The notes beneath the pieces were generated by a model. The model searched no databases and was not told the DNA's origin. It was given only the letters and a program-made list of their open reading frames with translations. Both the position numbers and the translations under genes were made by a program. Below, one piece after another: positions 1 to 64,000 of a DNA stretch of 64,000 nucleotides. This DNA comes from Marsupella aquatica (lineage: Eukaryota; Plantae; Marchantiophyta). The stretch spans positions 15,717,037 to 15,781,036 of the forward strand of contig OZ316891.1 of assembly GCA_973895155.1 (NCBI GenBank), read 5' to 3'. Every line of letters starts with the position of its first letter. Position 1 is the stretch's first letter.

Positions 1-320
1 CTAGAGTGGCTGCTTCCATCTTGATAGCCTTGGTTCGATCATACCTTAGATACCCACTTATGGTATCATGCCCTGATATCAGCATGCCAACTTCATCAGG
101 CACTCCCCTTGCAGCCATGCGTGTAATAAGACTTGCTCTGCCAGACCGATTACTGAACAACTTTGTAGGCAGACCCACTAACTTCAGCATATTCACAAGC
201 CATGACCCTGCTCTCTCCTTTGACACCTTGTGAACCTTGTTGTACCAAATATTTCCAACCGGATTAGGAATAGCACCCATGAACAAGTCAGGTTTTGTCC
301 CCTCTTCAAGCAGAGGCATG
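1..320 (-). pseudogene. C-terminal part of a Crypton/DUF3504-like tyrosine recombinase (runs off the window start)
   Basis: Manual minus-strand translation gives MPLLEEGTKPDLFMGAIPNPVGNIWYNKVHKV...LFSNRSGRASLITRMAARGVPDEVGMLISGHDTISGYLRYDRT, matching the YR box-II pattern (H/R)xxR...SGH...Y. It joins in frame to ...FVLTLRQYLRHM on the far side of the Gypsy insertion (10462+). Confidence 0.8.
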
Positions 321-776
321 TGTCACACCATTCTAGGTAGTGTTAGAGTGTATTGTACTATCTAGATCCGTATGGTTGGTATGTGTGCTTTATGAGCCGA
401 TAAGGTTCTGTTAGGTTTGTGTGAGAGGGTAGTTCTCTCTTGTGAGGCATCGAAAGGTTATCTTTTGATGTTGAGCCTTGGAGAGGAGAGCTTGGGTGGT
501 GGCTATGGTGGCTGAGAGCTCTCTCTATGTAGCATGGATTCCTTGAGTGCAAGGTGCATTGGCTCGACATATGTGTGTGATCAAATCGGACGGATTGAAT
601 GCATTTTGGTGTTGATCGTGGTTCATTCGGATTGAGATTATTGTGGGTTTTGGACATGTGTGGACATGAGTTCCACTACATTCCATTCTCTTGTGTTTGT
701 GATGTGGCAGTGTGACTATGTCTGGATGTATGTGACAAGCGATGTATGTTGTATAGCAATGTGTATGCGCATGACA
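321..776 (+). repeat. Left LTR
   Basis: TGTCACACC...ATGACA; direct repeat of 10004-10461 with scattered substitutions, many of them TG/CA pairs at former CpG sites. Confidence 0.93.
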
Positions 777-877
777 CATGTGACGTAACTATTGTCTCAA
801 TGTCAGCACAAAATCAGGTTCAAAGCTATGGAATACTTTCTGAAACTGCTCCTCATTGTATCTCTCAATAGTATAGG
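777..877 (+). repeat. Duplicate of the ~100 bp of recombinase sequence flanking the right LTR
   Basis: catgtgacgtaactattgtctcaatg...ctcaatagtatagg matches 10462-10562. Confidence 0.9.
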
Positions 878-909
878 GTTTAAACCCTAAACCCTAAATC
901 CTAAACCCT
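876..909 (+). repeat. Interstitial telomere-type repeats (AAACCCT)n
   Basis: gggtttaaaccctaaaccctaaatcctaaaccct at the junction. Confidence 0.75.
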
Positions 910-1195
910 CCTCCGCAACCTGCAATGTGTTGCCTGGCTGTTTTTTGAAGGAACTTGACTCTTGAAGTTGCAAGATTGTAGGGGTTGTTTGCTGCAAGCT
1001 GGTGTGTGCACATGCGCCATGTTTTGTGAATGGAAGAGCCCCCGAATGTTGCATTTTTTACATCTGATAACTGAACCTCGCATTTTTGTGAAGGAAGTAG
1101 CACCGGAAGTTGCTGCTTTTCCACCCGACGGGTCCGGATCCGAAAGTAGCCATCGTGTGCAGATCCGGATGACCGTCGTGGTCCGCAGATCCAAA

Positions 1196-1420
1196 CCGTT
1201 GCATTTTTTGTGAGGGGAAATGGTGTTTTGTTTAGCTGAATGTTGCCAATCCAAGCCATCTCTCCGGTGTAGCAAAGCGTTGCGAGCATGAAGCGCTCAC
1301 TCTTTGGCTCATCTCGTGGACTGTTGCATTTTGTGAGGGGAAATAGTGTTTTGTTTAGCCAAACATTGCCGATCCGAGCCATCTCTCCGACGTAGCAAAG
1401 CGTTGCGGGCTCACTCTTTG
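1196..1420 (+). repeat. Diverged ~125-bp tandem duplication
   Basis: gttgcatttt..gtgaggggaaat..tgttttgtttagc..ccatctctccg..gtagcaaagcgttgcg occurs at ~1196 and again at ~1321. Confidence 0.75.
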
Positions 1421-2273
1421 GTTCATCTTGGTGTTTCAAGGCAACTCATGGTTATTCAGGATGAGGGGCGGAGCAAGAGCGGGCGGGCCAGCAAGCCAGC
1501 TTGCTGGTACGTGAGGAGAATTTGCAAGTGTTGCAATTTTGAGTGCTAGGTTTGGTGCATAATGACAAGTGAGAGGTCACCCATCCCAAAGCTATTTTCC
1601 CCTCATGCACTTAACTAGCTAGTTCTTATGTGGTGCATTGTACATGCTTCCTTCCACATTGGTGTCCAAGGAATGAGGCCCTAGGGGTTTTATGCACTTC
1701 TGAAATCCATCTAAATACTCCGTTTGAACTTGTTTGCGGTGGATCCTTGGATAATTGACATTGGTTCCTTGAGGCCTATTATGAAGGCCCTACATTGGAC
1801 ATTATGAACATTGTGTGATCGGTTTGTGATCACTCTTGGTATGGAGAGTTGGACCCTCTCCACACACGCTTCTTGTCTATGCGCCATGTTAGTGTTGTGT
1901 GGGCGCTTGATTCCATAGGAGTGATTCGGGTTTGCAAGCGGATATTCTAGTTGTGTTGTGTATTTCTCTCATGGTGATGTTGGAGTGAAGCCCAACACAC
2001 CATGGTGCTTGTGGGCGACAGGGACAGATTGCCCCATTGGGGTTAGCACATAGATTAGATTCATGACTACGGTTTGAGTGTTTGGTCATCACAGATTCTT
2101 CTGGTGCTGCGGGGCCACCCGATGGACGGCAAACCAGTTTCACTCAGAGTGGGGTGAAATTTTGGCCAACGGCATTGGTAATAGTCAGCACTGCAACTTC
2201 AGATAGTGATTCTGGGGAGGACTTTGTGACCAGTTCTCCTCGTTATCAGGTGATTGCACCTTTGTTGTGGGAT

Positions 2274-3460
2274 ATGGAAGAGATGTACGGGGCTACAAAG
2301 GGCCCACGACAATACTCTGGTGCAGTTGGCATGATTGATCTGGATGACTTCATCCAAGAGTTTGATATGTGGTGCAATATGCAGACATTGTTTACCCCTT
2401 TCATGGCATGGAAGGGATTATTTCAGTATTTGGAGGGGCCACCCATGGATGATTACCATAAATTTTTGGAAGACTCATTTGGTTGAGATTGAGGCATGGA
2501 GGCAGCATTGGTCGCCTAATTATATGTCCATCATCTATGGCACTAGTGCGGTTGCCCAACCCATTGCCACAGCTGCTGCTTTTTCTAGCGGCACTAGCCA
2601 GAGTGGCACACCATCCACTAGTATCACTCCAGTAGCATCCACCGCTACTCCTACCGGTGTGATTGTAATAGGGACTGGAGCTACGTCAATATTTAACCTT
2701 GTGGTGGAGTTCTTTGAGGTACTGAAGTAGAACTATCAGGGTGTGAGAACTGATAAGTTGAAGGATCTCCAGGAGTTTTAACGCAAGACTGGAGATAGTC
2801 TACGTGAGGCATACACTCGTATGCGCAGATTGATCACTATCACCAAGGGAGTGACAGAGGCCCAAGCAGTCCAATTTTGGTATGCAATTCTGTACACATA
2901 ATTGCGACGCAGAGTGAGAGATGTCACTTTGCTTAGGGAAGTAGATCCTACATTGGCAGTTGTTTTTGAGCGCATTGAGCTCAATATGGTGAATAAGAAA
3001 GTGGTGACTTCCGGATTTTCCAAGAAAGCACCAAAAGCTGCATCTACACCCACATCACAGCCTATTGCATGCAAGAGCCAGAGGGAGAAGCCCACTACAC
3101 GGGAATCTACCAGTCAGAGACCTGTGCCTTCCTATGTTGGACTTGTGGTGGGGATCATGCATATCAATATTTCCCTGATCATAGAGGGCCAGGCGGGGCC
3201 TCAGCACCTGATAAGCACTAGTGTGATCATTGTGGAGCTCCTAGACACACCAAGGACAGGTGTTTCTCACTCCATTTTGAGTTATAGAGAGGAGAATAAC
3301 ATACACATGATCAGGGAATAGGAGGCAAAGATGGTGGTCGTGGCCGAGGTATGCCACATGTAGGAAGATAGGGAGGTGATGTTGCTCCTACTGTGACCAC
3401 AGATCCTAAGGATGCTAAGATTGCTCAATTGGAGCAACAACTAGCTGCTATGGCTAGTTC
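2274..3460 (+). pseudogene. Gypsy gag (frameshifted) with zinc-knuckle remnants
   Basis: DLDDFIQEFDMWC...FTPFMAWKGLFQYL; CWTCGGDH near 3135 and CDHCGAPRHTKDRC near 3220. Confidence 0.7.
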
Positions 3461-4079
3461 TTAGGTAAGACCTACTTCTAGTGATGGGGCTTCTACATTT
3501 CATGGAGCTTCCACATCTTATGGGCTTGATGGAGACCTTGCCACCATGGGATTCAGGTGTGGCACTGCGCATATTGATGCATCAGCAATTTTGACACATG
3601 GGGCAGCCAAAGCTCTTGAGCCCCAAAGAGCAGTAGTGGAGCTAGATCCACAGAGGGGGAATGCACGTTGTCAGACAAAGATTCCTCAATCTTTGATATT
3701 GTCAAAGATAGTTCAGACTGCCTCGATGAACCCAATTCGGACAAACCCTGGCGTGGGAAGTTGGCAGAATCACATGATGTTGCAGTAGGGATGACAAGTA
3801 CCTTGCTGGGGGCGGCTACCACCATAGTGCACACCCCATTATTTTCAAAAATAAATATGCTGACATTGGGGGTTGGTCTAGTTGATGTGTTTAGACTGGC
3901 AGCCACATTATGCGAGGATACTCCAACTTTGGCTTCTCATGCAAAGGCAGCATGCAGTTCTAGAGAGTAGCAAAGTTGACACTACCTACTGCTACTAGTG
4001 AGACATGGCATGCAGCAGTGGCAAAGTTGATGGATTTTCCAGCACACCCTACTTTTGAGAGGACTAGGTTTAAACCTAG

Positions 4080-4500
4080 CGTTGCATCATTGGATAATCG
4101 GAGTGGTATCTTTTGATTAGTTGGGCCTACTGGAGCAATATACCAACCAAAGATAGTGTTATTGGATATTGGTGCTCAACCCTTGATGTTGGGTAAGTCT
4201 GTAGTACAAGGATTGGGATTGTGTCCAGATGATTTGGAAGACTGCCCCTTTCCTATCCAGACTTCATTGGGGGGACCTACACCCACACAGCACATCACCA
4301 GATGACCACTTGACTTGCGGATTCACGAGGGTCATGCAAAGGATAGCTCCCACATACATGCACGACCTATTTTGACTAAGACAGATTCCTATGATGTGTT
4401 GGTGGGATGTACAGTACTGTACCCGATGGGATTTATTCTTGATTTCTAGGATGAATCAGTTTCATATCGACCTGATTGGCAATCAGGAGATGCTAGATTG
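4080..4500 (+). pseudogene. Gypsy aspartic protease
   Basis: VLLDIGAQPLMLGK (degenerate D-S/T-G active site) near 4157 and SYDVLVG near 4387. Confidence 0.7.
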
Positions 4501-4859
4501 AGAAGATTGCTAGTGCGATTTAGTGGACGTGTGGGAGGCCCTAGACCTGTACCATTGTCTTGGTAGCATTTGTGGTGTGATCACTGATCCTAATGACTTG
4601 ATTGAGGGTAATGCACATGCAACAGGTGTTCCAATAGTGGAGGAGTCACATGAGGAGTAGGTCATGCATGGGTTACCTGTTGGTAGTGTTGTGCCACCAG
4701 AATGGGGCACTAGCCAGGCCTTGCCATAGACAATAGCACGATTGGTACATGATGCATGGCGTCAAGCTTTTACACCACAGCTAAGAGCAGAGCAGTCTAC
4801 TGTAGGTGGGCCGGTGACTCTTTCACGATTGGATACCACTCCCATTGCATGGCAGTATC

Positions 4860-5810
4860 CACCAAAGGGTATTTGTTTGTTGGGATTAGCATTGGATTGG
4901 CTGTTGTTCTTCAGGCATGAATCCCAATGCGTCGTTACTTGTATGATTGTGCAGATAGATGAGACAGCATAGAGGGTCTCATTGCGCCATGTAGCTATGT
5001 TGGTGGATTGTTATTCACAGTTATTACCAGTGGATGTTGTTTGTGGCTATCAGCATGCATTGCCTGCTGATATTTCATTGTTGGGGGTGGATCATTTGGA
5101 TCGTGTTGGCCCCATTGATTTGGTGATTGTTGGTTGGCCATGTCAGGGCCAATCTAGAGCTGGAGTTGGATATGGACTTCATGATCCATGATTTGCATTA
5201 TTTTGGGAGATGTTATGGGTGTTGCGTCATCTCCAGTTGCATTAGACACAATCTCCAGCCTACAATATTGGAGAATGTGCCACTTTTGGGTGATCATCGT
5301 TAGCGGATTGTTGCCAGTATTCATCAGGTGAGGTCTTGGATTGGACATGCTGTGTTATTGGATGCTGCACGTGTGGGTTCTCGTGCACATCGTCCACGCT
5401 TGTGGTGGACTAATTTGTTACCAGGTGAGGTGTTGAAGCGAGCATTTGACAACATTCCTCGCTCGCCAATCTTGGTAGCGGATGAGATTTTGGATCCAGG
5501 TTGTCGTTCATAGGGTGTGACCCAGCTTGACGGATCTCCATTGGCCATAGTCAATGTGGTTGGGAGTCCACGTTGTGCATTGCCCACTTTTGTGAGTCAT
5601 TCTGCTTCATATGCTTTCAATGCATATGGTCCTGGACTTGTGTGGGATACGGCTCTACGACAGTTAGTAGAGCCCACTACTGATGAGAGAGAGCGGGCCA
5701 TGAGGTTCTCCACAGCTACAACTATTGTTGCATCTATGTTAGAGAGTTCACGTCGCCAGGTCCTTGGCCAAGCCATGGATTTGAATTGTTTGACTTGGAT
5801 TGTCAGCTTG
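4860..5810 (+). pseudogene. C5-cytosine DNA methyltransferase domain (DNMT3/DRM-like) inside pol
   Basis: Motif IV GPIDLVIVGWPCQGQSRAG (~5108-5164), motif VI LENVPLLG (~5268), motif VIII DAARVGSRAHRPRLWWTNL (~5361-5417), motif IX/X-like ERERAM and RRQVLGQAMDLNCL (~5684-5790). Motif I region (~4865-4900) appears partly deleted. Confidence 0.88.
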
Positions 5811-6149
5811 GGAGTAGTAGAGCAGTTCCGAATGCGCTCTGCTGGTGTTACAGATCATCCATTGGTGAGCTTGCAGCCTACTGAGACAATAGTGGCCACA
5901 GTTGGGGGCGCGCAGACAATCCATGGACCTATGGCAGGATTGGCCAAAGCTGGATAGATTGTTGAGAAGGAAGGGACTGCTCAAACTATTGCTAAATAGC
6001 AATCATTGGCTATCTCTACTACCCTACAAAATGATATTAGGGATTTGATGGAGAGTTGGGAGCCACAAATTGGTCATAAGTTGACAGGGGAGGAGAGACG
6101 TCGCATGCATCGATTCCTAAAAAGTTACTAGAATTGTTTTGCATTTAGC

Positions 6150-8500
6150 ATGAAGGATTTGGGGACATTGAAGGGCCCTGGTATTCAGATTGAATTGGCT
6201 AGTGATGCGCCAATCTTTCGTAGACCATACCGTTACAGTGACATGGAGAGAGCTTTGATTTGGAGCAAAACTCAAGATTTGTTGGAGGCTAGTTTGGTGA
6301 AGATCTCATACGGGGAGTATGCATCTGTCACAGTGATGCCAACCAAGAAAGATGTGCATGGTAATTACACGGATAGGCGCATGTGTGGTGATTACCGACC
6401 TATTAATAGTCAGAAAAAATCTAATCGATATGCCATGCCCACACCTGAGGAGATCTTTGATGTTGTGGGGCATGCAAAGGTTTTTAGTTCATTGGATCTG
6501 AGGGCAGGGTACCATCAGCTTCCAATCAGACATTCTGACAGGTCCAAAACAACATTCTAGGGAATTGGTAATGGTAATGGTAATGGTAATGTATTATAAG
6601 CTCCGGGACCATGAAAGTCAAAGGAGCTGCCACAAAAAGTAAAGTACAATGCAATCAAAGAAAAGAGCAACCAAAAGAGATTGCTCAGAAGAGGACAACT
6701 ATGTCCTCAAAGAAACTATGGACCTAGAGAGCCCTATGGACCTAGAGAGCCCTGAAAGATTTTCCAAACCTATTCTCCTTTCCCTATCCACCGCAAAGAT
6801 ATATCTTCCAAGTTGTTGAGGGGGCAGACCAAACAATGCATACAAATCTTTCACCAAGATTTGAGATGCCATCCTAACCCCCTCATAAAACTTGCAAGCA
6901 ATGAATACATGATATTCATTCTCTATACTAGAGCTATCACATAGTTGACAAACCCTCTTTTTCCTGTCAATATCCTTCCATCTCCCTTGTTCTACTTCAA
7001 GGTGGTGTGAGCTTAGTCTATACTGAGCAATAAGTTGTCTAAGTTGTACTGAGATAGTGCTAGATAAGTATTCTTGTTCTCGATATTTCTTCATGGGGTT
7101 CACATCTCTCATGTAGTATTGTTGCCGTGGGCTAGGTTCATGCCAAAGTTTGTGCAAAGCCTTTTGCTCAAGTTTTGCTCTTAGCTTGGTTGGGTGTGTT
7201 GGCCATTCATGTTCAGGAAAATCCCAAGCATGGGCCCACCTGCACACATCTGCATACCACCCTTTAGCTGAAGATGAGCGCAAGGCATGAAAAGGAAATC
7301 TGTTTTCCTCCAACTCTCTTACACGCATGATGTATTTGAGTGTGTGGAAGAGTGCCTCCACCTCCAAAGGAAACAAGCCTGCCTCTGCAAGTGTAAGTGC
7401 ATATGGGGTTTGTGACTTGATCCCAAGCTCCATCTCAAGAAATAGCTTTTGCAGCCCCTCAATCTGTTGCCACCCAGATTTAGACACACCTGCTCCCCAA
7501 ATTGGTGCTCCATAAAGAATGACTGGTTTCACCAAAGCTCCAAAGAGATGTTTCCTTAACCTCCAAGTGTGTAGACCAGCTCTTTTGCAAGCAATTGATT
7601 TGCATGGCAACTGAAGGATCGTGTGTATTAGTGATTGTTCTTACCATTTGGGTTGAAAAATGTACCAACTGAATTCCAGAGAGTCATGGATCAAATTCTT
7701 GTAGGTTTGGATTTTATTAGATGTTACATTGATGATATTTTGGTCTTTTCTTCCACTGTGGGAGAACATAAGCAGCACTTGCAGATTGTATTGGAGAGAT
7801 TGAGAGAACATGGGTTGAAACTCCACCCTAGCAAGTGTAAGTTCTTTCAAGACCAGATTGAGTATTTGGGTCACACTATCTACCCAGGGGGATTGGGTGT
7901 GCAACAGGATAAGGTGGAGGCCATTACAAAAATTTCTTGTCCTACTAATGTGAGTAGAGTGCGTGCATTCTTGGGATTGGCGAGCTACTACAGGAGGTAC
8001 GTTAAAGGATTTAGCCAGCTTGCTAAACTTTTAACCGTACTCACTAAGTTGGATCAGGAGTGGATTTGGGGTGATGACCAGGAGCATGCCTTTCAGGAGT
8101 TGAAAGAAAGATTGGCATCATCCCCTATTTTGAGAAGACCCATTTCAGGGAGACCATTCCAGCTACACGTGGAGTAGGACTTGAGTGCTGACTCAGAAGG
8201 ATGATGAGGGGAATGAGTTTGTTGTTGGCTTATGCTAGTAGATCAAACAATTCAGCAAAGGCTAAGTATAGCTCTTATGAGGGAGAGTGTTTGGCAGCAG
8301 TGTGGGCTATTGCACACTTTTGTTGCTACTTGTTTGGTAACACCTTCACCTTGATCACTGATCATCAGCCTCTCAAGTGGTTAATGGAGTCTGACAAGCT
8401 TACAAGGAAGCTTGCACGATGGGCATTGTTGTTACAGGAGTATGATTTCTAGGTTGTGCATAGGCCTGGAAAAGTGAACTTGGATGCAGATGGATTGAGC
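6150..8500 (+). pseudogene. Gypsy reverse transcriptase and RNase H, split by a LINE insertion
   Basis: RMCGDYRPIN, FSSLDLRAGYHQL, LPFGLKN, YIDDILVFS, AYASR...YSSYEGECLAAVWAI, TDHQPLKWL. Confidence 0.93.
6568..7589 (-). mobile_element. 5'-truncated LINE (RTEX/L2-like family, copy 1) inserted in the Gypsy RT
   Basis: Near-identical to the 3' end of 46454-49962, (CATTAC)n tail, TSD AATTG (6563-6567 / 7593-7597). Confidence 0.93.
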
Positions 8501-8689
8501 CGCAATCCATGTACCAGTCAAGAGGATGAGACTGGATCCAGATGACATATTGAGTCAAATAAGGAGATGGTGCCAGGATGGCATGCATTTGCCTTCCTTT
8601 GTTGGGTTCCAGCACACAGTGGATCTGTGGACTCTACTTCATTGGATGAAGTAGATGATGAGTCTACAAATATGGATGTTGGTGAGGTT

Positions 8690-9530
8690 GTGGTTGGACA
8701 ACAGGATATTCACAATGATGAAATAGTGTTGGAATACTTGCGCACTGGTTCTATTGGTGGCAGTGTTGATGCCAAGGAGCGTGACGGGGTTTTGCAAAGA
8801 GCCAAGAGGTTTCAATGGGAAGGAAACCATCTTTTGAGAGTACTACGTGATGGTAAGGTATTGGTGGTACCAAAACCATCACAACAAGTACATTTGGTGC
8901 GACATGCGCACGAGGAGTTGGGTCACTTTGGTGTGAAACGACTTACAGTTTGCTGTCTAGACACAGTATTGGTGGCGTGGTATGCACACTCATGTCCAGC
9001 AACTGATAGCTAAGTGTGTGGTTTATGATTGAGTGAGGGCATCATTTAATGCTCCCACTCCCCAGTTGCATCCATTGCCGATCATGGGTTTGGGGTACAG
9101 ATGGAGTTTGGACTTTGCAATATCATGATTTGCAAAGTCCAACTCCATTTGTACCCCAAACCCATGATCAAGGGTTTGTTTGGAGAGGGCAAGGATTTTT
9201 GAGAGAGTCATGCCCATGGTCTTTGACAACCTTGTTATTGCCCAACATCATGATACTTTGCGGTATGCCACTATTCGTGGAGGGGTTATCGTGCAAGGAT
9301 TTGACAATTTCATCCATGTGATTATGTTTATTTGCAGCAGACAGCATCAACGACACTTGATGTGACCGCAGATCGGACCATTTTGCGTGTGCATGAAGTG
9401 TTGCCTTCTAGTATCCTGATGTTGGAGGGATGTGATGGTATGATTGGTTTGAGAGGATCATGTGCACAACTGTGCACCATGTCATCTTTCAAACATTGAT
9501 GGTATAGTGGATCCAAGCTTAGCACATGTT
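8690..9530 (+). pseudogene. Gypsy integrase, catalytic core largely deleted
   Basis: HAHEELGHFG zinc-binding region; LHPLPIMGLGYRWSLDFA, then a jump to ERARIFERVMPM (post-core region). Confidence 0.8.
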
Positions 9531-9545
9531 TGTGCTGACTTGAAG

Positions 9546-9686
9546 TGTATGTTGTGTGGATCTGCTTAGGGAGCAGCTACTATGTTGATTTGTGATAAGT
9601 GTTCTAGAGGATGACACATGTCGTGTTTAACACCACCATTGCAGGTGATTCCTAGTGGATCATGGTTGTGTCCTCAATGTCGGTGA
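9546..9686 (+). pseudogene. PHD finger at the pol C-terminus
   Basis: CMLCGSA*GAATMLICDKCSRG*HMSCLTPPLQVIPSGSWLCPQCR* has canonical C4HC3 spacing with two premature stops. Confidence 0.9.
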
Positions 9687-9864
9687 AGCCAACTAGTTAT
9701 CAATATATTGTGTTCTCTTGGAAGATATGGATTGCAGGTAGGTGATCGATGGGGCTCACTTGCACTCGGCCTCTTGATCTTCACACCTGACCAGGTGTAT
9801 ATCACCCTTGTAGAAGTCATGGCTAGCTAGAGTTAGGGGACCTTACTCCCAGCTAGGGGGGCGA

Positions 9865-10001
9865 TTATGGATTTTGGACGTGTGTGGACATGAGTTCCAC
9901 TTGTATTCCATTCTCTTGTGTTTGTGATATGGCAGTGTGACTATGTCTGGATGTATGTGACAAACGATGCATGTTGTGTAGCGATGTGTATGCGCACGAC
10001 A
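9865..10001 (+). repeat. Partial third LTR copy (3' ~135 bp) directly after the PPT
   Basis: Follows aggggggcga (9855-9864), matches the LTR 3' part ending gcgcacgaca, and is separated from the full LTR by 'ac'. Confidence 0.85.
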
Positions 10002-10003
10002 AC

Positions 10004-10461
10004 TGTCACAACATTCTAGGTAGTGTTAGAGTGTATTGTACTATCTAGATCCGTATGTTTGGTATGCATGCTATATGAGCCGATAAGGTTATGTTAGGTT
10101 TGTGTGAGAGGGTAGTTCTCTCTTGTGAGGCATCGAAAGGTTATCTTTTGATGTTGAGCCTTGGAGAGGAGAGCTCGGGTGGTGGCTATGGTGGCTATGA
10201 GCTCTCTCTATGTAGTGTGGATTCCTTGAGTGCAAGGTGTGTTGGCTCGACATATGTGTGTGATGGGATCGGACAGGATTGAGTGCATTTTGGCGTTGAT
10301 CGTGGTTCATTCGGATTGAGATTATTGTGGGTTTTGGACATGTGTGGACATGAGTTCCACTTGTATCCCATTCTCTTGTGTTTGTGATGTGGCAGTGTGA
10401 CTATGTCTGGATGTATGTGACAAGCAATGTATGTTGTGCAGCGATGTGTATGCGCACGACA
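10004..10461 (+). repeat. Right LTR
   Basis: TGTCACAAC...CACGACA followed by TSD CATG. Confidence 0.93.
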
Positions 10462-11669
10462 CATGTGACGTAAATATTGTCTCAATGTCAGCACAAAATC
10501 AGGTTCAAAGCTATGGAATACTTTCTGAAACTGCTCCTCGTTGTATCTCTCAATAGTATAGGAGTTATTCTTGCTCTATCTCTCCTCAAAGCTGCATCAA
10601 TCAAGCACAAACCACTCCAAGAAAATGTCAAATTGAACACTGAACTGAATATCACCAAACTAAAACCAACAACTAATAGACTAAATTCAATTCTCCTCAT
10701 TGGACATAGTCTCGTCCCTCCTTATCCTGCCAGGTATTGATAACGTCTTGATGCAAGTCCCATAATTCTTGCCCTCCTCGAATCCCAAGCCTCACAAGGA
10801 AGAAGAAAGCCAAACGTTTTTGACAACCATGGGAGAAGTCAATCTGGTGATCCATATCAGACAGGGGAGCTTTCTCCATCTAATCTGTGAGGTTCGATAC
10901 CTGTCACAAGGAAACACACTCTTATCAGAATCCAAAAACACAGTTATGGTTTAGCAACAAGCTGCATAATTCACAACACAAATAAATGAAGCGTGTACGA
11001 ATTGGTCTTTTTGTTGATTCCTTCCTTTGCACTCTTCCTGATTGCAGCTTTCAGAACCAGTCAAGTTTTTGTGAAGCATGCATTGCTGATGTTGAAGTCC
11101 CTATCCACAACATTTTCATCCCCTCTCAAAGCTCTCATCTCGCTTGCATGCCTTATCACACAATTGAAGGCATTCATCAGGCCCATTAAAGAAGATGACG
11201 GGTACTGTTTGCCATCCAACTTCACAACCTGGGAGAAGACATTACTGAATAGCTCATCAAGCACCTCCAGAGGCAGATCCCCAAGTGGAATACTTGTGTC
11301 CCACTTCAGAGCAGTTTGAAGTAGATTCACACAGTTTGTGGCCCATCAATCGTTGTGTTCAGATCTACGCTTTTCTTTCCCTTTCCCTGCATTAGCCAAC
11401 GATGGATCAACAACAATCCTGAATCCAGGGACATTTACCTCTACCTGTATCAGCTCAACAAGAGGCTGAACAATAGCTTCGATCTGAGGCACGATTCCAT
11501 GATACAAAGGTTGGTTGATTGAAAGTGTGTCAACTTTTTTCTCGAACACATGGGATACATCGGACAGGCCAGGCAGATTGGAAGTTTCATTATCGAACAC
11601 AACGGACAAGTCGGACGGGCACAAAAGCTTGTAGGGCCCATTAGCCTCATCCAAGAACATGATGTCCAT
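10462..11669 (-). pseudogene. N-terminal and central part of the same Crypton/DUF3504-like tyrosine recombinase, broken by stops or frameshifts
   Basis: ORF pieces 11346-11669, 11061-11330 (VFSQVVKLDGKQYPSSSL, Crypton-type DGxxY motif) and 10697-10879 (FFLVRLGIRGGQELWDL, box-I catalytic Arg). The frame ending FEPDFVLTLRQYLRHM abuts the LTR. Confidence 0.7.
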
Positions 11670-13239
11670 GTCTCTCCTTCTTCCTCTCCCTCAACAAACA
11701 TCAGATCACTGTCATGAGAATCCCCCATCCTTCGACCCGCACAACCTTTGCAACTATGCAACACTGAATTAATTGAACCAGTTATGGCAGAAAACAAGCA
11801 GAGCTTCTTGACACACTGAGCCATGTTCTTAGTGAGTCGATCATGTGATGACCTTATACTAATTACATAACAGGGATCTGAGAGCAAGAACACAAAGCGG
11901 ATCCACATTTTGAATCAGCTGAAGGGGCGAGCGCACAGCACATGCATGCATGCAACTCAAACTAGATTGAAATCTCCACCGTGCTCGCGCCACCCTAAAC
12001 AGATTTTGAAAACTGCAAGAGCACAAAGCAATGCCACCATAGAAAACGATTTCAAATGCAGTGAAATTGACAGCAGCTCGATGCCCTTTCAGCAACTTGA
12101 TGACTCAGCTGCTGCACTCGCCTCCCCGTTTGGCTGCTCGCATTCAGCCTCCTGCTTAGCGCTTTGACCTTCAATCTTGCACTACTCGCGCCTCCCACTA
12201 ATGCCTCCCACTCTCGCATTGCTCGCACCTCCCACTGCTCGAGCGCAGCTGACGCCTACATCCCATTCGCCAAAACGGATTTAGCCGGTAACCAACAGGG
12301 TCGACCTAGATTACGCAAGTTAGCGCAGATCTAGGCCATCCATTAGTAGGCTTTACCGGTGTTCCCCGGTTCTTCCAGACAGTTTCTCGGCTACGCCGGT
12401 CAACTTCCTGTCAGAACCTGGTCACCCCGTTACAGCCCAATAACGGCTGCCTAGAGCTGTTATCCTATACATCGCTCTCCCTCCCTCCCTCCGTCCATGC
12501 TCGGCACTCCTCCTCCCTCCCTCCTTTCCCATCAATCCTCCTACCTCCCTCCATGCTTGTCATACCTCCCTGAACGTCAGGCCAACATCAGCGTCAATGA
12601 GCCAAGGGGGACGGAGCATTGCAAAGGGGTCAATGCACCGAGGCAGAGGGTCGCTGGAGGATGGGGAGCGTCATGGAGGGGAGGGGAGGGGAGGGGAGGA
12701 GGCAGAGTCGGCCGCGCCTGAGACGGCCGAGAGGAGGCACGGCCGTAGGGTAACAGCCGAGAGGAGGGGAGGGAGGGGGTCCAGGTGCAAGGTAAGGGAG
12801 GGCATTGGCGAGCCGAGGGACGGGGGCACACGGCATCGCGGCACAGGGTGGTCCCCGCAGGGTGGTCATTGCACTGTGCAGTCCGAGACGCTAACTTCTT
12901 CCTGTGATTTTATTTTCCTTCATTCCTTCCATTTCCTACACTTCCAATTTTCTCATGCAAAAAGGCCTGGCATTTTTCAACAACTACCACTGTAAAAAAG
13001 GATTTTGATTCACTAGGGCCGTAGTCCTCCTGCAAAGCCACCTTGATGGATTTGATTTCTACCTTTTTGTTCAATAACTGCTTAAATGGATTGATTCATT
13101 TTTTAAAGTACCTGGAGAAATGGGGAGGTAGGATTTTACATTGGGAGAAGTTTTTCAGAGCTGGTCAATCCCTAGTGAGTACTCCTTTAAGTCTGCTTTA
13201 AACCACAACTGCCCCTAAAGAGCTCTGGGTTACCTGTAC

Positions 13240-13720
13240 CTCTCATTATCAAGTGCACAGGTTAAGGAATGGGCTTGAACTCCGCAAAAGGTGGTGAATG
13301 ATTCACCTATTGTTGGCAAGGTCTCCACCTTTTATGGTGAAACACTCTCATTATCAAGTGCACAGGTTAAGGAATGGGCTTGAGCTCCACAAAAGGTGGT
13401 GAATGAATTACCTATTGTTGGCAAGTGCTCTACCTTTTATGGTGAAACACTGTAATCGCATGCAAGTGCTCCACCTTTTACTGTGAAACACTTTTATCAC
13501 TGCACAAAAGGTGGTGAATGAATTACCTATTGTTGGCAAGTGCTCTACTTTTTATGGTGAAATCGCATGCAAGTGCTCCACCTTTTACTGTGAAACACTT
13601 TTATCACTCCACAAAAGGTGGTGAATGAATTACCTATTGTTGGCAAGTGCTCTACTTTTTATGGTGAAATCGCATGCAAGTGCTCCACCTTTTATTGTGA
13701 AACACTTTTATCACACCACA
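13240..13720. repeat. Minisatellite, period ~105 bp, four core copies
   Basis: Core aaaaggtggtgaatgaattacctattgttggcaagtgctc.accttttatggtgaaa repeated four times with two alternative linkers. Confidence 0.88.
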
Positions 13721-14349
13721 GGAATGAGGAGGAGCAATAGGGGCTTTTACATCTGACGGTGGTTTAATTAAGCAGTTGTGCCGTGCAATTTTACTTTAAT
13801 TCGCACACTCCAACTTCTAGTCAATGATATCTCGAATTACAAAGAGATTAACAGGAAGAGTTCGACGGTGGATGTAGTTGGAAATACTCAAATGGGGGGA
13901 ATTCTCTTTCAAAGTGCTAAGATTTGTCTCTTGGGAGGAGATATGCCGGTTCAAGCAAGTTTTGATTGGAGTTATCAGTCACTGGAGCTTGAAGTGTGGG
14001 AATAATGGTTGCCAACCAGTATCCAGGCCCTGCCCAGTAGAGTCTTACAGGGGCATCGAAGGGTAAAAAGTGGGTAAATCCGAAGGAAAATCATTGGGGG
14101 AGTATTGAGGCTTGGAAAGGGAGATCAGAAAGTCTAGCAATTTATCTAGGACATGTCCAATATTTCTGGCAAGCTTTGGAACATATACAACTGGCACAAA
14201 TAAGTAATGGATGGAGGCGCTTCAGTTAAGTCCTTGCAAATCTGGAAATGAAAACAACTCGCATCAAGTCAGAGGAGTGAAACAAAGATCTCACAAGTCG
14301 AGAATAGACTGGCTAAACAACATCAGATACAAGATGAAGAGTTCTGCCT

Positions 14350-17313
14350 TCATTGTCTCCGATACAAAGCCGAGCTTTGCAAAAATTTGCTGTAATCAGC
14401 GAGAATCCGGGATTTTTTCACAAGGTCCCACATTCGAACCGCATTTTTTAACCAGTCCCGTTCAGTCAACGGCCTTGCAAAAGATCGCCGTGGCATGGAC
14501 AAAATCTGTCAATGGCACAAACATCAGTCGAAGTAAATCGCCAACCCAACAACGCTTCTGGTGCTGATAAGTCCGTACTACTTGTAACGTGTCTGCCAAA
14601 CCCTTGCCTTGTATTGAAAAGGGAGAGCACAATTCCTACCTGATTTCTCAGTGTTGCCAACAGAGTCATGTAGCTCTCATGGTGATGCTGTGTAAGCTCA
14701 TCCGGTGCTTTCAGAGGAAGCACAAAAACATTTACCCCCGTGTCCTGATCCATTTGTGTATTTCCGCCATTCTCGTCACCTTCCTGTGGCCATCTCAGAC
14801 AAGGATCTACATGATGTATTTTGAGGAATGCAGAAATTAATTAGATACTCAAAAACGACCCTTTAAACCAATTTACCGAATCTTTCAGTACCTTTGAAGT
14901 CGGGCCGACTCCATCTTTCAAGTGGGGAGCTACTGGCGTACGTCCAGACAAACAAATGACGCCATTTTCACCTCTTGGGGCACCTCTCTCCTTTTGGAAA
15001 AAGTCGTCATCCTTGGAGTGTCGGTCAGCTGCAAGAAACGGAGGTGGTCTATACTTAACTACCACATTTCTTTTAAATGTTGGCGACGGGAGATAGTGGG
15101 ATAGTGCCTTTCCTAAGCGCTGGACCTCAGGCCACGAGCACTGGTGTTTGCGGAGCCTGCCAGTCAGGAATAAAATACTTGTGTCAAATCCTACTAAGAG
15201 ACCCTGAGTGTCGTACATATTGCAGTACACATCAGCATCTATCGTAGAACCAAAATTAGAGACACAATTATCTTGCTACAATGTGGTACTAAAAACAGAA
15301 TCCAAAGAAAACATCAACGACAAAGAAATTCAACATATCGTGAATAACGTACTTCGTGTGAACAAATACAACATCAGAAAAAAATTCTGACAAGTCATTG
15401 ACCACTGAATCAGTGTCGTCGTTTTCGACAGGGGATGAGAATTCTTGTCCTAAGCTTGCCCCGGATAAGGTGCTGGGATCTGGAATGCCTTGTTTCAGCA
15501 TCTCTACCTGTTATCATCATTCATCGTTGATCGCCCTTTGAGGTTCAAGCATACATGATTAAGATCACGAAAGTTCAGAACAACTGTAAGATGCGATTTA
15601 GAAAAATGGACCAGAATGCCTTCTATCCACGGCTTTGTAGAAAAGAAGCGTGTTTTGGCAAGGACTTACTGTTTGCATCAGCCTCCACATGCTGGAGTCG
15701 TGAAGACCTTCCGAAACTACAAGCAGGACATGGCAAACGGACGCGAGAAAAACACCGAGCTACATTTGTCCCTTGCATCACACAACGTACACACAACGTA
15801 TAACACTTGCGCCGGGTCCGTCTTCTTCCAAAAACGTACAAGAAAGGGAAGCCTTGGTAAAAATGATAATAGACGAATGATTCACAAAGATGAGAGAGTT
15901 ACAGGACTGGAAATCCATGAAAGCAGCAGTAGGCAATGTCTAGTTTTGTTTACCCGCAGCCCAATAAGCTCGTGTACTAGCTCTGCTGACAAAGTATCTC
16001 CGTTGTGCACAGAAATGTTAGAAAAGCTGTCCGACCGCATAAGATCCATCAAAACCGACGCACTGAAGACTGGCTGCAATGTGGCAATCAAAACGATTGG
16101 CTCCGAGATAATCAGAAGTAGCTAAAGCTAGCCGCATGTCAGATGCACAGACAAGTTTGACCAAGATCTCCCAAAGCTTTCATTCAAAACAACTAGAAAT
16201 TATCGACGTGGACCTAAAAACCAACGACGAGAAGTACATTTTTCTCGTCAAAATGACAACTTTTCTTCCAGATGACGAAACCTTAATGTCGATTCACGTT
16301 GTCCCTTTCTGAGTAGACCTCCAAACGCTTGAACATGTTGAGTTCCACAATTGAGCATGAATGATTCAAACTCCAATATTACATGAAAAGCCATCTTACC
16401 TGGCAATCAAGAAGGATGAGACGCTCAGCAGAGATCCGCAACTCAATGCCAACAGAGCAATGTCTTGCCCCGGCCTTCATATCCTCTGACTGAACAGGAA
16501 AAGGGGGAAGAACACCTGTGAACAACATCTAAACGCGTAAGACAAGAGCCGCTGCAAGAACATCGGTTGGGTTTCAAGAGTGAATTGCACAGCCTTTAAA
16601 TTACGACAACAAGTGAAGCGGATATTGCGTAGACGTTCTAGACCAGGACTAGTTCCGGTGAAGCCATAAAGCTCGTTCATAATCGTCGATTTTCCAACCC
16701 CCGGAGGTCCCAACACGCCAATAACCATGCTGTCCATATTATCTGACATAAGCTGCAAAACTCAGCGTTACAACTTTAAGTCCCGACCGTCAACAGATAG
16801 ATCAATGAGTCCTCAGCAAATAATGCGACCCAACTGTATGGACTGGAGAGCGACAAGAACTGCAATTTCTGACTCTTCCTGGCCACCAGTGTTAAAAGCA
16901 CAAACCCTGCGCTACGACAACTTAGTAGTAAGAACTTCACGTTCACACACAACAGCCGTCTCAACAGAGCAATTGAATTAGAGTGTGTACTTTGGCAGTA
17001 CAAATATTGACCGAGAGCAGTTGACGAACCATGATTTTGAGAATTTCCCGGACAAAAAATCATGCATTCGGGAACTAGGCATCGAACTCACGGGAAGAAG
17101 GCGGTCTGGGTTAAAATCCCAAGATTCTGACAACAGGTTTAGAGATCCGTGGGGCAACCGTACGCGAGCCGGATTATCTTCATCTCTATCCCTCATCAAC
17201 TTCACGACGCCACTCGCACCAGCACTACCTTCTGGGCGGGGAGCAGTAGGTTTCGCTAGTAAAATCTTCGGTCCCCCGCTAGTCCCTGTACTTGATTGTC
17301 CCATCCCAGACAT
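14350..17313 (-). CDS. SMG9: SMG9 nonsense-mediated decay factor, about 458 aa; predicted exons 17313-17092, 16752-16644, 16515-16400, 16073-15954, 15759-15670, 15507-15353, 15156-14892, 14783-14640, 14505-14350
   Basis: GPKILLAKP N-terminus, P-loop VIGVLGPPGVGKSTIMNELYGF, ERLILLD, LGVFLASVCHVLLVVSEGLHDSSMWRLM, TERDWLKNAVRMWDLVK. All GT-AG junctions keep frame (1377 nt). The exon 7/8 boundary is the least certain. Confidence 0.9.
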
Positions 17314-19229
17314 TCCAAAGTTACACAAAATCTCCCTGTCTGCTCGAACGGGAACAAGAAATGAGGCGAACTTCCTGCAGACGAAATCTTGTTCCCGAGC
17401 GAAGTGAGTGCTATCCCTAACAAAAGTGTTGTCCGTCCGTCCGTCCGTCCGCAGTGCCCTTCCCAAGCGAGAAATCGCACGGGACAAGGGGAAGAAACCG
17501 GGCAGAATTCTTAAGTTTGTTGCTTGTCAGACGGGAGTCCCGAATTGCCGCACCGGGACATTCAAGTGAACTGCAAGAGCCATCATTGCGGAAATTTTAG
17601 TAAGTCGACTTCAAAGATCATTGAATCCTCCAAAAGATTGTGAACAGACTGTTCGTAAGGCTAAAGATTTCTGTGCTGAGTTTCGACTAAATGCTTAAAC
17701 CTAATGTAGTAACGGACGAAAACGAAGTAGAGTGTGAGTAGATCGAGCTAAGATTCCTTTGCTGGAGGTTGAGAAAATGCTTCGACCTGGTTGCGAAGGA
17801 GACAGATTTTAAGAACAATAGAGCTAAGATTGCTGCGGGGAGCCTCAACAAGATGCTTCTACCTACTATTTTGATTGCAAAAGAATAGAAGAATCAAACG
17901 AGCGCTCCGACAGACAGAGTGAGAGAAGGAGGGAGCTCACAACGAGAAGTGACTCTCCTGCACCAACACTACAATGGGAGCCACCGGTTCATTGACAAAT
18001 AGGACACCTATTTTGCGTGTGTTGAATTCATGGGGTGTGAGCTGTCCTCAGTTGACAATCTTAGAACGTGCTTGAGGTCTGTCATACTGGGAGACTATGG
18101 GAAAATCCTCGAGATGCTTTAATCGTCTCCCCCTGGTGCGGGTCTTTGTCGGATCCGTGGGGGCTCACCCTGAAATGGGTTCCCTACAATGAATGTGTGT
18201 CACTATTGGTGGGGACAGTCCTCCAAGTGTTCCTCTTCATTTCCGTTCAAGACAACAACAAAAAAAGGAAAGTACTCGAGATCACTCCAGCATTGACGAT
18301 TGATGAAAGCGAGAGTAATACTTGGCCCCATGATTGCTAAATGGTTAAAGCACATGACAGGTCATTGATAAGATTGGGATCTGTGTTTATATGTCAATCC
18401 TGTATTCTGAAGTGATGGACTTCAAAGTCCTCAGCGTGTACAAAGTACAATGAAACGGGAACATCATAATGTGCGCATGAAGAAAACTCAAAGGTTGACG
18501 AAAAGAGCTGACCTTCGCAACCGAAAACTCCAAGGTGGTAATCACCAAAAGCCTGATGCTTAGCAGTGCAGAGAGAGCTGCACTTCCCGTCAACCTATCG
18601 TCGTCCTCGTGCACAATAGTAGCGCCCGGTTGTGCACCTTTCCTCATCCCGTTGCACTGTAATAATACTGCGAAGTCAACCAGAAACTGTTGGGTAAAAA
18701 CAGTGCACAAGTTGTGTTACACGAGCGAAGGTCAAGATAAAATTTGCTGTAAACTAGTATGCACCCTAAACTATAGAATTACTTTGGGACCGACAAAGTT
18801 AGCCAGCACTAACCTAAAGATGAAAAATTAATCGTTGTTAGGGTGCACTTCAACCAAAAGTAAGGGGTAACTACAGTAGACGAACCTGGCCTTAAACACC
18901 ATTTACTATGCAACTAAAGTTACCAACAGTTCCCTATTCATGAAGTGTTCCAACTTTGTATTTTCTGCTCATTTTGCTTGGAGCCCACGATCAAACTTCT
19001 TCACCGTATTAGGGGTGAATTTATTTATTTTAATTTACTGTCTATTTTGTGTTCACTGCACACTAGGTGACAGAGCTTCTCTGAGTATCCGCCTTCAGTA
19101 CCCCTCCACCATCTTGTATTGTGGCAGTAAAGTGAACCCTGTGAGGATGGCTTGTTACTTCCTGTATGTTAGGGCTTTCAATTTCTCTTAAAACATATTC
19201 AAGTCTTCTCCAGCACTATTATAGTATTG

Positions 19230-20660
19230 CAGAGCCCCACATAGCCTTGGTCTGTGGTTTCCAGCCGATGAATGGATGGAGTTGCTTTAAGTATATATTT
19301 TGAGGCACTTTCACCCACCAATTCCAACTTTGTTCAGTGTCAACCACTGCAAAGTGAGGAGGGATAGTCAAGGAGAGGAGATGCAGAAGCTTCAGATTTA
19401 CCAAAACCTAAAAGTGTGCCATAGTTGCACTCCAGTGGGCAACGGTCTGTCCCTCCTAACTTGAAGTACACATTTAGTATCTCCGCAATCAAATCAATCA
19501 CACATTGTCAAAGCACAATGAACCATGTTCAAAGTTGTTACCATACAACACTCATCAATGAAGAGCTTGCAAGTGCCACTGTCCACACAATCAACAAAAT
19601 CTATGATGCTTAGCTTGAGGATCCAAGGCATATAGTAGTTGTTTGGAAGATATACTTTGACCGAGTCCCGGCTTGTACAAGATCAACAACTCCAACCAAA
19701 TTTGTTTGTGCCGCCACACAACATTCATTGATGAAGACAGTGCAAATGCCTAGCTTCCAGCTGAATTGGCGCCCTGACGTGAGGGAGCTTTGGTCCACAA
19801 CCTGGATGTAGTTCCCGGCGGCAATTGAGAATTGTTTCCTTTGGCAATAAGTCTACCGGATTCCAGCCACTCAGCATTTGCGTTTTGCAGAATTACTACC
19901 TACTGACTCTCTTACTTGTGCACTTGTTGCCATGGGGACCAGCTGGAAAAGCATGTGCACAACATGTGGAGCTGCAACATCTGGAGGAGTGTTTGGCTCT
20001 AAGTGCAACTTGACACTTTATCCAGGACGACTATCCACCTCCAACCTACACATGTTTTTGTTGGTGTCCCTTTACCTGATGCGTGGGACATTCTAGTGAA
20101 ACTTGGGCACAATTTGAGAGTTGTCGTCTGCTGGAACACCTAGAAAGACAAGAGCTCACACTCCATCGAACACACCAAATCAAAGTCCAAAGTGGTAATC
20201 CATAAATATTGGCACCATCTTGGGATTGACCTTCATAAGCCTGACTAGACCAGACTGATGAAGACAGCAAGTCCACTTATGGAGATGCCTTCAACAACAT
20301 GTCCTTTGAACACTGCACCTGGCAGGGCTACGGGAATTACAACATTTGAATTTCTCCAGGTCCCTCCCCGTCCCCCAGGATGTGTTTCCTTGTTCAAGAG
20401 TAGAGGCTGCATTGTAGTTACTACACCCCAACCTTTGTGCAAATGTTGTTTGGCAGACAATGAACAAAATCTATGACATTGTGCTTGAGGAGACAAAGCA
20501 CAAATTTGTCTAAAAGATAGTCGTTGACCAAATTCATGATTGTACAAATCAAGATAGTTATAACAACTCCAACCAAATTTGTTTACAGTGCTCAAAACCA
20601 CACAACATTCATCAATGAAGACTACAAACACGGTCGTGCAAACATCAATGAAAAGTTATT
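19230..20660 (+). pseudogene. Possible heavily decayed NB-ARC/LRR-like gene with internally repeated segments
   Basis: Repeated fragments such as KIVITTPTKFV, TTFIDEDSANA and TLINEELA, plus ALVAMG (GLPL-like) and TLHLAGLRELQHLNF (LRR-like). No long ORF. Confidence 0.3.
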
Positions 20661-21479
20661 GATGGTGTACTCCAAATCATGTCACAAGAGAATGATTTTG
20701 GGACTAGACAAAAGAATTTATATATGTGCTATAGGGCAATGTGGGAAGCCAATGTAACTTTATCTCAAGATGAGATAATTCACTTATGGCACTCAGTTAT
20801 GGGTTATAGAGTGAGAAAGGTTTTACAATTATTTGCAAGAATGAATTTATATCTAGTTTGTAATCTTGTACATTGGGTTTAGTGAACATGTATGTTTGGA
20901 AAGCAACATTGACATGCCTTTGGAGTCAAAAATCATTGTTCCAATTATGCAATTCTTGAGTATATATATAGTTAAGTGTGGGGTCCATCCATTACTCCCT
21001 CACACTCTGGAAAATTATACTATGTATCATCTGTTGAGCTACTCAAGATATGTATGGATTTTCTTCAATCATGATGCACAAGTTGATGTCTTTGCCAATT
21101 TTAAGAAATAAAAATTCCAAGCTGAAAATCATATGGCAAACATAGTTAGGTGTTTAGATACAAAGGTGAACAAGTCTATAATTCCTTGGAATGGTAACAT
21201 TTTTATAAAATTTGTTCCTCCACAAAAAGCCCCACGGGAAGGGCAAACAAGTAGACAAAAAGCCAGGCAAGGCAAACACATAGCAAAGCGGCGGACTATC
21301 TCCACCGGCACAACACTCAACGTACACTCAACCCCAAGCAAGGGTTCATCCACCGCCCAGCCACCAAATTATTTAGAGAAGAGTGGACCAACCACACAAA
21401 AAAGTCCGACAAAAGGGCCCATTATTTTTAAGGCACCATGACAGCTAAAATGGCAAGGTACCAATGATTGCAAGAGTTA

Positions 21480-21700
21480 CTTAGTTACTGAGGTGTTTGG
21501 TTGCTTGTGCAGATAGTGAAGACCATTGAGCAACAGGCGTGTTAGGGAGTAAGTGCGGCTTTTATGGGAGTTGCCACTGGAGGTGCAAGGGGTACCAAGT
21601 TGCTTGCTCAAGGAGTTTCATGTAGGCATTGGGGCACCAAGGGCACTTAGGCGAGGGTGTTGGGATTAGTGAGGGCGTTGGGTGGTAAGGTCCACCACTT
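21480..21700 (+). repeat. Diverged repeat, inverted copy of 25918-26120
   Basis: ttggttgctt...ggtgcaagggg.accaagttgcttgctcaagg...gggcacttaggc...aaggtccaccac is the reverse complement of the 25.9-26.1 kb segment. Confidence 0.75.
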
Positions 21701-21977
21701 GTGGTATCAAAGCAATTGCTTGCATAGATGTCGGGCCAGAGTTGGGCTAGGTCGGATCAAATCTAAAAATCCTAGCAGAATTTTGTGGGGACTTAGTGCT
21801 TCAACGTGTTTGGTGGGTTGACTACGGGCAGATTTGGTTGTTGGGGACATGGCAAAGAACACTTGACCAAAGAGTGGCAACAAGACTCTCCCAATCAAGG
21901 GAGAGCATTGTCAAGTTAAGGATAAGGAGATGGCCAATCCTCCCAAAAGGTGGGGCAAGCAAAAGGTGGGGCAAGCA

Positions 21978-22001
21978 ACCCTAAACCCTAAACCCTAAAC
22001 C
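21978..22001 (+). repeat. Telomere-type repeats (AAACCCT)3
   Basis: aaccctaaaccctaaaccctaaacc. Confidence 0.7.
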
Positions 22002-22306
22002 AACTCAAATAGTAGCGACAATGATTCAGAGGAAAAATTGGAGGAGGGGGTTCAAGACCTGGAAGAGGAATTGATCTCTGCCTTGAGAGGGTTGGGTGCA
22101 GAACCAAAGGACGATGTCGAGCTAGATGTCATTGTGGATAATTTGACTAAGGATGACTAGGGCATAGAGGGTGATGCCACAGCCCCAAGAGGTTGTGGTG
22201 CCCGCAAGTTAAGACACAGTCAATATCACCAAAGTCCGCACATGAACCAAAGGACATGAGACCTACAAGGGAAAGACGGTTCAATGACCATCCTCAAACA
22301 ACCCGC

Positions 22307-24830
22307 TGTTAGGAATTGACTCTGAGTTCCCAACTTCTAGTTAGTTTGGACTTACTAGGGTTAGTTGGCCCTTGGTTAGTTTAGGATAAGATCCACTTAT
22401 TTAGGCTCACACATCTTAGTCCGCCTTGGAGGTATAGATTGGAGAGAGAGCTTTCTCTCCCTCATTCTTCACATGTACTCTAATATGCTATGGATCCTTT
22501 GGAAGTTTCTCCACTCTGAGTGTCTCGTTGGTGTAGCGTCTGATTGAGTGTCTCTCTCATGTTCTGCATTGTTGTCTAGTCTGAAGCTGATGGTTTTTTA
22601 CAAGTGGTATCAAAGCTTCATGTTTGAGGTTTAGTGGCCTGGGCAATGGTGAGAGCGTTTGTTGTGTTGGATCGGGGTGAAAGATTGAATCATCGTCAAC
22701 GGTTGCATGATTGTTTCACTGGTCGTTTTGCGTTGATAGTTTGACGGGCTGATTGAAACTTCAGCTAAAGTGTCGGAAGTGTCACTATATTTTTTAAGGT
22801 ATTGTCAAGAGGACATTCCGGCAATTTCTCATGGGCATTGATGGGCACTATGTATCGATGAAAGTATCACAACGTTTCATTTGGCAAGTGCGAAGCAATC
22901 TCAACATATGTATTGTTGGTCTTGTTCTTGAAACTTTTGAATATGGCTCTTAGTGGTTAGATAATCACTTGTGGGGTCGTTGGGGGTGCTTTTTTCTTTG
23001 TAAAAAGGTCATGTGTTGTGGGGCCGTACACCTTTGGTAGTGTCGCATTGCAACACAATACGGCGGTGCGAACAGTTTTTCTCGCGTGTGTGCGGAGTGA
23101 GGGGCAAAAGGGAGCTTTTTATTGCCTAGGCACATTGCCCTATGCACGCAAGTAAGCAACGAGGGCTTGGGACACAATGGGGTGATTAAGGGGGCCCATG
23201 GCCTGAGTAGGTATGATTGTACCTGCATGCCCAGTACAATCATTGAGTGGGAGGGGGAGTTTGAAGCTCCCTCCTCTTAAGAGCTCATTTAGGGGGCACA
23301 AGGCCCTATGCTAGTAGGAGAAGGAGGAGAGAGGGTGTAATTAACACCCTGCTCAATGGCTTTGAAGAGGGCACGAGGCCCTAAGTAGGCAACAGGAGGG
23401 GTGAGAGGGATGCTTTAATGCTTCCTCCTTTCGGGAGCACTTAAGTGAGCTCAAGGGTACGAGGCCCTATGGAGGTACAAGCAAGCCAGGAGGGCTTGAG
23501 TGTATGAGGGAGTACAAGGGGCATGAGGAGGAGGGCCGGCGCACAACCCTATGCATAAGTAGGCCAGGTCGGCTTGGTGGCAACACTTGGCAACTATGAG
23601 CGCAAAGCCATAAGGACGGTGGAGATTTTGGCCCTTGATGGGCCTTGTAATTTTTCTTTCTCTTTCGGCTCCTATTTCCGTTTCTTTTGCACTATGTTTT
23701 TCCTTAGGCCGGACAGGTGTCACCATTTTGTGCCTTATGCTGTAATTTTTTACTGTACTTTGATTCTCTAGAAAATATACTTTTCCAAAGAGCTGTTTTT
23801 CGGCCAAAATTCCAAATTTGGCAGTTGTCATGGAAGAATTTTTTTCCGAGATTTTGCAAGGGGATACTCAAGGGAGTTGAGTATGTGCCTGTGAGATTCA
23901 TTTGTGCATTGCTATTGCAAAAATGTTTCAGGACCTAAGATACCCTACGGTTTGGGTTAAATAAGTTTTTGCTAGAGGAGTTTTTGCCGAATCATTTTCA
24001 GAAGTAGGCAATGTACCTTGCATGGCTACACGGTGGTGCATTCCATTTCCACTTCCACCAACTTTCATTTTTTGGTGATTTTTTGGGTGGGGATATTTTG
24101 GTTGTGTTCTTCTTGTGTGTTTGTGGTAGCATCCATGGCTTCTCAAAAGCTTGCAACGCCAAAGTCTGAGGTGGAGAAGTTTGACGGTCCGAAGGTCAGC
24201 TTCAGCCTCTGGACTCGAAAGGTGACCAACACGTTGATTCAATAAGGTCTTGAGAAGACCATCACTGGAGTGAAGCCCTTGTTGAGCATAGATGACATTC
24301 GTAACGGCAAGCCCATGAACCATCCAACGCACAATAGTTGACACAGAGAGATACGTGGTTCACCTTCACATGAGGCTACGTCCACGGGAACACACAAGAG
24401 CTTTACTGCACTCTAGGCCGACCGGCCATACCAAGCATCCACAGCACAAGCTCTCCCTATCTCTCAACTAGCTAAGTAACAATGAGCCTAAGTTCCACCA
24501 GGGTCTAGCATCAGCCCTGGCTATAAACACCAGCACAACCGCTAACATTAGCTAAGTCCTAACCTGAGTTAGACTAATTGTGGTTAGCTCATGAGTCACA
24601 AGACTAGAGCAATATCTAACGGCCCTTGAATCTAACAGATGAGGAGTGGGATGACATGTCGTTATGTCAGGCGTGTAGCTCAATTGAGTTATTCTTGGCA
24701 AACAACATTCTCAAGAACATGTTGGGGATGGGTCATAACGCCAAGAAGATTTGGGATATGCTTACTCAGCTATACCAGAGTACTTCATTGACTACTTGCA
24801 TTTACCCTTTGGAGCGGCTGAGTGGTGGAC
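22307..24830 (+). mobile_element. Truncated Ty1/Copia element: 5' LTR (22307-22602), PBS, long leader, gag remnant
   Basis: TGTTAGG...TTTACA, then tggtatcaaagc (Met-i PBS-like, 22605-22616). Gag reads MASQK...EVEKFDG...FSLW from 24135 and ...EEWDDM...AKKIWDMLTQLYQ from 24626. Confidence 0.82.
24280..24621. mobile_element. Solo LTR inserted in the Copia gag
   Basis: Starts TGTTGAG, ends CTAACG (CA>CG), TSD GCCCT (24275-24279 / 24622-24626); gag resumes across it. Confidence 0.82.
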
Positions 24831-25917
24831 CTCCAACCACGTGCCCGTCCAAACTTGTTTCTCAGCCTTGAAATAAATCAAACCTTGCACTAACACGGAA
24901 TGTTGGGGCCAGTTCCCTTTGACTATACTCCTTGTCATTAGCTCAACGATCTTTACTATCTGCGCAAGCAAGCAACCAACCAACCAACAAGTAACCAGTA
25001 TTGATCTTGAAACTTCCAAGACCATTGTCTTGCATCAAGCTCAACAATCGTTAGTAAGTAGATTAGCGGATAGAGCCTCCCAGACCCGCATGGCCTTGCC
25101 ATAAGCTGAAGCTAAGGTTGACAGCACTGTTTGTCCGGAACAGTCTATCTACCAAATGTTGCCCAAACTTCCCCACTTTCTATCCATCAATGGCTTACCG
25201 CCATGCCTCCAAGACATGCCCATGGCCCAAACTCAGTTTGTCACAAGCTAGTAGTAACACGTCGGGACCATTCAATTTCTAGTTCTTAGCCACCTTCCGG
25301 CGAAACCGGGTTCCGCTCAAAGTCTCACCATGCATTGGGACCAGATCTCAATGGCAGCCCCCAAAATCTACTTGGTTTTACCTCCCCAACATCAGGCCCT
25401 CGTGGGAATCAAATGCGGGATATGGTTATTGTTCGACTTTGGATCGGTAAGAGAAATTCCCCCCATTGCAAGCCTCACATCCAAACCTTTCAATGCACAA
25501 TTAGAGAGCACCATGAGGTATCTTTCTTTATTATCTTTCTAGCGAGCCCAAGCACTGTCCCAACAAAGATCCAATTGTCAAGTTATGCATGTTTCCACTC
25601 CAAAACTCGAAACGACGTATCTTTGTCGATCGTGATCAGCTCAAGCTCAAACTTGAGAGGACCATTTCCCTCATATATGCTTCTGGGGATCTACCACCCC
25701 TAGACTAGCTTTGGTCCCCTATCTTTGGCCCCCTACTCGAGGGTCCCATGGGCCCCGCCACTTAGCTCAAAATGAAAAATAATCCGCAATTTGGCCTCAA
25801 GCACTAATTGTGGCATAGGGGGCTAAAATTTATAGCCTAGCAACCCACTCTGGTCCAGGCAACCCCCCTTGGTCCAGGCAACCCCCCTTGGTCCAGGCGT
25901 GTTCCTTGATGCGCGGA

Positions 25918-26120
25918 GTGGTGGACCTTGTCACCTAGCGCCATGCCTAAGTGCCCCTAGTGCCTGAACGCCTCCACGGAATACCTTGAGCAAGCAACCT
26001 GGTGCCCCTTGCACCACCTGCGGTCCCTCCCATACAAAGCTGCACTTGCTCTCCAACATGACTGCTACTCAACGGTCCTCACTGTCTACATAAGCAACCA
26101 AGCGCCTTGGTAAGTAACCC
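25918..26120 (-). repeat. Inverted copy of 21480-21700
   Basis: Reverse-complement similarity seen by eye. Confidence 0.75.
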
Positions 26121-26184
26121 ATCAGGATCTAGATCTTCCAAGTCTAGCATCCCAAATCAAGCTCAACAGACATTGGTAAGTAGG

Positions 26185-29100
26185 TATGGTGCGTCCCATG
26201 GCTCTCTAAACCCAAGAACCTCCCCTGAACAAGTCGATTCCCACCGGTTTTGCTCTTGCCAAGGCCGGTTTTGTGGCTTATCGGGCATGAAACATTGCTA
26301 ATTGCTTTACTAACTTCCCCGCTAACTTCTTACCCACATATACTAGACAAATCCTTTATCAGGTCATGAGATATGTAGCCAGCCTACTCTAGGCCTCTCC
26401 TTATCCCCTTCTATAGGTCTCCCTTCAGGTATATTTGGATTCCACCCCCGGAATGATGTCCAATTGGCTTGGGTAGCCGCTAAGATCTCTCTCAGCTTGA
26501 CACATCCAACTCTTACTACTTCTTATGACTTCACTTAATTCCTTTCTATCCTGTAGTTGATGTGGGCAATCTTCACACAAGTTGATGCGACACACAAATA
26601 GAAAAATGACTCATACTGACTAAATTATGCCGTGCAATTGCCATACAAATAGTACTTCTCATACACAAGATCTGCAAACTAAGCCAAAAGGCCAACTCTA
26701 TTCAGCTCTTAGGGCTGAGGAAACATGAATATATACAAGAGTCACTGCATAACTAGCCGAGAGCTTCTTTTACTAATTGATCCTAGCCTTGCTGGTGCAC
26801 TAAAAACTTGCCAAGAAAAAGCCATAAACTCCCCGTTGCTCAGGTATTTATCCTAGTAGCACACCTACTTATTTCCTTGTTGTGTAAGCCTAATCTATTT
26901 CTAACTGTAATCTACCTATGTACAAGGAGGCAAGAGCACAAGTGTTGCTCTTACCAATGGATCTACAATCTTACTAATCTAAGTGTCAGGGTTGCCTCTT
27001 GGCCTTGATCCTAATCCTAAATTTGGAGGTCAGCACCCACTCTGCCCACTCAGGCCTCCTTCCTCCACGTCCGCACCCTCTAAAAGGGACGGCCCTCCAC
27101 AACCTTCATGATAGTGGTGGCTGGCCCCCAATGGATGCCCCCAATCCTTCCTCCTTGGCCTCTGTCAGGTTACCTGCTCCCGACTGGGTCAACCCATCCT
27201 TGGCACGACCGGGTCCCACTTTGGCCTCGGCCTTGGCCTCGGCTTCTACTACCTCCCCGACATGAAGAAGTTGTGGGTCCATTGTTGCAGCTTTGGCCCT
27301 GGTAGCCCCGGCTTTGGCCTCTTGGCCAAAGTGGTCCTCCTCATAGGCTTGTCCTACAAGGCGGGTTGTCTCCTCTTCCCAAGGTTGCGGTTGATGCCTA
27401 TCAATGATTGGCGACCCTGAGTTGGACCCCTTCATGGCCGCTCCTAGCTGGTCTTCTTGGCCAACTTCCAAGACTGCCAACTTAACTGCTGTGACCTTGC
27501 ATAAGGCTAGTGCCATGCTCTCTACCTCAGTCACGTGGCCTGAGGAACCGTTGTCATCGGGATGGATAATAGAGGAAAGGAAGTGAAGGCCTTATTCTTG
27601 AGTTGGAAATATTTGGTGAAGGGATTCAGTTTTGGTGTGAGTTTTGTTGTGTTGGAGAAAGTTCAAAAAGACAAAAGAGGAATAAAACAAGCAAAAGTTG
27701 AAGCTTAGACTTAAGGAAATAGAGACTATTACTGTGGTTGAGACACGTGGCATCCTGTGAGCACATTTCATAAGGGTCAGATTCAAAGTAAGACGCGAAG
27801 AGGAGGATCGGAAGGAAAATAACGGCCGATCGAAGAAGGAAGTTAGGGAGGAAGTTTGCGAGGAGTAGACAACGGAGAGTGAGGCGCAATCGAGGTTCAG
27901 GAGGGGGATAAGGAAAATGGCCGAACGTTGGCAGAGTGTCGTGTGGTTATTGGAAGATTTGGGAAGTGAATGAAAAACGGGCCGTGCTGCCGATCGTAAG
28001 AGTTGTTGGGAAGTCTTCGGGAGAACAAGGTGAAGCTGGCGAAATGCTGAAGACTGAGAAGGATATAAAGATGCTCGGTTTTTGTGGTGATTGTCTTTGA
28101 AGAAAATATATCTGAATGAGGATTTCAGGGAGAGGCCGCGCGTTATGAGGTTGAAGGGTGAAAACGGCCGGTGTGGTGTGTGGATTAGATTTTCGGGAGG
28201 AGGCCTGCGTGATGGAGTTTTGGGGAAATAGACAGTGAAACAGCCGAATGTGTGGTTATGGAGTGATTTTTGGTCATGGACAAAGCAGGACGGAGTAGAG
28301 ACAGAATTCAGGGAGAAGGAAAGGAAAACGTGAATCAGAGATTGAGTTCGAGTATTCTGAAGAAGAGTTAGAGTTATAAAAAGAGTTGCGTACGTCATCA
28401 TGGAGGTTAAGAAATTTGGTGAGATATGAGCTCGGGGGTTGGGAGGAAATCATTCATTGCTGCTGTAAATGAGGAAGCAAAGAGCGAAGGAATGCGAGGA
28501 ACCAAGAAGTGCCTAGGGAAGAGACAGGCAAAAGAAAGATGGAAGGGCTATGGATGATAAGGAAAACATGATGAAATCTTGTGGATCGGGAATGGAATTG
28601 GCAGGTGCTGTTGGAGGATCGGTGAATGAAGAGCGTATGGCTTGTTGGTGAATTTGGAAAGAGAGACAGCAAAAAGAGAAAAGATCGATAGTGGCTTTGG
28701 GGACAAGGAAGATCGAGAGTTCTAGGGAGTGAAAGTCGGCTTTGAATCGTTGAAGAAGAGTGGCAAAGGCCGTGGCGTTATTGAATTTCAAAAGGGAGGA
28801 AGGATGCGGATGGGGAGTCAACTCTCCACTGTAATGACTAGCTGATCGTGAGTTACTGTGGAGGATCGAGCTGAAAGTTCACGTTCTTGGGTGAAGTGTG
28901 TTAGGCAGAGTCTGTGCGGGAGTAAAGGAAGACCTGATACACAAATGAGAAGTGAATCATATAAGAAAGACAGGCTTTGGTGTATAAGAATTTGGAAGGA
29001 ACCCATGAATTGAGTGCTCTGGTACGGAGACTGCACATAGACGATACTGACTCGGAAGTTGTTCCATTCGACATGATAGGGAGGAGATGGAAGCTATTGA

Positions 29101-30800
29101 GCTGCAAAGAAGATTGAAAGCTTGAAAAGAGACGAACTAATGCTTGAAAAGGAAAGAGCGAGGACTAGAGCGGACTGCCATGAACGCAATCAGATTTTTT
29201 GACTGAAATGAAGTGAAAGGAAGAAATGCCTCGGGCTAAGGTTCGCAAATATGCACTGGGAAGATTGCCCGGCCTTTAGATTTAATCAAATTTTAATGGA
29301 TCGATGATGAAGTTTTCTAGAAGAAAGAAAGAAAGAAATGATTATCAAGTGCTGAAAAGCTAAAACAAGAAAAGTGGCGTTCGGACTCAGAGAAGTGAAA
29401 CAGCAGGGTCGTAAAGACAAGACCGATCGTAGAGGTGGAAACAGCAGCAGAGAAGCGGAAGACAGGGAAAAGCAATTTTGAAGCTTAGTTTAAAAGTAGG
29501 GAACCAGGCTTAAAGTGGGTAAAAGAAAAAGGAAGAAAAATAAAAATAATAACCCAGAGGAAGGAAACAGGATGGCAGGGAGAAAGTTCTTCTTCCTTTG
29601 GGATTGGGAGGACAAGGAGATGGGGCAGGAAAGAAAGAATTATGGAGTGCTTAAAAAGGAGGAAAAGGAAGCCGAGAAGAAAGAGGCAAGACTACGTTTG
29701 AAGTTATGTAGTGAGTGCCTTGGGTTAACAATTGATGATTAGCTAAGCAGCAGTGAATAAGACCAGTTGAACCTGACCTGGAGACCTGACCTGAGCTGAG
29801 TCGAGGCCCCATAAGAGGAAGAGCCGACAATGATGACTTTGTAGACTACAAAGATGTTGTAATTTTGAAACCTTAAAAGGGTTTTAAAAGAATAAAAAGG
29901 AGAAGAAATAAAGAAGAGTGTTTCTGAAAAATCTTGGATGTTGCAAAGGTGTTGTGAATAGATTGAGCGAATTATAGCTAACCTGAAAACAAGGAATAAA
30001 AGTAAGAGTTGAAGATTAATTTGACTTCATTGATTTTAAGGAGTGAACTTAAACAATTTTTGTTAAAACCATCTACTATCTACAAAAAGCACCATACCTT
30101 AAACCAATAAGGAATAGAATGAATGAATAGAGAAAATTGTTTGTTTTAAAGAAGCTAAAATACGAAAGGAAAATTATGCCAAATAGAACCTCTTAACTCG
30201 GATTGAAACACAATAAGAAAACTGATACACATGTGATTGAAAGAAAGTAAGAAAGTCCCTAAAATATGTAAGAAACTAGTATTTCATACCGCCATTAACG
30301 GTTCCCCGGACACCGTGTTGACCCCTGACCTTGAAGGTTTCTGCTTCTTCTTGCCCTTCCCTTCCAAGACAGTCGGTGCCTTCCCCTTGCCCTCGCCCTT
30401 GCCTATTAATTCTGGCAAGGGTAAGGATACCTCAACTTGTCCTTCGGCTAGTAACATGCCTTGCAACCTTGTTGTCGCCACCGGGGGTCCACTTGGTGTA
30501 GCCGAGCATTTCAACTCCACGGCCAGTTTCTTTAACCGCTCCATTTGATTGTCTTGCTGCAAGTTCTCCACCTTCCACATGCTGTCCTCCAACTCCTCGA
30601 TCCTGAGTCTCATCCAGCTCTCCCCGAGAGTTGCGGAGTTGACTACCTTAACACTTAGCTCCGACATTGCTGACTCCAACGCCAAGCTCTTATGGTCCAG
30701 GCCCGGATACGCCATCCGGGGAGGACTTAGCATGGGGAGACTGGTGGGCAACAGGGCGTGGCACTTGCAAAGGCAAGGCGCCAAGCTGGTGACATACACT
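26185..30800 (-). mobile_element. Diverged copy of the 51427-56138 element family, interrupted by ~2.7 kb of unrelated sequence
   Basis: 26185-~27250 aligns with 51427-~52500. ORF 30284-30799 (RLKKLAVELKCSATPSGP...KKKQKPSRSGVNT) resembles ORF 52552-52995. Right boundary uncertain. Confidence 0.75.
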
Positions 30801-32944
30801 AAGGAGTTAAACTAGCTGAGGGTTGGTCGGGTCAAAGAGAAAAGGGTTGGGCTCAAGGTTGATCGTCCAGACCCCTGGACAGACTTTGAGTTCTAAGGGC
30901 TTGAGTGAGAGCTCCTCTTGGGCCCAAGGCCAATGGAATTGACTCCATGGGCAACGGATGCTTGGGGCTCGAGTTATGGCCTGATCTGGGTTTGGCCGAT
31001 CAGGGGCCTTGGGTGACAATGGGATTTGAGGGCCTAGGCATAAGCACTGGGTCGGCCCAATCACAATGGGCTAAGGCACTCCGCTTGCGGATGTCTAACT
31101 AGAAAGTTATGGGCATTGCCAGTTGGTGACACGCCCAGACATGCGGGTTGAGGTCCAGGTGGGGGCCAAAATTTGGGGACCAAAGTTGGTTCGGGAGTGT
31201 GTTAACCGCTGAAGTTGACTGGTTGCCAACTCCTGGAGTTAACCCTCCTCCGGAACTCCTAACTCCTCCACTATCCTTCTTTGTATCAATTAAACATCAT
31301 ACGGCTTCAATTGATCCGATTTCTCATTCACTTGTCATCTACCATTTAACCTTTTTGTCAAACAATTAGTGATGACCTGTACGATTACTCGAGATAGTGA
31401 TCTAACTATCTTAGTTTGATCCTCCGTTTGTTACTTGAATTGAATGTCAATTTCCCTTTTCCCTTTCAGTTAATGTTTCTTCAAATAGGATTTCCAAACC
31501 CATTGTAGAAAATTCCTCAGATACTGACTCTTCTTCTTCCTCTCTAATAATTCTCACCCAACTCTCAATCAGGGCTTTACATCCATTCGGGGCATTTTGT
31601 AGCCCAAATGGGATGTGTTCCAATCTAAATGACCAATCAGAGGTAGCTAATTCCATGTTACCTACTCTGGGTCTCACTTAGAATTTGCCTCTTATCCATT
31701 ACTCAACATTTCACTTTGGCAAGGATTCCTTTAACTGTTTGTAATCTCAATCACCACATGCCATACCATTCTGATATTTCCTTTTACAGGTTCCAACCAA
31801 ATCCAAATGAATTCTCCATTGTCAAAGGTTAATATTTCCAGCCATCTCTTTTTCAATATCAATTTCTTAGTCTTGATTCTACTGACATACAACAAATACA
31901 AGCTATGCAATCGAATGCTCCCTGAATTCCTGCCAATAGGCCTTGATTGCATCTTTCATTCCATGAACACATCAATTTCTTTACATGGTTTATCTTCCAT
32001 GGGCTTCCATCTACCTCCAGATCTAGCAATCCGGCACTACCTCCTCCTGGGCTGCCTCTCAAGCTTCCTGATCCTGAAAGTTTCCACAACAAAAGACCCC
32101 CACCACTCCTACTCTGCTATCCTATATCTCTTCTACAGATAGGTTTGTTTAACTTCCTCTAACAATTAGCAGTTGTAACTATCAAACTGCTTATTCAGTT
32201 TTTCTAACCGCTTTATTCCACTAAAGGCACATGTTAATCGTTACTTGTCATAGTAACTCTTAACTGTTACTTGTTACTGGATCATGCATCTCTTAACTGG
32301 TTGTCTTTCAGGTAATCGTTCCTCAGAACGATCAGTCGACCTTTACTTTTTCTTTTTCCAACAAATAACCCGCAAAACCCTAGTACGGGAAAAGGGGCCA
32401 AACAGGCAACATAGAGGCCCAAACAAGGCAGGCAGGAGACAAGAGACCAACTAAAACCAAAATAGACCACACACCAAAAAAGCCCCGGGCAAGAGGCCAC
32501 AGGGTGAAGAAGGCTGAAAAGCATCACCGCCCATGCTTAGTCCTAGATGCTTGTTCTATCTAGGGCAACCCAACTAGGGAATCCCCAAAAGTCTAAGTAT
32601 AGTGGGCTAAGGACAGATGTCGTAAATCAAGGGGGGTATTTACAAACGACAAGAAATAGGAAACAGTAACAGGAAACAGTTACTGGTAACAGGAAAGTGG
32701 GTGGTAATTTTTTTTGATTTTTTTTTTGATTTTTTTTTTGATTTTTTTTTGGGGAATTTTTTTTTTTTTTGTTTTGGTTTGTCATCATCATATTGCTAGC
32801 GCCCAGAGCTAACAATAGCAACGCTTGGCGCTCGCAAAAAAATGTCATGATTTTAATTATTTTGAAAAATAAGTCATAAATTTTTTACTGGTAACAGGAA
32901 ACTTTTTGCTGGTACCAGTAAACCTGTTTACTGTTTGCTGTTAT

Positions 32945-34452
32945 GGTGGTGATGCCCAATCAGGGGGAAATGGAGAACCGTGCCTCCGCCCGAGGGGCCC
33001 AGTTCAACGTTCCTTAATAATTTCCTCCTTGGTCCGCAGCAACCGTGTGCGCCTATTGCAGGGGCCAAAATCCTCACACAGTCCATGAAGTAGATCAATG
33101 ATCTCCACAAATATCTTCAACAGATCAAAACTTCTCCTTCTTCCATTATTAAATAGACTGTCATGGAAGGCTTGGGAGGAGCTGCGTGCCCATCTGGCTT
33201 TTTGTCCTGGGAGATATGGTGCCCCTGGACGCTGGAGCATTAACGATGCAATTAGATGTATGGTAGATTTCAATTCATTGCCAAATGTGGACATTGTAGG
33301 AGTCACTGCTATTTGTGGACGCTTGGGAATGAGATCAATTCAGGACGGATGGTCGGTGGAGACAGGGGGCTGGAAAGACCTTCCGCTTAGGGGGCAGGTG
33401 CTGCGAGGATTCACGGGGGAGCACAGAGGGCTGGCTAGAGCGTTCCTAGGGAGAATTTGGGAGTCAACTGCCTGCAGGTGGGACAGGGATCCTCCGGCCA
33501 GACAGTGGCGCTGGTCTGACAGGGTAGAACCTCTCAAGGACTTTCAGATCACCAACTGCAGGGTCTACCAGTTCTTGAGACCCAAGATGAGCCTTCATGT
33601 GTTGCTTAATAGGTGCTGGTCCTCACACCGGTCGGAAATTGAATGGTGCATTGGATGGAAGAAGCTGTGGATTTCTGACCTCTCCTGCAGGGCAAAAACC
33701 TTTATCTGGCAGATCTTGGTTGGTGGATTGTTTACTGGTCAACGGGCCCTCCGTATCCAGGCTGGTACTGGGAATTGCAAGCTTTGCTGTGGGGTCTTGG
33801 AGACGATGCAACATTTGTTCATTGAATGTTCCCATGCCTCATGTTGCTGGAGGATGTGTGACAGGATTTTGACGGAGCTTCGCTTACCCATTGGAGGTGG
33901 TCTGCTGGCTATTCTTGATGCATCGACAGGACCGGAGCCTATTCACACTGCTAGGATCTTTTGTGTATATCAGACTCTCTGGATGATTTGGCTGGGAAGA
34001 AATGAACATATGTTCTCTGACAAGGTGGGACGTTCATTTGACTTGGGCCTGATGCTTGCTGAGACTGCCAATCACATCCATGCGGTTGGGGCTGGTTTAC
34101 GCTTTGGGCGGCGTCGCTCTCGGTTGAACCGGGCTCAGGAATGGTTGCGGGGAACGAGGCAAATCTGGCTGAGACGGGGTGGGGACAGGATTCTCTTGGT
34201 GCCCTCTAGCGGCGGCGTTGCTGATTGAGGGGTCTGCTTTTTGGGGGGCTGCTGTGGGAAGGGCATGGGTGCTCTCTTGATCGGTGTTATTTCCCTTCTT
34301 TGAGGGGGGGCTCTCCCTGGGGCTTTGATGCTCTCTTTTGTGCTTTTGGGCTCTCTTTGTGGCTTGCTAGTGTGCTGTTGCTGTCCCTGTATTAAGGGCT
34401 GTTGTTCCCCCTATCCGTGGGGTCTTTCACGGTATTAAAATTTATAAAAAAA
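32945..34452 (+). mobile_element. 5'-truncated L1 LINE (ORF2 C-terminus with zf-RVT) with 3' UTR and A-tail
   Basis: ORF 33098-34228 contains WKKLW...KTFIWQIL...CKLCCGVLETMQHLFIEC...LWMIWLGRN; A-run at 34446-34452. 5' boundary approximate. Confidence 0.85.
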
Positions 34453-36566
34453 ACCATTCCAAGGAAATAGACTGTCATTCCGAGCAAGCCAAATATGCCA
34501 GAGCACTTGATACATCATGAAGACTATCAATGAGCGAGCAAGGGTGTGGCCATAAAATGCACCCATTAGTGCTCTCAGATCACCTACAGGCCATGTGATC
34601 AAATCTGGAAAAGTCCTGGCAACCAGTTCCCAACCTTGGATAGCAAGCTTGCAAAAGAAGAAGTGTGGGGTATGGTCTCAGGAACATGACAGCACAGACC
34701 ACAAGTACCATCACCCTTACCCATCCTCAATGCCCAGACGTTAGGGAAAAGCCCTTGTGCAATCACTCTCCAAAGAAATGTGCGAGACTTTGTGGGGAGA
34801 TCAGACAACCAGAGTGAGTGCAAAAGTTTACTCCACTCCAAGTCAGAGAGATGAAGCGACCAGATGCGGTTGAGCCTAGTAAAGTCACTGCCCTTTGTGC
34901 AAAGGAGTTGGTATGCTCTAGCATTGGGAAGGGCAAATTGGCTCATTCTCTCTTTTTTTTCCGCCCAGATCCAACACGCTGCTGAAGAACCAACCTCCCT
35001 GTCATCTGTAATCCTTCTGATTCTCCTCACAAAGGAGATGCACAGCGCCTCCAACTCCCGGTCCAAACCTCTGATCTTGTTGAGCTTGTGTCGGGCAAAT
35101 TCCGGAGTGTTGCCACCCTAGCGTTTGAGATTAGAGACCTTTCTCAGACCAATTTGGCTGCAAGTCCGGATCAGCATACCTTTTGTTTCTTCTGGAAGAT
35201 CCTAAAACCCTTCTAGACTCTTGATGATATCTTCAATGCTCCACCAAGCGGCCACAGCAGCACCAGCAAGCAAAAATAACAAGTGTGTATGGAGTGCTTC
35301 CCAGGCTTTCCAGAGACTGCCAGTAGCTCAGTCCGCTGAATGAGCAAGGATAACACAATAGGAGGCGGTCAAAGAGGGAATAGCCATTTCTCCCGATGGT
35401 CTTGTGGTTACGCCATTTTGCCATTTTCAAATTCTTGTAGTAGAGCTTGGCCCAGTCTGTGTCCGGGTGATCAAGCGCCTGGTAGAACCATTGTGCTAGG
35501 AGTGTATCCAAGTGGCTCCTAAATTCCTTGAAGCCCAACCCACCTTCAACCTTTGGGCGGGCCAATGTCTTCCAAGCCACTAGTGGCACCTTTCTCCCCC
35601 TTGCAGCGTTGTAACCCAAGGAAATCACCGCATAGAGCTACCATTTTCCTGGCCAGAGCACTCGAAGAATGTAAGAACATCATATGGTAAATGGGTACAG
35701 CTTGAAGAACATGTTTTACTAGTATAGTCCTGCCCGTGAATGATAAAAACCTGTGGCCCACGTAGAGAGCCTGGATTCAATTTGATCGAGACAGAAAGTG
35801 TGGAGCTTGGAGGCCTGTATCCCCCAACCCAAAGGAGCACCCAAGTACTTCTGAATTTCCCCTTTCCGGCTAATAGTGCAACCTGTCTTGACAAGCCATT
35901 CCAAAATCTCTCGAGTCCCAAGGGAATAACAGTCAACTTATGAAAATTCAGTTTAGCACCCGATGCCAACTCATAACACTCTATAGCTTGTCTGGCCCCA
36001 TAAAAATCCTCGGGAGTAGCAGGAATAAACATTCTGAGGTTGTCAGCAAAGAATTTGTAACATATCGTCAACACCTTCGATATCTGAATTCCTCTCAGGG
36101 TGCCTTGTGCCAGTTCTCCATCTAAGAAATCCATGAATGGTTGGGTCGATAGTACAAACAGTAGAGGAGAGAGTGAGCAGCCTTGGCATAGTACTACGCC
36201 TCTTAGCATTCAAATGTCCTTAGAGAAGAGGCCATTAATGTGAATCTTAGAGCTGACTAGCTTGATGAAGTGACTCCCGATTCCCAAGAGGTGCAGGGAT
36301 TCCCAAATGTAAGTATGGTTGACCCAATCAAACTAAGGCTTTCTCAAAATCAAGCTTGAGGAACAAGGATTTTTCCTTTTGGTTCTTACCCAGTCTGCTG
36401 TAAGCCGCACTGTAGAAATGTTCTCAAGAATGTGTCGTCCTGGAATAAAGCCAGATTGCTAGGGCTGATCAGATGGTTCAGCAGTGGTTTTAAGCGTTTG
36501 GCTAGGAGTTTGGCTATAATCTTGTATGTCGTATTAAGCATCGTGAGAGGCCTCTAGTCCTTCAAT

Positions 36567-39321
36567 GGTAATGGTAATGGTAATGGTAATGTATTATAAG
36601 CTCCGGGACCATGAAAGTCAAAGGAGCTGCCACAAAAAGTAAAGTACAATGCAATCAAAGAAAAGAGCAACCAAAAGAGATTGCTCAGAAGAGGACAACT
36701 ATGTCCTCAAAGAAACTATGGACCTAGAGAGCCCTATGGACCTAGAGAGCCCTGAAAGATTTTCCAAACCTATTCTCCTTTCCCTATCCACCGCAAAGAT
36801 ATATCTTCCAAGTTGCTGAGGGGGCAGACCAAACAATGCATACAAATCTTTCACCAAGATTTGAGATGCCATCCTAACCCCCTCATAAAACTTGCAAGCA
36901 ATGAATACATGATATTCATTCTCTATACTAGAGCTATCACATAGTTGACAAACCCTCTTTTTCCTGTCAATATCCTTCCATCTCCCTTGTTCTACTTCAA
37001 GGTGGTGTGAGCTTAGTCTATACTGAGCAATAAGTTGTCTAAGTTGTACTGAGATAGTGCTAGATAAGTATTCTTGTTCTCGATATTTCTTCATGGGGTT
37101 CACATCTCTCATGTAGTATTGTTGCCGTGGGCTAGGTTCATGCCAAAGTTTGTGCAAAGCCTTTTGCTCAAGTTTTGCTCTTAGCTTGGTTGGGTGTGTT
37201 GGCCATTCATGTTCAGGAAAATCCCAAGCATGGGCCCACCTGCACACATCTGCATACCACCCTTTAGCTGAAGATGAGCGCAAGGCATGAAAAGGAAATC
37301 TGTTTTCCTCCAACTCTCTTACACGCATGATGTATTTGAGTGTGTGGAAGAGTGCCTCCACCTCCAAAGGAAACAAGCCTGCCTCTGCAAGTGTAAGTGC
37401 ATATGGGGTTTGTGACTTGATCCCAAGCTCCATCTCAAGAAATAGCTTTTGCAGCCCCTCAATCTGTTGCCACCCAGATTTAGACACACCTGCTCCCCAA
37501 ATTGGTGCTCCATAAAGAATGACTGGTTTCACCAAAGCTCCAAAGAGATGTTTCCTTAACCTCCAAGTGTGTAGACCAGCTCTTTTGCATTTGTTCATGA
37601 ATGCATAAAAAGCTCTGTACCCATTGGCAGCCCTAGATTTTACACATGAGGCCCAACTCAAGTTTTGAGAGAACTCCACCCCAAGGTATTTGTAGGTCCT
37701 CACAAATTCCACCAGATTCCCTTGGAAGTAGAGCTCTGGATTTTGTCGTGTGCCAATGCCCAAACACTTGGTCTTCTTGAGGTTGACTACCATCCCTGTT
37801 GCTTGACAAAACTCCTCCAAGGCATTGAGATGTCTTTGCAAAGCTTCTTGAGCATGAGCAAGTAGGACCACATCATCTGCAAATATAAGAAGTTGGAGGA
37901 CAAACCTACCCAATTGAGTGCCAACTCCACCATGCTCCTCCAAAATGTTGTGTAGCTGATCAATGAAGATGCCAAAGAGAGTTGGTGAGAGAGGACAACC
38001 TTGGATCACCCCAAGAGTGCTCCAGATTTCTTCAGAGGTTTCCTTTGAAAGTTTGATGCGCACTTCTTGGTACAATTTAGAAACAGCCAACCTGAGCTCT
38101 TCCGGCACTTCCAACTCCACCATCCTATCCCAAAGCTTGGATCGGGAAACTTTGTCAAAGGCCTTGGAGAAGTCCACAAACAAGCAAAATAATGGTTTAT
38201 GTGGAGATTTGGCCTTTTCACACAACACCCTCAAGCAGAGAATGTGATCCATAGTGCTGAATTCTCTCCTAAAACCTGCTTGTGAAGGTGCCCTTTTCAT
38301 CTCACTCTCCAACCAAGAGCTTAATCTGGCTTCAAGTAGTCCTCCCAAAACTTTAGCAAAAATATTGCCTACCATGATGGTTCTGTAGTTGTGCACATCG
38401 TCCTTGTTGCCTGCCTTGAAAATAGGCACCACTCTTCTGGTCATCCAAGCTTTAGGTAAACCTAAAGCCATTGCTTGATTCAGCTCATGCACCAAGTTTG
38501 TTAGTAAAGAGGGTCCTCCCCACAAAAGAAGCTCCAAGTTCAGGCCCAACAGATCTTTAGCTTTCCCATGTTGCATGTGGGAAAGATGCACCTTCACCTC
38601 CCTCTCTGTAAACTGAATGGTGTCCCCAAGGGGCAAAGGCATGCCACTAGCATCTGGAAAGAAATACAAGGATGTGACATAGGTTACCAGGTCCTGGTGA
38701 TCCAAGGGGGGAGTAGTCTTGCCTGATTGCATTCTCTCCCAAAAACGTTTTGGATGTTTGATGAACTCCTCACATAGTGATTGTTGATGACTCTTCAAGA
38801 AGCACCTCTTCTTGTGTTTGATGAAGTTCTTGTACATAGTGAATGCCAAAAGTCTCTTTTCCCCTGAATGTGATCTTGCTTGCATCCTTGCTCTAGCACA
38901 ATCCTCGTCAAACCAAGCCTTCATGTTTTGCTTTCTAGGGGGTTTGGTGGAGAAAGTAGAGGCTGCTGCTTGTGCTATGACTTCTGAGAGCTCAATCTGA
39001 TCATCCAGGGTATGGAGAAGATGTTCAAAGTTGGCTTTGAAGATGACTTCTCTATCAGGGTCTAGAAACAGAGGTTTGGGTACTGGCTTTCTATGCACTT
39101 TGTTTGGGATTGTGGTCAGGTCAAGATGGAACAACAAAGGCAAGTGTGAAGACTCTGGTTGTTGATCAAGTATTTGAAAGTCAACCACTCTAGTGGCAAA
39201 GGTAGGTGAGGCAAGAAGGTAATCAATGGTACTACATCCTTGTTTAGATCTAAAAGTGTAACCAGATGATTGGGGAAATCTCTCAAGCCCATTCAATATT
39301 CTTAGATTACAAGAAGCTCCC
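36567..39321 (-). mobile_element. 5'-truncated LINE (RTEX/L2-like, copy 2a) with open 865-aa ORF2 portion
   Basis: ORF 36699-39296 nearly identical to 46631-49834; (CATTAC)n tail at 36567-36592. Confidence 0.95.
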
Positions 39322-39324
39322 TCT

Positions 39325-39973
39325 ACTCAAGTTTTGAGAGAACTCCACCCCAAGGTATTTGTAGGTCCTCACAAATTCCACCAGATTCCCTTGGAAGTAG
39401 AGCTCTGGATTTTGTCGTGTGCCAATGCCCAAACACTTGGTCTTCTTGAGGTTGACTACCATCCCTGTTGCTTGACAAAACTCCTCCAAGGCATTGAGAT
39501 GTCTTTGCAAAGCTTCTTGAGCATGAGCAAGTAGGACCACATCATCTGCAAATATAAGAAGTTGGAGGACAAACCTACCCAATTGAGTGCCAACTCCACC
39601 ATGCTCCTCCAAAATGTTGTGTAGCTGATCAATGAAGATGCCAAAGAGAGTTGGTGAGAGAGGACAACCTTGGATCACCCCAAGAGTGCTCCAGATTTCT
39701 TCAGAGGTTTCCTTTGAAAGTTTGATACGCACTTCTTGGTACAATTTAGAAACAGCCAACCTGAGCTCTTCAGGCACTTCCAACTCCACCATCCTATCCC
39801 AAAGCTTGGATCGGGAAACTTTGTCAAAGGCCTTGGAGAAGTCCACAAACAAGCAAAATAATGGTTTATGTGGAGATTTGGCCTTTTCACACAACACCCT
39901 CAAGCAGAGAATGTGATCCATAGTGCTGAATTCTCTCCTAAAACCTGCTTGTGAAGGTGCCCTTTTCATCTCA
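39325..39973 (-). mobile_element. Extra internal RT fragment of the same LINE (copy 2b) fused to the 5' end of copy 2a
   Basis: Duplicates ~37656-38304 with a few SNPs. TSD TCAAT (36562-36566 / 39971-39975) brackets 2a and 2b together. Confidence 0.9.
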
Positions 39974-42900
39974 ATCTCCTTTTATCCGCCTTCTTGGGAA
40001 TTAACTTGATAATCCCCAGCTTTACGTTGCACGCCAGTTCGCCAGTAGTCCAGAACGCCAGAATCATTCTCAACAAATCCTTGTTTAAGAAGTCCCAACA
40101 CTTCACTTTAGCTGTTAATCCGTCGGGCCCTGGTGCTTTATCAGTCGGGAACAACCACAAAGTATCCTTTACTTCCTCTAGTGTTGGTGGTTGCTCTAAC
40201 TTTGATAGTTCCATGGCAGAAAGAGCCTTCCGTGTGTTGGAGAACAGCCTCCTCCGTGCAGCTTGAACCTCCCGTGACTCACTTCTTGTCACTTTGTCAT
40301 GTGCCTCATATAATGCCGCAAATTGCTTTTTTATCTCCGCCATCATTAGGCTTTCCTGAGTAATTGACCTACCATCATCTAGTAGCAGCCCACACGTGGT
40401 CTCTCTCATTCTCTTGGTTTTTAGCATGGCAAAGTAGAATTTTGATGGCTCATCTCCCTGGCCCGGCCATTTGATGCGTGAGAGACGTCAACTTTGCATG
40501 GCATCCTCATGCTCAGCAATCCTTACCTGCTCCTCAGTGGTAGCAAAATCTTTCAGATCATCTTCAGAGTAGTTTGCAGGAGTTCTAGTTTCAGAGAGCG
40601 TAGCCGCTCACGGAGAATCGTGACTTCCTCCATTCGGCCCGACGATTCCCTTTGGAGTCCCATATATACTCCTGCCTTAGTCTCCTGCAAGCTTGATGAA
40701 ACCTGATGTGTGGCTCTGCATTGCTGACAGCGACCCCTCTCCAGGCAGACCTGAGCCTGTCCATATTATCTGCATCCTTGAGTAGGCCCGCATTAGCTTT
40801 GAAGTATGTCGACTTCCAATGCGTATCTGGGGTAGTTGCGACTGTTAGCCGACATCTAATGATACACGGGTCATGGTCTGAAAGAGCCAAACTCCCCTCA
40901 TGCAATAATTCTTCTACACTTCCTGTCCACCATCCTCGCTCGCTGAAGTAGAATCTGTCAAGTCGTGATTGCACAATCCTACCATTGATGATCCTTCTCC
41001 AAGTGAAGTTGGAACCCGTACATTTCTGACTAATGTTGATGGCATCCACTAAGTCAAAACGCATTTTCAAAAATCTCCAGCTAGAATTCCTCCTCCCTCC
41101 CGCAAATGAGAGGGGAAGGACCCGAAGTATCATTACACCTTTTGTCATATTGAAATCTCCGCACATTATCCAATTATCCTGCGGTAGTGAGGCCTTCAGT
41201 TCATGCCAGAGTAGCGCCCTCTCCCTGGCTAGATTAGGTGCGTAGATACTTACCAGGCCAAATTTACCCTCTTGGTGCTCCACTTGTACCCAAACTTCCT
41301 GACCCTTGTCAATGGTCCCTGATTTGATAATCGTGAGCGATGGGTGAAGCAGTAAAGACATTCCTCCACGTCCATCATCGTAAGCAGAAGAGAAATGGTA
41401 ATGGTAATGGTAATGGTAATTGGGCAAATGAGCTCTTAAGGCTATGTCTAATCTAAACTGCTCAGCCTTAACTTGTTGTAAGGCAAGTGTTGTAAGTGGT
41501 ATCTTCAATGAGATGAGCCAATTCTTAACGATCTGTTTCCTATTTGGGTCACACAATCCGCATACGTTCCAAGAAGCAAATGACAGAAGAGCACTTGTCA
41601 TTATCGTTTGCGGACCCACCTACGTACCATCCTTTATTCAATTCAGAGAATTGAAGCCAATCTTGAGCTTCCTGGAGAGAGTTTATTCTCAGGGAGACCC
41701 CATCCAACATCATGTATCCTTCCGCGTCCGTCATCCTGCTCCTCCAATTGCCTTCCTTTGCGCCGTGCTTGATCTTCTATATTGAGACGATCTCTGTAAG
41801 GAGAGCGAGCAATTCTTGCCACCGGATATTGCAAAGATCTCACCTTCTTATTATCCTTCCTTGTATTGTCATTCCTCTTAACAAAAGGAGGAGTTCTCAG
41901 CTCGAGCTTCATCGCTCTTTCCTTCTTCAGTTGGCTTTTTGTGATGTATTCTTTGTATTCAGACATCTCAATATCAGAGCCCCCTTGATAGGATTGATTC
42001 TCTCCGTCCCCACTTCCATCTTGTGCAGCTTCATACTCCTCAATCGTTGTTAGCTCTTTGACCCTCACCGGACCTAGCCGTAGAGAGTCATCGGGCGAAG
42101 CACCAAGCGACCCGTAGTTGCCAGCAGTTTGCCTAGTCCTAAGAGTTTCCTTACTGACCGCCAAGGCTGGCCATGCATCTGGATTCAAGTCCTCAATAGT
42201 GTTCTGATTGCCACTATGATTCTCTTGAGTCTGATCCTGATCATAGACGCTTGCGGCCACGTGCGTCTCCCTATTTGCGGCAGAAAGAGACGAAACCCTG
42301 TAATCATGTGCGTTCCCCTCACTGCTCCTTGTTCTCTGGTCTAATCTATTCAGTGACTCCGTGTTCCTCCCTGCTTCTGCTCTCTACTCCGTGTCCAAAG
42401 GTTTGTGGATCCCTTCCACTTCCCTGAGCACGCTCGTCTCTCTTGTTGCAGTAATAGTCTGGTGATTCTCCCTTCGGGAGGAGTGCGGCACACTGGGTCG
42501 TTGTTCTCTCAACATGTAATTGACAACGCCTCTTGCACCATTGCTAGTATCATGACAAGACGTATTCAGACTTGTGAAGGCCCCCTGGCTTCCACCAGCC
42601 GGGATATCCGCCGCCATCTTTGCTTCTTTAGATATTTCTCCCGCCCTCTCGCTTATCGTGGGGTCCCGGTTTGTTTCATTGATTTTGGTGGTGTTCTCCT
42701 CCTGCTTGAGTGCTTTGCAGTCCCTTGCTAAGTGGCCCTTTTGGTTGCATTTGAAACAATGATATGGTATATTCTTGAATACTACTGGCTGCCAAATCGT
42801 GATGCCCGCAGTAATGTCTACTCCAATGCAGCGTGGTACTTCTCTGCCTGTGTCCCACAATATACAGGTCCTATCATGGGGGAAAGAACTGTGCTCATTG

Positions 42901-44158
42901 CCTTGTATGTAGTAGAGAACCTTCCCAAATGACTCGGCAATTCGTTTCCTGCATCCCTCCAGTACTAATGCTCAAAATGGTAGCTCAATCCAAACTGGCA
43001 ACTTCGTGTATGAGTCGCTACTTGCATCAAACGAGGGATCCCAAGGAAAAGGAAATACAAATTTCCAGTCCATGAAGAAGGGGGCCAGTTCCAAAGCTGC
43101 GTCTCAATGCTCTGGAAATTCAAACGTGATCACATAAAAATTCTTCCCAGCGAATTTGATTTGAGTTATCGCCCAGCCCAAGTCGCGGTTAAATACCGAT
43201 TCGGCCCAGTCCCTGAAAATTGGTAGGAGTGGTGGGCGGTCTGTGAAATAGCACATCAAAGTCAAAGTCAAATTCGTTGTATAGTTCAAAATCATTGTGT
43301 AGTTGTATAGTTATGTAATAGAGAGAGTAGCCTCCTCTATAGACCACTGAATCCTGGTGTGGAGCGTGTTAGGCCAATCACCAGTGGAGCTGATGGCAAT
43401 TTTCCGTAACATTTCCAAACATGTATTTGGAAGTTCATCAGAGAGCTCAGCAAAGTCATCCTCATTAGTATGTTGAGTTCTTGCTGCATTACCGTTCTGT
43501 GGCTGCCTACTGCTTTCTCTTGGTCTTAGCTCCTCCTGTTGAGCATGGCTTGCAACCTCTAGCTACAGTCCCTGTGCTTCTATAGTGTGGGACCTCGGCC
43601 CTCTCGGGGGACCCACTGCATTTTGTACCAGAACAACATCAGGAGTTGAGTTCCTAGGTGCCCCTCTCTTGCTTGCAGGCGAGTTAGGTCTCGAGGAATG
43701 GTGAGCCTGTAATTCGAGTTCCACCGCTTCCTCCGCCTCTTGTATGTCTAAGTCCATCTGATTGGCCCATGAAGGTTTGGAGCGTGGGATGAACCTTTTG
43801 CTGCTAGGCCTGTTGCCTTTATCTGTAGTTGCTTGGCGCCCATCCGCATTGCCAAATAGATCAGAAGGAGAAAACTTTGGCCCGCCCTAGCATCTTGCAG
43901 GGACAACCTTGTGCTACCGGACCGCTCCCCAACCCATCGTCCTCCTTCTTCCTCTTCAATTCGTCTGACACCTAGAACGGAGGGATCCCGTCCATCCCCT
44001 CCCATATCCATCGATCGATTCTAGTGAAAAGAGCCCATAGTAGAAGATAGTGTCGATCCACACCCAGGGCCCTGACCATAGCCAATTTGCGTCCGAGGTC
44101 CCACCCCGCTAAAAGGATCCATCTATTCTAGTCGTGATGCTTAGCAACCAACTCCTTG

Positions 44159-44422
44159 TGTGGTGCGTCCCATGGCTCCCTAAACCCAAGAAACCCCCCT
44201 ACACAAGCTGATTCCCGCAGGTTTTGCTCTCGGCAAGGCCGGTTCCGCGGCTTAGCGGCATGGGACGCTGCTAACTCTCTATTAACATTTTACGCACATA
44301 TACTGGACAGATCCTTCATCGGGTCATGAGATACGTAGCCGACCTATTCTATGCCTTCCCTTGTCTTCCTCTCGTGGTCTTCTTTTAGGTATGTTTGGAT
44401 TCTGCCGCCGGAATGATCCCCA
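44159..44422 (-). mobile_element. Terminal fragment of the 51427-56138 element family
   Basis: tgtggtgcgtcccatggctccctaaacccaagaa...gccggaatgatcccca matches 51427-51699 and is cut by a CACTA end. Confidence 0.85.
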
Positions 44423-45282
44423 CATTAGAAGAATCCGAGGTGAACTGAGACCGCAATATGTGACTCATTTTGGCTCATGTGACTTCATTGTGGCTCAACG
44501 TGACATGACCCACGTTGTGACCCTTGGAGTTGCAAAAGTTGAGACCAAAAAATGGAAGTCACTATTTGATACTGGGCTTTGCAACTTCCTTGATACCCAT
44601 TTGTGACTGATCTATGACTTTATTGTGGAGTCTAACCTTGTTTCTACGTGACTGCAGTATGACTTTAACAAGTCACATGGTAAGTCACATACATGACTTA
44701 CTCGCATTCAACAATGACTACCTTGTGACCATTTAGTGTCACAAGATAGACCAATGGAGACCCTGGCCCGGGTCACACAACAGAACCATTTGGGACTCTA
44801 TATACTCATGTTTATAACTAATAAGGTTCACATGTAAGTTGTAACCATGACTAATGAACACAAAGGGACAGTTCATAAGGAGAGAGAGCACTCCACATTA
44901 CAATACATAGAAACACTGATGTTCTAACTTTAGAAATATAACACATTGAATACAAGAAATGAACATAGCATGAATGACATCCACATGAAATAAAGCATCA
45001 TATAAGCAGATCCTACACAAAACATTCATAAAAATTAAACAGAATCACAATCTTGCTAAAAAATGAAGATCATTTGAATTCCAATGGAATAGTTTACAAT
45101 ATGATCAATGTAATTCAGACAAAACAGGAACTCATAACTGATGACTGCAGGATGAGATAACTGAAAGCACATGCATGATACTATGAATCTCCAAGAGGAC
45201 ATGATTCTTGTACTTTTTCTTGAGATCTAAAATCAACATAATATGACTCACACTACAAACAAATAATGGCATGACATTGTTA
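44423..45282. mobile_element. Orphan left end of a second copy of the CACTA element
   Basis: CATTAGAAGAATCC (CACTA with C>T); aligns with 46132-46453 and 49960-50215 and retains ~295 bp missing from that copy. Confidence 0.85.
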
Positions 45283-46453
45283 AAGTACGCCTACTGTTAC
45301 TTACGGACACCGCCTAGGTATGGTTTGTGTTCCACCGCCGGAACGTACCTTAGTCGATAGCAGGATCAACCCCGGCTTACGGGCTTCTAAGCCTTTGTGT
45401 TGTCCGCCTTTGATCCAGATTTGATGATACGGTCACTCAACCCGGGCTCGCAACCACCTACCCGCAAGCTGCACCCCGTGCATGGCTCGGGTTGTGCATT
45501 TGGCCAAGCATTGGCACCCATACACGAGATTCACACATATACACACACAAGCATACAATCTTGATTTACACAAAGGAAATAATGGGAAAGGAGTTTACTA
45601 CATAGGAGACATACACGTACCCTTAGTTGACCCAAAAGCTCTTGAAAGAACAGGTCCAAGGCCGAGGGTGTACACTACAATGGAGCCCGGCTCCGCACTC
45701 GCCCAGCAAGCCTAGTCCTACCCCCTCCCCTTGGTACTCCAACTCTGAGACTAAAAAACCCCCCTTGCCTCTACCGAGGGGTGCACTAAATACTAAGGGC
45801 CGAGGACCGGAGTGGCCTCAAGCCCAAATATTCACTAACTAAGATCCTAACTAAGCTGGCTATCAGGCCGAAAAATGGCTCCTTTTATTAGAAGATTCTA
45901 ATCTACGCAGGCTGGACAGTATGGCAGCACCGCTTTAACTAGGGCAGACGCTTGTCCCTATAGCCCGATTTAGCTACTCTTAACTCTATTTTAATCCTAC
46001 TCCGCCGCTAATGCCTGGCACGCTTGCCAGAGCCGCCCAAGTGGGAGCGGCTATCCCACTGCCTCCTGAGCCTATCGGCATTCTGCTTGAGTAGCTGGAC
46101 TTGATCCAATAGAGATTCGTTCTCTCGCTTTCACTAGAAGAATCCAAGGTGAACTGAGACCGCAATATGTGACTCATTTTGGCTCATATGACTTCATTGT
46201 GACTCAACGTGACGTGACCCACGCTGTGACCCTTGGAGTTGCAAAAGTTGAGACCAAAAAATGGAAGTCACTATTGATACTGGGCTTTGCAACTTCCTTG
46301 ATACCCATTTGTGACTGATCTGTGACTTTATTGTGGAGTCCAGCCTTGTTTCTACGTGACTGCAATATGACTTTAACGAGTCACATGGTAAGTCACATAC
46401 ATGACTTACCCGCATTCAACCCGCATTCAACAACGACTAGCTTGTGACCATTT

Positions 46454-49400
46454 AAAGGGCTAAGGATTTGGTTGGATGATGATCTGACTCCCACACAAGT
46501 CCAAGCAAGGAAAATTGAGCTTGAGAAGGTGAGGGTAGCCAAAGACCAAGGATTGGTAGCCTACTTGCGCAATGGACAAGCTGTTGTTACCAATAAGAAG
46601 AGAGTTGTTTCTAAATGATGGATTGGGACCTTGAGAGTCATGGCATGGAATGTTTCAGGACTTTCCATAGAAACAGCAATTGGAGGGGAACCTTTGTTTG
46701 AGAATTTTGACATCTTGCTTTTCACGGAGACTTGGGAATATGAGGGAAATGCTCTACCTAGCATTAAAGGCTTTACTTGCATACAATCCATCTTCAATGA
46801 GAAGAAGACCACACGGGGAAGAGGGTTTGGAGGCATTGCTGTCTACACCAAGAATCAACTTCAACACATCACCTCTATTGAACATGAAGATCCCAGCAAG
46901 CAGTTCATGGTGGTGAGACTTCATACCAGAGGTACTCCATCATTTCTGATTGTCACCTACTTTGCTCCCCTTAATATGAATGTCTATAAGATGGGAATTG
47001 CTGATGTACATTATCCATTTCATAGGTTAATCCAAGTCATTCATGATATATCACCACTAGGGGAGACATGGATAGTGGGGGACTTTAATGCCAGGGTATC
47101 TAATGAACAATTTACTGAAAGTGAGGACTTAGGAACTTTACCTTGGTCATCATGTAGTGAAGAGATACCTTGGGTGAGAGAGGCTCTTGACACCAGAACA
47201 AATGACATGACACGTCACTTTTTGCATTTGGGAGCTTCTTGTAATCTAAGAATATTGAATGGGCTTGAGAGATTTCCCCAATCATCTGGTTACACTTTTA
47301 GATCTAAACAAGGATGTAGTACCATTGATTACCTTCTTGCCTCACCTACCTTTGCCACTAGAGTGGTTGACTTTCAAATACTTGATCAACAACCAGAGTC
47401 TTCACACTTGCCTTTGTTGTTCCATCTTGACCTGACCACAATCCCAAACAAAGTGCATAGAAAGCCAGTACCCAAACCTCTGTTTCTAGACCCTGATAGA
47501 GAAGTCATCTTCAAAGCCAACTTTGAACATCTTCTCCATACCCTGGATGATCAGATTGAGCTCTCAGAAGTCATAGCACAAGCAGCAGCCTCTACTTTCT
47601 CCACCAAACCCCCTAGAAAGCAAAACATGAAGGCTTGGTTTGACGAGGATTGTGCTAGAGCAAGGATGCAAGCAAGATCACATTCAGGGGAAAAGAGACT
47701 TTTGGCATTCACTATGTACAAGAACTTCATCAAACACAAGAAGAGGTGCTTCTTGAAGAGTCATCAACAATCACTATGTGAGGAGTTCATCAAACATCCA
47801 AAACGTTTTTGGGAGAGAATGCAATCAGGCAAGACTACTCCCCCCTTGGATCACCAGGACCTGGTAACCTATGTCACATCCTTGTATTTCTTTCCAGATG
47901 CTAGTGGCATGCCTTTGCCCCTTGGGGACACCATTCAGTTTACAGAGAGGGAGGTGAAGGTGCATCTTTCCCACATGCAACATGGGAAAGCTAAAGATCT
48001 GTTGGGCCTGAACTTGGAGCTTCTTTTGTGGGGAGGACCCTCTTTACTAACAAACTTGGTGCATGAGCTGAATCAAGCAATGGCTTTAGGTTTACCTAAA
48101 GCTTGGATGACCAGAAGAGTGGTGCCTATCTTCAAGGCAGGCAACAAGGACGATGTGCACAACTACAGAACCATCATGGTAGGCAATATTTTTGCTAAAG
48201 TTTTGGGAGGACTACTTGAAGCCAGATTAAGCTCTTGGTTGGAGAGTGAGATGAAAAGGGCACCTTCACAAGCAGGTTTTAGGAGAGAATTCAGCACTAT
48301 GGATCACATTCTCTGCTTGAGGGTGTTGTGTGAAAAGGCCAAATCTCCACATAAACCATTATTTTGCTTGTTTGTGGACTTCTCCAAGGCCTTTGACAAA
48401 GTTTCCCGATCCAAGCTTTGGGATAGGATGGTGGAGTTGGAAGTGCCGGAAGAGCTCAGGTTGGCTGTTTCTAAATTGTACCAAGAAGTGCGCATCAAAC
48501 TTTCAAAGGAAACCTCTGAAGAAATCTGGAGCACTCTTGGGGTGATCCAAGGTTGTCCTCTCTCACCAACTCTCTTTGGCATCTTCATTGATCAGCTACA
48601 CAACATTTTGGAGGAGCATGGTGGAGTTGGCACTCAATTGGGTAGGTTTGTCCTCCAACTTCTTATATTTGCAGATGATGTGGTCCTACTTGCTCATGCT
48701 CAAGAAGCTTTGCAAAGACATCTCAATGCCTTGGAGGAGTTTTGTCAAGCAACAGGGATGGTAGTCAACCTCAAGAAGACCAAGTGTTTGGGCATTGGCA
48801 CACGACAAAATCCAGAGCTCTACTTCCAAGGGAATCTGGTGGAATTTGTGAGGACCTACAAATACCTTGGGGTGGAGTTCTCTCAAAACTTGAGTTGGGC
48901 CTCATGTGTAAAATCTAGGGCTGCCAATGGGTACAGAGCTTTTTATGCATTCATGAACAAATGCAAAAGAGCTGGTCTACACACTTGGAGGTTAAGGAAA
49001 CATCTCTTTGGAGCTTTGGTGAAACCAGTCATTCTTTATGGAGCACCAATTTGGGGAGCAGGTGTGTCTAAATCTGGGTGGCAACAGATTGAGGGGCTGC
49101 AAAAGCTATTTCTTGAGATGGAGCTTGGGATCAAGTCACAAACCCCATATACACTTACACTTGCAGAGGCAGGCTTGTTTCCTTTGGAGGTGGAGGCACT
49201 CTTCCACACACTCAAATACATCATGCGTGTAAGAGAGTTGGAGGAAAACAGATTTCCTTTTCATGCCTTGCGCTCATCTTCAGCTAAAGGGTGGTATGCA
49301 GATGTGTGCAGGTGGGCCCATGCTTGGGATTTTCCTGAACATGAATGGCCAACACACCCAACCAAGCTAAGAGCAAAACTTGAGCAAAAGGCTTTGCACA

Positions 49401-49962
49401 AACTTTGGCATGAACCTAGCCCACGGCAGCAATACTACATGAGAGATGTGAACCCCATGAAGAAATATCGAGAACAAGAATACTTATCTAGCACTATCTC
49501 AGTACAACTTAGACAACTTATTGCTCAGTATAGACTAAGCTCACACCACCTTGAAGTAGAACAAGGGAGATGGAAGGATATTGACAGGAAAAAGAGGGTT
49601 TGTCAACTATGTGATAGCTCTAGTATAGAGAATGAATATCATGTATTCATTGCTTGCAAGTTTTATGAGGGGGTTAGGATGGCATCTCAAATCTTGGTGA
49701 AATATTTGTATGCATTGTTTGGTCTGCCCCCTCAGCAACTTGGAAGATATATCTTTGCTGTGGATAGGGAAAGGAGAATAGGTTTGGAAAATCTTTCAGG
49801 GCTCTCTAGGTCCATAGTTTCTTTGAGGACATAGTTGTCCTCTTCTGAGCAATCTCTTTTGGTTGCTCTTTTCTTTGATTGCATTGTACTTTACTTTTTG
49901 TGGCAGCTCCTTTGACTTTCATGGTCCCGGAGCTTATAATACATTACCATTACCATTACCAT
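46454..49962 (+). mobile_element. LINE (RTEX/L2-like, copy 3): ORF1 tail, complete ORF2, 3' UTR and (CATTAC)n tail
   Basis: ORF1 end KGLRIWLDDDLTPTQVQARK...VVSK* (46454-~46618); tail acattaccattaccattacc at 49941-49960. Confidence 0.95.
46631..49834 (+). CDS. LINE ORF2: AP endonuclease, reverse transcriptase and C-terminal Cys/His motif (1067 aa, uninterrupted)
   Basis: AWNVSGL, FTETW, VGDFNAR, TIDY, SSH; QAGFR, FVDFSKAFD, QGCPLSPTLF, FADD, YKYLG; RLSSHHLEVEQGRW...CQLC...ENEYHVFIAC. Confidence 0.95.
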   Translation: MRVMAWNVSGLSIETAIGGEPLFENFDILLFTETWEYEGNALPSIKGFTCIQSIFNEKKTTRGRGFGGIAVYTKNQLQHITSIEHEDPSKQFMVVRLHTRGTPSFLIVTYFAPLNMNVYKMGIADVHYPFHRLIQVIHDISPLGETWIVGDFNARVSNEQFTESEDLGTLPWSSCSEEIPWVREALDTRTNDMTRHFLHLGASCNLRILNGLERFPQSSGYTFRSKQGCSTIDYLLASPTFATRVVDFQILDQQPESSHLPLLFHLDLTTIPNKVHRKPVPKPLFLDPDREVIFKANFEHLLHTLDDQIELSEVIAQAAASTFSTKPPRKQNMKAWFDEDCARARMQARSHSGEKRLLAFTMYKNFIKHKKRCFLKSHQQSLCEEFIKHPKRFWERMQSGKTTPPLDHQDLVTYVTSLYFFPDASGMPLPLGDTIQFTEREVKVHLSHMQHGKAKDLLGLNLELLLWGGPSLLTNLVHELNQAMALGLPKAWMTRRVVPIFKAGNKDDVHNYRTIMVGNIFAKVLGGLLEARLSSWLESEMKRAPSQAGFRREFSTMDHILCLRVLCEKAKSPHKPLFCLFVDFSKAFDKVSRSKLWDRMVELEVPEELRLAVSKLYQEVRIKLSKETSEEIWSTLGVIQGCPLSPTLFGIFIDQLHNILEEHGGVGTQLGRFVLQLLIFADDVVLLAHAQEALQRHLNALEEFCQATGMVVNLKKTKCLGIGTRQNPELYFQGNLVEFVRTYKYLGVEFSQNLSWASCVKSRAANGYRAFYAFMNKCKRAGLHTWRLRKHLFGALVKPVILYGAPIWGAGVSKSGWQQIEGLQKLFLEMELGIKSQTPYTLTLAEAGLFPLEVEALFHTLKYIMRVRELEENRFPFHALRSSSAKGWYADVCRWAHAWDFPEHEWPTHPTKLRAKLEQKALHKLWHEPSPRQQYYMRDVNPMKKYREQEYLSSTISVQLRQLIAQYRLSSHHLEVEQGRWKDIDRKKRVCQLCDSSSIENEYHVFIACKFYEGVRMASQILVKYLYALFGLPPQQLGRYIFAVDRERRIGLENLSGLSRSIVSLRT

Positions 49963-50212
49963 AAGAATTAAACAGAATCACAATCTTGCTAAAAAATGAA
50001 GATCATTTGAATTCCAATGGAATAGTTTACAATGTGATCAATGTAATTCAGACAAAATAGGAACTCATAACTGATGACTACAGGATGAGATAACTGAAAG
50101 CACATGCATGATACTATGAATCTCCAAGAGGACATGATTCTTGTACTGCTTCTTGAGATCTAAAATGTACATAACATGACTCACACTACAAACAAATAAT
50201 GGCATGACATTG

Positions 50213-51360
50213 TTATGGATCCTCTATGAACTTGCTTGGCCATAATACCAAAGAACCTGCAGCATCTCCAAGTGTCTTCTGAGGAGGATCATCATTTGTG
50301 TTTGGAATGGGAATGACAGCTTTAGGTTTCACTAGTAATGTGACTAACACTACTGAATAACCTAGGGGAATCCTCTTGCCATGGAACGTTGTAGAACCAA
50401 CCTGCACTCTGCCAAATCCTACTCGTGTTCCACTCTCATCAACAGCTAACAAGCCATTTTGTCCCTCAGCATTAGGTGCTTTCCCCACTTCCACCTTAGA
50501 TCTTTCTGCCAGCACCATTCTTGGAGGTTTGTATGAAACCTTTGACGTGACTCTGCTCCCACCAGCAGACTTGCTTCGTGTGCGCATGCTTCCTCTCTTC
50601 ACAGTAGTGAAGCTAGGCTCAGTAGGTTCCTCTGTTAGGACTGTCACAGTAGCAGGTTCCTCACCTGGGAGTGTCATACCAACTAACTCTTTGGTTGGAT
50701 TTATCTCAACAAGAGGCACACCTGTCATTGAGAATGATACATTTTGCAAATTATTTATCTCTGCAATGGAGTCAAGATCTACATAGCATGAATTTGGCTC
50801 AATGGTATCATTGTCATGGTTGCTGACATCCTCATTTGCCCCAACATTGATATCATCCACTCCCTTGCCAATGTCATCCTCATCCAAACATGGTTGACTG
50901 CCCTCTGTCAAACAAGTTGCATGTACAGACTGCAACTTTGTTGCCTCTAAATTACAGCGAGTCTTTGCCAGGTTCTCATACTTCTTCTCTGCAGCACCTG
51001 TCTTATTCTCTATGGACACAACAACCACAATATATGTTACTGAAAATTACACATTCAACAAACAATGTCAATTCAAACTATTCGTTTAATAATCATATCC
51101 CACACAGTTGTAAAGGCCTTACCTTCAAGCCTAGATGTCGTTGGCATGCCAGAAGAGTGCATCGACTTTGCCACCTCAAGTGGTGATGGTGGAACTCCTA
51201 CAGAATTGGAATCAATTTTATCTCTCACCAACACAACAGCTTCCATTAATGTCTTGAAGTTCACATGGAACAAGTCAATCAATGAATTCAAACGTTCATT
51301 GATCTCTGGAAGACATGTTTCGACAACCTTCAAACGACCACTTATATTTGTAAGTGAAGA
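50213..51360 (-). CDS. CACTA TnpA/Tnp1-like protein, 3' exons
   Basis: C-terminal VGFGRV...FHGKRIPLGYSVVLV...LGDAAGSLVLWP resembles the En/Spm Tnp1-like domain; lies inside the CACTA TIRs. Confidence 0.65.
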
Positions 51361-51426
51361 TCCACCTCCCTACATGACACAGGGGTATAGGTTCAATCAC
51401 TCCATATGAAATGTCGGGCAATATAT

Positions 51427-54400
51427 TGTGGTGCGTCCCATGGCTCCCTAAACCCAAGAAACCCCCCCAGCTCAAGCCGATTCCCGCAGGTTTCGCGCTT
51501 GGCGTGGCCGTTTCCGCGGCTTAGCGGCATGGGATGCTGCTAACTTCCTTCTACTACTACTATTAACATTTTACACACATATACTGGACAGATCCTTCAT
51601 CGGGTCATGAGATACGTAGCCGGCTTAATCTAGGCCTTCCCTTGTCTTCCCCTCCATCTTGTTAGGTATGTTTGGATTCCGCCGCCGGAATGATCCCCAA
51701 TAGGCTTGGTTAAGCCGCTAAGACCTCTCTCAGCTTGACACATCCAACTCTCTCACTCCCTTGCTTACTTTCCTTCCTTCTGGTTGATGTGGGCACTCTT
51801 CACACAAGTTAATGCGACACACAAATAGCAAAATGACTCCTTCTGACTAAGTCATACCATGCACTTGCCATACAAACAGTACATCTCATACACAAGCTCT
51901 ACGAACTAAGCCGTGAGGCCAACTCTATTCAGCTCTTAGGCATGAGGAAACATGAATATACACAAGGTCACGGTATGACTAACCGAGAGCTTCTCTTACT
52001 ACTTGATCCCAGCCCGGCTGGTGCAAACTAAAAACTTGCTAAAGAAGAGGCCCTGAGTTCCCCGCTGCCCAGGTATTTATCCTGGCAGTGGATCTGTCCA
52101 GAACTTCGCTGCGTAAGCTTAATCTATCCTACCTGTAATCTACCTACCTATAATCTACTTGCCCGGATCTACCTATGTACAGCAAGGCAAGAGCACATGT
52201 GTTGCTCCTACCAGTGGAACCGCAATCCCACTAAGCTAAGTGTCAGGGCCGCTCCTGGTCCTGATCCTAATCCTAAACTTGGAGATCAGCGCCCGCCATG
52301 CCCACTCACGCCTCCTACCTCCACGTCCGCCCTTCCTAAAAGGAACGGCGCCCTTGCACCGTCACGACACCGGTGGTGGATCCTCAATGGACGCCCCCAC
52401 CCCAACGCTTCCTCCTCAGCCACTGTCGTAGGTTCGTTCTCTGACAGATTACCTGCCCTTGACTGAGTCAACTCTCCATCGGCCTGACTGGGTCTACCAT
52501 CGGCATCGGCGTCGGCTCGGGAATCATTCTCGGCTATGGCCTCAGCCTCGGCTATGGTCTCCCCCCGGCCTGCTCAAGAGGCGGATCTGGGATACCGGCC
52601 TCATTACTGAGTAGTTCGGCTTGGGCCACGCCATCCCCACCTTTGGTGATAGCGGAATCTATTGCCGTGTTCATGCCGGAGGTTGGTGCTGGGTCTACCT
52701 CCTTGGTCACCACGGCCAGTGGAGTTGTATTACTCCTTGACCCTGAAGGTTTCCGCTTCTTCTTCTTCACTATCTCCACAGCCTGTTCCTTCCCTTTGCC
52801 GCCAACGTCCGGCACCGGGCCGTGTGTCACGGCTGGTCCTTCGGTAATTACCACCCCTGGTAACTGGTTTGCCCCAACGGGAGATGGACCTGATGCAGCT
52901 AAGCATTTAAATACTGCGGCTTGTTTCTTCAGCCGTTCTGTTTGGTTGTCAGCCCGCCGCTGTAGGTTCTCCATTTTCCTCGTGATTTCCTCCAACTCCT
53001 CCTGGGTCTCATCCAGGTCCTTACGGCTCCTCCAGCTCGTTTTTGGCTTCCTCCAATTCCCTGTGGGCTTCCTCCAATTCCTTCTTGGTGGTAGCCCTCT
53101 CCTCCCGGGTTGCTCTCAACTCCTTGTCAAGCTCCGCTACGACCTCAGACTCCATGTTATTCATCTTGGCATAAGTCTGGTCGAGCTGGGCGTCCTTCTC
53201 CCGCAGGTCGGCCTTGAAGCTGGCCGTCAGGGACGCAAGCTCCTGCTGTAGCGCAATAATCCCTTGATAGGATTTCCCTAACTCGGCCTCCTTCTGCTCA
53301 AGGACTCCGCGGATTTTCTTGAGCTCCCCCTTCAACGCCCATTCCTTTCTTTGAGTCTCCGCCGTGACCCGGTTGTTGACTGCTATATGGGCCTCCTCTG
53401 CGTTTCTCAGTTCCTTCTTCCATTTCTCCCTGTCCTTGATTGCGTCGGCCAATTCTCCCTGGGTCTGAGTCAGTTTATCCTTGATAATCTGATTATCTGC
53501 CTGCGTTGTGTCCAACTGCCCCTGCATGATGTTCAGCTCATGCCGCTTAATCCGCAGTTCATCTTGGGCTTTCTTGGCCGCCTTCAGGTCCTTGATTTCG
53601 GCTTCCCTTTCCCTAAGCCAACGGATGACCTCGTCCTTCTTTCTTCTTTCCAAGGCCACCGCTTCTTCTAATTGGTTCTTCTCCAACTGCTCCCTATGGA
53701 AAAAGGGTCCTACCTCCAACTCCTCCCCAAAGATGCCGAGCGCCAGTTCTCCACACATCTCCCCGTACTCCATGGCTCTGTCCTTAGCATAGGTGGAGGA
53801 AGTAGAAGTCATCAGCATCATCCACCGCGGCCTCTGCTCCCAAGCCGTCTTGCGGATCTCTTCAATCGTGGCTAGAGGTTTGCTTCCTTTTTTGGCTAGC
53901 CGCTTGATGTCCTCCGGCCAATCTCCTCCTGGCAAATCCTTTTCTCTAGCCAGGGCTGCCTCCTCTGCCTGCCTGATTCGCTCCTGAAATTCCTGCGCCG
54001 TCTGTTTTATGCCGTCAAAGCTCGGGGGAGCAACATCTGGTGGGGGAGACTCAGGGCTACTCTACTGGTTGGGGTCCCCTCGTACTACCCTTGGAAGTGT
54101 GGGGATAAACCGGCCACAGGCCCTTACTCCTGGAACATGATGGTCCGACCCATAGCCGGAGTTATCATGGCTGCAGTCCTCCACTGCCTCCACTACTTCT
54201 TGGACTTCCGGCTTCTCCCTCTCTTCATCCGTAGGAGCTTCAGGCAATTCTGCCTCAGATTCAGAGCTTGAGACTCCCACGTACATTCGAACACCCGGCT
54301 TGGATTCTGGCTTGATTCTCTCCTTGTCTCCAGTAAAGGGGTTTTCCTTTGTAAGCCGGTGTAGGCCTACCTCTGGAGTAGTGTCCTGCATTGTTGTCGT

Positions 54401-56138
54401 TGCCGTTGTCATTGCCGATGCCAATCTCTTCTCTTTCTCCAGTAGTTTCAGCAGTTTCTGCATGCCTGGTTGCTGCATCGGCAAGTCTTCCTTCCTTGGC
54501 CTAAACACCTGCTCGATCGTCGGGCTAACAGGTGGTTGAGGCTTCTCTGCTACCGGCCTCAGTGCTGGGGCTTCCTCGGGTGCCCTTACCTGCAGGGGAA
54601 GTACTGGGGCAAAGGTCTGACCTCTGGCATACCGGCACAACAGCGGCATGTGATAGCCAAGCCGCGACACGCTCCCCATGCCGATTACCTGCTGCTCCTC
54701 CTTTAAGATCTTCTTCAATTGGTTGAGGAGGTACCCATTGTAGTCCCGGCTTGGGTCTGGCCTCTCTGCCAGATAGACCTGTGCCTTGCTGATCTCTGCC
54801 CTCGGCAAGTTACAATGCATGGTCACCCGCAAGAAGTCGATCATCTCTCCTATGTGTGGGTTGGTGCAGGTGTTCCGGAAGAAGCCATTCTTCGTTGATG
54901 GCCCGGGGAACGACCGGAACTCCTTGTCAGGCAAGGTCTTCCTAGTATCAACTTTGGTCTTATTGCCTATCGGCAAGCCAAACACTTCGGCAATCACCTT
55001 GGGAGTAAGATAGAAATCCTTCCCATATATCCTCGTGCAATTGGTCTCGGGTTCCCATGACCCCACGAATTCTAATAGGTCTGAATCCGGCACCTCCGGC
55101 TTCAGCCATGGTAATCTTACAAAGGCCTCTAAGCTGGATCCGGCCATGAAGCCTTGGTACTTCTTGGTCTGCATGGCCGTAAAGCATGCATCCTCCTCCC
55201 GTGCAAAATGTAGTTGCACCTCCACCGGTAGGGTTGCCGCCCAGCCTTTCCAGGTGTCATCCCTGGTTGGAATGGCATTGATGGGATCGACCTCCTCCTC
55301 TTCGGCTTCTCCCTGCCTCCTGCTCTGCTGCTCGGCTGGCTTCCTTGGTGCCGCCGACCTTGTTCTTTTTGCCGGGGTGGCTTCATTGTTGACGGCTCCC
55401 TTCCTCTTCATCTCTGCTGCCGTGGAGGTTTCTCCTAGAACCATTGCCGGGGTCCACCCTTCCGTGCTACCCTTCAATTCCCAGTGTATCGTTGAAGTTC
55501 TTGATGGCCTCTCGAATGCCGATGATTCTGTCTTCACAAAATAGAAGATCGTCGAGCTGATTGGAAGTAGGAGTCCACAAGAACTCGGCGTTGATGAGTT
55601 TGCCTCCTAAGAAAGCCGTCTTCTGCAGCTCCCACAATCGAGCGAGCTCCTGCCGTTCTCGAGCGGCCCTTTCTGATTCCTCGTCCTCGTAAGTCTTGAT
55701 GTACTCAGTTGCCCGTTCGAACAGGCATCCCAGAAATGTGCCGCTTGATTGACGTTGCTCATACCCTCCTTAGGTTGATCGTCGGTATCTACTCTCTCCC
55801 CGAGTGCTTGCCTAAGCAACTGACAGTAGTTGGCCTCCCGTAGTCGTCTGCCTAGTTCGTGCTCGCAAATGAGCCACCATCTCCTGCAAGCGCTCCTTAC
55901 CCCTCTCCTCCTCCGGTCCTTCCTCCCGTTGATCCTTCCTAGCCGCCGATGCTTAACGCGCCCTAACCCTAATCAAGTTTTCACCCCCAGCGTCCTTACC
56001 TCCGGCCTCCGCCCGGGTTCCATGGTCGCCCCTAATTGTTTATATTTTCCTTGTTTTGTCCCTATACTAAGGTGTTTCTAGGGTGCATTCCTGCTTTACC
56101 CACTTAACTGGCCGAGTGATTCCTGGCTAGGCATCACA
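51427..56138 (-). mobile_element. Element Y: 4.7-kb TG...CA element with 5-bp TSD and no pol (giant solo LTR-like)
   Basis: Ends TGTGGTGC / GCATCACA (imperfect inverted), TSD TATAT (51422-51426 / 56139-56143), inserted in the CACTA gene. Confidence 0.85.
52552..55537 (-). CDS. Element Y gene: plant-transposon-like N-terminal domain plus long coiled coil (three ORF pieces; probable intron near 54126-54057 and frameshift near 53025)
   Basis: ORFs 54062-55537 (RLPW...LLEFVGSW...IAEVFGLP), 53021-53935 (E/K-rich heptads) and 52552-52995. Confidence 0.6.
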
Positions 56139-56149
56139 TATATGCACAA

Positions 56150-58421
56150 TCAATGTTATATACAGTGTACACCTGAAATTCAATGCAGGTCATTCAATTA
56201 CCAATCAGAACTCATATAACTTACATGCTTGGAGGATTCAGATGCACCCTCTTGAGCCCGGGTGTTCACAATTTCAGCCCTCAACTCTTCTTTTGAAGGG
56301 CTTTGCCCCAATTGGGCTTTCTGCACATGCATGGCAAACACAAGTTATCATTATTATTCAGGGAACGTACACTAAAAAACAAAGTGAACAGTACATAGTG
56401 TAGCATAAATTACATAGCTAGGCCATTGATTCTTACCAAACGTTTTGTTGTCGGTGCAGTGCCGGTCCTTCTTGTCAGATTAGGGTTCTGAACACTCAAC
56501 CTGGCCTCGGTCATCTGTGAACTCTTCTTTTTCGAAGCATCTGTTACAAAATAAGCTACTAACCTTGCCCACACTTTATCATCACAACTGGCTGGTGGAG
56601 GCATATCTGGCTTCTCCCCACCTTCATTCCAAGCCTTATGCATTCTCCACCTCTCTTGCTTGATGATTTTACCTGCTGTACTCTCTAGGCAACCTATGTC
56701 CACGCCATCATCACTGTCCACATAATTCCATTTGCTAGCAACATTTTCACATACAGTCTTCCAATCTTTTGGATGTTGTTTTTTAAAATTAATAACACTC
56801 ACATCTAACCAACGCAATACTTCAACTTTCAAATCAGCATGCCATCGGTTCTTGTGAGGACACTCAGCATCCACCCATTGTCTCTCATTCAACTTTACGT
56901 TCCCTTTCTTTGTCACCTCCCCTCGTGCACTGCTCTCGATAGTACTCGGCATTGTATTGGCCACCCCTTGATTCACCTTACCTGGGGTTCTGAAGCCACC
57001 TGGGAAAATACAATGCCATTCATGCTTGAGAACTACATGGTAATGGTAATGGTAACATACAGCAGAATGGATGACAGCAACATTCAATGCTTCACTTCAA
57101 GAAAAATTCTTCAAACATACATACCTGTAGCTCTGCCTGTAGATGCCTGTGCAGGGACTGCACTCTGGAATTGTTGCGACCCTGGACCACCTGTCCAGCC
57201 TAGTACAGGGGCCGAATGATGTCACTTTCTAGGTATATGTGTGCAAACAGATGTACTGAAAACTAAATACAAACTGTAGAAAAACAACTGAACATTCATC
57301 GACATATCTGGCCCCCTTCCGTGCTGCATCTGCATAGGGGCATTAGTGAATACTTGAGTCGATGGTTCGACTGTCCAACCTGCACACGTACATTTTCTAT
57401 CATTATACATGTGCAGAATCCCCCCCACGTGAATGGACTCCAGATATAATGAGTTCTTCCATTGCTGACAAGATCAGACATTACCTGCCCCTCTTCCAGC
57501 GTTTGTAGGTACTGTATTTTGATATCCCTGCCAATTACCTTCACCACCCTCCCAACCTTGTTCATTCCACGACCCACCACCATCCTCCCAACCTGGTTCA
57601 ACCCATGTCTGTCCTTGTGGACATTGGAATTGATCATTACCAACATTTGCCCAATCAGGTTGGGCAGAATCTGCATGCAATGGTAGGTGGACAGAATTTC
57701 ATGTTGTCTGAATCCAATACATCCCAAACAATGTCAAAAATTGATATGTAGTTTGAAATTCAGGAGTGCCATGCCTTCACAAAGAACTGGCATATAGATA
57801 TATACTCACATCCCCATGGTTGAGGTGGACGTCCATACCCACGAGACTGTGGGTTTGGACCTGCTCTGCCTCTACCACAGGCATAACCTAGAGCTTGCCC
57901 CCTGCCATAGTATTGGGCACCAGCCTGGGATCTACCACTACTACCACCTCGCCAACCTTGATCAGAGGTCAGCCCCTCCTGCTGGTATGGTGCATGCACA
58001 GGCTTTGAAGGCAAAACAGAATTGGCAGGATGCTGCATCACATCACCAACTACAATGTCAGGAACTAAGCAAGGTTGTGTAGTACTGAACATATGAAACC
58101 TCTAAACAAGAGTTTTTAACTCAAAACCTTGTTGGGAAAACTACTTACTTGTTTCTTTTGGGGCTGCTCTGCAATGTATTCATCTTCATAACCCCCATCC
58201 TCATCCATTTCCTCTAGAAAATACTCATCATCTGCATCTTCTTGTCTAGTGTCTGCACCCACCTGTGCAGCATCCATGTCATCTCCACATTCTGCCATTG
58301 TAGGTATGACCTTCTTGCTCAACCTGTCACTCCGACGCACAGGCCCAGAGATAGTGCTGGTCACCCTTCTTGCGTACTCCTTTTGTTTCTTTGAAAATCC
58401 TGTGGCTTTGCGACATTCCAA
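56150..58421 (-). CDS. CACTA TnpA/Ptta-like protein, 5' exons (exon structure approximate)
   Basis: ORF 56410-57087 (KQERWRMHKAW...PPPASCDDKVWARLVAYF...KKKSSQMTEAR) plus acidic and G/R-rich upstream ORFs ending near GT donors. Confidence 0.6.
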
Positions 58422-61400
58422 TATGAGAATACAGTCACAATTTCAGTGCCACATTGAACTATTCATGTCACACAAACTCAGCTTTAAGTTGGACATTTAA
58501 GTTGGACTTATATTGAACATGAAGCATGCATTGGTTGTCATATATGAAGGGGGCCGGGGAAACATGAAGGTTTCTGGGGCATGGCAATAAGTAAACCCAA
58601 CCTACATATGTGAGGTTGAAATTGGGTGATAATTAAGCACGCCTTTGGCACGACCAGAAGACGTCGATAGAAAAATTAGAGATTGACTACAAAAAGCATT
58701 AAGTTAGGTTAGCAAGCTTTGACAAATCCTTTTTGCAGTTGAATGGGGCTGGGGCGCGCTTCATGGTGTCTAGATGGGGGCACGAATAATGATGGAATAC
58801 TCAGTAATGGCATGGTTTAAAATGGTATGACCAAACTAGAATTAAATCTATGTGGAATGACATATGGTGTATCCAAAATCATATGTATTGGGTTAGATCC
58901 CATACTTTAAGGTTGAAGGGCTCAAATGTTGTGCTCTCATAAGTTGTACTCTAATGTAGAGTCGCTTGTATGACTTCAACCTAATTGTCTTAACTGAGTT
59001 ATAGTTACAACTTCCCTAAAAGTTGTAAACATGACTCCTCAAAACTTCACCAAAACTCAGTCAAGAAGGTGTGACTAACATGACACCAACAACCTTGGAG
59101 TCACTGTTTCATGAAGGTCTCGGACAAGTCACGTTCTTTGTGGTCTCAGAAAGGGTGGGTTTCTTCTAGTGTTTGCCGCGTCTCTCTCCTCTGTAGTCTC
59201 CTGGCATGCCTCCTCCAGTTGCTGGATGTCGCTTGTCAGCTTATCCACCAATTGGGCCTGCTTCATGGCTTTTCCTTGAAGCCGCGCCACCTTTGTCTTC
59301 AGGGTGTCAATCTCGGCTGTGTCTCGTTGAGACTGAGAGTCAGCTTCCTTCAGATCCTTTTGCCAAATGACGTCTTGTCCCTTCAAACTGTCAATCTTGG
59401 TCCAAAGCCGTGCAATCTTGGCGTCCTTTCCGAGCCCGGCCTACTCTGCTAAGGCTGCCCGGGCCCTGGCCTCGGCAACCTAATCCTCCGTGGCTGTTAC
59501 CTGAGGCCGTAGTTGTTGGAGTTCAGTCTCTAGGGCCACCTCTTTGTCCTTTAGGTAGACAGACTCAACCCAATACCGCTCTATTCTCTGCGCCGTCTTA
59601 GCTTGCGCATGTCCTGCCTTTACAGCCTCAACCAACTCCTGGTTGAAGAAGTAGGCCACCTTCCATGCCATGTATTCCCCGGTATCCCGTGCAATTTGTT
59701 GAGAGAAATCTCCCAACAACCCGTTCAGAAATGTGCCCGGCGCAAAGAGTTCCGGATGGTCCAGACTATGTCCATTTGGATTCAGGCACATGCAAACCCC
59801 AGCCCACGAGGGAGTAGGAGTGGAAACATCCAGCCCTTGAGGTAAGACGGTCGAAGGAGCTGGTTCCACTGGGCGGTTCTCCTACACAGCCGTGGAGGGT
59901 GGTGGGATCTCCTCGGCTACCGTAGTATCGGGTTTGGGTCTCGCCTCAGCCGGCCTGGCTTTGATTGCGCTGACCCGGTTGATCGCATCCAAGGTCGTGA
60001 TAACTGCACTGTGTCTACGGGTACGCTTGGCAGGGCAATAGCGATTGGTTGCGAGGCCGGGGAAGCAGGTCCTGTGGCTGCCAGGCTTCGGGCTGTGGTT
60101 GCCTCTCCTGAGCCGGGAATACCCACTTTGACGGGGTCAATTCCATCTCATTGCTACAGGGAAGGCTTCGACGGTCAAAATGGGCGTACCACTCGATGAT
60201 GATCTTGATGTGGCTCGCGAAGTACGCCTTTCCGCCAAGTTATAAGGTCTTCCTTCTCCGCTCCATCTCCTCATGGAACTTCTTGACAAAGAAGCATGCC
60301 CACCTCCTAGGCCAAAAGTTCTCTACTCGTATGACCTGGGCGACAAATATTTTGCCCCGTGGTTCCATGATGTGGAGGGCATACCACTGGAACTTCAGGC
60401 GTTCTACTACCTCCGGGATGAGGCACATCCTCATCAAGAATCCGTTGTCCACTTCTCCCTCGGTCGGGAAGCTAGAGGACTAGTATTTAGCTCCCTTGCC
60501 CCCAGGAGCCCGCGACTCTACCCAATTTATCCCCTCGGGTAGGCCAAAAATCATCTTCAAACGTGCCTCATTGAGACACATCACTCTCCTGTGTGCTCAG
60601 GTTTGTTGAGGGCCTCGTCAAAGTTCTGAATGAACTCCGTCATATCCTGCCCATAGTACCTGCTTCCATTCCAAGGGAGAGAGGCGAGGTGCTCAAACCC
60701 TTGGGTCTTCAAGTAGCATGCATGCTTGGGGTGGAGGATGTTCTTGTGAACATTCTCCCCCATGCGATGCATGGTCAGCTTGGCCACCGCAACCATGGCC
60801 AACGGCAACCCGGATACGGCTGCGGGTTCTTTTCCTCTTCCTTCCCCGGGACTGATTCCAGGGGTGACTTGAAGAGGGGAATAATTCTCCATCCTCCCTA
60901 TTGGGCGGCGGTTGCGCTACCGCTGTGAGTATCGGTGCGAGGGCCGCTATAGTCACTGTGTTGTCCCCTTAGGCTTGTGGGAGTGGCGCCGGGTTGACTG
61001 GCGCATGCTGATTTGTACCCCAAGGCCATCGGTTCAGGGGAGGATGGGCCTCCTTGTCTTCAAAACTAATGTTCACCGCATTCACCGTGGATCGTACTCG
61101 GAGAGGTGGTGCAATTGGTGGTGGAGATTGGCTTGGCTGAGGCCAAGACGGTGTTGGCGCGGACTCGGATGGGTGGGCGCCAGTTGCAGCTGGGGGAGGC
61201 GCGATTAGATTCAGGAAGTCCCTGGGGAAGTTGAGTGACGTTAAGATAGGAGTCTCGCTTGTTCGGGCAGGGCTGAACTGACTATCTATGGAGGCTTGAA
61301 CTTGGGCGGGGATATGGTCGTAGTGGTGCGACTGCAAGTCTATCGTGCCCGGGAGATGGTAATCCTTGTCTGGAAGCCAAAGAAGCGCTTCTCGGAACCC

Positions 61401-62114
61401 AACGTACTTCTCGTTGACAAAGAAGTACTTGCTGATTTTGTCAACTTGGCAAAGCTCACTTTGAAACGGGAGGTCAAAGTTGTCGTTATAGTGATTACGA
61501 CTGGCTAAACGAATGGCTCTCTTGTAAGCTCGCTCGGTCTTGTATCGGCGCGGGTTGACTTTGGCTAAGGACTTGGCTAAGTGACTCCCTATGGATAGGA
61601 ATTGCAGCCAAAATCGAAGGGCCAAACTGGACAATATCGTGACAAACATCCATGAGTGGCAGTGGGCGACTAAGGAGGGACGGAGTGGCTGAGATTGAAG
61701 CTGGCGTGCGGAATATATGGAGTGTGGGTGTAATACAAGATAATGACCCTCCTTTTATACTCTGAGGGCTCATCGTTCAACTAGCCCCTCCTCCCTTCCT
61801 ATTGGCCGAGCTTTTCACGCTCACAGTGTACTAGCCACTCGTGGGTCCGGTTCAGAGCGTATCAGTAGCCACCTTCGAGAATTTGTTATACGGACCCAAA
61901 GTGTCCCCTTACATGCTCGTAAACCGGGAGTACGAATGGCGCTCCGCCGCCATCCCGAATGTAAATGCCCCTTATTAACTAATGATTCCCTAATCATAAG
62001 TACTAACTACTTAGTGTTGTTATGCTAATAACTACGGCCTACGGTGCCCCTAATGGGCGTGCTAAGCACGGCTAGGCCGAATCAATCATTAACCGCCGTG
62101 CTGGCGGCGTCACA

Positions 62115-62749
62115 AAGCTCAGACTGAAGCTACAGCCAAGATTGAGTGGTATTGGGTTGAGGCAACCAAGCTCTTAGATAAAGCCTCAAGCCAGACACCA
62201 AGATGCAACTTCTTTGGCCTCAACTTGCGACCGCCCTGACCCAGGTCACTGACGCTGAAGCCAAGTTAGCCTTGGCCGTACAAGCGGAGTCAGAAAGGAC
62301 GCCAAAATCTCACGGCTTCGGGCTCAGATTGATAGCTTGAAGGGGCAAGCTGTCATATGGCAGAAGGACATGGAAGAGGCCAACGCTTGGGTACAAAGGG
62401 ATGCAGCAAAGGTGGACACCCTCAAAGTGGAAGTGGCACGGCTTCTACAGGAAGCCACGAAGCAAGACCAACTAGTGGCGCAGCTGGCGAGCAACGGCCA
62501 GCAGTTGGAAGAGGTGTGCCAAGAGGCCGCAGAGGAGATGGACGTGGTGAGGCAAGAGAACGAGTCTCTCTAGGACCAAGTCTAGATCCTCAAGCAGGAC
62601 GCCGACCGGCTGAGAAGACAACGGGACGGCCGCTCCAAGTTCAGCTTGGGCGGGTCTGGCAAACATGCCAGACATTAGCGGCACAACAAGTTTAGCATAG
62701 TGTAGGTTTTAGCTAGGAAGGTCAGACACTGAGGACAAGCGCTGAAACT
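62115..62749 (+). mobile_element. Fragment of an element X relative in opposite orientation
   Basis: KGQAVIWQKDMEEA...QQLEEVCQEAAEE versus KGQDVIWQKDLKEA...QQLEEACQETTEE in 59129-59386. Confidence 0.8.
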
Positions 62750-62752
62750 AAT

Positions 62753-64000
62753 TAGTGCTAGATAAGTATTCTTGTTCTCGATATTTCTTCATGGGGTTCA
62801 CATCTCTCATGTAGTATTGCTGCCGTGGGCTAGGTTCATGCCAGAGTTTGTGCAAAGCCTTTTGCTCAAGTTTTGCTCTTAGCTTGGTTGGGTGTGTTGG
62901 CCATTCATGTTCAGGAAAATCCCAAGCATGGGCCCACCTGCACACATCTGCATACCACCCTTTAGCTGAAGATGAGCGCAAGGCATGAAAAGGAAATCTG
63001 TTTTCCTCCAACTCTCTTACACGCATGATGTATTTGAGTGTGTGGAAGAGTGCCTCCACCTCCAAAGGAAACAAGCCTGCCTCTGCAAGTGTAAGTGTAT
63101 ATGGGGTTTGTGACTTGATCCCAAGCTCCATCTCAAGAAATAGCTTTTGCAGCCCCTCAATCTGTTGCCACCCAGATTTAGACACACCTGCTCCCCAAAT
63201 TGGTGCTCCATAAAGAATGACTGGTTTCACCAAAGCTCCAAAGAGATGTTTCCTTAACCTCCAAGTGTGTAGACCAGCTCTTTTGCATTTGTTCATGAAT
63301 GCATAAAAAGCTCTGTACCCATTGGCAGCCCTAGATTTTACACATGAGGCCCAACTCAAGTTTTGAGAGAACTCCACCCCAAGGTATTTGTAGGTCCTCA
63401 CAAATTCCACCAGATTCCCTTGGAAGTAGAGCTCTGGATTTTGTCGTGTGCCAATGCCCAAACATGATTCAGCTCATGCACCAAGTTTGTTAGTAAAGAG
63501 GGTCCTCCCCACAAAAGAAGCTCCAAATTCAGGCCCAACAGATCTTTAGCTTTCCCATGTTGCATGTGGGAAAGATGCACCTTCACCTCCCTCTCTGTAA
63601 ATTGAATGGTGTCCCCAAGGGGCAAAGGCATGCCACTAGCATCTGGAAAGAAATACAAGGATGTGACATAGGTTACCAGGTCCTGGTGATCCAAGGGGGG
63701 AGTAGTCTTGCCTGATTGCATTCTCTCCCAAAAACGTTTTGGATGTTTGATGAACTCCTCACATAGTGATTGTTGATGACTCTTCAAGAAGCACCTCTTC
63801 TTGTGTTTGATGAAGTTCTTGTACATAGTGAATGCCAAAAGTCTCTTTTCCCCTGAATGTGATCTTGCTTGCATCCTTGCTCTAGCACAATCCTCGTCAA
63901 ACCAAGCCTTCATGTTTTGCTTTCTAGGGGGTTTGGTGGAGAAAGTAGAGGCTGCTGCTTGTGCTATGACTTCTGAGAGCTCAATCTGATCATCCAGGGT
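62753..64000 (-). mobile_element. LINE (RTEX/L2-like, copy 4): 3' end missing, ~710-bp internal deletion, runs off the window
   Basis: Near-identical to copy 3. The junction at 63464/63465 joins positions equivalent to 37766 and 38476. No tail. Confidence 0.92.

Follow-up and report, generated by a model that had tools for sequence, protein, structure and literature searches.

The window, by which we mean the whole 64,000-nucleotide stretch of Marsupella aquatica DNA that was analysed, carries one decayed Ty3/Gypsy element (321-10461, flanked by a 4-bp target-site duplication, TSD) from a family whose DNMT3-like cytosine methyltransferase (DNMT) domain is, by sequence comparison, almost certainly family-encoded and under selection. 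The domain closes a first open reading frame (ORF1) that runs Gag-protease (PR)-DNMT, and an in-frame stop separates ORF1 from a part with reverse transcriptase (RT), RNase H (RH), integrase (IN) and a PHD finger. Pfam scans and tblastn, relatives included, gave the domain order Gag-PR-DNMT-RT-RH-IN-PHD for the window element, with the following features:

317-320, + strand: 5' target-site duplication CATG; the flanking minus-strand frame continues across the empty site
321-639, + strand: repeat A1, which begins TGTCA, the left end of the element
640-877, + strand: repeat B present once more (640-776), then CATG (777-780) and some 95 bp from the 3' flank; the window copy is rearranged here
878-1500, no strand: non-family filler that opens with CCCTAAA-type repeats and replaces the A1-internal junction; low summed depth, with identical low-depth contigs at 949-1495
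2274-3300, + strand: gag, broken, with two zinc-knuckle-like Cys/His motifs (3135-3152, 3222-3239); tblastn to Marchantia P0010 (Mp_4g09160), PF03732 weak (E=0.057)
3979-4530, + strand: aspartic protease region, broken, motif at 4159-4179; no Pfam match in the window copy, Asp_protease_2 in relatives
4865-5810, + strand: DNMT3-like C5 cytosine methyltransferase domain with stops and frameshifts; motif I damaged, motifs IV, VI, VIII and X present
5997-6005, + strand: in-frame stop TAG followed by CAA TCA (CAR-YYA), common to the family, the end of ORF1; putative readthrough signal
6048-6557, + strand: N-terminal part of the RT (Pfam, tblastn)
6566-7589, - strand: young 3' LINE fragment inside the RT, 99.9% identical to 36566-37589
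7614-8460, + strand: C-terminal part of the RT (YIDD at 7725-7736) and RNase H; RVT_1 E=3.5e-24, RT_RNaseH E=8.8e-24
8807-9440, + strand: integrase, zinc-binding and C-terminal parts kept, catalytic core mostly deleted near 9120-9176
9546-9680, + strand: PHD finger after the integrase, at the end of the polyprotein (PF00628, E=5.6e-11)
9853-9864, + strand: polypurine-tract-like CTAGGGGGGCGA ahead of repeat B1; the same motif precedes B in relatives
9864-10001, + strand: repeat B1, which terminates in GACA
9998-10008, + strand: internal B-A junction GACA-AC-TGTCA, 2 nt between unused copies of the element ends; same form in L061 and L063
10004-10323, + strand: repeat A2
10324-10461, + strand: repeat B2, which terminates in GACA, the right end of the element
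10462-10465, + strand: 3' target-site duplication CATG

The window copy is dead, as the preliminary description of this DNA had claimed together with a damaged motif I: it has stops and frameshifts, a LINE in the RT and a deleted integrase core, of which about 170 residues are absent. In place of the deleted part (9080-9170) lies a short stretch copied in inverted orientation from the adjacent upstream sequence. The stretches 321-877 and 10004-10562 are 94.6% identical (K2P 0.052), and taking them for ordinary LTRs was rejected on the A/B repeat layout and the TSD positions. The rearrangement at 640-877 could have arisen when the 3' junction was copied during repair, or it could represent a solo A-B unit. 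In the low-copy filler at 878-1500, plant telomere-type CCCTAAA repeats lie exactly at the rearrangement junction.

Pfam scans of 54 further and 9 longer ORFs of the window returned mobile-element domains only and no host gene. The element interrupts a decayed minus-strand frame (2-319 and 10462-11690) that is continuous across the empty site. The C-terminal part of this frame may resemble Crypton/DUF3504 tyrosine recombinases in one motif; the frame had no Pfam or Atlas match. A very young LINE family is found at 6566-7589, 36566-39981, 46619-49962 and 62753-64000, with copies 97.7-100% identical, an ATGGTA-type repeat tail, one EN-RT frame of 1071 codons and a CpG o/e of 0.10; one copy is nested in another. 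An older second LINE-type element (33089-36209 and 39969-42971; zf-RVT, RT, endonuclease and zinc-knuckle) is split by the young LINE. The window also has a tandem array with units of about 105-115 bp at 13240-13771 and a weak Transposase_24 (En/Spm) match on the minus strand at 56413-57096 (E=0.0013). GC-rich long frames at 52463-55606 had no Pfam match and, with a diverged 1-kb repeat at 26184-27171 and 51429-52434, are probably another mobile element.

The six-frame translation showed the DNMT domain on the + strand, where motif I, which is damaged, occupies about 4871-4930 and is followed by GWPCQG (5132-5149), LENV (5268-5279), AHRPRLWWTNL (5385-5417) and LGQAMD (5763-5780), with a frameshift near 5263. 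Motifs IV, VI, VIII and X thus follow one another on the pol strand between protease and RT, where they had been placed before. The PF00145 search that had been proposed as a check left the window DNMT alone at the borderline: with 20 bits (E=5e-4) it stays just under the threshold of 22 bits, which the relative P0004 passes (46 bits). The C-terminal half of the window domain is 79% identical to P0004 (E=1e-90), and the alignment of the window DNMT with P0004 is collinear without gaps of intron size; this and the intact ORFs of the locus L061 agree with the earlier statement that introns are absent. When solved structures were searched, the N-terminal half gave DNMT3C as its best match (E=0.035), and no methyltransferase was among the matches of the C-terminal half.

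The relatives gave a clearer picture of the domain. The C5 methyltransferase motifs I, IV (PC), VI (ENV), VIII (RxR) and X are in canonical order and intact in P0004, P0010 and P0051, and loose patterns recovered the catalytic motifs PC, ENV and RxR in 121, 123 and 126 of 137 relatives, respectively. A profile built from 15 relatives ranked DNMT3A first (E=9e-20, 74 bits), ahead of DRM (36 bits) and M.HhaI (26 bits), and the predicted structure of the relative P0011 (pLDDT 60.6) had DNMT3A/B as its top Foldseek matches, with DNMT3A best at E=4e-14. An Atlas search with the L061 domain returned generic DNA_methylase clusters only. Judged by profile bits and Foldseek, with trees that contain no host DNMT3, the family domain resembles DNMT3 more than it does DRM or the bacterial enzymes, which upholds the DNMT3-like assignment made at the outset.

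Relatives of the window domain are numerous. Its C-terminal half matched 47 long proteins, including ones from Marchantia, Calypogeia, Riccia and Sphagnum; those of the three liverwort genera are 44-76% identical over the matched parts, with 58-68% for the best full-length matches. The L061 DNMT domain had 62 relatives, and the DNMT profile collected 510 clusters (50% identity) at E<=1e-30. Closterium and Klebsormidium nitens are the named algal relatives. With named members in three liverwort genera and in Sphagnum, such elements are not rare in land plants, and the view that they are no standard feature of land-plant Gypsy lineages calls for correction. A first metagenome scan with P0004 and a viral scan found no locus. 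Copies were then examined in contigs of the runs X1-X4, which may include the source of the window DNA, and 80 family loci were located. The domain is present in these loci and is therefore no one-off fragment, a point on which a check of family copies had been called for. Thousands of contigs cover all 30 of the 30 element bins in each of the four runs, and the DNMT bins are as deep as the gag and RT bins. Judged against the low-depth contigs at 949-1495, this suggests a copy number in the hundreds, the summed depth itself being no copy number. One subfamily supplies most of the 80 loci as near-copies, and some insertions are represented twice (3 pairs among 19), so that the independent lineages number about five.

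Selection was estimated from stop-free copies. The dN/dS of the DNMT domain was 0.12 for both L060/L061 and L061/L063, and that of the RT 0.04 for L061/L063. Among decayed copies of the main subfamily it was 0.3-0.9 for DNMT and RT alike, values that are due to decay, with many distant pairs saturated. The domain might in principle have been captured from the host a single time, as a fragment, or be a string of motifs that arose by chance, a reading to which the score of the window copy by itself, below the Pfam cut-off, could lend some weight. This reading is vanishingly improbable and was ruled out by the hundreds of relatives, the intact ORFs and the purifying selection.

Three architectures were distinguished among the relatives. 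Group I, to which the window belongs, has Gag-PR-DNMT and ends after the DNMT; group II has a single ORF PR-DNMT-RT-RH-IN (for example P0069, P0070 and P0073); group III has RT-RH-DNMT-IN-PHD. Group III is large (P0082, P0087, P0130, P0154 and 29 of the best 150 profile matches), and one member has a G-patch. Quick, unrooted DNMT and RT trees, built without host DNMT3, divide groups I and III alike, with a support of 99 for group I that fell to 77 after more rows were added. In the DNMT tree the window adjoins P0004 inside a Calypogeia/Marchantia/Sphagnum-like branch (support 99). This placement and the plant-type CCCTAAA repeats point to a host among the land plants, probably a bryophyte. From the protease through the DNMT, GAQ93235.1 (P0261), a protein of K. 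nitens, aligns collinearly with P0004 (31% over 554 residues, E=6e-60). It forms a separate branch in a quick unrooted tree with no outgroup and no K. nitens RT, and is a candidate for the element published from this alga; the likeness to Klebsormidium elements that had been pointed out extends this far, and common descent may lie behind it.

The element published from K. nitens is KnitGypsy-Dnmt3, a Gypsy element with DNMT3 and a DIRS-like repeat layout (de Mendoza et al. 2018, PMC5890265, legend of Fig. 4c); the DIRS repeats are spelled out as A1-ORFs-B-A2-B in the review file of that paper. It shares with the present family the Gypsy domains, an intronless DNMT3-like domain, A-coding-B-A-B repeats and purifying selection. 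It differs in its reading frames: its authors describe one ORF that holds DNMT, RT and RNase H, and in the present family the conserved stop sets the DNMT apart from the other two. The main text of PMC5890265 contains the term PHD 0 times, and we came upon no mention of readthrough, self-priming or TSDs for KnitGypsy-Dnmt3.

The DNMT had been described as lying inside pol; it does lie between PR and RT, but it ends the Gag-PR-DNMT ORF1, with the stop before the RT. Group I proteins end 57-164 residues past the DNMT domain unless they are truncated or modelled across a gap, and the end of P0004 coincides with the window sequence TAG CAA TCA (5997-6005). At these positions, which lie in one of the deepest bins, no variant reached 10% in any of the four runs X1-X4; at the nearby window stop at 5955, by contrast, about 99% of the depth disagrees with the window. 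We examined 81 sequences for the stop and scored the 57 that had an RT anchor; the other 24 (short, truncated or missed by the pattern, including L063 and L069) were left out of the count. An in-frame stop was found 16-24 codons ahead of the RT anchor in 57 of 57 sequences and was followed by CAR-YYN in 55 of them, against a background of 0.8%. It occupied the conserved codon in 51 of 51 sequences, and any of the 81 other codons tallied had a stop in at most 7 of the 51. A single open PR-DNMT-RT frame, for which a test in young copies had been suggested, exists in other relatives, those with single-ORF forms; in group I the stop is conserved even in the intact L061, where two open frames of 1369 and 1047 codons are joined by TAG CAG TTA, the sole stop.

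The sequence CAR YYA is the readthrough signal of TMV, with about 20% readthrough in planta (PMC2754532); the ratio of Gag to Pol that retroelements require is roughly 20 (PMC2194720). Six of the 57 anchored sequences, the window and L061 among them, have the strict form CAR-YYA, which L063 also has. From its conservation and context, we consider that the UAG-CAR-YYN stop of the family is probably read through. By the inferred readthrough, protease and DNMT would be made at the level of Gag. The pol part might instead be made by reinitiation, by splicing or from a second RNA, with ORF1 simply ending after the DNMT. The weaker context CAA CCC, that of the commonest subfamily, predominates, and 47 of 51 loci have an ATG two codons past the stop, which would also allow reinitiation. 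The seven proteins of the Klebsormidium branch (P0261, P0094, P0317-P0321) likewise all end a few residues past motif X; these ends suggest a recoding site there too. Such routes are nevertheless improbable. The linkers of 78, 100, 113, 131 and 133 codons are unalignable and yet the stop stays in frame with the RT and keeps its CAR-YY context, and the second frame of L061 has its first Met only at residue 117, inside the RT. No shared RNA structure downstream of the stop stood out among six sequences with one fold each and without shuffles, which fits a signal that consists of the context only.

Readthrough at UAG-CAR-YYA is known from TMV, and in-frame stops are known from MuLV, SIRE1 and Tca2 (PMC2754532, PMC2194720); the family has in common with these systems an in-frame stop ahead of the polymerase part and the CAR-YYA context. 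In the present family the stop follows protease and methyltransferase and not Gag, and one subfamily has mostly CAA CCC.

The terminal repeats of the family are permuted. Two complete direct LTRs at the element ends were absent from the loci; instead, TSD-bounded A-coding-B-A-B was found at four sites (the window, L030, L055 and L057/L059) and TSD-bounded A-coding-B at three (L018, L035 and L075). The full form reads A-coding-PPT-B-NN-A-B, where PPT is the polypurine tract. The elements start with TGTC and finish with GACA, or decayed forms of these, and have matching TSDs, of 4 bp at the 7 full-length sites and at the rearranged L046. The internal GACA-NN-TGTC junction recurs in the distant L061 and L063. 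In L051, L054 and L055 the sequence directly behind A1 matches, as a perfect complement of 15 nt, a site that lies 28 nt downstream of the TATAAA inside A, and such self-priming complementarity of at least 10 nt (score 10 or more) was present in 11 of 19 loci. No primer-binding site (PBS) was found in the window copy, where it is invisible because the filler replaces the A1-internal junction. L061 has an rve match and integrase motifs of the D,D(35)E type, and Pfam scans of the L061 ORFs and the window pieces showed no tyrosine recombinase.

These repeats can be related to a replication route. Given that priming can start behind A and that a PPT precedes B, the product of ordinary reverse transcription is a linear B-A-coding-B-A molecule, and the integrated form is a circular permutation of this molecule, opened at a B-A junction. 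Nicks after CA at GACA-NN-TGTC would leave 2-nt extensions of the kind that integrases use. The A-B junctions are not uniform: L030 has inserted letters, and L045/L046, a single rearranged insertion, retains PBS (post-A) letters, as would be expected of end-joining. A circular cDNA intermediate is therefore somewhat favoured from the repeat layout. Against the circle stands that a plain 2-LTR circle has two equal B-A junctions and so predicts the mirror product A-B-A-coding-B as well, which was not seen: B lay upstream of the 5' A repeat in 0 of 19 loci (16 sites). The A-coding-B form is no proof of 1-LTR circles, since recombination between B1 and B2 can also yield it.

The main rival to the circle is a templated route like that of PAT and Ngaro elements, in which the transcript reaches B2 and the internal B1-A2 junction templates both ends, without end-joining of two LTRs. 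PAT and Ngaro have split direct repeats in the same arrangement, A1-B1-A2-B2 (PMC4157794), the uniform polarity of the 19 loci would be less surprising, and four of nine A-B junctions agree letter for letter, which inheritance would explain. For an LTR composed of B+A, however, the positions of the PPT and of the self-complementary site are exactly those that canonical priming requires, some A-B junctions carry extra or PBS letters, and the 4-bp TSDs, the DDE integrase and the absence of a tyrosine recombinase do not fit, so that we regard this route as rather unlikely. PAT/Ngaro elements, SymbioDIRS-Dnmt3 included, share the A1-coding-B1-A2-B2 layout (PMC4157794), and SymbioDIRS-Dnmt3 carries a DNMT3 that was active on CG in yeast; the present family is distinguished from them by its DDE integrase, 4-bp TSD, PPT and Gypsy-type RT and has no tyrosine recombinase.

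With the linear integration of retroviruses and LTR elements the family shares CA-3' ends, the 2-nt extension, a short TSD and the DDE integrase (PMC11054761). A circle-junction precursor was proposed in 1984 and ruled out for retroviruses (PMC11054761), whereas the permuted repeats here point to one. The REXdb Ty3 lineages Tcn1, Phygy and Selgy are likewise Ty3 elements of non-seed plants, and self-priming is predicted for Tcn1, a mark known from Tcn1/Tf1 (PMC6317226). They differ in that the present family has a PHD finger and no chromodomain, and a methyltransferase is not among the domains listed for REXdb; Marchantia and Klebsormidium are not named in the main text of that paper (PMC6317226).

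On balance, we lean towards a life cycle in which ORF1 encodes Gag-PR-DNMT up to a stop that is likely leaky, and in which the DNMT, probably packaged, would methylate the cDNA of the element itself; this cDNA would probably form a circle ahead of insertion. A minority of the ribosomes would continue past the UAG-CAR-YYN stop, and the protease would free the DNMT inside the particle. Self-priming and priming at the PPT would yield the linear B-A-coding-B-A cDNA, whose ends would be joined to create the A-B junction. The DDE integrase would then nick after CA on both strands at the internal GACA-NN-TGTC junction, and insertion with a 4-bp TSD would yield A-coding-B-A-B. The target of the DNMT would be CG in this cDNA; the PHD finger would steer the integrase to chromatin. 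Gag-level amounts and a circular stage would give the DNMT time and substrate. That the cDNA is its main substrate has a little less than an even chance on these grounds. Methylation of cDNA was proposed in 2018 for DIRS elements (PMC5890265). The CpG o/e of the element (0.39) lies between those of the window (0.46) and the LINE (0.10) and is uninformative on self-methylation.

The DNMT might also be active apart from or after reverse transcription, at the insertion site or on host chromatin, or serve as a DNA- or RNA-binding module, and not act on cDNA in the particle. Roles of this kind are also listed by de Mendoza et al. (PMC5890265). They would go with the varying position of the DNMT in related groups (PR-DNMT-RT, RT-RH-DNMT-IN) and with the Klebsormidium Gypsy domain, which gave no methylation in yeast, a result that its authors deem inconclusive (PMC5890265). 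Conversely, the catalytic PC, ENV and RxR are kept in most relatives, and the fusion to Gag/Pol places the domain in the particle, which makes a role away from the cDNA unlikely. In LTR elements generally, fusion to Gag or Pol brings a domain into the particle.

In its widest form, the reading that we prefer would describe an old streptophyte Gypsy lineage, abundant in bryophytes, that regularly integrates circularised cDNA by a DDE integrase acting at an internal att junction and whose leaky-stop DNMT3, made in the amounts of the capsid protein, pre-methylates the cDNA of copies bound for chromatin chosen by the PHD finger; in this generality it is offered tentatively, as less likely than not. 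The kind of element has been known from the alga K. nitens since 2018; the conserved stop and the occurrence in land plants appear to be new. In the literature covered, which includes few subscription journals, neither copies in land plants nor readthrough nor integration from a circle had been described for the family. The wording 'streptophytes' in PMC12344493 and in bioRxiv 10.64898/2026.05.21.726589 means that land-plant copies may already be in their trees.

DNMT3-bearing Gypsy elements, in print for one alga, are now found in land plants, including Marchantia. LTR finders that demand two full LTRs would overlook the family, and gene models appear to count ORF1 as a host methyltransferase or to splice across the stop, as P0007, P0017 and P0037 indicate. 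Permuted repeats flanked by clean TSDs suggest that a DDE integrase can, in a natural element, carry out insertion from a circle, a route that was discarded for retroviruses. The conserved stop predicts the amount and the place of the DNMT, and Marchantia makes the question raised in 2018 testable, namely what purpose a transposon has for a DNMT.
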